A stretch of 62,288 nucleotides of DNA, the filler included, from Bipalium vagum (Eukaryota): NCBI GenBank assembly GCA_037834085.1. It is 3 parts of 3 records of this genome, joined end to end, with 100 filler letters (N's around TTAATTAATTAA, not from the genome) between each part and the next. Parts side by side here need not be neighbours in the genome. Positions count along the whole stretch, not along the records: positions 1 to 25,865 come from JBBMKC010170006.1; 2 more parts are not named here. One strand, given 5' to 3'. The translations under genes and the position numbers were made by a program. The notes below the pieces were generated by a model. That model searched no databases. It saw only the letters and a program-made list of their open reading frames with translations, and was not told the origin of the DNA. Positions 1 to 62,288 of this stretch are shown one piece after another (the first letter of the stretch is position 1; the number at the start of each line of letters is the position of its first letter).

Positions 1-69
1 GTGGTCGTCACCGTCATGGCTGCTTGCAATGAAGAAAAGATTGTCAGCTGCAAGACCATCACCAATTAA
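1..69 (+). CDS. EIF5A: Translation factor eIF5A, C-terminal end (partial)
   Basis: Frame 1 reads VVVTVMAACNEEKIVSCKTITN-TAA, matching the eIF5A C-terminal pattern (vTVlsAmgEE..i..K). An AT-rich 3' UTR with AATAAA follows. Confidence 0.8.
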   Translation: MVVTVMAACNEEKIVSCKTITN

Positions 70-2199
70 ATTCATTAATTAAAATAAATATGAGTGCTTA
101 ATTAATATTTTATTTTTATCTTCTTTGTTTTAATGTTTGTAATTTGGTTTCTTTTATTCAAAACAAAAATGTTGTGAGGTTTATTTCCAATCAAAAAGAT
201 AAATAAAAAGACCTCCGATTTCAGCGTTGATTAAGATTAAAGTAAGAGATCAAAATCATTTAAACTAAAATATCAAGTCAACTCTCACAATAAATGCAAA
301 GTGAATGAAAAATCAATTACAATGGTTTGAAATCAATTCCTTTTTGATTTGTATTTTGATAATAATAATTAAATGTTTGTTTGATTTAGAGTGATGTTCT
401 TTTTCTATTTCAAAAGAATTTTAAATTCTCTGTTATATTGATCAAATTATAATTAGACGTTTCATAATATCCAAATCTACCGATAAAATTAATAATAATA
501 ATAATAATAAATATTTTTACAGATTTATTTTTCAAAAGATTTCAAGAAAGCTTCATTAGACGAAGTTTAGTCAAAATATAAATATTTTTACTTTATTATT
601 TTATTTTAATTTTATCAAGTCTTTTTCTTTTCTTTCTGTTTTCTTAAATTATACTCCAAACAATTTAATATCGAATCTTATCTTTTTTTCCAACAGCAAA
701 TATTCAACTGTTTGTTTTGTTTCTTTGCGTTTCGGTTTTAGATTTTCTGTTTATTTTTTCATTTGGCATTTTCAAAATCTGTTTTAGTGCTATTTTTGCT
801 TTTTGAATATTTGTTTCAATCCCTGCAGCTCATTTTCCAGCAACAACCAATTTTTAAAAATTGCACATAATATTGAAAATAATAGAAAAATACGTTCACC
901 TTTTTTTAATGCCCCACCGAATTTGATGATATTAATTTTACATAAATATTTTTTACACCATTAAAATTTTTAGATTTTTATTTCCTATTTAAAAAAACTT
1001 TTTTTTCTAAAACTGCTTTTATTCAACCAGAATTGCTCAAACTTGAACAGCGGACTGGTATCGATTTGTGAATGTAAAATTGTTTCTGTCCAATTCTCAT
1101 TCCACTTTTACACAAAAATGGAAATAAAAACTAAGACGTGTGGTGAAAGTGATTTTTAATTATTTAAATAAAGAGTGAAACAGAATTTAAACAAACTGTC
1201 TTTAGTTGACCATGGAGAGTCATTTGGAATTAAAACCAAATATAAAAATGGTATAACAACAAAAGATGGAGAAGAACTATCAACATCTTTTAGTGATTTT
1301 TTCTCGTCTTATTTTTTTTTCTTTGTGAACTCTTCCTGACTGCCAACGGACTGAGGTTCAAGTGCAATTTCAAAAATGAAACTTTAGTAATTATTTGGAA
1401 TTAAATATACCGAAAATGGAGAAATAATTGGGGGGAATACTGTCAACGTACTTGTGTTTAAATAAGATGAATAAAGTAAGAGAGCGTCTCCATAAGCAAA
1501 GTAATGGTCACCATAAATGATCATCAAACACAAGGCCTTCTAAATAAAAAGAAAGAATAAGGGAAGAATCTTCACTGTTTTAATCACTTCGTGTCATATG
1601 GAAATCCAAATATGAAATAGGTACATTTAAGGGACTAGTTTGGCTTAGATGGATGAAATACTCTCAACGTAAAACCTTAGCTGGATTATTATTAATATAA
1701 CCGTAACATAATTACTAAGAAAACCGTAACAAAAAAAGATGTAAAATTGACAAATGAAAATGAAATGAATTTTAATAATTTTCGGCTACCACAACCACCA
1801 CACAAACTTATCCACTTAAAGGTTACTTTAGTTCATTGTTGATATTGTTCGTTAGAGCCAAACAGCAAGGGCTTGTTAATATTATTTTCATGGCAAAATT
1901 CAAGGTACAATCCTCCGTTAATCAACACGTTCATGAACAAGCGCTCAAAATATCAATAAAGTGCATCCTTAATGTTGTGCCAGAATACATGGGGTAAGCG
2001 AAACAAGACCTTACCATTTCCACTGCAGTTTTTTTTTCTAAAAAGTAATGAGTTTATACATGGCTATACACTGAATGGGAATGTAGTTTAACGCCTGTGA
2101 TTGGACAATTAGACTGTCATTCGGGACGTTGTTAGTTTAAAATCTGTTTCTGGAAAAAAATAAATAATAATAATAATAATAATAATAACAAAGCTTCAA

Positions 2200-2960
2200 T
2201 CTTGTAATTTTATTTTCCATAAAACTTGCCAGATATTCCAACGAGAGAGAGAATTGATATTCGGAAATCGTGTTTGATTCTGTCACGTTTTCATATTTTT
2301 GAACGCAATCCTGTCCAATGAATTCATATCTGGAGAGTAACGCGATTGCCTTGGACTCAATTTTTTCACAGAAGACTTATGTCATGACAGTCCTACGGGG
2401 ATTGCCATTATTGAAGAAAAGTTCTAAATATCAAACTCATTTCAAATCCAGGATCTTGTGAAAGAAATCCACATAACATCCAGCATTATTATAATAGATT
2501 GGTTACTCTCGAAAACTTAAAATCGGAAATCACCCCAGACATTGCTGATATTAATTATATGAAATTTCATCTCGAATATTTTCCTTCTGGTAATTTTTGG
2601 GAGATCACTCTCTGCGGCCACTCAGCACGAGTTGTCTTATTGAAAAGGTAGCGGATCGAAATACATCTATTTTTCGTCACCAACCACAATAAGAAGGTTC
2701 AGATTTATTATCAAGTTTTGTGCAAATTACACTGTCTCAAGTCTAGACATTGTGATTCTCTGCTGTTCAATGAGGAGCTCCCCTTGCATAGATGCACTTA
2801 ATTTCCTGTTTTTTAGACACAATTCGGTATACTGAAATAAAATCTCAGATCTGTAAGAGTAGGGACTTCTCTGATAAGACGTCTGACGTACAAGTAATGC
2901 TACTGAACTTTTCCACCTCTCGGAAAGCTGTTGAAGACGTCGTTTTCTTTAAATATTAAA
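2200..2960 (-). mobile_element. Decayed mariner transposase
   Basis: Minus-strand fragments IVVGDEK*MYF, VWGD and YSPDMNSLD match mariner IVTGDEKW, VWWD and YSPDL. Many stops. Confidence 0.75.
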
Positions 2961-3129
2961 TACCTTTACTGATACGACTTAAGAGGTGAGACTTAAAATT
3001 GTCACAGGTACATAGATATATGTTATGATAACGGAGAACGCTGATAAGTATCACTAAGCCAAATATAACGCGTGAGAACTGAACATCTGGACTAATTTAA
3101 TCTTTATCAAAAAGGTAACAGACAGCAAT

Positions 3130-3400
3130 TTTTTAATAAAATTCTATTTCACAGTATGGACCATGGTCTGGTGCAGGTCTCAACTTTGTAATTTTACCTC
3201 TGCAACCCTGTGGTACGTACGAAGTGTCTATTTTTCTAAGCAAAGTCGTATTCTTTATTTTAATTGTTCAAATTTTTTTGATCTCCAGTTATTTTAATAT
3301 ACAAGAGATTTAAGAAAACCAAAGAAATCTTCGATTGGACGACTTTGTGGAACATTTTTAGGATTGCGATCCTTAGGAACAAAAGGAGGAATGACATACA
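3130..3400 (-). mobile_element. Tc1-like transposase C-terminal fragment
   Basis: NPKNVPQSRPIEDFFGFLKSLVY matches the NPPNVPQ.RPIE.FW..LK..VY type of Tc1-superfamily DDE motif. Confidence 0.75.
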
Positions 3401-3419
3401 AAAAGAGGAATGACAACAT

Positions 3420-3720
3420 ATAACAAGCCTTGGATATTGGAATATTTAAATTATTCGAGGACAAATTATCGAGCATCATAAATTCCTGAAACAATTGCGA
3501 TTGTGTAGAATCCACAAGTGGTGGAAATCCAATACCACCAAATAATGAAAGAGTACGAAGTTGGATATCACATTTATGGAATCAAAGTTCAGATGAAAAT
3601 GGGAAAAGTCTTCCCATCCGACTTAGTGGTGAATTCAAAAAATGACCCCTTTGAAAACAAGGGTTTGTGGTGAGCAATGCTGTGAATTATGCAGAAAAGC
3701 TGCGATGATGGATTCAATGA
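3420..3720 (+). mobile_element. pogo-like DDE_1 transposase fragment
   Basis: *QALDIGIFKLFEDKL ... TSGGNPIPP..ERVRSWISHLW matches pogo LQPLDVG.NKPFKD ... P...V..WV..AW. Confidence 0.65.
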
Positions 3721-4144
3721 AGGTCAAATCGAAAGTATTGTACAACAAGGTTAAACATTGACTTTCATGAATACATTTCCTTGACTTTCTCGGTTATCAG
3801 TATCACTAAGCCAAACAGTATCAGAGAGCGCAACACGACACAGCTTTAATAGGATCATTGATCCCATTCGGTTCTTAACGTTGACTATAGAAAAATATTA
3901 CCTGAAAAAACTTTAAGAGGATGAAATTATGAAGTTGTCTTAGAAATGGCGGTTGGCGTGGACGAAAAATGTTTTAGTACAACTATCATTTACAAGACAT
4001 TCTTCACCAACCCCAAAGTATACTGCCAAGGAAAAGAGCAAGAGGACCGATGGTCCCCAACAGGACAATGATAATTACACCCATAAATAAAATTTTCACA
4101 GATAAAGACACTTTTTTTCGACTGTCCAATTCAAAAGTTACATT

Positions 4145-5033
4145 TCACATTGAAATGGTTTTTTTGCAGATGTTTTCTTGCTGGAACCAGTCGATGGAGC
4201 CCTTTCTCGAGGTTATGGAAATTCCGAAAAGGTTTGCTAAGGCCTGAGTCTCTTTGTTTGGCTTTCCACCCCAAAATGTTCCTGAAATGATAAAGTGCCA
4301 TTTATTGACTTTTATTTGTTCAATCAGAATCTTCAAATCAAATTGATCCGTGGTCAAAATGCCGAAAACAAGACCCCTTTTCCCAATGTCATTGGAGTAA
4401 CTTTTAATGCTTCGGTAAAAATCTAAATAGTGTGTACAAGCTCCTGTGATTAAAAACGTGACCAGATTGTTTGCCAAGACGAAATAATGAAGGGTTTTAT
4501 TATTGAAATGGGACACGAATTCCCATTTTGGCAAAACAACCATTCTGCTGTTTAAGTAAGACCCCTCTGCGACAATGATGTTGTTTTTGCTGTCAATTTT
4601 TATGGCATTCGATTTACCACCCTTCAAAATTTCATAGACCGATGCAGGCCCACGACTCATGCTAATGTTGACATTCTTCAATATTTGGTAACGAGGTCTA
4701 CTGACCCCTGCGTTTAACTAAAACAATAAAATATACTATAAAATAAGATATAACGTTAACCTTTCCCTTAAATCGATTATTGACAAATATATTGACTTGA
4801 CCGCACTCAGTATTGAATTGACATATATCAAGATAGGCAAACAGAGAACATTTCCAACCCCTGGAATCGTATATGAAAGCCTTGCACCTGACAGACTCAC
4901 ATGCAAGAGCACATGTGATGGAGTTGGGTAATATAATGTTGGTCAAGCTTTGGGATGCACAGGACTGAATTTTCTCATAGTGAACGTTGCCCTTGACATT
5001 CGTTATTAAAACCGTAATTGCGACGAGAAGCAT
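4145..5033 (-). CDS. Secreted protein: signal peptide + PAN/apple domain + TCAF N-terminal-like domain, copy 1 (exons 5033-4761 and 4717-4145, 281 aa)
   Basis: Hydrophobic start MLLVAITVLITNVKG; PAN cysteine pattern CALAC..V.CKAFIY....WKC.L; 43-nt phase-0 GT..AG intron at 4718-4760 joins two open frames; same structure in the paralog at 11730-12640. Confidence 0.85.
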
Positions 5034-5149
5034 TTTCGAAAAGTGTTCTGCAAAAATGAAAATGCATTGCATCATGTCGTTATTTATGAGATACAAAGAG
5101 GAGAATAGAGCTGAAGAAGAACAAGTACGGCAACAAATTTCCATATTGT

Positions 5150-5680
5150 TGACAAGGGTGTCTGTTGTTTTGGGTATGAATAAACAAAGAGAGTCTGCGT
5201 TCCTCAGACCGATTTCCAAACAATATTTGATGAAATGCTTTTATTTGTGAAGACAAAAGATTCGTTCTCATCGGTTCCTCTCACAATTGCTCTGGTAGAC
5301 AAAACTTTTTTCATCTACGGCTGTATCAGAGGGCGAATGCGGCGTTTCTGTCTCCGTCATTGTCTTAGAGTGAGACATGATTCCTTCGGAGGAAAAATAT
5401 ATTTTGCAGCTGATTCTCAGAAAAATAAAAGTTTACAATTAATGAGGAAACAGTAAACGATTCTTGTTCCATTCCACAAAATGAGACTTGCTTACCATTT
5501 TCCAGGGTAGCACTTGTGTTACCTTCTCCTTTAGAAAAATAGCCGTCACCGATCATGTTTCACTTTCACGTAACAACTTCTCTCTGAAGAGACTTTCATT
5601 ATTGAGTTCCCAATATTTCTCAACGAATAGGTTCAGGTCGTACATATCTTTGGAAACAATGCCTGGAGGAGGGTAAGCAT
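5150..5680 (+). pseudogene. Divergently oriented PAN-like pseudogene (homologous to minus strand ~11290-11610)
   Basis: Across frameshifts reads CEDKRFVLIGSSHNCSGRQ..SSTAVSEGECG./FCLRHC, followed by a GTGAG donor. Confidence 0.35.
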
Positions 5681-5689
5681 ATCAGTATG

Positions 5690-6400
5690 AAAAACTTTCG
5701 ATTTCCTAAATCTTATTGCTGATACTGTTAAACTCTGCCCTCCTGTGAATAAAAAGATTTATAACGGTGGTTTGAGTGACTTTGGCTTCAAATTTATTCA
5801 TAAAGCTGGTTCAAAGTCGCTTCCTATCAATGTAAGACCGTGGAATAAATGTAAAGATTCTCGTGTCTGCAGACGCTGTCACTTTTCTGACGAATCAATG
5901 ACGCATGTATTGCAAAGTTGTTTTCCGAACATGTCATTTTGTACAGATCGTCATAATGTTTGTTTAGAGGAAATTGCTGATGCACTGATATTATTGTGGT
6001 CATGGACAAGAAATGTGAGCTCTTGAGAAATTGCAACGAACGTGTTGATCTTTTGATCACACATGTTGAGAAAAAATGATTTTTCTCATTGATGTCAAAT
6101 GTCCGATGGATATCCTGGAAACTTTCAGGAATTCAGATGAATTCAATTTACCTAAATACGCAGATCTTCGTAATCGATTTCAAGTATTGAAGCCTGATTA
6201 TAAAGTTGTACTGCATACATGCATAATTGGGTCCCTAGGAACAGTACCGACAAAACAGTTGATGTTTTGGAGAAGATCGGTGTACGGATGTCAAAAATTG
6301 GTCCACTTCTCAAGGAATGTGCAACATAAAATATTACATAATCGATAAAGATTTGCTAGTGCCATGTTACAGGAATACTGAGATCTATTTAGACCTATGA
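5690..6400 (+). mobile_element. Decayed 3' end of a REL-endonuclease non-LTR retrotransposon (R2/R4/NeSL-type)
   Basis: CCHC knuckle CRRCHFSDESMTHVLQSC, then RHN, RVDLLI, LIDVKCP, KY and IIGSLG; frameshifted. Confidence 0.9.
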
Positions 6401-6499
6401 TATTCCCCGATGTCAACAAAGCTGGGCGAAGAAGGCTAAAGCAAAATTCTACTAAAGCTGAAGAGCTCAGGTGACAAATATCCATGCAGATCTACGTTG

Positions 6500-6650
6500 T
6501 CCTGAAGAAATAAACTCAAAATAAACTAGAATCAGCATGAAAATTTTAGCCAATAGAATTAAAGCAAAAAATTATAAGCTTTATTCAAAATAAATATGCA
6601 CAAAGCAAGCATGTCATATCTTAGGAACGGAAACTTATGAATTACCCTAA
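6500..6650 (-). mobile_element. Mariner 5' end / TIR fragment
   Basis: Aligns by eye with the terminus at 24490-24622 (gaatcagc..., gaattaaagcaaaaa..., aaatatgcacaaa, ttaccct). Confidence 0.6.
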
Positions 6651-7029
6651 TTTACAAAGTTTCGGTTTAGTAGCTTTACAACTTTAAAATAACCTAAGGC
6701 TTTGACTATTTAGTTTTGTTTGGCTGAACTGTTGCCAGATGAAGATTGTTATATACTGGTAATATTTAAAATTTTAATATGTATTTACTTTTATTTTAGA
6801 GTATGCATCGATTTTTCGTGAGTGAGAATTGAAGAGCGAGTCAAAATTGTACAATTGAAATATAAATATAAATTTAACAATCCTTATCTGACATTGGAGA
6901 GTTCGTCTTGTGTCATGATCACAGCTTCTGCTTGTGTCGTAGCTAGATTGGATTCTATTTCTTCTCCGAAAATGTGACATGTACAAATTACTTGAAAATG
7001 TTGAAAACTTATTCTTTGTATGTTTTTAA

Positions 7030-7330
7030 TCAATTACATCAACTTTCCCCAATGCTCTTTATATGTGATGACTCTCTTGCACATCACGGACGAAGAAGCT
7101 CAAGAATGGATATAGAAAAATTTTCTTAGAAAGAGGATTTAAAGAAGAGCGGCCATTGATTGGTCACAGAGATGACAGGACCTTATCCATGGACCTTTTG
7201 TGTGTTGTGCAGAGTTTATTCAAAACCAATTCCTTCATTGCAGGATTTAAAACAATAAATCATGGATGGACTTGCAAATATGCAAAACAAATTCTGTAAA
7301 AATTTTGCTTCTTTGTTCCTTTTACTAATC
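7030..7330 (+). mobile_element. Tc1/mariner transposase fragment
   Basis: RRAAIDWSQR*QDL resembles GR.G..WPPRSPDL. Confidence 0.5.
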
Positions 7331-8269
7331 TGGAATTTATAGTATCTGAAGTTCTTGATACCATTTTAATATTTATTCTGATGATATGGCGGAGTAGATT
7401 TTCCGTGTGTTCGTATATGTCAAAAAATTGCTTCTCAAGACTGTAGGACTACCCTGTCCTGAAGAATCTAATGTTGTTTTCCGATCAAAATTGATAATAT
7501 TTCGTCAATATTTCACTCAAACATGTTAGAAAGAATAATCTTGAGAACAACACCCCTCCATAGCAGTGAGCGTATAAAAGCGAGCGGTGTTTGCTGCAGG
7601 TTGTGATTTCATCAACGATGCGACTTCAATTTTAATGAAATTAACCTCAAATACCTGCCTGGAGACTAAAGACAGACCCAGTGATTGATCGAAACTAAGA
7701 CCAGTCCGAAGTAAAACGGTTTTTTAATTAAAGGCTTACACAAAAATTCAATAAATTGGTCGTCACTAAACTTCGTTCATATTAAAGTGCAATTTCACAA
7801 TTATCTCGGATGAAGTTTATTATTTACCTTTTGTTTTTTTAAAGTTTTCCAAGCATTTTCAAGACAGTACCGCTGATGTGGTTCGACAAAACGATGATAT
7901 AAATGCGTTGCTGTCATTGGGGACGCTCGAAGGAGAAAATGTAAGTTTTGATTATTAAATCAATATTGTTTTGGTTTGAAAACTCTCGGCCTTTTTTGAA
8001 GACCGCTATAATTTTCTTTTATTTTTTTCAGTGTGAGAATTTTAATTCTTAAAAATTTGGACTTTTTTGGTCTCAAAAGAGAAAAGAAATTTTATTACGA
8101 AAAATAGAACCGGAAAAATCAATTTTGATTAATTTGTTCTTTTCTTATTAATTAATAAAATTCTTTGGTAAAGTTTTCCGACATAATTCACTTTTATCGC
8201 ACTTGTTTTAATATTCCAATTAATTCAACTTCGAACGGCGCTCGTTTGATCGAACTATCTTTGTTTTAG

Positions 8270-8476
8270 ATCGCCAAACTTCGCACGGCAGTCCAGTCGA
8301 TCCCCGGAGAGTCCGTTTTTGGCAAGTACCGATTCCTGCCACTCTTCTTCGCGCTGGGGGCTCTCATCGAGTTCAGCATGATCAAGCTGACGGTGAACGG
8401 CGTCAACTTTTACTCGACCTACAAACGGCGCCACGGGATAAGTGTGCCCGAAGGAGAACACGACGATTTGACTTGA
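8270..8476 (+). CDS. SMIM4: SMIM4/UQCC5 (complex III assembly factor, sloth1-like), copy 1 coding exon; start codon not located
   Basis: IAKLRTAVQSIPGESVFGKYRFLPLFFALGALIEFSMIKLTVNGVNFYSTYKRR...-TGA matches SMIM4 (PG..FG.YRFLP.FF.LG..E..MIK.....FY..Y.R). Begins right after the acceptor ttgttttAG. Confidence 0.9.
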   Translation: MAKLRTAVQSIPGESVFGKYRFLPLFFALGALIEFSMIKLTVNGVNFYSTYKRRHGISVPEGEHDDLT

Positions 8477-9252
8477 TTGTGTGGTGAAAATAAATGTTTG
8501 TTTGGTTTTTGAGAGGATTTTTCTCGTTGGATATTTCTTTAGAAGAGAGCAGTGGTATCTCTTAGATAGAAACACTGCGGCTGCGTAAAAATGAGTAAAA
8601 TGTCGTCGGTGCCATGGCCACATTCTCCCGGTTATGAATTATGTGTCACTTCTGAGCCCTGGTGGTTAAGATCAGGACAAGAAGAGGAACTCTTTTTTTA
8701 TCGTCGCTGAGGTCCGGTGAATAAACCAAGCAATGAAGACACCTCGGCCATACTTCCCTGTCTTCGTTGCCGTCGTTGATTGACCATTTCCCAATCTCAT
8801 TATTGGATTATCTTAAAGGAAGACCGTTCCGTTTTTTTGTGCAAACACGGTGCAAAGGGTTGGTGGAATCAATAGTTACCAGGAACACGTTGTCCAAGTT
8901 TATTTCGTTAGATTATCGACCCCTTTTGTAATGTTTGTTACGACCTTACGTCACAAAGGTATTTTATTATTGACGGAGATGAAGCGTTCCTACTACCAAG
9001 GTAAAAGTCTTCAGGAGCCTCCATCATCCTTCACCTCAATCCTTGACACATTTACCTGTGGTGATGACTGTTTCAAAGTGTCTGGAGCTCGTTGTTCTGG
9101 GAAGTACTTCTCAGTGAATTTTCCAGTGCTTAGACTTGGAAGTGACGAAGTGTCTTTGAGGACAGAGAGGGCCCAGTTGACGTTGTGGTTCGATCGATGG
9201 CAATTGTCTTCGGCCTGTCCGCATGAGTCTTCGCTGCTGTCTTTGTTACACC

Positions 9253-9490
9253 GCCAATTGGCCGGAGAACGCAGCTCAATTTCCGGGGATAAAATGCTCT
9301 GGTCTTAACTGATTGCTTTCCTTTTATATCTCATCGATTTACCCTGCACCCTTTTCGCATAATTCCAAATTATTTTCATTAGCTGTTGACTGTCATTTGG
9401 GACACTCAAGATCGTCTTAAAATTCACTGTCATTTATCACAAGGGTAGGAAGCACTCTTAAACGGATTTTAGAACCGAAATCTCCGAATT
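9253..9490. repeat. ~240-bp dispersed repeat; inverted copy at 13086-13325
   Basis: The reverse complement aligns colinearly with 13086-13325 (aattcggagattt, gagtgcttccta, cagtgaattttaagacga, gagatataaaag, ctccggcc). Confidence 0.85.
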
Positions 9491-9779
9491 GACATTGTTA
9501 CCCTACCCCTAAAATTGAATCCGTGGACATTGTTTTAAAATGTCGAGGATCAGATAATGAGGGTCGCATAAAAGTCGTGGCTATTTGAAAGCGAAACAGT
9601 TCACTCTTACCGAAGGATATTGAACCAGCTTTTATTGATTATAAAATGGTTTCATTCTTAAGTGATGAATACCGTTGGCTCATTTTATAAGGATTCATTT
9701 TTCAAGATAAGCACTTTTCGTGATGGAGTCGTCAATCGGAGTTTCCAGGAAACCAATTTAGTATGGTCTCAATGAAAAG

Positions 9780-10550
9780 GGAGGTATTGACCACTCATCT
9801 GTTGCTCCCAAAATCCTTATTTGTTTTGGATCTCACCTAAAACATGGAAAACCAAGAAAATCATGTGAACGATTCACTGATGTCGTTCTCTGTGAATATC
9901 TACGGACCATTTTTTCTTTTTTGAAAGAATGCTCTGAGTACTGCACTCAATTCGAGGGGTAAGTGTGGATGGTATGTTGGTACTGACCAGTGACCATCTT
10001 TATGAGTCATGAAAATTTTTCGTTTTACACTGCTATGAAAACTGGGTACACTGAGCTCGGGATTTTGCTGCTTCTTTCCCTTATGTCAAGACGAGATCGA
10101 ATTTGATTGGATCAAAACAATCACAATGGAACATTATCTGATCAATACAACAGTACTCAATCAAAACAAAAGTCCAAAAGAAAAGACATTTAGCAAGTGA
10201 TCACAGTGAATCAGTCGATCACAACTCCAATCACAAATGAAATAAATAATCAAAAAATATGAAACTGTTAATCGCTTTGATGGCGATGGGTCCTCAGGTC
10301 GTTGGATGAGCCCAACCGGTTCGCTCATAAACGTGCAGATCCCATCGTTGGTCCTGTCGCATAGCAATCAGCAATTTAATCTAAAGACCTCCAAAATAGT
10401 TTCCAAATCTGAAAATTTCTGGCAGTCCATTTCCATTACCTTTTATAATGGTCAAATGACTATTCAGTCGTCGACCAATATTCTTATCAAAGAACGTTCA
10501 TTCTCTTTTTAGACGTAAGTTACTAAATCAATCTAGATTGCGGACCTGGC
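9780..10550 (+). pseudogene. Decayed PAN-like / Ser-Thr-Asn-rich secreted-protein paralog
   Basis: ECSEYCTQFEG followed by a GTAAGT..CAG mini-intron, a low-complexity linker and an open 3' frame (10306-10512). Shares words with minus strand 10760-11150. Confidence 0.35.
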
Positions 10551-11729
10551 AAATTCCATAACCTCACATTCAAAGTCTTGGAAGTAGTGCTTGGTTACCA
10601 ATAGGTCGGTAGAAATCTGAGTGCGCCCTTCTTTCTCTCATTCCTCTAGTTAAGAGTCTAGTGCAAAGTAACTCGCACAGTTTGATGATTGATTCAAACA
10701 CGTTAACTCATATCACCAATGAAACAATGCATGATGATAATAAGAGTCAAATGAGAGTTAACGATGGGTCTTAAGGGATTTGGTCGTTTATCTACAAGCC
10801 GGTTGGGCTTTTCTAACATCTCAAGGACCGATTGCCAACAAGTGTTGAGCTGATGATTGTTTTACTAAGTTATTTTTCTTTGTGTTTATTGCAAAAAAAG
10901 AATAAAAAGGCATCTTGAAATATCTGTGATCAACAAATAATCATTTGGTCGGTTTCATTGATTATTTGTTATCATTGATTATTGGTTTACATTTTCTTGA
11001 TTGTTATTTTGTTTGATCGATTGACCTTTTCTTTGATTAATTGGGTTTAGAACAGTCAATCGTTAACTCGAATCATTCATTGATTTTCACTGTGTACCAT
11101 TGTGGTGATTGAATAAAGATTTAAATGTGATCATTTTGATTCCATTCTCTTTGAATAGGTTATTAAGTAAAGTTAAACAGTCAGTAAAACTTGGGCCTAA
11201 AAGTTACAAACATTCTCATAATAGTAACGTGTAACAAGACGATATCATAAATGTATATTGTTCACATTCACACAAAGGTATGTTTAGTCTCATTTTGCGC
11301 AGAGGAAGCGGAATTGTTCGCTGTTTCTCTCTAAAATAAAAACTTTCATTTTCTCAGACAAGAGACTGCAGATAAAAGGTCTCATTTCTCACTCTAGGAC
11401 AATGACGGAGACAGAAACGCCGCATTCGCCCTCTGATACAGTCGTAGGTGAAAAAAGTTTTTGTCTACCAGAGCAATTGTGAGAGGAACCGATGAGAACG
11501 AATCTTTTGTCTTCACAAATAAAAGCATTTCATCAAATATTGTTTGGAAATCGGTCTGAGTAACGCAGACTCCCTTTGCTTATTCATACCCAAGACAACA
11601 GACACCCTTGTCAAGAATATGGAGATTTGTTGCCGTACTTGCTCTTCTCCAGTTCTATTCTCCTCTTTGTCTCTCATAAATAACGACATGATGCAATGCA
11701 TTTTCATTTTTCCAGAGCACTTTTCGAAA

Positions 11730-12640
11730 ATGCTTCTCGTCGCAATTACGGTTTTAATAACGAATGTCAAGGGCAACGCTCACTATGAGAAAATTGAGTC
11801 CTGTGCATCCCAAAGCTTGACCAACATTATATTACCCAACTCCATCGCATGTGCTCTTGCATGTGGGTCTGTCAAATGCAAGGCTTTTATATACGATTCC
11901 AGGGGTTGGAAATGTTATCTGTTTGCCTATCTTGATATATGTCAATTCAATACCGAGTGCGGTCATGTTAACATATTTGTCGATAATCGTTTTAAAGGAA
12001 AGGTGCACCTTTTACATAATTTTTTTAGTATATCTTATTGTTTCAGTTAAGCGCGGGGGTCAGTCGATCTCATTTCCAAATATTGAAGAATATCAACATT
12101 GATTTGACTGGTGGGTATGCATCGGTTTTCGAAATTATCAATGGGGATAGGTTGAGTGCCATAAAATTTGACAGCAAAAACAACGTCATTGTCGCAGAGG
12201 GGTCTTATTTAAACAGCAGAATGGTTGTTTTGCCAAAATGGGAATTCGTAGGCAATTTCAATGAAAAAAGTCGTCGGTTTTCTGCTTTGGCAAACAATCT
12301 TGTCACGTTTTTAACCACAGGAGCTTGTACTCATTATTTAGATTGTTACCGAAGCGTTATAAACTGCACTAATTACATTGATGAAAAGGGTCTTGTTTTA
12401 GGGATTTCGGGAATGGATCTGTTTGATTTGAAGATTTTGATTGAACAAATAAAAGTCAATAAATGGCATTTTATCATTTCAGGAACATTTTGGGGTGTAA
12501 AGGCATATTCAGACACTCAGGTTCTAGCAAACCTTTTTGGAATTCGTATAACTTCGAGAAAGGGCTCCACCGATTGGTTTCTGCAAGAGCAAATTTCGAA
12601 GAACATTTCAACTGTTTCTTCTGTAAAATGTACCTTTTAA
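11730..12640 (+). CDS. Secreted protein: signal peptide + PAN/apple domain + TCAF N-terminal-like domain, copy 2 (exons 11730-12002 and 12047-12640, 288 aa)
   Basis: Inverted paralog of 4145-5033; 44-nt phase-0 intron gtgcac..tttcag at the same codon; both frames open. Confidence 0.85.
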
Positions 12641-13599
12641 ACTTTCGAAAAAATTGTTTTCACACCTTTGCTGACTTGATCTTTGAAACTTCAGAAGTAA
12701 TATAATTGCGATTGTTACGTTCAGAGGTCATTGGTCTTCCGTGTACTTTTTTTTTAGTTTATTATATGTGCTTGTCGAATTTCCAAGATTAGATCAGGAT
12801 CCGCATTTAGGAACCGACTTAGGTTATTACCTAAAAAAGGAATTGATATTAAGAATATTGGTGTAAGACTGAGGAATCGTTTGAGGCGCCTCAGTGGACT
12901 TCCATAAAAACAGAGCTAGCAAGATTTTTATTTGATTGAAAATTATTGATTTGAAACGTCAGAAGAAATTTATTGCGGGAAACAAAATCAGTTTATGATT
13001 ATGTCAGTTTTTATGTGACAGGAGCCCACAATCTCACCCTCGATATGTCAAAACAGAATCAATGTTTGGGGTAAGGTAACCCTGACAATTCGGAGATTTT
13101 TGGTTCGAAAGCCGTTTAGGAGTGCTTCCTACACTTTTGATAAATGGCAGTGAATTTTAAGACGACCTTGAGTACTGTAAAGGACAGTCAACAATTAATG
13201 AAAATAATTTGGAAATATACGTGAAGGGTGCACGGTAAATCAATGAGATATAAAAGAAAAGCAATCAGCTAAAACTAGAGCATTTATACCGGGAAATGGA
13301 GCTACGTACTCCGGCCGATTGGAAGTGTATCGAAATTACGTGTGGCATTCACATGGTCTTCATATTGTGACGTGAACTTTGTATAACCGAGTCGTTTAGA
13401 AGTTTAACTTTGACCTTTGGTCCAAAGCTCAGAATTCGACCTCCAAAGCGATGTATCATCTTTGGATTTGTTTGTGATTAGCAACATTCAATTGGAGTCC
13501 CACTTGGTGATAGATTGACCATGTTCTGCTTTCAATTGAACTGTGGGAAACTATGATCGCAGAAAATCTAAAATAAGAACGTTCAAAACAAGAGTCTCT

Positions 13600-14153
13600 G
13601 TTTCGGCGGATCCCCCTCAAATGAGCGGTCATGAGTATGAACAGAAGGCACAATGATGTACGCGATATCTTAGTTGATTTGTTGTCCACACTTAAAGGAA
13701 TGGGAAATACACGTCGAAAAGAAAGAAAATTTTTCAGGAAAAAACTTAATTCCTGTTATACAATTAGTAAATAGGAGGCATAAAAGATACATTATTATAG
13801 ATGTCAAAGTCCCCTTTGAATCAGAGATTTCTATCAAGGGCAATGACGAAGCAAACAAGTAAAAGTATCAGACTTTGTTGGACGAAGCTCAATCCGAGCT
13901 CGGAAGAACATGGTACCACGATATCAGAACATTTATAATCGGAGCCGGGGGTTCGTGGATCCCATCAAACTACCAAAAACTCGGAGCATTTGGATTTAAA
14001 TTAGCAGAAATTAACTCAATTATGGAAAAATGTGCAACCAGGACGACCATTAATATCCACAATATCTGGAAAAAATTCATAACCAGAGCAGAGACAAACA
14101 TTTTAAAAAAACTTCCCCGTATCAATGACAACCATATCTTTGATTTGAAATAA
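13600..14153 (+). mobile_element. REL-endonuclease non-LTR retrotransposon 3' fragment
   Basis: RHNDVRDILV, IIIDVKVPFE, *KYQ and TFIIGAGGSW; same family as 39360-40150. Confidence 0.88.
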
Positions 14154-14891
14154 ATCACTGTTTTTGTTTTTTTTTATAATGCAACGTAAATGTCAATTCA
14201 GAAAACTGCCAGAAGTCTGAGGATCTATATTTAACCAGGAAGATTGATGACAGGAGCTTTTCACCTGAAAATAAACGTTTCCTCTCTCAACGTTCCGGAG
14301 CTCTTCAGTGTGAATTGAATGAGAAGAATTGATTTGGAACCTCACTTTGTTTCACTCTCTGATTCGGTCCAACGAAATTGGCTTATCTCTTCCCTTGTCT
14401 TCCAGCTTCATTTATGCCCAAACCACTGTCATCATCATTTCGTCTTGATCCTCTCTACATATGAAATCGGGAAGGGGTCAATCACTGACTGCTTTAGAGA
14501 CCAAGGGAGAATACATCCCACTTACTTGATATATTCTTTATGGATCTTCCTAGAGAAGTCTCGAGCCAAGGATAAGGAGATTAAGATTAAGTTCTGGACA
14601 GAAACGATCGATGATCTTTCCACAAAGAATCAAAGATGAGTCCTCGTCATTTCACATCCATTTTCAGAAATGAAAGAAAAGTGTCCTGATTTCAACTGCC
14701 AGGGGTCAGAATTGATGAACAATTCACGACCGAGAGAATGTGGCAATGGCACCGACGATATTTTACTCTTGCCAAAACCGGAGTGCTCTCATAAAAGATG
14801 GAGTGCTACTTACCCCTTCGAACGAAGACTCTAATCAGAACCGAAAAACAAACTTTCAAAAACCAAAAAAAAAATTATTTTCACCACACAA

Positions 14892-15098
14892 TCACGTCAA
14901 ATTGTCGCGTTCTCTCTCGGACAAACTTATGCCCTGGCGTCGTTTGTAGGTTGAGTAAAAGTTGACGCCGTTCACCGTCAGATTGATCATGCTGAACTTG
15001 ATGAGAGCCCCCAGCGCGAAGAAGAGCGGCAGGAATCGGTACTTGCCAAAAACGGACTCTCCGGGGATCGACTGGACTGCCGTGCGAAGTTTGGCGAT
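14892..15098 (-). CDS. SMIM4: SMIM4/UQCC5 copy 2 coding exon (inverted duplicate)
   Basis: Same 207-nt exon, acceptor and TGA as copy 1; carries E->K and K->N in the E.(S/I)MIK motif and a divergent C-terminal tail. Confidence 0.85.
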   Translation of the reverse strand: MAKLRTAVQSIPGESVFGKYRFLPLFFALGALIKFSMINLTVNGVNFYSTYKRRQGISLSERERDNLT

Positions 15099-15395
15099 CT
15101 AAAACAAAGACAGGTCGGTCGATTGGAATATTAAAACAAGCGCGATAAGAGTATTTGGACGAAGGAAAACTTTACCAAAGAATTTAATTAATTAAGAAGA
15201 AAAGGACGAATGAATCGAAATTGATTTTTCTGGTTTCATTTTTCGAAGTAAAATTATTTCTTTTTTCTTTTGAGACCGAAAATGGTCCAACTTTTAAAGA
15301 ATTAAAATTTTAACACTGAAAGAATTTAAGGAAAAGTCTCGCGTTCTTCAATAAGGGTGTAGAGTTTTCAAAGCTAAACAATATTGATTTAATTA

Positions 15396-15664
15396 TCAAA
15401 ATTGCGGTCTCTTCTGCGAGTGGGTAGCGAAGTATTCTTTGACAAGAATATCTTTAAAACAAACACAATGAGAGCAATCCGAAACCAGATTTTCATCTAA
15501 AAAGAAAATGATCAATACAATTGCCCTGTTCTGTCTCTTCAAATATTAAATGGAACACATCATTTTGGGCATTTCCTTCGGGATATGTCCCGTCAAGTTG
15601 GGTTGCTTTGGATGCCGATAACATAATGATCGACAGCAACACCACAATGAAGACAGCTCTTCAT
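15396..15664 (-). pseudogene. Small secreted-protein-like gene with a 1-nt frameshift after ATG and a 22-nt intron
   Basis: ATG-a-RAVFIVVLLSIIMLSASKA looks like a signal peptide; removing gtattgatcattttctttttag (15497-15518) restores a frame to ...SDCSHCVCFKD... Confidence 0.35.
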
Positions 15665-15699
15665 TGGACAATTGTGATGAAAATTTATTATGAACTATT

Positions 15700-18130
15700 G
15701 ATTGTAACAATAACTATCTGTGATATTTGGACATATTCAGTGTTATTATTTTGTTTAAAGATCTTAATTTTATTGATCTAGCACGTAGATTGGTTGTGAA
15801 ATAAAATTTTGTATATACAAAAGAAATATCATTTAAAGCTTGAGAAAAGTGATTCTTAATATTTGACATTTTATTTATGTTAACATCATTCATAATCGTT
15901 TCGCTACGGTTACCACGGCCCGAAAGACGTGATGTGATACTGTAAGAACTTTGAAAACTAAGTGCTCTTTTACGAATTCTACGAATAAGTTTTGGACAGA
16001 TGACCAAGTTATCCGTATTATATTGGTTACTGATTAAATGAAAAATACATCTACAAATGTTCCACAATCGTAACCATTGTTTGCCTATTCACTTTCAACT
16101 TACGATCAATAATCTAACATCCATTCCAAAAGCAACGTTCAAAGCCGAGTTCAAAACCCGAATCTGTTTTTGCACATATTCTAGCATGAACGGAACAGGA
16201 AGAGAGACGAAGTAGAACAATATCGAGCCAGTCTTGCAATAAACAAATGCGATCCAATGCTTATATTCAAAGGACGGAATTGTGAATTTAAGTAAAACTG
16301 AAGTAAATGAAATTCGGGGTGAATTGTCAGCAAACTGGAAAGGAGATTTGGTCAGGTCAAAAGTATTGACCCTTCATGTTATTGTTGGTGATTTGGTACT
16401 TTGTCATCCCTCAGTGGCTATTGAATCAATCTGGTGACATTTTGTCAACATTTGTTTCTTTTGACTTTTGCCCGTATGGCAAACGAACCAAAAGAAAATC
16501 ATTTGAGTCAGCGAACGATAATAGACAGTTTGAGAATCACGGATGAAAATGAGACTTGACCAACATTCTTTTGAGCTAATAAACTCATTTGTGATTTCGG
16601 AAAGATTTCTTGTTCCCAGATTGTTCAACTGTCGTTCGGAAAACTCAAATGTACTCCAAACGAGGACGTTTTTGTCAAGAATTGTGTTCGGGGCCCTGTC
16701 GAGCTTGAAGACTGATGAATTCTCTGACTGAGGTCGGAACAAAGTAATATTGATTTATGAATAACGGTCATAGACATTTAAATAGCGCAATGATTTTGTT
16801 GTGCTTTATCTTATTTTATGTTTACCATGTTCCATTGTCATTATTGTTTTCCATTAACGTTTGTTATTTGTGAGACTCGTGGAAGAGAGAGACTCTTCCC
16901 ATTCTTAGAACACGAGACATTTTGGTGCAGTGATTTGAGACAATTGACAACTTGGGCAGTCGCGTATGAGGACATTGATATTTTTGGGGGTGGCTCAGAC
17001 ATTGATTGAGTGATCGTAGTTGACGTTGTTGTGCTTATCGATTAAATAACGATTTTAGCCGTACATGTTGCTTTATCTTATTGTTTAAACTGTTTTACTT
17101 ATTACCGAACAGAACCATGTGATTATCGGAGGCAGATTGTAAACGGAGCTTGATTGATATCAATATTAACATTTTCATGACCCTGTGAACAATCATTTTA
17201 AAAATTCCCTCTTGTCAGACCCAACATATTTATAATTAGGATATTTTTTAAGAGAAGAAACGACGGCGGACCGAAAGTATTGCGAGGTCACGAAGTATTC
17301 CAAAAAATAATCTTTGAAACTTCAGTTAGAAGTGTACTTAAGAAGTTTTAACTCCAATTGAGGGAATATCGATAACACCAATTAGTTCAAGAATCTCAAA
17401 AATAATTATCTAAGGAAAGGCACTTCTCCAAGATTCGCCCAGGTCTGTGGAGAACTTGCGATACTCACATCAATAAAATATTTAAAAGTTGACGACGAAG
17501 ATTTGTTTGAATCAAAGATTCATTTTGTTAGGTTTAATTGTTACGTCGAAGATTCGTTTTTGATAACGACGTCAGAAGAATCATATTTGTGTTGACTGAC
17601 TCCAGAGACATTTACCTGTCGAAATATTATTATACAAGTAAATTTGACTTTTTTTCTTCAATTATAGAACAGGGTTATCTTCAGATCCACACCATCAAAA
17701 GATTTATTTCTCAGTGATCTGTAGGAGATCAGCTGATAGTTCGGAAGTCTGAGAAGGACTGCGTGGTATGGGTAAGAGTACCACTTTTTACCTTTTTACA
17801 TTATATAAAATTCTATTACGTGTTCCTAATTTGTTTTTGTTTGTGTTATCCGTTATTCACTTTAATTGTGGTTTTTGATAATACTCAATAATAAAGGTGT
17901 GACCATTTGTCTTCTTTCATTAACAATTTGTTACTTGATATCATTGTTAATTTGGGCGTTTTATTTGTTTCAACTTGGTGATCGATGTCATCGGCCACTT
18001 GATAACTGATATCGTTGCCATTCTGCGTCTGTGTGTCTTTGTGTGTTGCTGTTGTTTTGTGATATAAATACACGTTATTAGTTTATTGATCTTTGTTGAT
18101 TACGCCAACTGCTGGTGATGCGAGTGACAT
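15700..18130 (-). pseudogene. Decayed extracellular-protein gene: Thr/Ser-rich stalk + EGF-like + laminin-G-like modules
   Basis: TTTSTTITQSMSEPPP stalk; degenerate EGF CLKSLHQNVSCSKNGKS..NGKQ; LamG-like FRPQSENSSVF...NLGT...ISSKECWSSLIFIRD; many stops. Confidence 0.45.
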
Positions 18131-18479
18131 CAAATTTAAATTATCGAATAATTTAATAAACTTTTATTTATTTTTACTTTTTGTGATTTTTCTGATTTTT
18201 AATAATAAAACTTAAAAAATAATATCATTATAATTTTTTATATTATTTTAATTATATATTATTTATTATTATTGTTATATTATAATTATTCTTGCAAATT
18301 ATAATTATTTTTTCTATCATTAAAATAATTATTGATAATATTTTATAATTTTAATGTTTATTATTCTTAATCTTCTTATAATTATTTTATTATTATTATT
18401 GTTAATGTTATTATTTTATCAACGATATTATTTTTTTATTAAATTAAATGCATTATTTTCCTAACCAAACTTTCTTTTC

Positions 18480-21300
18480 TTCAAAAGAGTCATCTCAAAA
18501 GGAGATCTTACAAAATGGTACCACTCTTTGCTACAAGTTTCATATTGTTAATCTCTAAGGGACGAATCTCTTTCCAAACCTTTATGAGACTTATGTTGTG
18601 GTCAAAGTGCGCTAAAGGCTCTTTGGGCTCATAGAACGTCTTAAGAGTGGTATTTTAGAAGATTATGTTTTGCCCCGTCTGCTAGTGAAAATGACATCAT
18701 CAAGGTCTTGACAAAAAGCAATATATGTGGACCTTAAAGAGGATCAGTTTATACATACATTGATCTCTGCAAATGGCTTCTCAAATTGCACAAAACGGTC
18801 TATTTTTTGAAGGGAAACTCATTCAGCCGTTGACAAAGCGGGAATTTTTTGAAAAATATTACTTCTCCAGTTCCACCTAGGAACAATGGTATTCGTGGAC
18901 CATGATTCCTTAGCCAGTGAAGAAATCGTTCAGCGTGTTTGAAACCGAAAGATGCCTTTAACTGACCAGGTCTTGTCAAAGGAGAATTTGAATCTAACAA
19001 TGTCAGAAACAGACCCGCTTCGACTCAAGATGTGAAGCCCCACTGGGCACTCTCAGACGACCTCTGAGTTGTACCAATCATGACAAGGATCACTGTTAAG
19101 AAGGACTGTTTTGCTAATTCCTTAACTGCTGTCGCCTCGATCTGGCTTCATTTGACAATTGCTCAATTACCAAACGTCCTCTCAAAATCATTTCGCGCTC
19201 AGCTGAACGCCGACGAAGGGGAGTGCTTCCACTTGAGCGGAAGGCGATAATGATCCGGCAGTAATCACATTCCGCGCTGCTCTAACGCTGTCCAAATTAA
19301 ATCTCTCAGTTCTGAAAACCAACAGACACCAATTCTCAACCGCTTTCCTATGGAAATTAAGCCAACACCCGGAGGCCCACTTCCCACAGTACCCTGTCTC
19401 CATTTCACAGCCTTTGGAGAGTGGCAGACCACTAATGCCAATCTTCGCCATTTCCCCTTCAGTGCACATTACGATCATCATATTACGCTGACATCAATGG
19501 ACCAAGGGAGAAAGGGAGAAAGAGCCACGGGGGCTTCCAGATTGGAAGGATGGTCGTTGCCATCGGACGGCACGGCGAGAGGCCGAGGCGAATGGACAGT
19601 GAACCCACGCTCCCGGCTACGACTTCTCGCTCAATTAAACCCTAAATGGTTCGAAAACAAAAGCACTCGACTTCGGAAGGAACTTTATTTAATCAAGACA
19701 AAAACGTTTCACACGACCCTCCTCAATCCTCGTATCGGCCGAATCTGGAATGGCGAAATAATAATCAAAAACCAANNNNNNNNNNNNNNNNNNNNNNNNN
19801 NNNNNNNNNNNNNNNNNNNNNNNNNNNNNNNNNNNNNNNNNNNNNNNNNNNNNNNNNNNNNNNNNNNNNNNNNNNNNNNNNNNNNNNNNNNNNNNNNNNN
19901 NNNNNNNNNNNNNNNNNNNNNNNNNNNNNNNNNNNNNNNNNNNNNNNNNNNNNNNNNNNNNNNNNNNNNNNNNNNNNNNNNNNNNNNNNNNNNNNNNNNN
20001 NNNNNNNNNNNNNNNNNNNNNNNNNNNNNNNNNNNNNNNNNNNNNNNNNNNNNNNNNNNNNNNNNNNNNNNNNNNNNNNNNCACTAAGGGCTTTGTGACA
20101 GAGGCTCCACCAACCTTCTCTTCGTGAGCTCCCAATCGTCCCATCCGTTGACCGGGGTGAAGCGCTTCTTCCCGTTCCTGAAACGATAAAGATTTTCAAT
20201 GTGTATTTATCCCTTATGACAAAGTCCTCATGAAGATGGTCAGTGTGAAGGTGGTGACTGTGGGCGATGAATATTGAGGCTGACCATCTTTCAATTCGTG
20301 GAGAAATGAAAGGATTACTTTTCAATGAACAGCGAAATGGGAAAGGCGTTGACCAGACCCCAGAGTGACAGAGCAGACAATAATCAGATTTCCTCTCTAA
20401 AGACCCTCAAGGTGTATCTTTAACAAAAAAGGGCTTCTTAAAGAAGCGTATTCGTAAAAATGAAGCAGCAAAAGATTCTCATCAGTCACGACCTTTTCAG
20501 TTTATTGTCCCTATCTCATAGTAGCAAATTATCAATCTCAGAGGCCTAAAGGTCTCGCAAACAGAGATCACCCATCATTCTACTTTCTTGACACATTGCC
20601 TTCACACGTTCTTCTCTTTTTATCTCTGGCGGAGCCTCTCCTTTGCCCCTCTAGTGACAGATGAGGCCGAAGGCCAATGAGTCCAGATTGGACTCTGGAT
20701 GCATTTTAGCAAGAATTCGGCCCACTCAGCGACATTATCACGACGAAATGTTATCGCCCTCTTTTTCTGGAAGAGGAGATTATCCCAAGCTACTTTGAAC
20801 AGGTAAAACATTTCCATGGAGAGCGGCAATAAAAGCCTCAGCCGCTCGCTCAGCGCCGGAATGATGTTGACATATAAAACTAATGGAAATGGAAGCGAGA
20901 CTCACGGTTTGTGGGCCAGATTCCAGTCGTCGAATCCAGCGAGCCGAGAAAGTCTTTCGGAAGCCATCCTGAATAAATCATGCTCAAAAATGCCATTAAA
21001 AGGTCGTAAAGCAGTCAGCATTATCAAGCCCTGCAATAATTGGTTCCGGTTCTCACTCTGCCTCAGAGCGGCCGGCCGCAGGGACAGCGACACGGAGGAG
21101 GAGCGGCTCGTTGCGCGCTCCGCTCGTCTCCGCGCTCCGTCCACCCCTTTCGCTGGCTCGGTCGAGCCTCGGTAGCGTGAGAACGGCCATCACCACCCCG
21201 TGCTTTTACGACGACGTTACCTGGCTGCTGCTCCCGCTCCCGCAGAGAAGCTCTCGACCATGACCGGAGACAGCTGGGCAATAAAAAGCCCCATTATCAT
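18480..21300 (-). mobile_element. Highly decayed non-LTR retrotransposon body (RT region spans the N gap)
   Basis: Relatively GC-rich block with degenerate RT-like motifs in the expected order (RP..., YFAIPD similar to LAFADD, VITAGSLSPSAQVEAL similar to the R2-type thumb). Confidence 0.45.
19776..20081. other. Assembly gap (306 N)
   Basis: Run of N. Confidence 1.
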
Positions 21301-21479
21301 CATTTTGCAAGGCAGCATCATCCCTGAACGTTAATGACAGTAATGGTTATCGTTCATCTCCACTTCACATCAAAACAAGCTGTTCGCTGCAATTCCAGCA
21401 AGTGCTCTTATTAAGTATTATCATTATATTATCAATAATAATAATAATAGTAGTAGTATTATTATAAATTTTATCGGAC

Positions 21480-22010
21480 AAAACGAATGTTTCCGAGCTG
21501 GAAAGACTGCCTACCCTCGCTCGCAAGTCGTAAGAGAACCACGCACACCAAGTGAGAGAGGATGATCTCAAGTAGGTCACTCCCACTCAAACCTCTTGAA
21601 GGGTTACAGCCTTCTCTATTCATAAAGCCCACGATTACTGATCCAAATCGACAAGTGCTGGTGTGGAGGGGTACGTCTGGTTTATGTATTTTGAGAGATG
21701 AAACATAGAAGCAGGACAAAAAAGGCTGAAAAGTTTACGTTTGATTTCCCAGAGTATGGATGTTAAGAGGTCAGTGTACGACCGAGGAAAATGAGAGTGG
21801 GTTTGAAGAGAATTCATCGTCCGCCAAAACCTTCTCAGGTCTCAATCGCACTACACTCTTCAAAGGTGTCTCCTCCCTTGCAATGCCAACCTTACCCTTA
21901 CTTAGTCGTTGCCGAATTCACCTCACCAATTATCTTCGGATCCCCTTAGAGTGGCTGTCTTGCGACAACCAAGGTGAGGCAGAGATCTTTCATCAATGTG
22001 GCAGAACATA
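21480..22010 (-). mobile_element. LINE-like pre-RT fragment
   Basis: DLRRFWRTMNSL ... AVTLQEV*VGVTYLRSSS resembles the FW..+ / IT.EEV..++..L..SAPG region. Confidence 0.35.
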
Positions 22011-23349
22011 GACGGCGTTTTGTTGTGAAAGCACATTACAAGAAATTATTATTATTATTATTATTATGCATTTAAAGAAATTTATAAAAACAATATTAAT
22101 AATAGTAATAATAATGATAATAATAATAAATAATAATAATAAAATTATTAACATAATAATTGTCAAAAAATATCTTACTTTTTGGAAACGAAAATCGGAA
22201 ATGTTTATGAAATTGGTCGCGTAAATAAATTCGGATTTGCATCGTGATTTTATTGGTCGCATGAATATCTTGAGTCAGCCAATGAGAATCGATCTCCAGG
22301 AAAACGCTTATTTCATCATCTTGAGACCTGAGACTCCAAAGACTTTCGAATGAGTGAAGAATGCTCATTTCGATCTTTGATTGGGAATGAGTTGTTTCTA
22401 CGAGCAGAGCAAATTTTTTTTAATTAATTAAAACAAATAAATAAGTTGTATGATAATTATTTAATAGTCTTCTGGACAATGTGACGGTTGGGTTGGAGGT
22501 GAAGTTATTGCACATTTTGTTGATCAAAAATCACATTAAAGCAATGTTGGAGAGAGTCGGACAGCAAGTGCTAATGTAATCACCATTATGGTGGAGCACA
22601 AACTTCCAAGGACGGTTGGCTGGTTACTGATGACCACGGTATAAAAGGTCATTGAAAGACGATCAAAGAAACAGTTAAAAATCAGTTTGTGAAAAGTTCC
22701 AGGGCTAAATGATTTTAAAGTAAAAATCGTGAAACGTGTCAAGATTTTGCCTTTTCGAGGGATCCAGGAGCTTGAGAAATGAAATAAGAGCAGCTACAGA
22801 ACCAGAAAATCAATAAATATATTATCATGAGGACCACAACGAAAAGTAATTAAAAATTAAAACACTGACGCCCACGACATTGCAAAGCAATATCGCGTAC
22901 CAATACAAATGTCACGTGGTGACCATTCGCAAGTAAGTGAAACCAGTCACATGACCACAGATACCATTACTCGATGACAGCAAATCCAAATACTTACCAA
23001 ACCAAACTGAGCAGGATTTACTTGTCTGGTCTACCTAATAAAAATCGCCAGAATGACCACACCATTCCTGCTCTCAAGGTTTCAGAGCTGGCTTCCGCTG
23101 ATGATTGGTTACTGAGGTTCTGTTTTGACGGTGTTTCTTTAACTGACCTTGTGATGACGAGCATGTCTAACCACAGGTAGGGACCCCATCCAAAATAGTT
23201 TTGTACACTTCTTACCGATAAATAAATAGAGAGAAGTACCGTGGTGTTTCTGGACCGCGGGGAGGACAAGAAATAGCCAAATAAAGGCATGAAAGTTCGA
23301 ATGTACTCGGTCACTTTTTATCACTTGTTATCACCTTTATTGTGAATAG

Positions 23350-23640
23350 TGTTATATATCAGGTTCAGAGTAATCTTCGAGGATATCGATTCGTTGGGAG
23401 TACTGATACCAGATGGTGGGGTACACCTGTCGTCATCGTCAACCGAGCTTTCTTAATTGTTGCTGCTCTCTACATCTCGACTATGAACGGCGTCCAAGAG
23501 GAAAGGGAAACTATTCTCTTGGTGTATCGAAACTTGGATCACTTTTCAAGAATTTCTCGTGGAGGAAATTCTTGTTTAAATCAGAGTTGGTCCTGTGTTG
23601 ACGAAGATGAAAATGGGAACCATGATTCTATTGTGGTTCT
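23350..23640 (+). mobile_element. Gypsy RT N-terminal fragment
   Basis: WGTPVVIV ... NYSLGVSKLGSLFKNFSWRKFLFKSEL resembles WA.PVV.V / YP.P..+DLF..L.G.K.F.KLDL. Confidence 0.5.
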
Positions 23641-24622
23641 CTTCCATCTTTCCGCCACTTGAATAATTCCGAAACGGTACTTCTCGGACCGTTTGAACTC
23701 GAGAAACTTACAGCATACATCTTTGACCCTTTCCACTGAACCGAATGTCTGCCCTCTCAGGGTATGGTGAAATAGAACTTCTATTTCCTTGAGATTCAAA
23801 TTGTTTTGTTTGGTCGTTCTGTCAATGTGCGGTTGAGTGTAATCAGGAGAGCCCGCTTTCGATTGACTAGTGCCGAGTAATGCCCCTTAAGAATAACGTA
23901 CATCCGCTGTGGTTGTTCCTATCGTACACCCTCAAAACTCAATCAATACCCAGCATGACTTGTTTCAGAAATAGGTTAAATCACTTTTTTTTTGTTAACC
24001 ATTGATTTTCTCGGGAGGCCTGCGGAGTACGACCGACTGCTCATCCTCAGTGATAATCCCAAACTAATATCAGTCGTCATTGAGGTTGACCAGTAGTTTA
24101 TTGTAGTGGTTCACTGATTGGTGAACTTGTTGGGGTGTCAATTCATTGGGAATTTCGCGAGCAGACCTTTTCCCAAAAGCAAAGTTGTGCATTTAGCGAA
24201 TGATGGTGATTTGGAAGGCATTGGTCTCTGACATCAATTGACTGGTCTTCCACAAAATTCATTCTCCCTGTTTGATGGCCTCCCAGACAGGGTTTTTAAT
24301 TGAGGATAATGTCACCTTCTTTGAAGCGATGGAACCATTCTTTTGCTGTGGTTTCAGAGGTTGTTCTTTGGTCTTCCACAATATTGATTTGCTTAGATCA
24401 CGCTTTTGCTCCAAACATGCCACGGATTATAATTTTCTCTTCTCTCATTCGAAAATTTGTGAAAAACAAATTGAACACCGTGGACAAATGAACTATAAAT
24501 AGAATCAGCGTGTCAACATTGATCCAATGGAATTAAAGCAAAAAATAATATCTTTACTCCAAAGAAATATGCACAAATCAATAATATTACATTCTAGGGG
24601 CAGAAGCTTATCAGTTACCCTC
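23640..24622 (-). mobile_element. Decayed mariner element
   Basis: TAKEWFHRFKEGD (HTH) and LRGQTFGSVERVK...GIIQVAERWK (C-terminus); 5' TIR near 24600-24622. Confidence 0.8.
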
Positions 24623-25785
24623 ATATATGACATCATTATCAAAATGACATCTGTTTCAGTTTGGGGTAAGCAACGATGATTGCACGTACTTTGAGATCAA
24701 TTTGCTTTGATTGGTATCATCTAATGGAGAACCCAAAGACGTGACTGTTGCTTGTCTTCTGGTATATATGAGAGATATTTTGGAAGTTTCTTGGAGTACA
24801 TTTTCTGCACCACTGTCTGGAAAAACAAGATCTCTCACGCAAAAGTCCTCATGTGTGATAAAGTTCAATTGTTCAGGAAAGTATTCAACGAACCATGAAA
24901 TGCCTTGCACGTTCTTCACGAATAATTCAACAAACAAGTTCCATGTGGAAGCCGAAGGACGACCAGGTTCTTTGCACAAGGAGACACACCTTTACTTGGA
25001 TTCGGTAAGCCAATGAAAAACTGCCGTTTTCGAAGGTGACTCATCACCAAGTGTCAATTTTAGACCACTCGGGCATCTTTTCTGTCTCAAAACGGAAAAT
25101 AATACCCTCACATTTTCTTTTTTGTGTCCTACGAACAACGGTACCCTCATAACGTTTGTCCAAGTCCTCTCCGCGGGCCCTCGGTGCTCTCTGTGTCGTC
25201 TCAAACTTTTTGTTTGTTTTAATTCCCATTTTCGGAAATAATTACCCATGTCCAATTAAAACAAACATTGTTATCTAATTGATCTCTCCCCAGCTCTGCG
25301 GAAATCAATTAACCTAAGGGACATTACTGTAATCTTAATTGTTCCAACAAATATCCAGCCTGGAAAGAATGGGCAAAAGAGCAAGTTCTTTTTGCACAGG
25401 AATTTATCGTTTAAACGAGAATCGAGTTTACAGGTTTCCCTGAAAGGTGCCAGCTGATTCTGCTTAGTCCTTCCTGTCTCGCTGGGACCGGGCTCATTAG
25501 CAAATGCAGACGCAAACGAGTGCCCTGAACAAAAGGCCTTCTCATAGTCGTACTGTTGACTTTAATTCTTTGCTCTCAACAAGATGAGAGGCCTCTCCTC
25601 TTCAGATTCAGCACTGAGATTTTTAACCCGTCGCGTTCATCCCCACACGTGCAAGGGTATTCTCTGCCGTTCCCATTGTCCACCTGGGAAGGCGACGACC
25701 ATCTGAAATGAAAAGAGGTCCGTCCAACCCCCTGAGAATATCTCATAATATCCTGTAATCCTGCGTTGTAACTATTTTTATGAAT

Positions 25786-25787
<2 letters not shown>

Positions 25788-25865
<78 letters not shown>
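25788..25865. repeat. (AAT)n microsatellite at contig end; further copies at 25966-26037 and 43202-43270
   Basis: Near-perfect trinucleotide runs abutting the spacers. Confidence 0.95.
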
Positions 25866-25965
25866 NNNNNNNNNNNNNNNNNNNNNNNNNNNNNNNNNNN
25901 NNNNNNNNNTTAATTAATTAANNNNNNNNNNNNNNNNNNNNNNNNNNNNNNNNNNNNNNNNNNNN
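25866..25965. other. Artificial contig spacer N44-TTAATTAATTAA-N44
   Basis: Palindromic 12-mer with stops in all six frames, flanked by 44 N each side; identical to 43102-43201. Confidence 0.97.
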
Positions 25966-26038
<73 letters not shown>

Positions 26039-26690
26039 GTGCATACTTATAAATCGGTTTCGTTTGATTTTGCCGTTATACTTTTTTCATAATAAATCTG
26101 TCCTCAGTGTGTACTCGCGGTATTTAGTTACACTCACAACACTCGTCTGCCATTATTAATTTATTACCGTGTATTGGCGGACGTTTTCTTAAATCAGCAG
26201 AAAATGTGCCACTTATTTCTGTCACAATTTATCATTAACTTTCCATTTTCAATCATAAATCTTGCCAAAGTCATCTTTTTTTACGACTCCAGATTTAAAT
26301 TGAAAACAAAGGTGTAATTATAGGGATAACTCAAGAAAGTTATCATTTAACACAAAAAACATAAATAATTAATTAAAATAATTAAAGATCGATACAATTT
26401 AAAGATAATTGTTAATATTCTTCATTTAATTAATGAACAATAAATCAATATATTCGATAAATCATTTATTTATCGCTTTTAATAAATGTATGATCAAGAT
26501 TAATCGAAAACTACAGTTTTTTCTGTCATATAGACGAAGAATCGACACCGATTATTAAGTTAAATGTCCAGAACTCAGTCGTGGCTGTTGATGTTACAGT
26601 TAATATTCTATTTTATAATATTTGCAAATGAACATTTATAGGACAATTTTAAATTTTTTAATCAAATCCTTATTTCTCAGTTAGATTAAC

Positions 26691-26926
26691 CTCATTTTCT
26701 TAGCAAGGTTTACACCAAGTTGACCAAGGCCTCCAGTGATGAGAGTTCGAGGAGGTCTGTCTTTGGAAAAATTTCGAATCACGATTTGACTTTGTCCTAT
26801 CAGTTTCTTCGAGTTGTTAAGGTTGTACATGAAGCTGTCCTTATTAAAAAAACTTAAATATTATCAGTATAATATTTAGGCACTTACAAATTTTAAGAAA
26901 ATTGGTCTTGATTTAGTTAAATACAT
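26691..26926 (-). CDS. TDH: Mitochondrial L-threonine 3-dehydrogenase, exons 1-2 (26926-26888 and 26839-26691); rest of gene not found in window
   Basis: MYLTKSRPIFLKF|DSFMYN...KDRPPRTLITGGLGQLGVNLAKKMR| matches TDH PPRVLITGGLGQLGVGLA; 48-nt GTAAGT..AG intron; basic presequence-like N-terminus. Confidence 0.88.
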
Positions 26927-28189
26927 CGATGATTTTATGATAAAAATTGTTTAAAAAATTAAAAAGTGCTCAATTTAAATTTCTAATATGATAAAGCACT
27001 TGTTTTTTTATCATTTAAACAAAACTGAAAATTGACAATTCATAAAATTATGTGGTTTTATTAAATTCTAACGGAAAGTTTAGGCAGGAAAAAACAGTGC
27101 TTGTATAAATTGTAAATTTTATTTTTTATAACTTTTAATTAGTTTATATTTGAATTCTAAGTGATGCGGAACAATATCGACTGTAGGAGATATTCAATAA
27201 AATAATGAAAGCTGAATTGAAATTAAATGAGAGCATAGTAAGCTTTCAAAAGTCAAAAGTTATGAATTTATCTGGTCCATTAAATTTATTTTATTGTTTC
27301 ACTGTTACAAAACTTTTCGGAGAAAAAAATTTAATATCATTTTGAAACTGTGGAAGACATATTAGCGTTTATCAAAGTCTTCCCGTAATGGTGTGTATTT
27401 CTTATTTTAAATATTTCAAATAGATAATAAATCAATACTTTTGGCTACATCCATTTAAGGGATATTTATTGACGAATTTAATTTCAAGTGTAAATTATGT
27501 GTTTTTTGGTTACATTTGATCCTAAATTATGAGTAACAAGGAAACAACAATTCGATTAATTTTAATATACATATGCTCAGGGTTACAGCTAAATAAATGT
27601 GTTAAGTAGAAGGTAATGAAGTGTTTGCAAAAACGCAAGGGTCTGAAAAATGGAATATTCACAAAAATATATTGATTTTAAGTAAATTTAGTATGATAAT
27701 TGTGAATTTTATGAGATATTTGGTCTCGGATAAATTAAAGCATTTAAAATAATCCTTCACTTAAAAATTATTCACCATGAATACCTAAGTCCTCTGGATA
27801 ATATATATATGGGAAGACTTTTTAAAAATTTCCTTTTCGTTTATATCTGAAAAATTGAATCAATTAATCAATTTATTTTTGTAAATATTCCGTTTTTTTC
27901 GAATAATTATGCAAAAATATCATTTAAACAGGTTGAAAATTATTTTTAAATTAACTCTTGTTATTGGTCTTCGAATAATATCGTAGATTACTTTAAAGAT
28001 ATTTCCATCTAAACATAATATATAATCAATGAAATATTATCAAAATATATTATTATATATAATAAACCAAACAATAAACAAAAATAAATGTAAATTTTAT
28101 TATTACAAGGTTTTTGTTTCTGTTTGATTGAGTTTCGTTGTATTATCTAAACTTAAAATTATTTCTTATTAAATTAAGTAACATTTAAT

Positions 28190-29000
28190 ATAACTCCGAC
28201 ACTAATAAAAAAACCTTCTCACTAATCTTTCTTATGCTTCCTTCTCCAAATACGTTCTGATTAATGCTCATCAGAAAATTCTTTATTTCTGTCTCTTTGG
28301 CTTATTTGCATTTTATGACCATTCCACATGCCTCCAATTTTATTGGTATGGACACCAGTAACAGGATTTTTATGTTACTGAACCGTTCCATATCCATATC
28401 CGTGTTTGCTAATTCCAGTATAGGCTTTCCACGTGTAAGTATAAGTGATAGATTCTGGTTTGACATGTTTTGTGGTATTTTCCAATAAAGTATTCCAGGA
28501 TCGGTCTGGTACTTTTGTTAAAAATATCTTTTTCGCCTGTTTTTTCAATACCACCGAGAACCCCTGCCTATTTAACGTGATGTCCTCGATAATATTTTCT
28601 TTTCGCCATTTTTGTTTTATCTATCTCTACTTTTATCCTTTCACCTCCAATAATAGCATCTTCGAAATCTAATGACTTGCATATTATAGTTTGAAATAAT
28701 TTCTGAAAATAGCAAACGGTTTTTGGACTTGTTTCATGCAATCCTTAGTGGATACTGCTCGCACTTTATTTAACCAGTAATATGCAATCAACAATATTTT
28801 GGAGTATTGAATACTATGGCCTTCAAAATAAGAATCTTTTCTCATTGGTACTGTCTTCTTGCATATTTTGATTCCACGCCTGAATCTTTTATTCCCCATT
28901 TTCAGATTCACGGGTTTCTGGCATTGTGGATAAATTCTTGCAATTTCTAATATATTTCTTTCGAATAGGAATTTTTGCACTTTTCTTCATTTAATAATAT
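28190..29000 (-). mobile_element. Decayed Merlin / ISXO2 (IS1016-like) transposase
   Basis: RKDSYFEGH, LIAYYWL, KVPDRS..TL, HVKPESITYTYTWKAY and NPVTGVHTNKIGGMW. Confidence 0.88.
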
Positions 29001-29099
29001 TGTTTGGGTTTTTCGACTCTCCGGAAGCTCCTATAATAATTAATTAAGTCCTTAAAATTTGATTATGTTTCTAGTGACAAATGATAATTTTGAAAAATT

Positions 29100-29520
29100 A
29101 AAACAAACGTCACTTTAGGGGTATGAGAAAGGTAAAATGTCTGAAAATCCTCTTAATGATCGTTTCTGGAAGCAGATCATAACTTGAGATGAGAAATTTA
29201 TATTCTTCTACTATTATGACTAAAAACTTCAGTGGGTATCTGTTGCTAATAAGCCGTTATGAATGCCAAAAATATAGATTTGGAGAAAAAGATTCTATTA
29301 AGTGTCTGGTGAAATTTTGAAGGATCTATTCAGTTTGAGCTGGTTTTTAGAGGTGCCTCAGTTAATGCTGAGTTGTATGCAGAGCAGTTGAAACATATCT
29401 GTGACATTTTATTGACATAATATCCAGAAAACTCAAACCTGATAATACTCCTGACCACCGTGCTCATTTTTCAATAACTCAAATTCAGAAAATGGGTGAG
29501 TTCTCAATTACTTCCAAAAT
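29100..29520 (+). mobile_element. Mariner transposase fragment
   Basis: DRFWKQIIT*DEKFIF, LSVW*NFEG and VNAELYAEQL. Confidence 0.8.
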
Positions 29521-29749
29521 GTTGTTTGATTATCTACATTCTTTACACCATCTTGCCACTTACATCTTTCTATTGTCATCATTCGGCTGATTTGCCTTGT
29601 TTTATTTTACAAGGTTTTTCTATTTTATTAATAAACTTATCGTTACGTTTAATAATATTATCATAATTTTAAATAATCCGCTGAAAAATAAAACAAAATG
29701 ACGAGCCAAGTACTTGTAGTACCTCAAGATTCAATATTTAAGTATTCTT

Positions 29750-30480
29750 GTCTGGCTGATTTAAATAAAAATCAGTTAATATGCTTGAAGAGACTGAATA
29801 AATCTTGAGGTGTTATTTTCACATTTCTCTTTCCGATTATCTCAAATAATGCATCTTCACTTCTGCAAGTAAAACACTTCCTCGAATTTTTAACTCAAAA
29901 AATGTTGTCGATGTGGTTTAACTAGGAACTATATTGTGTCAGGAAAATTAAATGACAGTATACTGATTCGATAATCAATCTTACTCATGACAATTTATGG
30001 CAAGAAACAAAGTCAGTAATTATATGTACATTGGAATTATTTCCCGCAGGACAATAGAAAATTAAATCAGTTAAAAATATCCGATAGGATCCAGTGCACC
30101 TCTTTGTAATCGAAATTAATAACATTTTCATAAATAACTGCTGCGAAAAATGAATATTCTTTGATCTGACACTGGATACGGTTTTCCTACCCTTTTCTAA
30201 AATTTCTTCTATGCTTCCATTGAAAGCATATGTGCATTTGGGTCTGGAACTGCGCTGATATGAGATGACTTATCATCTTCAGAAGAACGAAAGCTTTGTG
30301 CTTTTGATGTAAATTCTTTTCTATAAAAATAATTTTTAATAATAATAAATAATAAAGCTAAAATAACTCTTCTTGTGATGCAACAACCATTTTCGTGGGC
30401 TGGTAAGCAGTATGCCCCAATTTTACAACTATAACAAATCAGATAATTGTCTTCTTTTTCTTTTTCAATTAGTTCTAAAA
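29750..30480 (-). mobile_element. Probable decayed hAT transposase
   Basis: PDPNAHMLSM / IEEILEKGRKTVSSVRS / KMLLISITKRCTGSYRIF resemble C.AH.LNL, EK.RK.V..FR and LI.D..TRWNS.Y. Confidence 0.45.
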
Positions 30481-30519
30481 AACTTTTTAATAAAATATTC
30501 TTTAAAATTTTTGTCTAAA

Positions 30520-30920
30520 AACATTCCAAAAAGATTCATTAACATTAATTAATCTCTCTTTTGATTTGTTAAAGTTGATAAGATATATAGCTTTCATTAT
30601 ATCCAAAGTTAAAATTGCTCACTGAATACCACTTCAATCTAGATTTTTTTTGCTGAATATTTGGAAATGTATCATTATTCGTTTTTTCCTTGGTGTCGTT
30701 TTCGTTTCGTAAAAAAAATGTTTCAAGTTTCTATTCATTCCTTGATCTAAAACAGATAGAGAGATTGCAGGTTGAAATTTTTCGATTACGATGCAGTGTT
30801 TTAAATTATGAGCATGAAATTTCTATTCCTTGATCCAGGCAGTGAAGGTTGCTCTTACCATCTCGACTGACTTGCTGCTAGTGTTTTTAACTGAAAGTGT
30901 CTTCATGTTGACTACTTTTA
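30520..30920 (-). mobile_element. Tigger/pogo transposase fragment
   Basis: MVRATFTAWI, AHNLK, LSVLDQGMNRNLKHF and LDIMKAIYLI. Confidence 0.7.
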
Positions 30921-32371
30921 AACTCGGAAGGAGAATTTAAATACCCCTGCAACCAAAACCATTACGAATAGCTCTATGGAAACAATCAAAATTGATATTA
31001 AAAACAATTTCCGTTAAAAATTAAATATGGAGCACAGAATTTCTTGGTGAACAATAAAAAAATTAATGTCTGCTTTACTATTACAATATATTCTGGTTAA
31101 ATAATTATCTTAACCTCCATAAACTAATGGCTTGGCCCACTTATCCTGTTTCTTCTTGTAATTTGCAAAATAAGGTTCAATTTAAGATTGGAAGATAAAA
31201 ATGAACCCTTAGCATTACTTAAATCGCTCTAATTTAACATTATACCCTAAGTGATAGAGTAATACCAATATTTATAATTGTCATTTATTATTAGCCTTTG
31301 CATTTGTCTACTAAATTTACTTGCTTTTAAAAGGCAATCCATAAAGGAACATAGAATACACCGAAGTTAATAATTGTATCAATTGGTAACGATTCCAACA
31401 AATAAATGTAAAACTTCCTGTTAAATCTACATCATTCGGAACCTTTAATTATTCATGGTATTCTTCCTATTTTTCCAAGTCTACATAACTTTTATATTTT
31501 TAACATATCAATATCTAAAAGTCCGTTTAATAATTGAAAGTTGAAATTTTTTATATGAAAGCGAAAAGAAATTTTTAAAGTTTATAAATATTAAATGTTT
31601 TGAAATATTCATTTATAAAAATGTATATTAAAAAATATTTCAGACATAAAAATAATAGGATATATATAAAAGATTAAAACATTTTGACGGTTTTAAACTT
31701 AACTTAAAAAACTAATGAATACTTTTGTTTTAACACATTATATTCATTTCCATTTTAGAAATTCAAAATTAGTGGTTAAAATGTAATAGATTATAAATAA
31801 AAGTGATTAGGAAAATATAATGAACAAATTCGAAATGTAAGTTTAATATTCTATATCTTAATTATATATTTAATATTAAATATCTTATCCAGAGTTAAAA
31901 ATCGCTCTTTGTATTCAATACTCTTTTTGTAACAGATATATTACTATAGTTACAATCTGTTTTATTTTTTTATATTTAAAAAATATAAAATATAATATGC
32001 AAAATCTTTTACATTAATTGGACTTATTAATTTTTTTACATTTCCAACTTGATTACATAATAAATTATAATGTTTGTATGAAATATAAAACAGATTGTAA
32101 CGGTAAAAGTTGACTCTAATTTCATTATAATTTAAATAAATATATATGTTATAATATATATAAAATATATAAAAATATATATAATAATTTATTATGTATA
32201 CATTATTAATAATTCAATCAATAAAATGTCATAAAAAAACGGAAATTATTTTATTTTAGCACATTATTTTTATCCTATGAAGATGAAACTCAAAGAATTT
32301 TAATTACAGTTAATATATTCTCAAAATTCTCTTCAGCCAACATCGCAAAAGGTTTTCATTAAAAAAAAATC

Positions 32372-33561
32372 GGTACTATTGTACAAAAAAACCCTGTATA
32401 TAAAAAAACACTATACACACACTATTTTATTGCGTGTGTATATTTTAATGACTATTTTTAAAATATTTATTTATAAAAATAGGTCGACTAAGCATGGGAC
32501 CAAAAATGGAAGAATATTTCGGATCGATTGCCGAATTTCTCCCTCCACAAGAATTCCTGCGGATAATCGATATATGTCTTTGTTGTAGGTATTTAATCCA
32601 TGCGACTTTTTCATCTTCATTTTGAAGCGCTTCCACATTTTGGGTATGAGCTCCAGTTATGGGATCCACAAAATTCACAGAATGGTTTACTGTAAAGTGT
32701 TAATACCCCTGCGGCAGATTTCTAATCCCGCCTTACGAAGCCCACAGGCCTGACATGATTGTGGTACCTGTGAAAAATTTATTGCTATGAATATTTAAGA
32801 AAATTAGAATAATGTACTGCTGAATAATTGGTAGGAGAGTACTGGCATCTCGCTTATCCACGAGCACTAAAAATGAATTTCCACGTTCTTTCCCATCAAA
32901 CATCCATTAATTAGGACGTATAATTCTGCTTCTGTCATATTTTCTTTTGGAGACACATGTCTCATCAATTTCGACAATTTTTTCAATTCCTCCAATATTT
33001 TGTGAGTGACTAATCAAATATTCGGCGCATATGTCTCAAAAATATTGATTCCACTGCACTATGGATTTTTGAGATTTATGGCACCAAAGAAAATTAAGAT
33101 GTATTATTTTCTTCTTTGAAATGTGAGCATTTTCGAAGAATGTGTCCTTAAACATTGAACACGATGTCTTTGACTGTTCATTTCTCTCAGTTCCAGCGAT
33201 GACATATCCATTTCTTCACATTCCTTGACAATGTCATTGGATTTCATAGTTATGACATATTCGACTATGATGAATTAATCCCTATTAAATTTATTTTGGT
33301 AGCTGAATAATAAATTATTTTTAATTAATAATAAATATTACTTATATCTGTGATTGTCATTTTCTTCAAAGCTTCAAGTGCATTACTAGTAGCTATATTA
33401 AAAGTATTAAATTAAAATGTATTTAAATAAAAATAGTCATTAAAATATAAAATAAAATAGTTTATATATAGTGTTTTATATATACAGGGTATTTTTGTCA
33501 TTAAAATATACACACGCAATAAAATATTGTGTATATACAAGGTTTTTTGTGCAATAGTACC
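32372..33561 (-). mobile_element. Merlin element with both TIRs and an 8-bp TSD (AAAAAATC); transposase decayed
   Basis: Ends GGTACTATTG...CAATAGTACC with long imperfect inverted subterminal sequence; TSD at 32364-32371 and 33562-33569; IGGIEKIVEIDET, TVNHSVNFVDPITGAHTQNVEAL. Confidence 0.95.
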
Positions 33562-35440
33562 AAAAAATCATTAAATTATCGAGTTCATAAAGGATATTAT
33601 AATTAAAATAAAATCGATATTTCTCATGTAGAAATTATGAAAAATCAATTATTTAAAATCAATAAAATTTATTAATGTTAAGTTTTTATTTTTTCCTTAA
33701 AACATCTATGGTTTTAAATAGTAAACCACCATGGTGTTATGTTTGTTCATGAACATTGACAAAATCTGTTGTAAAATTTTGATAGATATTATTTTCCGTT
33801 TCACCCTGTTCACTTCTTAAAGATTCGAATAATACTTTCCGTTTCATCATATATGTCTCCGGCTTATTTCTTTTTATATCTTCCATTGCCTCGTTTACAA
33901 GTTTATTTAAGACATCAGACCAAAAAGATGTTGTACTGTTATTTATCAGTTGGGTTTATATGCGAGTATCGTCCGATAAGGATTAAATGACAAATTAATA
34001 AATTTAAACTTTTAAAATATTAAAATCAATATTTAAAGTAAAGTCGTCTTAAATAAGGTAAAATCGAATAAAAAATGAATCGATATAAAGTGTCAGTACA
34101 AAATCGATTATACACATTTAACTAAAACTGAATGGAATCGATATAAATAATTGATTGAGTAAACTCGTTTTGCACTAAAATATATTTTTAAAATTTGCTA
34201 TTTAATGTTCAAACCAGTTAAGAAAAATGAAATGAAAGAGCACCTAACGGTTATAAACATAAAATTCACCTCTTCGCGTGAAATCGAAGACAAATACTAA
34301 TAAATAAGAATGGGTGATTCCGAAGTGTTGATATTTTCATTATAATTTGGGGCTTAATTTAATTAATTTCTCGACAAGGTAGAACTCATTATTAAGGAAT
34401 CGATTGAGAACTTAACGGTTGGATTTTTATAAAAATCATATTCGTTTTAAAATCAAATAATAAATCAAAATAATAAATGGTTTTTAATTTATATTTGGTT
34501 CAAATATTGATTATGAAAATAACATTTAAATTTTAACTGCTGTCTCAGGATATTCTTCGTTAGCTATAAAATTAACAATAAAAGATACTTATTAATCTTA
34601 AAAATTTTGCGTTAGAAATAATGAATTGACACTGGCTTGTATAGTTCTCTGCAGTACAATTCAATTTATATGATTGGACAGTAATCTGTCAATCATGACG
34701 TTCTTTCTTGAAATAATATCAATATTATTTAATTTTAAAATATCCAGGTCATTATTCCATATAATTTATATGAAGAGATAACAAACGAATTGAAGACCAG
34801 GTTCGAACCTCAGCATTATTTTTTGGTAATCCTTCAGTTAAAAAAAGTAAAATTGATGTCATTTTCCTGAACTGCGTAAACTAAATAAAACTAAGATATT
34901 TGAATAAAAGTTGCATTTAAAATGTCTTCTTGAGGTAAGATGTCATTGGAATCAATGATCGGCGTTTTGTCACTTGGTCTTACGCGTGTGACATGATTGG
35001 TTAAATTGAAGAAAATTGAAAAAAATATGAATAATAAAAAGATATTTGATACTTTAAAATATTTAACGCTGCTTAACTAAAATATTGTCATTTGTTTTCT
35101 GTCGGTCTTAGTTTTCCAGCTGATTTGTTACGTTCTTTAGATTCTTTCTTGTGGTTTGTGAGTAATTTCTTGTGAGCCAGTGTTCATATTTTTATTATAT
35201 TACATTTTTGAAAGGTCCCTTAATGTTACTATTTTAAATTTTCTATAAATTTTATTTTACGTAAGTTAGTAACATTGCACACAATTTTTAATAATTTTCT
35301 ATAATTATTAAATTTGTTACTGATATACTTTTTTTATTATTTTATTTGTGATATTATAATTTGGATTTTTATATTTTACGTTGCATTTTATATTTTGAAT
35401 CACAGAATATAATTGAACGATTATATCTATGTAATTATAT

Positions 35441-36100
35441 ATTGGGTGACCAAAAATACCCCTGACAAATTTTAACTATAATTTTAACCAATTTTAATAA
35501 TAAGCAAAAGAAATATAAGTTGACAAATAAGAAAAATAATAATAAATGAATCATTTTGAATTTATGTATTCAATTGGTTTCGAAATGTCCACCCTTTTGG
35601 CGAATACAACTTCCCAGACGTCTTGTAAAATTTTCACCAATTGGCCGCAGCTCTTTGGGTGAAAAACAGTTCCATTCTCGACTAAGAGATTTTTCAGTGC
35701 TTCCAAATTTTGGTGATGCTTAGCACATACTCTGCTCTCCAAAATAGATCATATTCTGTAGTTCTTCGGGTTAAGATCCGGGGAGTATGGTGGCTATTCT
35801 TGAAACGTGATAAAATCCGGAAAATTGGATTTGCACCATTCCTGAGTCTTTTTGGCCTTATGGGTTGTAGCGGAGTCTTGTTGAAAAATCCATTCTTCGT
35901 TTTTAAAATGCTGTTTGTAGCAAGGAAGTAATAAAGATTCCAATATGTCCCGTTGTTTGAGCCCAGTCTCATGGGCGACTTTTCTCATGGAGAGTCTGTG
36001 ATTTCGCTTGTTCATGTTATATAAATTCATATAAATATTGTGAAATTTTTAATAAATGTAAGAATAATAACGAGGCAGACATTTGGAAAATTGTTTTCTT
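35441..36100 (-). mobile_element. Internally deleted maT/DD37D-type Tc1/mariner element
   Basis: WIFQQDSATTHKAKKTQEWCK..FPDFI, PPYSPDLNP and SILESRVCAKHH; TIR-like end at 35441. Confidence 0.85.
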
Positions 36101-36469
36101 ATTCTTTAGATAGCAAATTTTAAAAAAGAGAAAAATAATTATCGATTATTAGTGAACATTTGCAATTAAGTAGAACCAGTAAAGTTTTAGAGATTTTCAT
36201 AACTTGCGTTAATAAAAGTTAATATTAAAGAATTTAAGGCAATCATGTAAAAGTTTGATAATAATAATGAGGAAAGAAACTTCTGAGTCATTATTGATTA
36301 GAGAAAAACCAGATCAATGTACCAACTGAGGAATGCAAAAATCAATTAACTTAGTTTGTTTCCTCACATTAAGTTAGAGTTTTTTTTAAGAGGTTTTTCA
36401 TTTCAAATTAAACTTTATAAAAATTCGAACACAGTAGTAATTCAAGTACAAAATTCAAATTTTATTACA

Positions 36470-36960
36470 ATTTTTACAATGGGTTTAGTGCGGCAGCTGA
36501 AGGCAATTTCCTGATCATATTCATATAATAATTGTAGTGATACATTTTGTTATTGTACCAAGGAATACTCCAATAACATCCTTTAATATATCTTTTCTTG
36601 AAGGATCGGCTAAAATATTTCTTGCACAAAGCTTCAAATTGGAAAATATCTCTTCAATTAGGTTCATCATCGGAGAGTATGGCGGTAAAAAAAACTAATT
36701 TATGGGATGTGTTTTCAACAAGGTCCTTAACTTCATCGGTTTTGAGAATTGTGTAGCATTGTCTAAAATTTAACCAAACTTTATCATAATTTTTTCTAAT
36801 TTATGAAATAATACACGATGAAAGTCACAAAAGATATTCGATTTAACATTGGATTGTGTGATTACTTGATGAAATAAGATTCCTTCTATGTTTATAGCTG
36901 TAATTACTGTTGTATTACCTCATCTTACTATTGGAAGAATTACTCTAGCTAGACTAGTCA
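36470..36960 (-). mobile_element. Tc1/IS630-type DD34E transposase fragment
   Basis: TVITAINIEGI, ILDNA and FLPPYSPMMNLIEEIFSNLK. Confidence 0.85.
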
Positions 36961-37369
36961 AAGTAAATTGCAAAGAAAGGAAAGAAAAACTTACAAATAA
37001 AATTAAGTTTCCTGTGATGATGAGTAATTTCGATAATGACGAAGTTAGAAAAAATTGATGGTCATAGGTAATTAAAAGAATAAAATCCTAGTTAATTTAA
37101 TAAATCATTGTTTTAAATTGATTTTATTTTAGCCATTAATAATTTTAAAAATTGGAATATTTATTATATTTGAAATGAACACCTTCAAATAAAATATAAA
37201 AGTTGATCCGAAAAAGACTAAAACATGTATCAAAGTAGTATTATAATAAATAGAATTGTATACTATTGAAACTGATTTTGAAAATCTTTACAAAAATAAG
37301 TTAAATTTTAAGTTATTTATTTATATTGTTCCTGTGATTGCACTTTTTTTCAAGGTTCTTTAATTTTCA

Positions 37370-37570
37370 GATTTACCAGAATGGTCGACGATATTTTCTT
37401 TCAGAACTTCTTGTAACGTTTTCTCTGAGTTGGCTTCGACTAAAACCCTTAATTGATCTTTCATCAGGACTGATTGACGACCACAATTTTTTTTCAAATT
37501 CAAAAATCGTTTAATTTTTTGTCTTTTTAATTCTTTTCTATAATATTTACATAGTTTGCGCGGTGTTTCA
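37370..37570 (-). mobile_element. Mariner HTH fragment
   Basis: CGRQSVLMKDQLRVLVEANSEKTLQE resembles SGRP...D.D.LRALVEANP..T..E. Confidence 0.6.
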
Positions 37571-37931
37571 GTAGATTTTTAATTGGTATATGCAATTATA
37601 AATTAAGTTCATTTTGACTTATAAAATAATTATTTTAAAATTTACAAAAAATGATTTGAAAATAGTACTAAATTAATGCATTGAAACAAGTGAAAATTAA
37701 ATTTTTAAATGATATAACCTATTAAGATTTAATTCTTAATTTTCACATTAAACTTAATAGACCAATTTTTATTAATTTTGTAATAATATAATATTTTTCA
37801 TGTATATTTAAGCAAAATCAATAATGAACTAAATTCTAAATTGTGAACCATTATTGATTTGTAAAACCAGAGTATATTTTCATTACTTTTTTCAAAGAAT
37901 ATTTATTATAACACTAATAATAACAGCGTGA

Positions 37932-38471
37932 TTAATTTAATGGTTTAAAATTCGCCCATCTATTACTTTTAGTGGTTTTATACGGAGTCTCAGATGGAGA
38001 GGAAGGGTAGCTAGTTGACTGGGGTATTGGATTAATGGCAGGGGGAATAGAAAATATGTTAGGCACTACCACAGGTTGTTGCATGCGAAGTAATCTATTC
38101 ATCCCTGTAGATAAGGAAGATAGAAGTCCTAAAACCTATTCTGAAAATGCCTTAGATTCTGCTCGGAAAGCCAATAGCTCGCGCTTTAATGATAAACACT
38201 TACTACATGCATCCTTTCCAAACATATAAGGTGTTTCATGAGGTGGAGTTGTAACCTCCTGGGAGACTTCAACAAGTACTTGAGAAGCACTTCTGGATTG
38301 AGTAAGATAAAGACTTGCCATTGATCGTTTGGTATTCCAAGGGAGTATTGGATCACCGCTCCGTTTGTGGTTAAAAGCTCGTTCTTCTATATCATTTATC
38401 GTTAGTGGAATTGGTTTTCCTGATTTGTTTGGAGACCTTGGGTATTTGAAGTCAGGGATGTCTTTGGTCAT
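37932..38471 (-). pseudogene. Intronless orphan ORF, 179 codons with one in-frame TAG (38136-38138)
   Basis: The frame of ORF 38136-38483 continues past TAG as VLGLLSSLSTGMNRLLRMQQPVVVP...NRWANFKPLN-TAA; GC-richer island in very AT-rich flanks. Confidence 0.6.
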
Positions 38472-38802
38472 TATGAAAGTCAAGTTGTGTATTATTTAAC
38501 TTGAAGTTGAAGAAAATCGAGCTAGAATCTGATATAAAATACATAAAGGATAATAAATGGAAATATGTTATGGAAAAGTTATGTTTATTAAACATTTTAA
38601 TCTATTTCGGGGTTAACAGTCAATAAAATAAACACAGAACAATGTCGATAAAGTAAACAAGCTAGCTATCTAATGTTTTCATAAAAATATAATTTGATGG
38701 GAAAAGTATGAATACAATTATGACTGATTATTAGGTGTAACAGTAAATTCTGCGGAATTTTTTAAAAAACAAAATGCATTTATTTTAAAGACAGCACATA
38801 AT

Positions 38803-39204
38803 TTACAAAGTTGATTTGAATATAGGCATTTTAAAATAATTGTGGTTATAATTTTTTAAATCAGTAAAACAAGAGCCATTATTGTTAATATAATTAATAA
38901 GGATATATATAATTAATATCATTAGTATTATCACAACTTTGGCAACAAGTAATCGACAACAATGGTCATTATTTCTGTGATTAAAATAAATATTTTGATG
39001 TTGGAACTTTGTTTTATTTTTAATAAAAATAATGCAGAACTTATTCCACAGTCCAATATTAATACTTCTATCATTAAATTTTTTATTATGATAATTAGAA
39101 TTAAAATCAGATTTATAATTATAATTACAGCAATTATGTGAATTTATTTTAATTAAATACTCAACATTATCAATAATTCTTACTAAAATTACTAAAGTTG
39201 TCAT
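38803..39204 (-). CDS. Hypothetical Asn/Ile-rich 133-aa protein with one TM-like segment
   Basis: ATG-initiated long ORF in very AT-rich DNA; hydrophobic LLVAKVVIILMILIIYILI; no recognised family. Confidence 0.3.
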   Translation of the reverse strand: MTTLVILVRIIDNVEYLIKINSHNCCNYNYKSDFNSNYHNKKFNDRSINIGLWNKFCIIFIKNKTKFQHQNIYFNHRNNDHCCRLLVAKVVIILMILIIYILINYINNNGSCFTDLKNYNHNYFKMPIFKSTL

Positions 39205-39359
39205 AAAACTTGACGAAAAAGTTATTACTTAAGTCATTAAGCATTACCTTAGTTTCATTGAGCATTTGGAATAAATTATCAAATCCACAATGGTAACGAA
39301 AACAAAAGAAAGGTTTTATTTATAAAACATAATATGAGTATGGTATAGCATCTGTTATT

Positions 39360-40150
39360 CCGTTATTAGACTCTGTAGGAAATTATTTTTGACTTCAATT
39401 GTTCTTTCGGCGTTGTTTCTAAATGTGTCCCAGATAATGGTAAAGTCATTAATACAAGTTAGTGCGCAATTCATGGCCAAGAAAATTAATTCTTCTTTTT
39501 TTATGCCTAGAGATCCTAGCAGAGACGTTTTTCTTCCAAAATAATCCTAGGGCGCCTACAATGAAAGTGTGAATCTCGCAATCCTAAGTTCTTTCTAATT
39601 CCTTCTTTACCCCATCTATCGCTCTTTTATAATGTTTCTTGTTATTCTCGTCGTTATCCTTGAAACTCAGTTCAGATTCAAATGGACACTTAATATCTAC
39701 GATTTTGTAGGTTTTCTGTCTTTTGTTCCATATTTGGATATCCGATTGGAGATTCTCAGTTGTATTTTCGGCCTTCCTTTCTTTTATGATCTTCTAGTCA
39801 GTTTTGTCTAGCCTCATTAATTGATCTACCAGGATGTCCCTGATCTTGTCATGTCTCGCTCTGCTGAGAGGTCTGATGAAAACGCAACTTCCGAGTACGT
39901 GGCCTATTGATTCTTTTGCGCTGCCACAGTCCCGACAAGGAGCCTTTTCTGTGTTTTCATATTTGTCAGTAAGTCGCAATTCCTCGCTTGCTGTAAAAAG
40001 TACCACTGTTCTTTGGATAGTAGATTGCCCTTAATGATTTCCTTGTTCAAGTATGTATTTTCCGCAATACATGTGGCTGCCAATCCGGTTGCTTATTCTT
40101 ACTCCTGTTTTCAAATATCTTATTGATATTTCTTTATGTTTATTCATAGT
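39360..40150 (-). mobile_element. 5'-truncated REL non-LTR retrotransposon nested in the mariner shell
   Basis: CRDCGSAKESIGHVLGSC, ARHDKIRDILV, IVDIKCPFESE and TFIVGALG. Confidence 0.92.
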
Positions 40151-40679
40151 TATTCCTGTCGTTAGCCCGGCACATTGTTTGGTAAAGTTGGTATGTATAT
40201 AGGCATTTTAAAATAATTGTAGAGATATATATAATTGAACACATAGACACATAATTTATATTATACATACAATTTAAATTTTACCTTTAGAAAGCTTGAT
40301 TAAAACCATTACTAAAATGATTTAAAAAATCATTAAATAGATATATAAGAAATAAATATTTACTTTTTTAAAAATCCGCAGAATTAACTGCTACACCTAA
40401 TAGCATTAGAATTTGGATCAAACTCCAAATCACAAAATTTTCCTCATAAATATTTCAAAGAAATTCTTTTATCGAAATATTATTTGCATTTCTTCAGTAC
40501 TCATGATTTTACTAATTTTTAAATATGGTAGGTTAACCAATCTACCCATTTAATATTTTAATTATTTTAAGTTAAACAGTATTTCTTTAATAAAAATTGT
40601 ACATAAATTTTTTTTGAAATTGACACTTAATATGATAAAGTCAAATATTATTGATTAAAAATTGTTTACACATGTATTG

Positions 40680-40930
40680 GTTTTTAAAATCAACTCTTGA
40701 AGTATGTATGGATAAAAAGGAGAAATAATGGGTACTATTTAGACTGGTTTATATCTGGTTGTTTAAATAGTTTAAGGTGGTTAGACCATTATGGTCTAAA
40801 GAAATAGAAATGGTGTATGTACTGAAGTTTAATAAACTCCAGTTATTTCAGAAATAGCTCAAATTTTTTTTTTAATAGCAAATTTTAAAATCATCAACTG
40901 TGCAGATGTTCCTAAAATTTTATAAAGACA
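40680..40930 (+). pseudogene. Decayed Polinton/adenovirus-type cysteine protease
   Basis: GTI*TGLYL (similar to GTHW), WLDHYG (YFDSYG), FNKLQ (YN..Q) and LCRCS*NFIK (CG..C..F+) occur in the canonical order. Confidence 0.55.
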
Positions 40931-41187
40931 ATTTTCAAGTGGTCCGAACTTCGATGCGAGTAGATATAAAATATTTGCATAGTATGCGGTTCTGTACACA
41001 TAATATTATTATTACAGCGAATTTCGAATTAATTTAAAATTTTTTTAAAAACCAAAGGAACAATTATTCTGACTTTGATGGAATAAAATGTTTTTTCAAC
41101 AATATAAAACCTGGACTTGTCATGGCTTGAAATATTATAAAAAAATTCAAACAAAGATTTTCCATTTTGATTTTTGAAAATTTTTAA

Positions 41188-41570
41188 TTTATTTAAGATG
41201 AATACCAAAACTAGCTTCTCCTCCATTAAAATTATTAATTCTTTCTTAACATCAAATATTTTAAATTTTATTTCATTAATATTTTTTTTAATTAAAGGAT
41301 AATAAATTGGAAATTTTGGACTTTCAATAATTCTATATTCTCTTAGAATATTGCTTTAAAGAAAGTCAAAAATACTTTTTGTTCTTCCCCCATTATTAAA
41401 TTCTTCTTTACAACATTAAAATTGTTGATTATTTTATTTATCTTTCAAGTTTTACCTTATTTTGATACTATATTTTTCATTTTTTTCTTAAATTTTGTTT
41501 CTTTTTTTCTAATATTTTATTAATATCTTCAAATTCTTCATAAACTATTTCTAATTGACTCATCAATTAA
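41188..41570 (-). pseudogene. Decayed Polinton/Maverick minor capsid (penton) gene
   Basis: YEEFEDINKILEK; NFNVVKKNLIMGEEQKVFLTFF; EYRIIESPKFPIYYPLIKKNINEIKFKIFDVKKELIILMEEKLVLVFIL resembles GYKI.E.P..IY.P....I..I.+.I.DQ...I.F.GE.+.+.LHL. Confidence 0.75.
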
Positions 41571-43101
41571 TTCTTAAGTAATTTTAAAATAAGTTAAAAC
41601 AAATTTAACTAATAATACTTAGGGAAGCAGACCACTTTTGAAAGCTAGACCAAATTAAAAAAAATATTTTATTAAAAGTATCCGTTGCTTTTCTAAAATA
41701 ATAAATAAGTATGATTAAAATAAATTTTTTGTCACTAGATTATAAATTTGTTTTTTTAAAATTAATAAAATTTTCTTTACTTATTTTATCTGAAAATATT
41801 CAATGTTTTGTACGATTATAAAATATTTAAAAACTTTCTGTTTTAATCAAAATAATCAAAAGGAAACGTAATTCCATTATTTAAAGTAATATTTTTATCG
41901 ATATAAAATCTAATGAAACTTTTGATTATATGACACATAACACAATTTTTTTTTATATCTATAATAATTATTATCAAATAATAACCAATGTTAACATCTA
42001 TTAGTTTATAATCAAGACTAGAGATTTTTAAAATAATTTATTAGGTGATACCAATAGTTTTAATTTTCAAACAAATTTTATCAAACCATGGGATTTTAAT
42101 ATATCATTAATATTTTTAAATTTTAAATTTATTACATTTTCGAAAACTTTAAATTTTAATGCAATTAAAACATAATAAAAGGTTTTAAAATATACAATAT
42201 TTAATAAAAACACTATTTAATATATTTAACACTATTAATAATAATATTTATATTAATAATAATATTTTTAAAAAGTACCTCTAAATATAATTTTATAATA
42301 ATAATTTTTAAAAATATTAATAAACCACAACTCTTTAAATATAAAAAAGATTTTAAAATTAAAAATTCCCATGGTCTGATTAACCTCTTTATAAGCTTTA
42401 GTTTTCATTTTTTATTAAAAATTTCAAATCTATACCATAAAATCTTTCATTCAAATTACCATTACCATTCAAATCTTTAAAAAAAATCAACAGCTTTATT
42501 TATTTTCTTCTGCTTGATTAAAAATTCAAAAATAAATATTCTGTGGGGTGTTATTTTAGAATTTTTTTTATTTTTAACTTCTTTTTAAGTTCCAATAGCC
42601 TATTGTTTCTCACTTTGTCTCCACTCCGAGACAAAGTTAAACAGCAGGAATGAATAACTTCAACGAGGTAGTTTAATTACTAATTCAAAATTCTTGTAAT
42701 AACCTCGACGCCGAGGCTTATTACTATTACTGCCATTATTTTTTTTTAAAATTAGTGGTTAATTTATTTTATTATTAACTCTAAAACTCTAGACCAATTT
42801 TATGAGTACAAAAAGACCGCAATAATAATAAAACTTAAATAGTACGTCCGGATCCAAAGCAACTGGCTGTCCTCCAGAAGATTTATGCAGATAACTGCAG
42901 ACAATCAAGAAGATAGATAAATTTTATGTGTCACTCGGCAAATTTTTCTGTTATTTTTTTAAAAAATAAATTATTTGTATTTAAAATATTAGCCCAATAT
43001 TTTTTAAAATATTTTTTTATACACCGGTCGTGGCCTTGACCTCACATACCCCGTATGAGCAGAACATACAACAATATTACAAATAAACTGCTAAACAAAC
43101 A

Positions 43102-43201
43102 NNNNNNNNNNNNNNNNNNNNNNNNNNNNNNNNNNNNNNNNNNNNTTAATTAATTAANNNNNNNNNNNNNNNNNNNNNNNNNNNNNNNNNNNNNNNNNNN
43201 N
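43102..43201. other. Artificial contig spacer N44-TTAATTAATTAA-N44
   Basis: Same structure as 25866-25965. Confidence 0.97.
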
Positions 43202-43272
<71 letters not shown>

Positions 43273-43715
43273 TATTTTATATTAATTTTTAGGTAACTTA
43301 ATAATTAAAAATTAAAATAATTTATCAATATTTTTCTTTAAAATAATCAATTACATCCCGAAATATCAAGTTCAATTAATTTGCATTTTAGATTAAAAAT
43401 TCTCAATTTGTAATATGAAGGTTATGGAAGTCGAGTATGGTTACCTTATCATTCTTCTTGAATTAATATTCAAAACAGAGCCAATAGATGGTCTGTAATT
43501 TCTCATTCTACTTAACGTAAAATTCCATATCATAAAGAGAGGATTACTAAGTATTAAGATCATATTTGAATATGTTGAAGAAATGCACGCAAAAATAAAT
43601 AATGTAAATAAATATGATTAAGAATGGTTTAACAATAGATTTTTATGTAATTAAATCTATTATTAATGAGGAAATTGAATTAGGAAAATCATGGAGATCC
43701 TGATCATTATGTATA

Positions 43716-44110
43716 TTAGGTGTCCAAAGAAGTTCTTGTCTATTTTTAAAAAAAGGTAAAGGTCAATATTTTTAATTTTAGATATATTTATTCATTAAAA
43801 TGTAATCCATCACACTGTATGACTTTGTCCCAATGATTTTGCAACTTGGTAATTCTATTTTCATAAAAATATTTTTTTATACTGCTTAAGAGATTGGACA
43901 CTCCCATTTCTAAATCCATTTCCTTTGTGAACTTCTTGCCACTCAAATGATTTTTAAAATTAATAAATAAGTAAAAATATATTGGTGAGAGATCAGGTGA
44001 ACATGATGCATGGATTTCCCAGAATATTTTTGTGGTCGAGCTTTGTCTTGAAGAAATATAACCTTTCTGTTCACTAACCTCGGCTGTTTTTCTAATAGGT
44101 TTTTTTCTGA
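43716..44110 (-). mobile_element. Mariner 3' end with TIR
   Basis: TA|ttaggtgtcc TIR; LLEKQPRLVNRKVIFLQDKARP. Confidence 0.85.
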
Positions 44111-44519
44111 GAAATGAAGAATAAACTTGTTAATGAGATATTCATTTAATAAAATCTGTAAGAACCTATTTGGACACAAAATATCTTCAAAAGATTTATA
44201 TTTATAGATTTTAGATATATAGAAGTTCAAAAAGAAAAGTTGTTCTGTAACTGCAATAACAATCGAAAGATCACTTATTTCATTGACGAAAATTCATAAT
44301 CATCCTGCAGACCAGTCATGCAAAATCATTCTCAAAATAAAAGAATTGATTGGAGCCAAATTGAAGCAGGACTCCTTCAAAGAAACAAAAACACTGTATG
44401 ATGAATCTGAGTCAAGTTTATTTGAAGAATAAACTACCCAAAATAATTATTTAAATATTCCTCATTATGCCTCAATGACGACAAGCATTTACAGGCCTGA
44501 ACATAAGTGTTATCAGATC

Positions 44520-44910
44520 GCTTAGTTTTCAACCCATGTTTTTTTCAAACCAACTTATGATTTTCATGTCTGTTTTACACCCCATCACAGCTAACCATGT
44601 TCGTTTTCCAACCAATGTTTTTCTTCTAACCCAAGTCCCTTTTCCAACCAATATTCAATGAATAAAAAAAATATTAAAAAAACTATATTTAATAAATCAA
44701 ATAAGAAATTCGGATCTTTCTTAAGAAAAATTTACCTCCAAATCCGTTCGACAGGTAAGAATTCAGTACCGTTCCATATATTCCCCTTAAACATTTTGTC
44801 TTGCTTTTCAATGTTTCCCAGATAGATTGAATTCACTGGGTATTGGCAACGGTCTCTTTGTTCACAAAACTGTGTTTGTGATTGACTGTGTGATGAGTAG
44901 AATTTTTAAC
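44520..44910 (-). mobile_element. Merlin 3' fragment with short subterminal tandem repeats
   Basis: HHTVNHKHSFVNKETVANTQ*IQSIW; repeated ttttc(c)aacc(c)a units at 44525-44652. Confidence 0.75.
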
Positions 44911-45803
44911 CTTAGCCAATTGACAAGAGTTTATATAACATTTATCTTAACGACAAGATTTTGAAATTCAAACATTGTGTAGGATACCATATAATTGTAT
45001 TTTTTTTATTTGTTTTATAAAATAAAATAATTTCAAAAAATTCGAATACATTTATGTTTTATTCAGAAGAAATAATGAATGACCCATCATTTAAGATTAA
45101 ACTAGCAAATGATTCATTTTAAATATTAAATAAATTTAAATATAGCATTAATTAAATCAATAATTAAATAATGACATTTTAATTGAATAAATTAATAAAT
45201 TTTAAAATAAATAAAAAATTTATTTATGTTCATTACATTTGAAAATTCAGATTAGTATCAGGAAATTTAAATAATAAAATGCATGGACTTTAAACCTCTT
45301 GGTGTTAATAAAAAATAATAACAGTAATAAACTCAATTTTTACCTTAATATCAGAACTGAACACAACAATTAAATATCACAATTTTTATAATGAATTACA
45401 AATTTTATTTTTAATTAATGTAATCCCAAATTATTTGCATTTCCTTTATTAACTCAATCAAATCATTTATTCTTATTTGCAATTATTAATTAATTGCAGA
45501 TAATTAATTCTTAAATAACTTTGACTATTTAGAAAGTTTCTTAAAATTTTTTCAAACTCATTTTAATGTAAATTAATGTAAAATAAAATAAATAGATTTT
45601 GATATAATTAAAAGTTTAGAAAATGCATGAATTAAATATTTTTATCAGAATTTATGAAAAATATATTTCAAATTTTATAATTATACATTGCCTGCCATCA
45701 TTTTGTTTTCTGTGGGTTAACTTTAGAATCCAGGGATAATTTTTTTTTGACAAATATTTTGGGGTTTGCTCAATTTTATAATTGAAATATTCAATTTTAT
45801 ATA

Positions 45804-46739
45804 TTAGGTGTATTAGTATGATTCCGGACTTTTTTTAAATTAAAAAGACATTGTTTTTAAAATAGGTTTTTTTAATAATATTTAATTAAAAGATTGTCTT
45901 ATCATGTCTATCCGCCCATTCTGACCTATTCTCTTTCAGAACTCACTTCAAGCGAATTAATTGGGATCGATAACGTTCACCAGTCATCGTTTCTGATGGT
46001 TTCAACAGTTCAGAATAAATCACACATTTTTGTTTCTACCAGTTACAAAGCATCATTTTAGACCCATAGATATTTTGTTTAGGCATTGATGTACTGAGTT
46101 CGATATGCTTCACCAAATATGCTTTGAGTTTTGTGTTGTTATATTGAATCTATGTCTCGTCACGATCCTAAACAAGAAAATTTTTCCATGTTGCATACGA
46201 ACATGGATATCACAGATTGCAAGTCGCCTTTCAAAATCTCTTTCCGTCTATCTATCTGGGTCCCATTCCCCTAATTTTCTAATCATTCTCTTACATTTCG
46301 GTCGTTAAGATATGCATCCTTGGCTCACATTTAACCAAATGGACATTTCGGTTTACGTTTGACGTGAGAATTGTGCCAATTCTTCATCTTCAAACACTTT
46401 TGTGGTCTACCATGATGTCGTATTCTTCATTCCTTAATCGGCTAAACCATTTTTACATTTCCTAGCGGAAAGAGCATATTTGTCGTAAATTAGTTTTCTT
46501 TGAGTGGAAGTAATACAACATTACTTCCCCAAATGACGTTTATTTAGAAACAAATTGACCATTTTGAATTTCTGTTTTATTTAAACAATATCTACAATGT
46601 ATTTAAACAAAATTATATGTTTTTATTGAATTATTAATAAATGATCTTACAAATAACATATGATAACAATTTAATTTATTCATTGAACCAAAAACTTTAA
46701 CTTATTTTGTAAAAGCAGGAATCATACTAATATACCTAA
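45804..46739 (-). mobile_element. Internally deleted mariner (Mos1-like) with both TIRs and TA TSD
   Basis: ttaggtgtattagtatgattcc ... ggaatcatactaatatacctaa; CKKWFSRL, FEDEEL and FLFRIVT. Confidence 0.92.
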
Positions 46740-46849
46740 TATTATTATTTTCTAAAATTATTAAAAATAACAAAATGTTTAATTAATACATATTTTTCTT
46801 TAAATCTCTTATTTTTACAATTATTTATGTTATTAAAATGAGAAAATTG

Positions 46850-49470
46850 AGAATTGAGATTCCATTTGATATTTCAAACACAGATTCGAATCAAGTGTGT
46901 TAACTTCAAATTTCTTTCAAGTCTTCACTAAATTAACTTGAGAGTTAGTCAGGTTTTGGGACTTAACACATATCCTTATTCCCAGTACTTTAGTAGTCAA
47001 ATGAATTCAAATCTGGTGAGTAAAATTTCAGAAATTAGATTAGCTTATATTTAAAAGGTTGAAACTGAGTCTTTTTTTATCATTCAGATGCTGAGTTTTT
47101 GATTTTCAAAGTTTAAAATTTCTACTTATTTTGTTTTCTTGTCAACCTGTTAAAATCCTAAAAAATATGAGTTATTTGGTTAAGAAAATCGACTTAGGGA
47201 CTTTAAGGTAACTCAACAAAATAACTATGATCAGAATGGTTCACGGATGAACGTTTAAAGGACAAATATCAAACTTTAATATCACAATGTAAAATATAAA
47301 CTATCAAATAAAAATTCAAATTAACTAAGGTAACACAATTGATTTCAAAATATTTATTTTAAATTATATTTTTTACAATTTAACTCTTTTATGGAATGAC
47401 CAAAGTTAAGGAAATCTTTTGGCACAAACTTAGTTGAATGCCCAAAAGTCCTCAGAAATTTTTCAGCTAGTGGAAAAATAAAAAGAGGAAGATGGAAGAA
47501 AAATTAAATTTTATTTAATTCTCGAAAAATATCTTCGAGCAGTTATTTATAAGACATTATAATTAATATTACCTAGTCAATCGGTTAAGATTGTTTGATA
47601 GTTTATTATATAGTTTTGTAGAGACTCCCAGACCAGGTTCCAAATTCGTCGGCTCAATCCACTTCAAATGTTAAATAACAATATTTATCCAAACTTTTTG
47701 TGTTGTTTTTATTTGTTATATTGTTATTTGAAAATATAGTTTTCATCTTTTGTTTACATTTTATGTAAGAGTTAAAACCCGGATTTAGTTATTTATTTTT
47801 CTTTCTTATCTGTTGACAAAAAATAATATAAAATATAAAATTTAATAAATTAAAATATAAAAATTATGTATTGTTTAATAAAACAAAAATATAATATTAT
47901 AATTAATTAATATCGTATTTAGGTGATTACTAATAAGAATTTGGTTAAAACATTTAGGAGCAACAAAAAATTTACTAAGTAAAAAAATAAAATAAAAAAC
48001 TTTTATATACCTTACTATAAATAGAAATACACAATAATATTTATAATAATTTAGAAATTAGTTACATAAAGTTACTATTATTATAAATAAAATAAAATAT
48101 TATAAATAATCGGATTAATTAAAAGAAAACACACAAAAATTTACGAGTGCAGATGAAAAAGAATCATATCCCAACTACCAGCACAATATTTCCAAAGACC
48201 AGCATAATCGCCAAACTGCCAGTAGAACTTTTCACAAAGGTACTTCAAAAAAGAAAACAGGTAACTAAACCTATCCAGTATTCAAGTCAGTACCTGCAAG
48301 TACCCCACATAATAATAGAAGAAAGGAAAAATTTCAGTTCGAGGAGAAAACAGAAACAAGGATCAGCCAAGATTCAACAGCGTTTAAACAGAAGGAAAAA
48401 AGCTAAAAACTAAGTAACTTTTTGTTTATTCAAATTAAACCTTAGGGAATTCGATTACAGATCCCACTAACAAAATCATAATATTTTTTGGTTTCACACT
48501 CTTCTTAGGTGAACCGATTTCGAAATAATAAAATCTTTTAACTATAATTCTATTTGTAATTATAAGTTAAAAGCCAAATAATATTAATTAAATTAAGTAA
48601 ATACCAAAGGATGAACAGCTATTCCAGCACTTTTGAATCAAAAGAGCTTTTACTTTTTTTACTGATTTTCCAGTATCTTTATTTAAAAATATTTATTTAA
48701 AAATATTGTTTGCCCACAGCGTCTTCTTCTGTATGTTTTCTTGCGTGACTCACTGTTCTGATTGCTTTTAAAACGTTCTCCTCTATATGTCTCTTTGTGA
48801 GCAGTTATTTACTTTTACGCCTTTAACTAATTATTTGCTCGTTTATAAAAATAATTTTTCAGGAGTATTTTTATTTTATCTACATGCAATTTCTATTTTA
48901 GAAAAATATTTTATTTACATTAATTTCTATTTACAGTAACTTCTATTTTATATATTTATTTTATGTACAAATTATTTATTTTTTGCTAATTTTATATTGA
49001 TAAAATAATAATTAATAATAAACGATAAAATAATAGTGTTAATCTTTAATTTGATTATCCTATATTACAAAAAATCCTTTTTCAAAAATAAGAATCACAA
49101 AAAGAATCGCCAAAAAGTATTTATTTTTGGATACTCCACAAATCTTCGAAATTTATATTTCTTTAACTATATGTTTCATCGATCATCTAGAATTGAGTTT
49201 AATACTATCACAAAGGGTTTTTCTGTTTTGTAAAATGTTAACACTGAAAGGTTATTTATAATTGAACAGGAGCAAATATCTGATAATTTTTAAAAATTTC
49301 AATATTTAACAGAATAGATTTAAAATTACTAAATATTAATAAATACTAACTGTCAAGCTTTACAAGATTTTTAAACAAGACTTATAGTGATGGTCATAAC
49401 TTTTTATACAACTACTTCTTATTAAATCTATTCAGCAAAGGTAAAGAAACAGATTTTAATCTTCATATAA
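46850..49470 (+). pseudogene. Probable decayed Cys-loop ligand-gated ion channel subunit
   Basis: Ordered fragments FFIIQMLSF, WFTDERLK, IHFKC..YPNFLCC, YFWILHKSSKFIFL*LYVSSII (TM1-like) and RLIVMVITFYTTTS (TM2-like), with short GT-AG introns and many stops. Confidence 0.35.
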
Positions 49471-49618
49471 ATGTATATATACACATTTTCTATGTTTATA
49501 CATATATTTGTAATACATACAATTAATATATTTAATAGATATATGTTATTATTATATGTTATTATAAGATAAAGGAAATTAAAGTAATTTTTAATGAGAA
49601 AATATTCAATAAGAAATA

Positions 49619-50120
49619 TAGGTTGGAAAGAAAGTTCTGGTCGTTTTATATTTAAATATTAGATCACATAAAAAACACTTTATAACACGATTTTATTTAC
49701 AAATAAATTAAATTCATAACTGTACAATCATTCAGGGTAATAATCATCATTCGATTCAACAATATTACGCCATCTCTTAGACAAAAAGTGAAAATCATCC
49801 CAATAGTACTGCTTTGGTTTAGAGGTGAAGGATTCAATTAGCCAAGTTTTCAGGTCCTCGTCTCCTTCGAATTACATTCCAGTAATTCTTCTAGCCAAAG
49901 TGAGAAGCAAGTAGTAGTCCGATGGTGCCAGATCCGGACTATACGGAGAATGGATGAGAATTTCCCAACCAAGATTCATCAGTTTCTCCCTGGCCACTGT
50001 CGCAGTGTGAGGACGAGCGTTGTCATGCAGATATCGAACATGACTTAGATTTGTGCGAATTCGGAGATACTTTTAGACAACCCTCTAATTTTCACAGTAC
50101 ACTTGAACATTGATATTATT
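49619..50120 (-). mobile_element. Mariner 3' end with TIR
   Basis: YLHDNARPHTATVAREKLMNLGWEILIHSPYSPDLAPSDYYL. Confidence 0.92.
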
Positions 50121-50639
50121 ATATTCAATATTTATATTATTTATTATTATTTATATTATATATATAATATTTTCTAATATTACGATAATTTAACTGTCAT
50201 CCTTAGACAATGCTGAACTAATGAAATTTTTAGTAATAGTTTTATCTAATAAAATATTATATAATGAAATATAATAAAATATTATTCAATGAAATATTAC
50301 ACAATACAATATATAAAAAAATATAATATAAAGAAATATAATATAATTTAATTACCAATTAAGTAACAATTTTTATTAACTGTCAGCAAAATTTATTTAT
50401 TACTGATTACATACACAACTTTTATCAGTTCTTCAGTCATTAATATTTGATATAATATATTTTAATCAATCAAATGAATTTCATTTTTAATGTTTAACGA
50501 AATTTTTTTGTAAATTAATAAAAATCGTTTACTTAAAAAATAAATCTATATTTTACAAGATTGAGAAATACTAATGATTTAACAAGACTTCTTAATTAAT
50601 AAAACATGTTATGCACAAAAAATAAATAAATTCTAATTA

Positions 50640-51360
50640 TTAAGTTGTTCGAAAAATAATGTCATTTTTTAATATAGAACTTTGGAAGTATATATTTTAA
50701 TAAAACAACACAGATAATCAAAATAAATTTCATTTGAATCAATATACTTTCGCCAAGTAACAAGTTTATTTATGCCATATGCATAAAAGTCCGTATCTCT
50801 GGTAGCGATGGAATTATTGAAGGCTTGTTTTGCATCGTCTTGATTTCTGAAACATGTATCCCTCAGAAAATTCTGCAGATGTTTAAAAAAAGTGATAATC
50901 AGTGGGCGAAAGGTCTGGTGAGTAAGCTGGATGAGGCAGGGTTTCGTATCCCAACTGGTTTAATTTTTGTAAGGACGAACGTGTAACATGCGATCGAACG
51001 TTGTCGTGCAAAAGAATCACTTCCTTTCTATTGACTAACACAGGTTGTTTTTTCTGAAGTTTCAAGTGCATCTCGTCGATTTGTGGAAAATATTTATCTA
51101 CTGTAATTGTTTCGCCCGGGTTTAAGAAACTGTGATGTGTGAGACCGGCTGCTGGCCACCATAACCTTCTTTTGATAAAATTTTGGTTTAGGCAAGTGTT
51201 GTGGAGCTTGATCATGATCTAACCATTGAGCTGAACGACGCCGGTTATCATACATAATCCACTTCTCGTCGCATGTCACAATACGGTCGAGAAAGGGATC
51301 AATATTGTTTCGCAAAAAGAGCGAAGAAGCAACTTCAAATCGATGATTTTTCTGTTTTTT
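50640..51360 (-). mobile_element. Mariner 3' two-thirds (frameshifted) with TIR
   Basis: [24 protein letters not shown]; LLHDNVRSH; HPAYSPDLSPTDYHFF. Confidence 0.95.
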
Positions 51361-51551
51361 ATTATTAATATTATTATATTATTATTATAGAATAATTACT
51401 CAATCAATTAACTCTTAGTTTGTTTATTGAATGGTTCTATTTTTTGTCAATAATTTCGAATGAATAAAATCAAGGATTTTATAAATGACCACTTTTGAAT
51501 ATGTTAATAGTGAAAAAATAAAAATTATCTCTTTATAATTCCTGCAATAAG

Positions 51552-51891
51552 CTTTTATTATTGGACAGCTTTATAGACTCATTGAGATTGGTTGTTCGGC
51601 TAAATAAATGAAGATTCTTTCGAAACTTATCCATAATCTTCTCACATGATATCAAGGAATCTGTTTTTTCTTGTGCTCCTTATGGTGGTTGTGCAAGTGA
51701 GCTTGTAAAGATTGATCAATATAAATGTTTATAATTCCCTTTAACGTCAGGTAACAATTGCAAGAATTTCAGGAAAAGATGAAGACGAAGCGTTTGCAAA
51801 TTCCAGGAGATTGAATGAATTAATAAATCTGGCTAAATATTTGGAAAAGGGATACAATAAAAGATGGGTTGATTTCTATAGAAGACGATAA
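51552..51891 (+). CDS. Terminal exons of an unidentified gene (51552-51590, 51657-51704, 51751-51891)
   Basis: Phase-0 GT-AG introns (66 and 46 nt) join LLLLDSFIDSLRL|ESVFSCAPYGGCASEL|VTIARISGKDEDEAFANSRRLNELINLAKYLEKGYNKRWVDFYRRR-TAA. Confidence 0.4.
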
Positions 51892-52499
51892 GGGTAAAAG
51901 ACATTGTGAAATATCCAATAAACCATGTTTAATTTATTGAAATGTTAAAATCGTTTTATATTTTCTATTTTGAATGATATTCCAAGGGATCCTTATAAGT
52001 TTTACTGTAAATTTGTTTGGGTTCTTTTCATCTAAAGGAGGAATATATAAAATTTGAGAGGTTAATTAATATTGTTATCATTCTTATTTGAAAAAATTGC
52101 TGATGATCCACACAAGTGTAAAGATCAAACCTGGGTTTTATTATAATAGATCTCTTGTTAATATTTAATAAAAACCTCATGGAAAATAATAAAATACATG
52201 TGAATAATATAAATTGTAATCTCTGGGACATTTTTACAAAAGTGAAGTGAATTTAGCTTTCCATAAATCAAAGGTTTAGTATAGTTTAATAACGTAATAT
52301 TATTAATTTTGTCTTAAGATTTCGAGAACAATATTTTAAGATTTAATTTTCTTTTGCAAAATAATTTTACAGGATTATTCCAAACCATAGCAACATGTAT
52401 TAATAGCATTAAGAAATTATCAAAAATAAACATAAGTTATCTATTAAATAAATGGCTCTTTTCGTCCAGCTTTTTCTAACCATAGCTCATATTATGATA

Positions 52500-53030
52500 G
52501 AAAGTAGCACATTAATCATTTAAATCATTATCAGTACCCACTATGTCCCACATGTGTTATTGCTTGATCAGAAGTTATTGTCCTTATACTTTTAAATCTT
52601 TCTTTTCTCATAAAAAGAGCTACTCTATTTGATTTAACTTTGGAGAATATGGTATCAAAAATTTATAAGTACTTCTGTTCTCTTAATACATTTTTAAAAA
52701 ATTTGATTATGAAACAATATTGTACATTATTAAAACTTTGGTAGGATTTTGAGTAAAAAATAGAACAAATTTTCCTATAATAAAATTATTGAAATACATT
52801 AAATTGTATGCTCCCGTCTTTATATTGTAAGCAATAACACCCTTGTTTGAAACTGCAAATAACAAAATATTATTAGTTCCTCTTTTTTAGGAACTGTTAC
52901 ATACGTCTTTTGATTAATTATTGAATAGCCAGAATGTCTTTTGGTATGATTGTTGAAATCAGTTTTATCCAAAAATATAAACTTATCAAGCAAGTGGGCG
53001 GGTGAATACTTTCCATTCAATATCTTTCAA
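52500..53030 (-). mobile_element. Tc1/IS630-type transposase fragment
   Basis: FIFLDKTDFNNHTKRHSGYS resembles ++F+DE.GFN....R.YGYS. Confidence 0.7.
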
Positions 53031-53039
53031 CATGCTTTT

Positions 53040-53985
53040 AACTGCTTTAGAAGTGTGAGATGTTGCGTTGTCATGTAAATGAATTACTTTGTCATGTTTA
53101 TTGACCCATTCTGAATTTTAACTATACTGGAATATTAAAGACTGATTCAGCTGGACTATTTGGTTTTGAAATCTTCCCGAATTAACACTTCCATCTTGTT
53201 TGAGAAACTCATGGTACATCACGCTTTGCTGATCCCACCAGACACAGGCCGTTGTTTAATTTCATAAGCGGTCTGGTCCTGCAGTTTGTTTAGATGGTTG
53301 ACATAAGTTAACCCATGCTTTCGTACGTTTGAGATTTTAAAAATCGATCCACTTTTTATCTCCTGTCAATAGTCGATGAAAGAAAGATTTTCTTTCGTGC
53401 CGTTGTAAGACCATGTCACTGATTACCTTTCGGTTTTCTAGTTGTTTTTCATTCAATTGATGAACCCACCATTTTCCATTCCTTAAAATCTTACCAATAT
53501 TATGTAAGCGCGCGCTTATTGCTTGCTGGATCATACCTAATCTTATGGCAAGTTGATTTTGCAATGACAGGCATCTTCATCCAATAATTTTTGTAAATCT
53601 TGGTTTTCAAAATTGGAAGGACTGTCTGGGCGTTCTTTATCCTTTACAATGAAATCATTAATTTTGAAGCGGTGAAACTAACACTCACATATATCCTGAG
53701 ATACTACATGTTTTCCATAAACATCACATAATATCTTGCAGTTTTGTTCATCATGAAGTAGTGAGTGAGAACTTCCCGCAAGTATTCTTTGTTTGGGGTA
53801 AATGCTGACATATTTAGATCTAGAAATTTTGAAGTTATTAACATATTATGAAAATTTAAATGATTACCCTATTAATTAGATATTATTCGAACAAATTGAT
53901 TCATATTTAAATTCACAATTATATTTCGATATTTCACTAAATCTATTTTAAATAAATCAGCATTATTGATTTGTACCCATTATAA
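53040..53985 (-). mobile_element. Mariner (Mos1-like) 5' portion, decayed
   Basis: MSAFTPNKEYLREVL; QQAISARLHNIGK...GKWWVHQL; FFHRLLTGDKKWI; HLHDNATSH. Confidence 0.92.
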
Positions 53986-54699
53986 ATTAAGGATTGTCAA
54001 TGTCAAATGTCAGATATAATAAAAGAATGCTATATTTAAAATATAAATTCTTTGTAAAAAATATTCTAAACGTGACACTTAAATTACATATTGATATGAT
54101 TTTGCATAACCCAAAATTGACTTAATTTTTTGTACACAAAATGATTTTTTTAAAATTCCAGACATTCTAAGTTAAATATAAAAGAATTGATTCAAGTCTT
54201 TTTGGAAAATAATTAATTAAATTCAAAATAATAATTTTTTAATTAATAAATTATATATTTAATATATTCTTTTTATACTATTTTCGGGCTAATATAACAT
54301 GAATTTATATGGCAAGATTTAAGTTTCTCCTAAATACAATGAAGTATGAAAAAAATTTTTATTACTTAAAATATCAAGTCAATAGTGTATCGATATTGCG
54401 GAACATAAATCATTTCAGAGGCGCTCTTGATGTTTGGCTAATGTATCAATAAGTATAAAAATTGAATTTCTTAAAAAGTTAAAAATGAATATTTAAAGTA
54501 ATATTATGATCTATCAGAACAATTATAAGAGGAAAAAAGGTTTGCATTTTCCTCGAGGACTACACTGTACACATGATAATGTGAACCAATATTATTTTAT
54601 ATTTTACAAGTTTACATATCATTATATTTATATATTTCTGAGATCTGTATTACTTCCATTGAACTTCATGACAGTGGTTTTCTACAAGATAATACAAGA

Positions 54700-54970
54700 T
54701 CGTATACCGCCAGTATAACTGATAAGTTTTCACAAGAACCAGAAGAGAGATAAACAATTTTACCAATATATTCAACAGACTTATCTCTTATTGAACATTT
54801 GTTGGATATCCTAGGTTGTCAAGACGGTCTTCTCTGGGTAATCCTAAAAAATCAACTTCAACAAACGTGAAACGACATACACCAAAGGGAAATAAATCTT
54901 CAAATTAATATTATTTCGAGAAGAATCCAAGATTTTGTTGTAAGACCCTGTGACATGACTCGCTATTGAA
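54700..54970 (+). mobile_element. Tc1 3' fragment
   Basis: PIYSTDLSLIEHLLDILG resembles P.SPDL.PIEH.WD.LG. Confidence 0.6.
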
Positions 54971-54989
54971 ATCTCAAAGCATTTTCAAT

Positions 54990-56960
54990 ATAAATTGTAA
55001 ATAAATTGTAATGGATCTGGTAGAAATTAAGCAAAACGCGGATGAGGGGTTTGCAACATTTGAGATTCGGGTCCTTAACCACTTAAACAACGTAATTGGT
55101 TCTGGATTATCACGGGAAGAGATGCTTACAGATTTCCTGCTAAAAGGGACAAGAAGTAAAGTAATCAAAGAAGTACTCATGACAAAATCAAATATTAAAG
55201 TGGAAGATATTAGAGGTTTAAGAAAACTTAATGAGATTAGGGAACAGAAACGTTCTCAGAATGGAATAGTGCGGGTAAACACATTCCGACACAGGTTTTA
55301 CACAGAGATGGTTCAGTATGGACAATATCTAAGATGACCAAATCTTCTGTTTATCTGGAGTCAAAACCAATCAGATTAGCATGGTGAGCTTTTTATAACA
55401 AGAGAATGAGACAATCTCACGATGCTAAGATGCCCGGGATTTTAGACTAAGTAGACATGAAACAATTTCCTTTGGTCAAAGAGAGCCCCAGCATATTCGA
55501 TGAAACAAATTGCTAGATGTAGGTGTTTACGACCACAAAGAGACGAACAGCTTTGATCAGGTCAGTGTCTTTATGTGATACATTTAAGAATGCACTGTCC
55601 ATTGAAGAATGTATGCTTAATATGTTGAAAGCAAGGACATCGTTTCCGGTCTTGTCCATTTTGGAAGAGGAACCCAAGATGCACGTAATTCAGTCTTGTG
55701 TATTTATGAAGAGATTGACGGAGTATATCAAGATAAAAGTTTAATAGACGACACTGATGATGATATACAAAAATTCCTCACATTTCGTCTGTGGGATCCA
55801 GCTAAAAACTCGAAGTGTAAAGGATTTACCGATGTTTAAGATGGTTGATAGTAGGCAGTGGAGTTTGGTAAACATATGTGGACAGATTTTTAAAATGTTA
55901 TGGGATTTTGGTGCTTTGATTACCGTGTTGAGTGACGAATGTTGGAAAAAGATAGGAAGTCCGGAATTGCCTTTGAGTAGACTGATGCTGAGCGGTGTCG
56001 ACAAGAGATGAAAGGATTTCAGGAGAGTAAATGCTATCACATGCAGATTCACTTTCTCGATGCCTGATATGAAGATGTTCTTGGACTGCTTTGCTAGTTC
56101 GAAGTATTATTTGGTCCAAGGATTTGGGACAAGTATACTACCAAGTTCCGTTGAGAGAGGTACTTATTTTGATAACGGATTTCAGTGCTAAACAGGAATT
56201 ATTTTTGTTTTAATCGAATGCTTTTGCTGAAAACAGTACCAATCACCTTTCAAAAGCTTATGCACGAGTTTGTTGGTGGCTAAATATTCAATGGTGTTCT
56301 TGATAACACTTTGATCATCAGTCCTACGGAAAAGGGACACGGTGAGATTTTAGTTTACGTACTTGGAAGACTAGCTAAAACAGGTTTGAAGTTGAATCCA
56401 ACGAAATTTAAATGTCATCAACATCAGTTGGTCTTTCTGGGTTACAGGGTTAGTGTGTACGGATTCCGAACAAACAAGCAAAAAGATTGAAGAGATATTG
56501 AAGGTCGAACCTCCTAGTTGTGAAACTAAATTGAGATCTTTTCGGGGGTTAACAAATTATTATAGACCTTTTATCGAAACATATGCATATATTGCTACTC
56601 CACTGTAAACCGCAATTTTTGGTGGAGAGAAAAAAACTACAATAGATAGACCAATGTCAGATGAGTTTTCAAAAATGAAAAAACAGATTATTCCAGGTTC
56701 AAATTTTGGATTTTCCTAGGAAGGATAGTGTTTTTGTTCTGGATACAGACGCTTGCCTACGTGTGATTTTGGCTTTTTTGAGTCAAATCATTGAAAAGAA
56801 GAGAGATGATTATCGCAAATGAGCTAGGACACTTATCATTACACGAGCTTGGATATTGTGTAACGAAGAAAGAATTACTGGCCTTATACTAATTTGTCCT
56901 GCATTTTAAACAATATGTGTATGGGAAAACATTTCATCGAACGCACGGACCACTGTATTA
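54990..56960 (+). mobile_element. Decayed Ty3/Gypsy gag-pro-RT-RNaseH
   Basis: gag ORF 55011-55337; LWDFGALITVLS (protease); LKLNPTKF, FLGYRVS, LRSFRGLTNYYRPFI; FVLDTDAC, VTKKELLA, RTDH. Confidence 0.92.
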
Positions 56961-57374
56961 AAAGATCAAAGAATGTTTCAAATCGAGCTGCTTTCTGTAG
57001 CTGGCCATTGAAATAGACTCAAACAAAAAATACGTTTTTTTGACGTAAGAAATTAAGCCAATTTAATGAAAACCGTTTTGTAGAAATTAATTTTTCTTTA
57101 CTTTTGAATAAGGTGTCTCTTCGTAGTGTTTGTATTTTAGTCCCCAAACTAGTCTCTTCTTTATCATGGCCGGTGTTAACTTATGCTTTATGGTTATACA
57201 ATTGTTTGTAAAATAATACTTGAGTCTATTTCAATGGCCAGGTACTGTAGTTTAAGGCATGTGAAACCCATTTTTCAATTTTTTCATTTTACCAATTTCA
57301 GATTGGGATGGATTTATTTCTACCAATGCTTCAACTCATTATTTTTTACCTTCGTCTCAGGTCGGCATAAATAA

Positions 57375-58353
57375 AGGACCCATTAATATTCGCCAAGCAC
57401 AGGAATGGTTTGCCAGATTCAAGTCTGGTGACTTCAATCTCAATGACCATGAAAGAAGTGGACGTCCACCAACGACTGACAACGCACTATTGGAAGAACT
57501 CATAAGTAGCGATCCACGATTAATGACTGAATAGATGTCAAAAACCTTCGGATGTAGTCCTACTACAGTTAAGACCCACTTACATATGATTGGAAAGTCA
57601 TATAAGGCAAGTGGCCGGGTACCCAATGAATTTACCGGGAAAAAAGCTGTTAGACTATCTGTTTGTCAATCACTGATTCTTAAGAACAATAGTGATGCGT
57701 TTCTTCAACTTATTGTCACGGGGGACGAAAAGTGGATTCAGTACATCCCAAAATACAAAAGCAATGGTTATTTGCAGGTGAAACCCCGAAACCAACACCA
57801 AAATCAAGTTTTCATCCTAAAAAAGCTATGCCTTGCATTTAGTGGGATTGTCGTGGGGTAATCTCTTGAGAATTTCTCGAATCAAATCAGCCAATTGATG
57901 GCAACAAATACTGTGATCAATTGGACAAATTAAATGAGAACTTGATTAAAATTCATCCAGCTTTAGTCAACAGAAAAGGTGTCATTTCTCATCGGGAAAA
58001 TGATCTCGAAGATCACATCTAAAAAATTAAAGGCTTAGGATGGGAAGTTATGGCTCACCCACCATATAGCCCAGACATGGCTCCAACAGATTTTCACCTC
58101 TTCAGATCTTTGCAGCACTTCTTGTCTGGAAAAAGATTTCAAAATGAAGATCAGATCAAAAAGGAGATCCAATAATTTATTGTCTATAAATCTTCTTCGT
58201 TCTTTGAAAAATGGATGAAATGCTTGGTTGACAAGTGGCAGACTACAGTAAAAAAATAGCGATTATGTGATTGATTTATGATAAATTTAAATGTAAAAAT
58301 TTGTTAAATAAAATTTTGTGAAAAAAACCGAGGTTACTTTCAGGCTTACCTAA
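57375..58353 (+). mobile_element. Mariner element lacking its 5' end, with 3' TIR
   Basis: QEWFARFKSGDFNLNDHERSGRP; IVTGDEKWI; HPPYSPDMAPTDFHLFRSLQHFL; ends ...ttacctaa|TA. Confidence 0.95.
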
Positions 58354-58354
58354 T

Positions 58355-60450
58355 ATTTTGAATCAGCCAATCCAATAGCATTTTCATATTTTCCATAGAA
58401 AAATTAAATATTTCTGTGATAATATTTGCTCGTCTGAAATCAATGCATTTTCTTATTGAGCCATCCTTTTTGCCTATATGGAAAATTATGTTTTTTTGCA
58501 TTTATTTAGAACTACTGTTGATAATATCTGTGAAACCATTTTATCAATTTTTGATTCCAGATGCATCGATGGTCTTCTTAGTTTTGTGCAATGGGTGAGC
58601 CCATTTCTCTTATATCATATTGAAATAACCTTGTGTAACCTATGTCAAATGTTGATGCCATAAATATTTTTCCGTATCGATTTAACAAGTTAAGTAATCA
58701 CACAGTATTCCTATTTTTGAAAACTTCCATAGTTTCGCTCTCTTGTTATCAATAAATTGCTTTGATATATCAGTAGCTTCAATGTTATTGACATCACATA
58801 ATTTAATTCCAAAATTTTCATAGTGTATAGCCTCCAATAAAATATGGTTTTAATCTTCAAAAAATTATTTCGACTTTCTTTATCTTTCCGTTCCATGCAA
58901 TATTAGCGATAAACGATTTAAATGACTTTTCTCCGTTCGTGGAAAACACTCCACTCAATACAATATCACTCGTTAATAATTGTGGTCTTCCAAGTTTGTT
59001 CTTGTATTTTTCACTCAATGCAAACCCCCCAGAATCCTATAACATTTGAATTTTCACATCATCAATCACAAATAAACTTCACTGCCTTCCATCAGATGTC
59101 TGAAACAGATCAACATCTTGTACACTTCGGTTTGTTAGTAAATTTAATGACTTAATCTCACTGATGAAATTCCATTCGTTTTATTGGTTATCAGTGGTTA
59201 CAGTGTTGTTGGGGTTAGTATTAATGCAGTTATATTTGTTGCATGTTGTATGTTACTGCGTATACAGGGTATGTTGTGGATCTAAGCCATGACCGATGAA
59301 AAACTGGCTAAGATGTATAAAAAATGAGTAATATGAGAAATTTTGTTTTTTCATAAGTTATTCGACAGACAAGAAGTGTTCGTGAATAATGTCCACAGAT
59401 TCTTCATGAATGCACATCACTGATCTCAAAAATTGTTTGGGCATCGATTCCAACATTAAATACAAGCGAAAAGAATGACATTGTTTTCAAAAAATTAACC
59501 ATTGTTCTTCACTGGGCAATGCAGTCTCAGTTAATTATGAGATTAATAACAGAAACACTGACCGGATCAAAGGTATTCATATTTTTGTGCTGGAAAACCT
59601 CTGCATCTCTTATGCAGACATCTAGCAATGCATTTGATTGAATAAATTGACATTTTTTCTAACCTGGGTAAACATCTTCTCGTCCGCTAAGCCGTCATAA
59701 ACTGCTTTCCCAATGAAGCTCAACATGTGATTCATTCAGAATCGAAGAACTTGATTTTGTATTTTAGTTAAGATTCTCAATGATTCGTCCATACCTTGGA
59801 ATATTGATTTGTTGTCTATGATGTTTTCCACCAGATAAATCTTTCTAGGCTACATTTACATAGTTTCTTCTTTGTACAGTATTTACTGGTGATTCCTTCA
59901 TTAGTTCTTTCTGTTTCATCGTTTCATATAATTTAGCCAAAATTTTAATATCCTCTAGTCGCTTTTGTGTGTAGTTATTAGGGCTTCTCTGATACTCGCA
60001 TATTTAGCCCCCGCTTTGAAAAAAAATCTTTCACTATTTCTTCTATGGTCATACTGGAATCCAGAAGAGAATCCATAAATTCCAAACTCGGATTTCGAAA
60101 GTTGTAAAGTTTTTACTTCTGCATTTTACTTCACTTCTCTCAATTTCACAAGTAGATCGGTAAAAGACTTTTGTTTTACTATGAATGTATCAGTAGACCA
60201 GATTTTCGCATCCTCTTTAGTTGTGCTCTCTGATTTAAAATTTCGACACAAAATTGCTACTTCTTCGGACAGTAAAAGGTCAAGAACTCAACTCATTAAT
60301 ATTCAACCAATCTTCGATATCCTTTAACCACTGCTCAGCTTCGGTCATTGTACTTGCGAATCTGGAAGTTCAAAAGTTCTCGAGACTTCTTCGGTAAAGC
60401 CTCAATAATAATCTTCTTCTGTTGTCTTGTAACAACAGTCACATTTTCAA
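58355..60450 (-). mobile_element. Second decayed Gypsy (gag-pro-RT start), related to 54990-56960
   Basis: TTFEIRV...EEIVKDFF aligns with the 55011 gag (ATFEIRV...EEMLTDFL); ML*DSG (protease); KKDGSIRKCIDFRRAN (RT). Confidence 0.85.
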
Positions 60451-62172
60451 TATATTGCCAGTAAAGTCTATTTAAAAAACATCACTAATCAAAATTATTT
60501 ATTAATTAAAACAAATTGCAAATGTCATAACTAAATATTTTTGATACAAAAATAAAAATAAAAACAGTAAAGAAATTAATAATAATAATAATAATTAATT
60601 ATTAATTAAAATAATTTATTTTATTATTTTTCCAATATTCTTATTAATCATAAGTAACTCTTTACTTTTATCCTTTTTATCTTCAATTTCCTAACATTAT
60701 AATATCAAGAAAATATAATCATTGTTTAATAATGCCCGACATTAAAATCAATGTGCTTATCATGAGTACATAATTATTTGTTAAATAAAACAAATTTATT
60801 TCGAAAATTGCTTAAGCTCCAGTATTAAAAATCCAATAAAAGCCATTAAAATTTTCTAGGGGCTTAATTTTATTATTACTTATCTTTGGGGGAAAAATCA
60901 ATTTGAAAAAATAATTACAATTAAAAAAGAATTCGGCGGCATGTGGAGCTGGATGAAATGTATACTATTGAAAGATCAATGGAGAAAAATCCACGAACAT
61001 GGAAAACGGAGCAATTAAAATATTATTTAGATTACTTAATGTTTTATTACTGTTTTGAAAAATCCAGGAAATAATTAAAGGTTTTTACAAAAAGAGGAAA
61101 ATTTCAAATGTTCTTGAAAAGAAGCGGAAACAAACTCAAATATATATGTAAAGGAAAATCATTCATTTATGCATCACTTTAGATCTTGGAATTAACGAAC
61201 ACTCTTCCGATGATCGCATTGATAATTTTCTAAACCGGAAAATCGCAAAAAATATTATTTAAAATTAAATTATTATTATTATTAATATATAAAATGCAAG
61301 AAAATTTTGCATCTGCTTCTCCGGAAAGAATTGAATTTTATTTTGGATAAATTGTGATAAATATAAAACATATTTCTTGGTTATAATAATTGTAATTTAA
61401 GTACTTTTTATTAATAGCGTGATTTACGTGTGTATGGTGGTATTCAAGTAAATCACATACGAGTGCCAGCTGAGTACTGTAATATAGGAAAATCTGGCCT
61501 ATTTTTAGTCGCTCCTTCTAATAGACTTCGAGTGTATCCATTAATTAACACCTTTCCTGTAAAAACCCAATTGATTGTAAAAGGCTTCTTCCCTTAATAT
61601 TATTATAATAAATTGATATTGGTACACTGAAGTCACTAAAGATAATCAGAACGACTTACCAGTTTATAAGTAATACTTTTATTTCTTATATGAATTTATT
61701 GAAAAAACATTATATAACATTATAATAATAAGTTAAAAATCAGATATGATGTCATTAGGTTGGTAAATAATGATTATCGTTTACCTCAAGGTTGAGTTTT
61801 AATGTGAAATGAACAAATTTGTTGATATTCTCATGTTAGCCTGGAAGCTGGGTTGAATTCCAGTTGAGACGCAATCTGAAGCTATTTGATTGATCTAAAT
61901 TGACGAATACTCTGATATCCTCACTGCTGGTATCCCTCTTTTTAGTTTGGGTCTGATGAATTCGTCAAAAAAAACAAAGACTTAGCAAACAATCAAAGAG
62001 GTGAAGTTATTGGAACTCAATCAAATTGAAGAAAAATAATTTTATGATGTGTATTGTCGTAACTTAAATAAAGCGCTGTAAATTAAAAATTAATTTGTTA
62101 AAATGCTACCATATTTAATATCATATTGTATGCCAATTTAAACATTGCATTCAGATCTGTAATTTGGTAATA

Positions 62173-62288
62173 TTAGGGTGTCCCATAAAAAATGAGCGTT
62201 TTTAACAAACAGACATAAATTAAAGAAAATATGTTCTTGAATTAATAAATATAAAACATTGATTATTTATTTTGAATATTTAAAATTT
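62173..62288. mobile_element. Tc1/mariner TIR at window edge
   Basis: TA|ttagggtgtcccataaaaaatg resembles a Tc1/mariner terminus. Confidence 0.55.

What the first reader, a model, noticed from the sequence alone, without database searches (positions are those of the whole stretch)
4145..12640. Secreted PAN + TCAF-N-like protein pair: an unusual domain fusion
Seen: two intact two-exon paralogs, each with a signal peptide, a PAN/apple domain (exon 1) and a ~190-aa exon 2. Knowledge/inference: exon 2 follows the N-terminal module of TCAF1/FAM115 (M60-like peptidase family). IIVAEGSYLNSRMVVL resembles VLIAASSYGRGRLVVV, LANNLVTFL resembles FLLNAVGWL, FIISGTFWG resembles LLIGGQAWD, and LFGISIT resembles VAGIYFT. 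There is no M60 peptidase domain. I do not recall this architecture; it may be a lineage-specific secreted recognition or adhesion family.
Basis: partly seen in the sequence, partly recalled or inferred. Interest (0 to 1): 0.8.

Follow-up and report, generated by a model that had tools for sequence, protein, structure and literature searches.

The report
Secreted PAN plus TCAF-N-like gene family
Two head-to-head genes each encode a secreted protein made of a PAN/apple domain and a domain related to the N-terminal module of TCAF and IMPa M60 peptidases but with no peptidase part, and they belong to a family of several hundred such genes in this unidentified invertebrate genome.

Summary

**Gene models.** Both two-exon genes are intact, at the stated coordinates. 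The introns are 4718-4760 and 12003-12046, both GT..AG.

**Exon 1.** It encodes a hydrophobic leader and a 7-Cys PAN/apple domain. Pfam PAN_1 matches 25 of 45 paralogs. All leading fold matches are PAN/apple structures.

**Exon 2.** It has no Pfam match, yet three tests tie it to the TCAF/IMPa N-terminal module:
- A profile of 56 paralogs found named TCAF homologs among only 43 hits in 1.84 billion proteins.
- hhalign against TCAF N-terminal units gave probability 97.9%, E 4e-13, over 177 columns.
- The AlphaFold model matches only IMPa residues 75-292 in the PDB (Z 12.7; next best 3.7), and ESM Atlas clusters carrying PF27016 TCAF_N (TM about 0.7).

**No peptidase part.** Both ORFs end in a stop codon, and no Peptidase_M60 match lies on this contig.

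**New here.** The layout is family-wide. At least 150 copies were scored in the 440-Mb genome, out of 600-900 candidates. Median pairwise identity is 38%, and dN/dS among the closest three copies is 0.25-0.45.

**Most likely function.** These are non-catalytic secreted binding proteins, possibly binding glycoproteins. Expression and splicing could not be tested, because no RNA run was found. I rate it a new variant of a known kind.

The parts
4761..5033 (-). Copy A exon 1: start codon, hydrophobic leader, 7-Cys PAN/apple domain (91 codons)
   Evidence: PAN_1 E 0.02; family profile E 2e-32
4718..4760 (-). Copy A intron, 43 nt, GT..AG, shifts the frame
   Evidence: comparative support
4145..4717 (-). 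Copy A exon 2: TCAF_N / IMPa_N_2-like alpha/beta domain (190 codons plus TGA stop)
   Evidence: family profile E 1.7e-74; TCAF-unit profile E 3.3e-05
5034..5386 (-). Copy A upstream region, 92-100% identical to that of copy B in 50-nt windows (putative promoter and 5' UTR)
   Evidence: I1, I7
11376..11729 (+). Copy B upstream region shared with copy A and, from about 11300, with the copy on contig C104232 (putative promoter and 5' UTR)
11730..12002 (+). Copy B exon 1: start codon, hydrophobic leader, 7-Cys PAN/apple domain (91 codons)
   Evidence: (PAN_1 E 0.0029)
12003..12046 (+). Copy B intron, 44 nt, GT..AG, shifts the frame; read-through stops at 12048-12050
12047..12640 (+). Copy B exon 2: TCAF_N / IMPa_N_2-like alpha/beta domain (197 codons plus TAA stop)

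Best explanation
Each gene encodes a secreted protein of about 270 residues after leader cleavage, with no catalytic domain. It has an N-terminal PAN/apple domain joined to one divergent copy of the alpha/beta domain that forms the N-terminal module of TCAF proteins and of the bacterial M60-type mucinase IMPa (Pfam TCAF_N PF27016 / IMPa_N_2 PF18650). The two genes are young members of a very large, old and diversified family of compact two-exon genes in this genome.

Shown here: the gene models, the two domain identities, the absence of a peptidase part, the family size and spread, and purifying selection.

Inferred: the protein enters the secretory pathway and is stabilised by disulfides, probably including one between the two domains. 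It acts as a soluble binding or recognition molecule, with both domains providing binding surfaces. Glycoproteins or glycans are the most plausible ligands, because PAN/apple domains include lectins and the IMPa counterpart of exon 2 carries a ligand-binding exosite. The expansion into hundreds of 30-50% identical paralogs fits a repertoire role, such as recognition of microbes, prey or mucus, or adhesion.
For: Gene models and selection. PAN: PAN_1 hits in 25 of 45 paralogs, best E 4.8e-06. The AF2 model of exon 1 (pLDDT 81.7) has PAN/apple structures as all its leading Foldseek matches: Sarcocystis lectin SML-2, the HGF N domain, factor XI and prekallikrein apple domains, and plasminogen. TCAF_N, by sequence: hmmsearch with 56 paralogs over 1.84 billion representatives gave 43 hits. 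They include a bichir TCAF homolog cluster (E 1.7e-16), amphioxus TCAF2-like with Peptidase_M60 (2.5e-07), a crinoid TCAF homolog with Peptidase_M60 (6.7e-04), and a crinoid protein with 9 tandem units (1e-22). hhalign of the paralogs against 23 TCAF units gave probability 97.9%, E 4.1e-13, 177 columns. The reverse search with the TCAF-unit profile hits both window ORFs (E 3.5e-07 and 3.3e-05). TCAF_N, by structure: the exon 2 AF2 model (pLDDT 84.6, pTM 0.82, built from paralogs only) matches only IMPa in Foldseek/PDB (E 2e-05, next 0.1). An exhaustive alignment to 48,161 chains gave 5kdv_A residues 75-292 at Z 12.7, rmsd 3.4 A over 178 residues, with the next hit at Z 3.7. ESM Atlas gave TM 0.68-0.71 to eight clusters annotated TCAF_N or IMPa_N_2. 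No peptidase: stop codons end both genes, and none of 19 Peptidase_M60 matches in the genome is on this contig. Secretion: a hydrophobic leader in 33 of 33 paralogs. Exon 1 averages 1.69 N-glycosylation sequons against 0.93 in shuffles; for exon 2 the excess is small, 2.66 against 2.26. Cys counts are odd in each exon (32 of 37 and 29 of 37) but even in total in 28 of 37 genes. Family: at least 150 scored matches for each exon, from 597 and 903 first-look candidates. Median pairwise identity is 38% and no pair exceeds 94%. Binding role of the homologous domain: an IMPa crystal structure has a ligand bound at an exosite in the PF18650 domain (PMC10550946).
Against: There is no expression or splicing evidence. 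The only run holding the locus is DNA-like contigs with no spliced form. The window's exon 2 has no Pfam hit, and only 5 of 56 paralogs touch IMPa_N_2, all below the cut-off. The G-H-E motif invariant in the TCAF units is F-P-K here, so any function tied to that motif is not conserved. Both window copies depart from the family's cysteine pattern. Copy A lacks the near-invariant Cys at column 100 and copy B lacks the one at column 184. Both have an odd total Cys count, so these two members might be drifting. No ligand, tissue or phenotype is known. The recognition and glycan-binding steps are inference by analogy.
Confidence: 0.7

Rival explanations
1. These two copies, and perhaps many in the family, are drifting or non-functional duplicates. 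The family is real, but copies A and B no longer make a working protein.
For: Copy A has lost the near-invariant Cys at column 100 and copy B the one at column 184. Both have an odd total Cys count, unlike 28 of 37 paralogs. No RNA evidence exists. A few family members carry several stops.
Against: Both ORFs, both splice-site pairs and both start codons are intact. dN/dS is 0.25-0.45 in both exons among A, B and the copy on contig C104232. The upstream 350 nt is 92-100% conserved between copies in 50-nt windows.
Confidence: 0.12
2. The proteins work with the organism's own M60-type peptidases rather than as independent receptors. A free exosite-like domain could act as a decoy, inhibitor or substrate-presenting partner.
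For: The genome holds about 19 Peptidase_M60 ORFs. At least one has a TCAF_N-like N-terminus (TCAF-unit profile E 2e-08). In IMPa the homologous domain carries an exosite (PMC10550946).
Against: The family profile does not hit the genome's own M60 proteins. Hundreds of diversified partners for about 19 enzymes is an odd ratio. No linkage was seen: no M60 gene lies on this contig, and no PAN exon lies upstream of the M60 ORFs.
Confidence: 0.1
3. The multi-copy ORFs are cargo of a transposable element, and copy number reflects transposition rather than gene-family expansion.
For: There are hundreds of copies. Dispersed repeats lie between and beside the two genes.
Against: The copies are old and diverse: median 38% protein identity, none above 94%. 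Similarity between the closest copies stops about 350-450 nt upstream of the start codon and within about 100 nt after the stop. The repeat scan shows no terminal repeats around the units. The proteins carry a leader peptide, an intron and purifying selection.
Confidence: 0.04
4. The likeness of exon 2 to TCAF_N / IMPa_N_2 is convergence on a common alpha/beta sandwich, not homology.
For: Identity is only 10-16%. Single-unit HMM hits are about 15-23 bits each. Pfam IMPa_N_2 is not reached.
Against: Whole-library E-values reach 1e-22, with hits at the same profile positions in every tandem unit. hhalign gives E 4e-13 across the whole domain. IMPa is the only chain out of 48,161 with Z above 4. 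The structural model was built without any TCAF sequence.
Confidence: 0.04

Closest known systems
TCAF1 / TCAF2 (TRPM8 channel-associated factors, FAM115) and their invertebrate homologs
   Same: Exon 2 is homologous to the repeated N-terminal unit of these proteins (Pfam TCAF_N) over its whole length.
   Different: There is one unit here instead of two to nine tandem units. There is no M60-like_N and no Peptidase_M60 domain. This family has a leader peptide, conserved cysteines and a PAN domain. The unit's invariant G-H-E motif reads F-P-K. From my own knowledge of PMC4284226, not re-read here: vertebrate TCAFs are intracellular partners of TRPM8.
N-terminal domain (PF18650, IMPa_N_2) of the Pseudomonas aeruginosa mucinase IMPa, PDB 5kdv / 7jtv
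   Same: It is the only solved structure with this fold: Z 12.7, rmsd 3.4 A, 178 residues, IMPa residues 75-292. In IMPa the domain holds a ligand-binding exosite (PMC10550946).
   Different: IMPa is a bacterial metalloprotease of about 890 residues with a helical and an M60 catalytic domain. Identity is 12%. It has no PAN domain.
Stand-alone TCAF_N proteins of chordates (ESM Atlas cluster 'putative TRPM8 channel-associated factor 2-like', 211 aa)
   Same: A single TCAF_N domain of the same size without a peptidase; TM 0.68 / 0.64.
   Different: The cluster's annotation lists no PAN domain, and no sign of a comparable expansion. Sequence relation to this family was not examined.
PAN/apple-domain binding proteins (Sarcocystis lectin SML-2, Toxoplasma MIC4, HGF N domain, factor XI apple domains)
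   Same: Exon 1 has the PAN fold and cysteine pattern. These relatives bind sugars, heparin or proteins.
   Different: There is a seventh conserved Cys. The PAN domain is fused to TCAF_N, a combination not seen among the Atlas clusters or the papers searched.

Membership tests
TCAF_N (PF27016) / IMPa_N_2 (PF18650) domain superfamily | Significant profile-level sequence match to the N-terminal units of TCAF proteins | tested here: met
   hmmsearch over 1.84 billion proteins returned named TCAF homologs at E 1e-22 to 7e-04. hhalign gave probability 97.9%, E 4.1e-13, 177 columns. The reverse profile hits both window ORFs.
TCAF_N (PF27016) / IMPa_N_2 (PF18650) domain superfamily | Match to the curated Pfam model above its gathering score | tested here: not met
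   PF18650: no hit for either window copy. Only 5 of 56 paralogs hit, best E 0.0033, below 25 bits. PF27016 never appeared in any scan of this Pfam copy and appears to be absent from it, so it could not be tested.
TCAF_N (PF27016) / IMPa_N_2 (PF18650) domain superfamily | Same three-dimensional fold as the solved IMPa N-terminal domain | tested here: met
   5kdv_A residues 75-292: Z 12.7, rmsd 3.4 A, 178 aligned; next chain Z 3.7. Foldseek E 2e-05. TM about 0.7 to TCAF_N clusters. This compares a predicted model, not an experimental structure.
TCAF_N (PF27016) / IMPa_N_2 (PF18650) domain superfamily | Residues invariant in the TCAF units aligned here (G..G, G-H-E, GGG) | tested here: not met
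   In the hhalign columns G-H-E is F-P-K and the GGG stretch is N-W-H. The Asn of the N..(W/F)L motif and the later Trp are kept. Whether these residues define function is not known.
TCAF proteins proper (TCAF1/2 orthologs) | C-terminal M60-like_N plus Peptidase_M60 domains | tested here: not met
   Both genes stop after exon 2. Pfam finds nothing further. None of 19 Peptidase_M60 matches in the genome is on this contig.
TCAF proteins proper (TCAF1/2 orthologs) | Binding and regulation of TRPM8 | not testable with these tools
   This needs experiments. The leader peptide makes an intracellular role unlikely.
PAN/apple domain (PF00024) | Match to Pfam PAN_1 | tested here: inconclusive
   The window copies score 15.1 and 17.9 bits against a cut-off of 21.4. 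25 of 45 paralogs match at E <= 0.01, best 4.8e-06.
PAN/apple domain (PF00024) | PAN fold with its conserved cysteine framework | tested here: met
   Seven conserved Cys, including the C-A..C....C-K-A-F core. The model has pLDDT 81.7. All leading Foldseek matches are PAN/apple structures, with E from 8e-03 and probability 1.0.
Secreted proteins | Cleavable N-terminal signal peptide | tested here: inconclusive
   A crude test only: a 9-residue window with Kyte-Doolittle mean above 1.8 lies within the first 18 residues in 33 of 33 paralogs that start with Met, followed by a small residue (V-K-G in the window copies). SignalP was not available.

The most novel reading that the evidence does not exclude
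A family of several hundred secreted PAN + TCAF_N proteins serves as a diversified extracellular recognition repertoire (innate immunity, or binding of mucus, prey or microbes) in a flatworm-like invertebrate. This would make the TCAF/IMPa N-terminal module an ancient free-standing ligand-binding domain, and would hint at what the uncharacterised N-terminal half of animal TCAFs binds.
Probability: 0.2. Interest if true: 0.7.

Novelty: new variant of a known kind. Interest (0 to 1): 0.5.

Why it matters
The N-terminal module of TCAF proteins has no assigned function. Its only structural and functional anchor is an exosite in a bacterial mucinase. Here the same module is detached from any peptidase, sent outside the cell, fused to a classical binding domain and multiplied several hundred-fold under purifying selection. 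That argues the module works on its own as a binding unit. It also offers many natural variants for testing what it binds. For the organism, a family of this size is likely to be one of its largest, and a candidate for recognition or adhesion biology.

Tried and rejected
- Word-indexed search of 5.8 billion proteins with exon 2: no hit.
- Pfam on both exon 2 copies: nothing.
- PDB sequence search with the family profile: only chance-level TIR-APAZ hits, E 0.08. I rejected these.
- Language-model atlas look-up: no score above 0.84 and no informative family.
- Metagenome contig scans: the alignment was too variable to search with, and a single relative gave no confirmed locus.
- Is exon 2 derived from the genome's own M60 genes? 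The family profile does not hit them. No PAN exon lies upstream of six of them.
- Naming the organism from a COX1 piece: only unnamed fragments, at most 79% identical. Cluster look-ups of the short family hits gave no names.
- No RNA run holds the locus. The one DNA-like run shows short contigs tiling the gene and no spliced form.
- Papers: nothing on PAN with TCAF, nor on PF27016.
- The spliced, joined protein was never submitted to any tool.
Full report
**1. The observation**

The window is AT-rich eukaryotic DNA, 23-48% G+C.

Copy B lies on the + strand:
- Exon 1 starts with ATG at 11730 and is an open 91-codon stretch ending at 12002.
- The next bases are GT.
- The 44 nt to 12046 end in a pyrimidine run and CAG.
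- From 12047 a second frame stays open for 197 codons, to TAA at 12638-12640.

Copy A is the mirror image on the - strand:
- Exon 1 is 5033..4761.
- The intron is 4760..4718 (43 nt).
- Exon 2 is 4717..4148.
- The stop is TGA at 4147-4145.

In both copies, reading through the intron runs into a stop, and exon 2 is in another frame. The two exons can therefore only be joined by splicing.

The two genes are head to head. They form an inverted repeat of about 1.25 kb:
- The roughly 350 nt upstream are 92-100% identical in 50-nt windows.
- Exon 1 is about 95% identical.
- Exon 2 is about 80% identical, in patches.

A third close copy lies on contig C104232. The three pairwise comparisons give dN/dS of 0.25-0.29 in exon 1 and 0.35-0.45 in exon 2. 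These are constrained coding sequences.

**2. A very large family**

*Copy number.* A six-frame search of the window's own assembly (440 Mb, 272,664 contigs) with exon 2 gave 597 first-look candidates. All 150 that were scored were significant (E 1e-128 to 5e-22, 29-85% identity). About 120 had no stop at all. Five of the single stops I checked are the natural terminal stop. A profile of exon 1 gave 903 candidates, and again all 150 scored were significant.

*Layout.* I fetched 60 loci. All 57 with enough upstream sequence have the PAN exon on the same strand, 44-85 nt before exon 2.

*Intron.* A frame-preserving GT..AG intron could be placed in 53 of them, mostly 41-56 nt. Typical sites are ATG|GTaagt and ttttCAG|TT. 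Lengths fall in all three classes mod 3 (22, 17 and 14). That is what an intron gives and a coding linker does not.

*Divergence.* Among 56 intact exon 2 sequences the median pairwise identity is 38% and the maximum is 94%. The count is therefore not inflated by uncollapsed alleles, and the family is old.

*Duplication unit.* Similarity between the closest copies stops about 350-450 nt upstream of the start codon and within about 100 nt after the stop. No terminal repeats surround the units.

**3. Exon 1**

The paralog alignment shows a hydrophobic leader followed by seven conserved cysteines, including the C-A..C....C-K-A-F core typical of PAN modules.

- Pfam PAN_1 scores 15-18 bits on the window copies, below the 21.4 cut-off. 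It matches 25 of 45 paralogs, best E 4.8e-06.
- An AlphaFold model from the paralog alignment has pLDDT 81.7.
- All its leading Foldseek matches are PAN/apple structures. They are the Sarcocystis lectin SML-2, the HGF N domain, factor XI and prekallikrein apple domains, plasminogen, and Eimeria and Toxoplasma PAN modules. E-values are modest (from 8e-03), as expected for 70 residues, but the list is uniform.

**4. Exon 2**

*Negative searches.* Pfam finds nothing in the window copies. The word-indexed search of 5.8 billion proteins also finds nothing.

*Exhaustive profile search.* A profile of 56 paralogs searched over 1.84 billion representatives gave only 43 hits. Most are short unnamed ORFs from environmental assemblies.

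The long hits are informative:

| Hit | Description | E-value |
|---|---|---|
| P0019 | 1886-aa crinoid protein with nine tandem matches | 1e-22 |
| P0028 | bichir cluster whose members are named TRPM8 channel-associated factor homolog | 1.7e-16 |
| P0038 | amphioxus TCAF2-like with M60-like_N and Peptidase_M60 | 2.5e-07 |
| P0042 | crinoid TCAF homolog with the same domains | 6.7e-04 |

Each tandem unit matches weakly (15-23 bits), but always at the same profile positions.

*Profile-profile comparison.* I cut 23 such units into alignment A3. hhalign between the family and these units gives probability 97.9%, E 4.1e-13, over 177 columns, which is the whole domain.

- the strand I-I-V-A-E-G-S-Y..S-R-M-V-V-L,
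- the helix L-A-N-N-L-V-T-F-L,
- H-F-I-I-S-G-T-F-W,
- N-L-F-G-I..I-T.

The TCAF-unit profile in turn hits both window ORFs (E 3.5e-07 and 3.3e-05).

*Structure.* An AlphaFold model built from paralogs only has pLDDT 84.6 and pTM 0.82. It is an alpha/beta sandwich covering residues 7-175.
- Foldseek against the PDB finds only IMPa of Pseudomonas aeruginosa (5kdv, 7jtv, 5kdx, 5kdw; E 2e-05 to 1e-04). The next hit is at E 0.1.
- An exhaustive alignment to 48,161 chains gives 5kdv_A residues 75-292 at Z 12.7, rmsd 3.4 A over 178 residues. The next chain scores Z 3.7.
- The ESM Atlas search returns eight clusters at TM 0.68-0.71 annotated PF27016 TCAF_N or PF18650 IMPa_N_2. They include chordate TCAFs, a 211-aa chordate protein with TCAF_N alone, and bacterial M60 peptidases.

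*Conclusion.* Sequence and structure agree that exon 2 is a divergent TCAF_N / IMPa_N_2 domain.

*How it differs from the TCAF units:*
- The G-H-E motif is F-P-K.
- The glycine run is N-W-H.
- The family has its own conserved cysteines.
- The Ser in I-I-S-G-T is Ala in many paralogs, so no nucleophile is conserved.

**5. No peptidase**

Both genes end at stop codons, and the stop position is conserved within the family (ORFs of 188-215 codons).

The genome does hold about 19 Peptidase_M60 matches, but none lies on this contig. These are large single ORFs of about 740 codons. At least one has a TCAF_N-like N-terminus (E 2e-08 with the unit profile). The family profile does not hit them, and no PAN exon lies upstream of them. 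They are a separate family.

**6. Spread outside this genome**

The same two-exon layout is present in:
- a contig from another public run (P0002, where the intron is read through in frame),
- a JGI metagenome contig of 29% G+C (L069),
- a 291-aa UniParc entry (P0020).

No source names the organism.

The window's genome has a COX1 contig that uses AAA at canonical Asn positions, AGA at a canonical Ser position, ATA at Ile and TGA at Trp. That is the echinoderm/flatworm mitochondrial code. The canonical positions come from my own knowledge of COX1 motifs; the codons come.

The nearest named homolog of its M60 genes is from the planarian Schmidtea mediterranea, at 41% identity. Together with the 41-56 nt introns, a flatworm is my tentative guess. 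It is no more than that.

**7. How it most likely works**

*Shown.* The gene encodes a leader, a PAN domain and a TCAF_N-like domain, with no catalytic domain.

*Signs of the secretory route:*
- All 33 paralogs that start with Met have a hydrophobic leader.
- Exon 1 carries more N-glycosylation sequons than shuffled sequence, 1.69 against 0.93.
- Exon 2 shows only a small excess, 2.66 against 2.26.
- The cysteine counts are striking. Each exon has an odd number in most genes (32 of 37 and 29 of 37), but the sum is even in 28 of 37. This suggests a disulfide between the two domains.

*Inferred.* The protein is a soluble binder.
- PAN/apple domains are binding modules for sugars, heparin or proteins (named structures).
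- The IMPa counterpart of exon 2 holds a ligand at an exosite in one crystal structure (PMC10550946).
- A glycoprotein or glycan ligand is therefore the most plausible.
- Hundreds of diversified paralogs suggest a repertoire.

I put about 0.7 on 'secreted non-catalytic PAN + TCAF_N binding protein', about 0.35 on glycan or glycoprotein ligands, and about 0.2 on a recognition repertoire.

**8. Caveats**

- No RNA data exist for the locus. The one run holding it is DNA-like and shows no spliced form.
- The two window copies each lack one near-invariant cysteine and have odd totals of 9 and 11. They may be atypical or drifting members, although their dN/dS argues against decay.
- Exon 1 and the upstream region are more alike among the three closest copies (dS about 0.13 for every pair) than exon 2 (dS 0.18-0.44). 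This points to gene conversion of the 5' half or to strong promoter constraint.
All searches and folds were done exon by exon.

**9. Verdict**

The domains are known. What is new, as far as the searches here show, is their fusion, the loss of the peptidase context, the secretory setting and the scale of the expansion. I rate it a new variant of a known kind, with interest 0.5.

Noticed in passing
G000 contigs C250379, C21457, C234219, C111689 and others (L062-L065, L070-L072): About 19 Peptidase_M60 matches sit in single open frames of about 740 codons. None has a Met near the start of the frame, so an upstream exon is likely. At least one has a TCAF_N-like N-terminus. The nearest named homolog is from Schmidtea mediterranea at 41% identity.
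   Followed up: partly
L066 (G000:C253947:276-1577) and other COX1 matches: A COX1 contig uses AAA at canonical Asn positions, AGA at a canonical Ser position, ATA at Ile and TGA at Trp. This is the echinoderm/flatworm mitochondrial code. Several other COX1-like pieces carry many stops of all three kinds, as nuclear copies of mitochondrial DNA would.
   Followed up: partly
window 4145-5386 and 11376-12640, with L002: Among the three closest copies dS is about 0.13 in exon 1 for every pair, but 0.18 to 0.44 in exon 2. The 350 nt upstream are 92-100% identical in 50-nt windows. The 5' half looks homogenised by gene conversion or held by promoter constraint.
   Followed up: partly
G000 contigs C175144, C263916 (head to head); C80821, C261550 (tandem): Other contigs also carry two family members. 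Two of these four pairs are head to head like the window's pair, with about 2 to 8.5 kb between the starts.
   Followed up: no
family-wide (alignments A1, A2): The cysteine count is odd in each exon (mostly 7, and 3 or 5) but even in total in 28 of 37 genes, suggesting an inter-domain disulfide. The window copies total 9 and 11.
   Followed up: partly
G000 contigs C263916, C5595, C195029, C200511, C208056, C259795: In some paralogs exon 1 and exon 2 lie in one open frame of about 300-335 codons. The intron is either a stop-free multiple of three or has been lost.
   Followed up: no
window 7946-8526 / 14842-15401 and 9292-9524 / 13053-13285: Further inverted repeat pairs (82-91% identical) lie between and beside the two genes. 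They are probably copies of dispersed repeats. Their ORFs have no Pfam match.
   Followed up: no
window 19776-20081; 25763-25865; 1-1000: There is an N gap of 306 bases, an (AAT)n microsatellite at the end of the piece, and a first kilobase of only 23% G+C.
   Followed up: no

Follow-up and report, generated by a model that had tools for sequence, protein, structure and literature searches.

The window analysed here, a stretch of 62,288 nucleotides, is AT-rich animal DNA in three pieces separated by runs of N at 25866-25965 and 43102-43201. Each spacer consists of 44 N, TTAATTAATTAA and a further 44 N; it looks like an artificial join between separate scaffolds whose ends are (AAT)n. The first piece, which is more GC-rich than the other two, carries three inverted duplications: a pair of PAN-domain genes (4176-5488 and 11286-12588, 86.5% identical), a pair of SMIM4 exons, and one unexplained stretch (9247-9555 and 13031-13329, 81.3%) in which a coding signal was not found. 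The arms of the SMIM4 duplication, 7926..8679 on the + strand and 14682..15420 on the - strand, are 79.6% identical overall and share a tract, 8258-8340 in arm 1, that is identical in both. Similarity further upstream, beyond 7926 and 15420, is not significant (58/100, 10/100 and 3/100 shuffles by region). A very high-copy repeat lies at 5700..6520 (+), where the summed contig depth reaches up to 37,000 compared with 28, more than 1000 times single copy. Repeated DNA runs on as far as about 7320 and so limits the unique region upstream of the first SMIM4 exon; over 7326-7960 the depth is that of single-copy DNA or close to it. The segment 5700-6520 has Cys/His and endonuclease-like motifs and no Pfam match; we take it to be the end of an R2/NeSL-type non-LTR retroelement, and the ORF at 13863-14150 looks like the C-terminus of such an element. 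Decayed mariner remnants, with Pfam matches to Transposase_1 and HTH_48, and one LTR-retrotransposon remnant, with a weak aspartyl protease match, are found in five other regions (50886-51378, 57265-57858, 55748-56900, 28687-28986 and 32448-33200), and we assume that pieces of a Merlin-like transposase are among them. A GC-rich island (0.64) at 21000-21300 gave no Pfam match in frames of at least 50 codons.

Copy 1 of the SMIM4/UQCC5 coding exon occupies 8270..8476 (+), 68 codons followed by TGA, and copy 2 occupies 14892..15098 (-). The two exons score 80.8 and 82.2 bits against the PF15114 (UPF0640/SMIM4) profile, for which the cut-off is 27, and the best matches in an Atlas search were to UPF0640 (0.92-0.93). 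A word-based protein search with SMIM4 alone gave no match, and a metagenome scan returned one locus, a bacterial-type chance match that was set aside. A profile-free HMMER search had 172 matches at E <= 0.001 (150 of 172 listed). The initial annotation had the reading frame opening right after an in-frame TAG and about three residues short of the human start. Both statements hold: ATC GCC stands immediately 3' of TTGTTTTAG, with the TAG of the latter in frame, at 8270 (+) and again at 15098 (-), and in vertebrate-type homologues such as P0071 and P0081 it is residue 5 that matches codon 2. The first codon is ATC in both copies, and the only in-frame ATG of copy 1 is at codon 37, within the membrane region. 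The putative spliced-leader acceptor (8258..8269, +) ends in TTGTTTTAG, is in phase 0 and is the same in copy 2, and its last nine letters match the acceptor of the coding intron in PAN copy 1. Downstream of the exon a poly(A) signal is predicted at 8489..8494 (+), where AATAAA is followed by a GT/T-rich tract; copy 2 has AATAAT. Compared with the SMIM4/UQCC5 family (UPF0640, PF15114; sloth1 in Drosophila), a complex III assembly factor, copy 1 is alike in passing the Pfam cut-off and in keeping the key residues P12, G18, P24, F27, G30, E34, F47 and Y48, every family-invariant residue being present. It differs in having an exon without a start ATG, and in the absence, from both copies, of the intron after Asn-Phe (site 8408-8413), where 60 of the 154 homologue rows have a read-through Cys.

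The ATG-less SMIM4 exon is real. The single sequencing run that was found, X1 (share 0.91, no library record), behaves like DNA, and its contigs match the window with zero differences or gaps over 6441-8340 and 8311-9000. No sign of an assembly error at the ATC or in the T run at 7834-7840 is seen in X1, where the letters agree, with the proviso that the assembly itself may have been built from X1 and that rare variants drop out of contigs. Copy 1 is reached by a single unbranched contig (6441-8287, depth 28.2), the second copy has its own contig at a depth of 21.9, and the common 83-nt contig 8258-8340 has a depth of 50.4, that is, 28.2 + 21.9. At 80% identity or more there are two SMIM4 copies only in X1. 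It had been proposed as a refutation that the two copies are untranscribed fragments of a complete gene elsewhere; no third copy of at least 80% identity is present in the X1 contigs, and a more distant one may exist. Copy 1 was also considered as a retrocopy, a reading that was rejected given that no A-tail lies 3' of the exon and that a genomic poly(A) signal is present.

The neighbouring PAN-domain genes bear on both the splicing and the history of the locus. Copy 2 of this pair (11278..12640, +) has a donor at 11278, an acceptor before 11716, an ATG at 11730 and one short coding intron; copy 1 (4145..5495, -) has a donor at 5495, an acceptor before 5047, an ATG 14 nt later and a coding intron of 43 nt. 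With the rough, home-made weight matrix by which all splice sites were scored here, the donors of this 43-44 nt coding intron are very weak (-1.0 in PAN copy 1). The pair (11730-12640 + and 4145-5033 -) is predicted to encode secreted proteins of about 280-290 aa. The PAN match itself is weak (E 0.003, below the cut-off), and for the C-terminal part of about 195 aa a word-based search and an Atlas search with PAN exon 2 gave no homologue. A frame of 88 codons is open on the opposite strand of both copies (11516-11779 - and 4984-5247 +). The tracts 11390-11980 and 4780-5370 are 92-99% identical, non-coding 5' DNA included, compared with 75-92% in exon 2, which suggests gene conversion or an unrecognised element. 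The initial annotation correctly placed the acceptors of both PAN genes (exon starts 11716 and 5047) 14 nt ahead of the ATG. Their use as support for trans-splicing does not survive, because a strong donor is kept at the homologous place in both genes (11278 and 5495), 438 and 448 nt upstream of the acceptors, and an ordinary 5'-UTR intron explains the latter. Both donors stand where the similarity of the PAN copies begins.

Comparison of the two SMIM4 exons suggests that they have fared differently. Residue 34 is Glu in all 154 aligned homologue rows and in copy 1, and Lys in copy 2, a change upheld in X1 at a depth of 21.9. Copy 2 has in addition lost the AATAAA (now AATAAT) and the GTAAGT donor of the type found at 7941. 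That all three lesions fall in one copy has a chance of 1 in 4 and is not significant alone; Glu34Lys is the telling lesion, and from it copy 2 is likely to be decaying. Since copy 2 is damaged, being kept in both copies is an unsafe filter for functional sites, and only copy 1 needs a working start. Copy 1 has a GC3 of 0.74, compared with 0.37-0.42 in the PAN exons. Between the two exons there are differences at 2 of 121 non-synonymous and 3 of 41 synonymous sites of codons 1-54, and the flanks of the exon differ by 15% upstream and 22% downstream. The non-synonymous deficit relative to the 15% background has a P of about 7e-7, and the difference between synonymous and non-synonymous sites a P of 0.10. 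The exon looks to be under coding constraint. Gene conversion could account for the exon identity in place of selection, and it is a live alternative because the PAN pair has non-coding tracts that are 92-99% identical. In Drosophila, loss of the orthologue sloth1 is reported as lethal (PMC9681215).

If conversion did act here, it may have spread a defect, and both copies could be dead: an ATG would have changed to ATC and been carried to the other copy, the gene being lost or a distant copy existing elsewhere. This would suit an ATC only a single change away from ATG at a position where a start is plausible, the 83 identical bases spanning that start, which suggest conversion, the damage to copy 2, and the setting of the locus as a rearranged duplication among repeats. 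However, copy 1 has no other lesion and retains a poly(A) signal and a high GC3, X1 has no third copy at 80% identity or more, and unlike in a retrocopy no poly(A) tail follows the exon (though the Asn-Phe intron is absent). We think that there is only a slim chance that both copies are dead.

A working copy 1 could obtain its ATG by cis splicing, in which a small upstream exon carrying an ATG is joined to 8270 either directly or through an intermediate exon, copy 2 being a fragment that never had or has lost that exon. In 6351-8290 the strong splice sites are three acceptors (6800, 7845 and 8032) and one donor (7941). The latter, a consensus GTAAGT (7941..7946, +), lies 329 nt upstream of the SMIM4 exon. 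It was dismissed earlier as out of frame and absent from copy 2; the absence is correct and the frame is not, because the donor is in phase 0 with 57 open codons of the SMIM4 frame upstream of it. With copy 2 apparently decaying, the loss of the donor there says little. None of the 57 codons is an ATG; what does lie out of frame is only the ATG at 7903. Acceptor and donor together predict a single-copy exon of 96 nt (7845..7940, +) that has strong sites at both ends and is open in the SMIM4 frame with no in-frame ATG. The region's strongest acceptor (8010..8031, +; exon start 8032), which the initial annotation did not mention, is retained in copy 2 (15315) and bounds with donor 7941 a predicted intron of 91 nt. 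The donor that had been singled out as kept in both copies is a weak candidate, TTG/GTAAAG at 8165..8173 (+), in phase 0, with the G of GT at 8168 and a score of -0.5. It is indeed present at 8168 and 15175 with an in-frame TAA three codons before it, but its retention is unremarkable because the flank is 85% identical and a 9-mer survives at that level in about 23% of cases (0.85^9). A possible TATA box, TATAAAAG, at 7573..7580 (+) belongs to a motif with 12 matches in the window compared with 7.8 expected, which is not significant.

The roughly 950 single-copy bases upstream of copy 1 contain no cis in-frame ATG path through good splice sites. There are 32 ATG paths in 7321-8269; among the best 15 of 32, those scoring above -1.5 need an exon of 1 nt, and the next-ranked go through a weak donor at 7405. 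The stretch common to both copies has no ATG path in either. Further upstream, the ATG exons at 6818 and 7018 sit in repeated DNA, and a candidate cis first exon at 6800..6823 (+), in which an ATG stands five codons before a phase-0 GTGAGT, is in moderately repeated DNA. Six ATG/GT sites are present in 1-8269, each scoring -1.4 or lower. A good one-intron ATG path is present in 55 of 300 shuffles, so its absence is usual by chance. For copy 2 a phase-0 GTAAGT (16103) with an ATG seven codons upstream (16098..16124, -) lies 1005 nt before the exon; a cis path through it was rejected as chance level, such a path being present in 66 of 300 shuffles. Both copies also have upstream an ATG start that is hydrophobic and resembles a signal peptide, at 7810-7842 (+) and at 15496-15389 (-), and the similarity of the two is marginal. 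The one belonging to copy 2 opens an ORF of 35 codons directly after an acceptor. The one belonging to copy 1 runs for 10 codons before its stop; across a T run on which X1 agrees, it is shifted by one base relative to the open frame of 7845-7940.

Cis splicing draws support from the in-frame donor at 7941 and the open exon 7845-7940, from the candidates at 6818, 7018 and 7405, and from the damage to copy 2. The weak donors in the PAN coding intron function, so weak cis paths such as that from 7405 might do so too. Nielsen and Wernersson 2006 (PMC1626468) moreover report that short conserved proteins often have a phase-0 intron just after the start codon, the first coding exon being ATG-only or very short. 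Copy 1 resembles these start-codon introns in that it, too, encodes a short conserved protein whose second codon follows a phase-0 acceptor, and it differs in that no upstream ATG/GT has a good donor, the best of the six sites scoring -1.4. The candidate exons are also weak or within repeated DNA, and constraint on both copies would place the start within the stretch common to the two, where there is no ATG path. A path through 7845-7940 would add at least 32 residues, several of them acidic, to a protein in which the Met is usually 11-20 residues before a conserved Pro. We regard a cis-spliced ATG as unlikely.

A Met at least 7 residues upstream of the conserved Pro is present in 146 of the 149 homologue rows that have a residue at that Pro. 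By a nearest-Met rule applied to predicted proteins, the distance (n=146) is mostly 11-20, with 65 rows at 14-15, 9 at 12 and 8 at 11, and 23 of the 146 are at 12 or less. An AUG supplied by a leader at the 8269 acceptor would give 12 and the ATC, read as a former ATG, would give 11, at the short end and within the range.

These distances also allow a non-AUG start, in which a message that is unspliced, or cis-spliced from 7940 to 8270 or through 8032-8167, would begin at AUC 8270, at UUG 8165 or at a CUG, UUG or ACG in 7845-7940. Splicing from 7941 would give the ATC a favourable context, with A at -3 and G at +4, and the codon is 11 residues before the conserved Pro, as is the Met in 8 of 146 homologues. 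In addition 7942-8269 is free of ATG on the + strand where 3.3 are expected (P 0.021), as are 5 of 455 matched windows, and the equivalent stretch of copy 2 has one ATG (P 0.30). An ATG-free 7942-8269 is a hint, and a post hoc one, of a scanned 5' leader rather than an outron. Against this, AUC is among the weakest near-cognate starts, UUG 8165 has a T at -3, messages with 7845-7940 would carry competing out-of-frame ATGs such as 7903, and no non-AUG case for SMIM4 is among the literature matches listed. A non-AUG start strikes us as quite improbable.

The initial annotation had offered SL trans-splicing or UUG initiation. The two arguments given in support fail, and UUG 8165 becomes a weaker non-AUG option; SL trans-splicing nevertheless stays the best single explanation of the copy 1 start, with in our judgement about an even chance of being right. 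What we found is a phase-0 acceptor heading a conserved ORF that has no ATG of its own. Taking the host animal to be a flatworm and copy 1 to be transcribed and translated, a leader RNA of flatworm type ending in AUG would be trans-spliced to the acceptor at 8269 and joined at 8270. The product would be Met followed by 68 encoded residues, the conserved Pro coming 12 residues after this Met, and from its homologues the protein would act in mitochondrial complex III assembly (PMC9681215). The ATC, a single change away from ATG and with a G next to it on the 3' side, may be an old ATG; it would have been free to decay once the leader AUG stood ahead of it, although we draw this weakly. For the region 7941-8160 our guess is either a cis-spliced outron or the tail of an upstream cistron that stops some 100 nt short of the acceptor. 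An AATAAA at 8154..8159 (+), ATTAAA in copy 2, is about 100-110 nt before the SMIM4 acceptor; coming after the predicted 91-nt intron and an in-frame stop, it would suit such an end; an upstream gene for it was not found. Within the window alone there is no Rfam match to an SL RNA and no tRNA, and ATGGTRAG is at chance level (4 compared with 3.0 expected).

This arrangement has close parallels in the published flatworm systems. According to PMC12582326, every flatworm SL reported ends in ATG. In S. mansoni the SL AUG is given as in frame for 28% of trans-spliced transcripts, with more than 40 cDNAs needing it (PMC9851317, citing Cheng 2006), and in Echinococcus 143 of 187 SL-bearing clusters become full length when read from the ATG of the SL (PMC3510090). 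Planarians are described as carrying out trans-splicing (PMC10899757). The mechanism goes back to Cheng et al. 2006 JBC (cited in PMC9851317, PMC12582326, PMC3510090 and PMC5832876), and copy 1 is like its targets in having an ATG-less conserved ORF behind a phase-0 acceptor. Further likenesses are the extra cis donors and acceptors upstream and the AATAAA about 100 nt away. The 5' region of trans-spliced flatworm genes is reported to contain, commonly, cis donors as well as several acceptors, SL acceptors are also cis-spliced in 66% of cases on average, and the median intercistronic distance in S. mansoni is 99 bp (all PMC12582326), with a peak near 100 bp in Macrostomum (PMC8629364). A difference is that SL-joined messages are known in those systems, whereas copy 1 is known here as genomic DNA. 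SMIM4 as an SL target has no match in the supplements of PMC5832876, PMC6530080 and PMC3510090, whose tables may give gene ids only, and is absent from the main text of PMC12582326; SMIM4, UQCC5 and UPF0640 do not appear among the SL literature matches listed.

The SMIM4 family itself says little about the host. In a tree from a 54-column alignment the query stands beside a bdelloid rotifer, an acanthocephalan and one further record (support 0.88), a grouping that is probably long-branch attraction. Of 30 proteins and 53 rows looked up, the named homologues are from arthropods, molluscs, tardigrades, a rotifer, an acanthocephalan, corals and vertebrates, and no flatworm is among them. Among the literature matches listed, nothing pertinent was found on AUG-ending leaders in rotifers and allied groups. 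Two more unusual outcomes can be envisaged, either an AUC as the only start of an intact animal SMIM4, with cis splicing providing its good context, or a leader that donates an AUG outside the flatworms, with the former ATG decaying to ATC, and we consider it improbable that either is the case. In the fly and some other animals the gene is reported as part of a bicistronic sloth1/sloth2 unit (PMC9681215), whereas a BRAWNIN/sloth2 ORF was not found in the window; near either copy the best tblastn E among the matches listed, for one of two queries, was 0.49. Three homologues, P0057, P0062 and P0194 (from a bdelloid rotifer and two others), are predicted to have SMIM4 fused to a BRAWNIN-like part, with PF14990 matched on P0194, and this fusion echoes the bicistronic layout.

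We have found that this SMIM4 exon is real and has no ATG, and the likeliest reading is that copy 1 is an ordinary case of the known flatworm SL-AUG mechanism. If a leader does supply the AUG, SMIM4 would add to the targets of a mechanism described in 2006. A non-flatworm host or AUC initiation, if true, would matter more. For genome annotation, the SL reading would mean that small mitochondrial genes without a genomic ATG are missed or mis-started by gene finders. Such misses might explain the absence of flatworm SMIM4 among the named homologues, which is a weak hint given that most matches are unnamed. For the gene itself, the ATC would then nicely illustrate how trans-splicing can make a start codon redundant.
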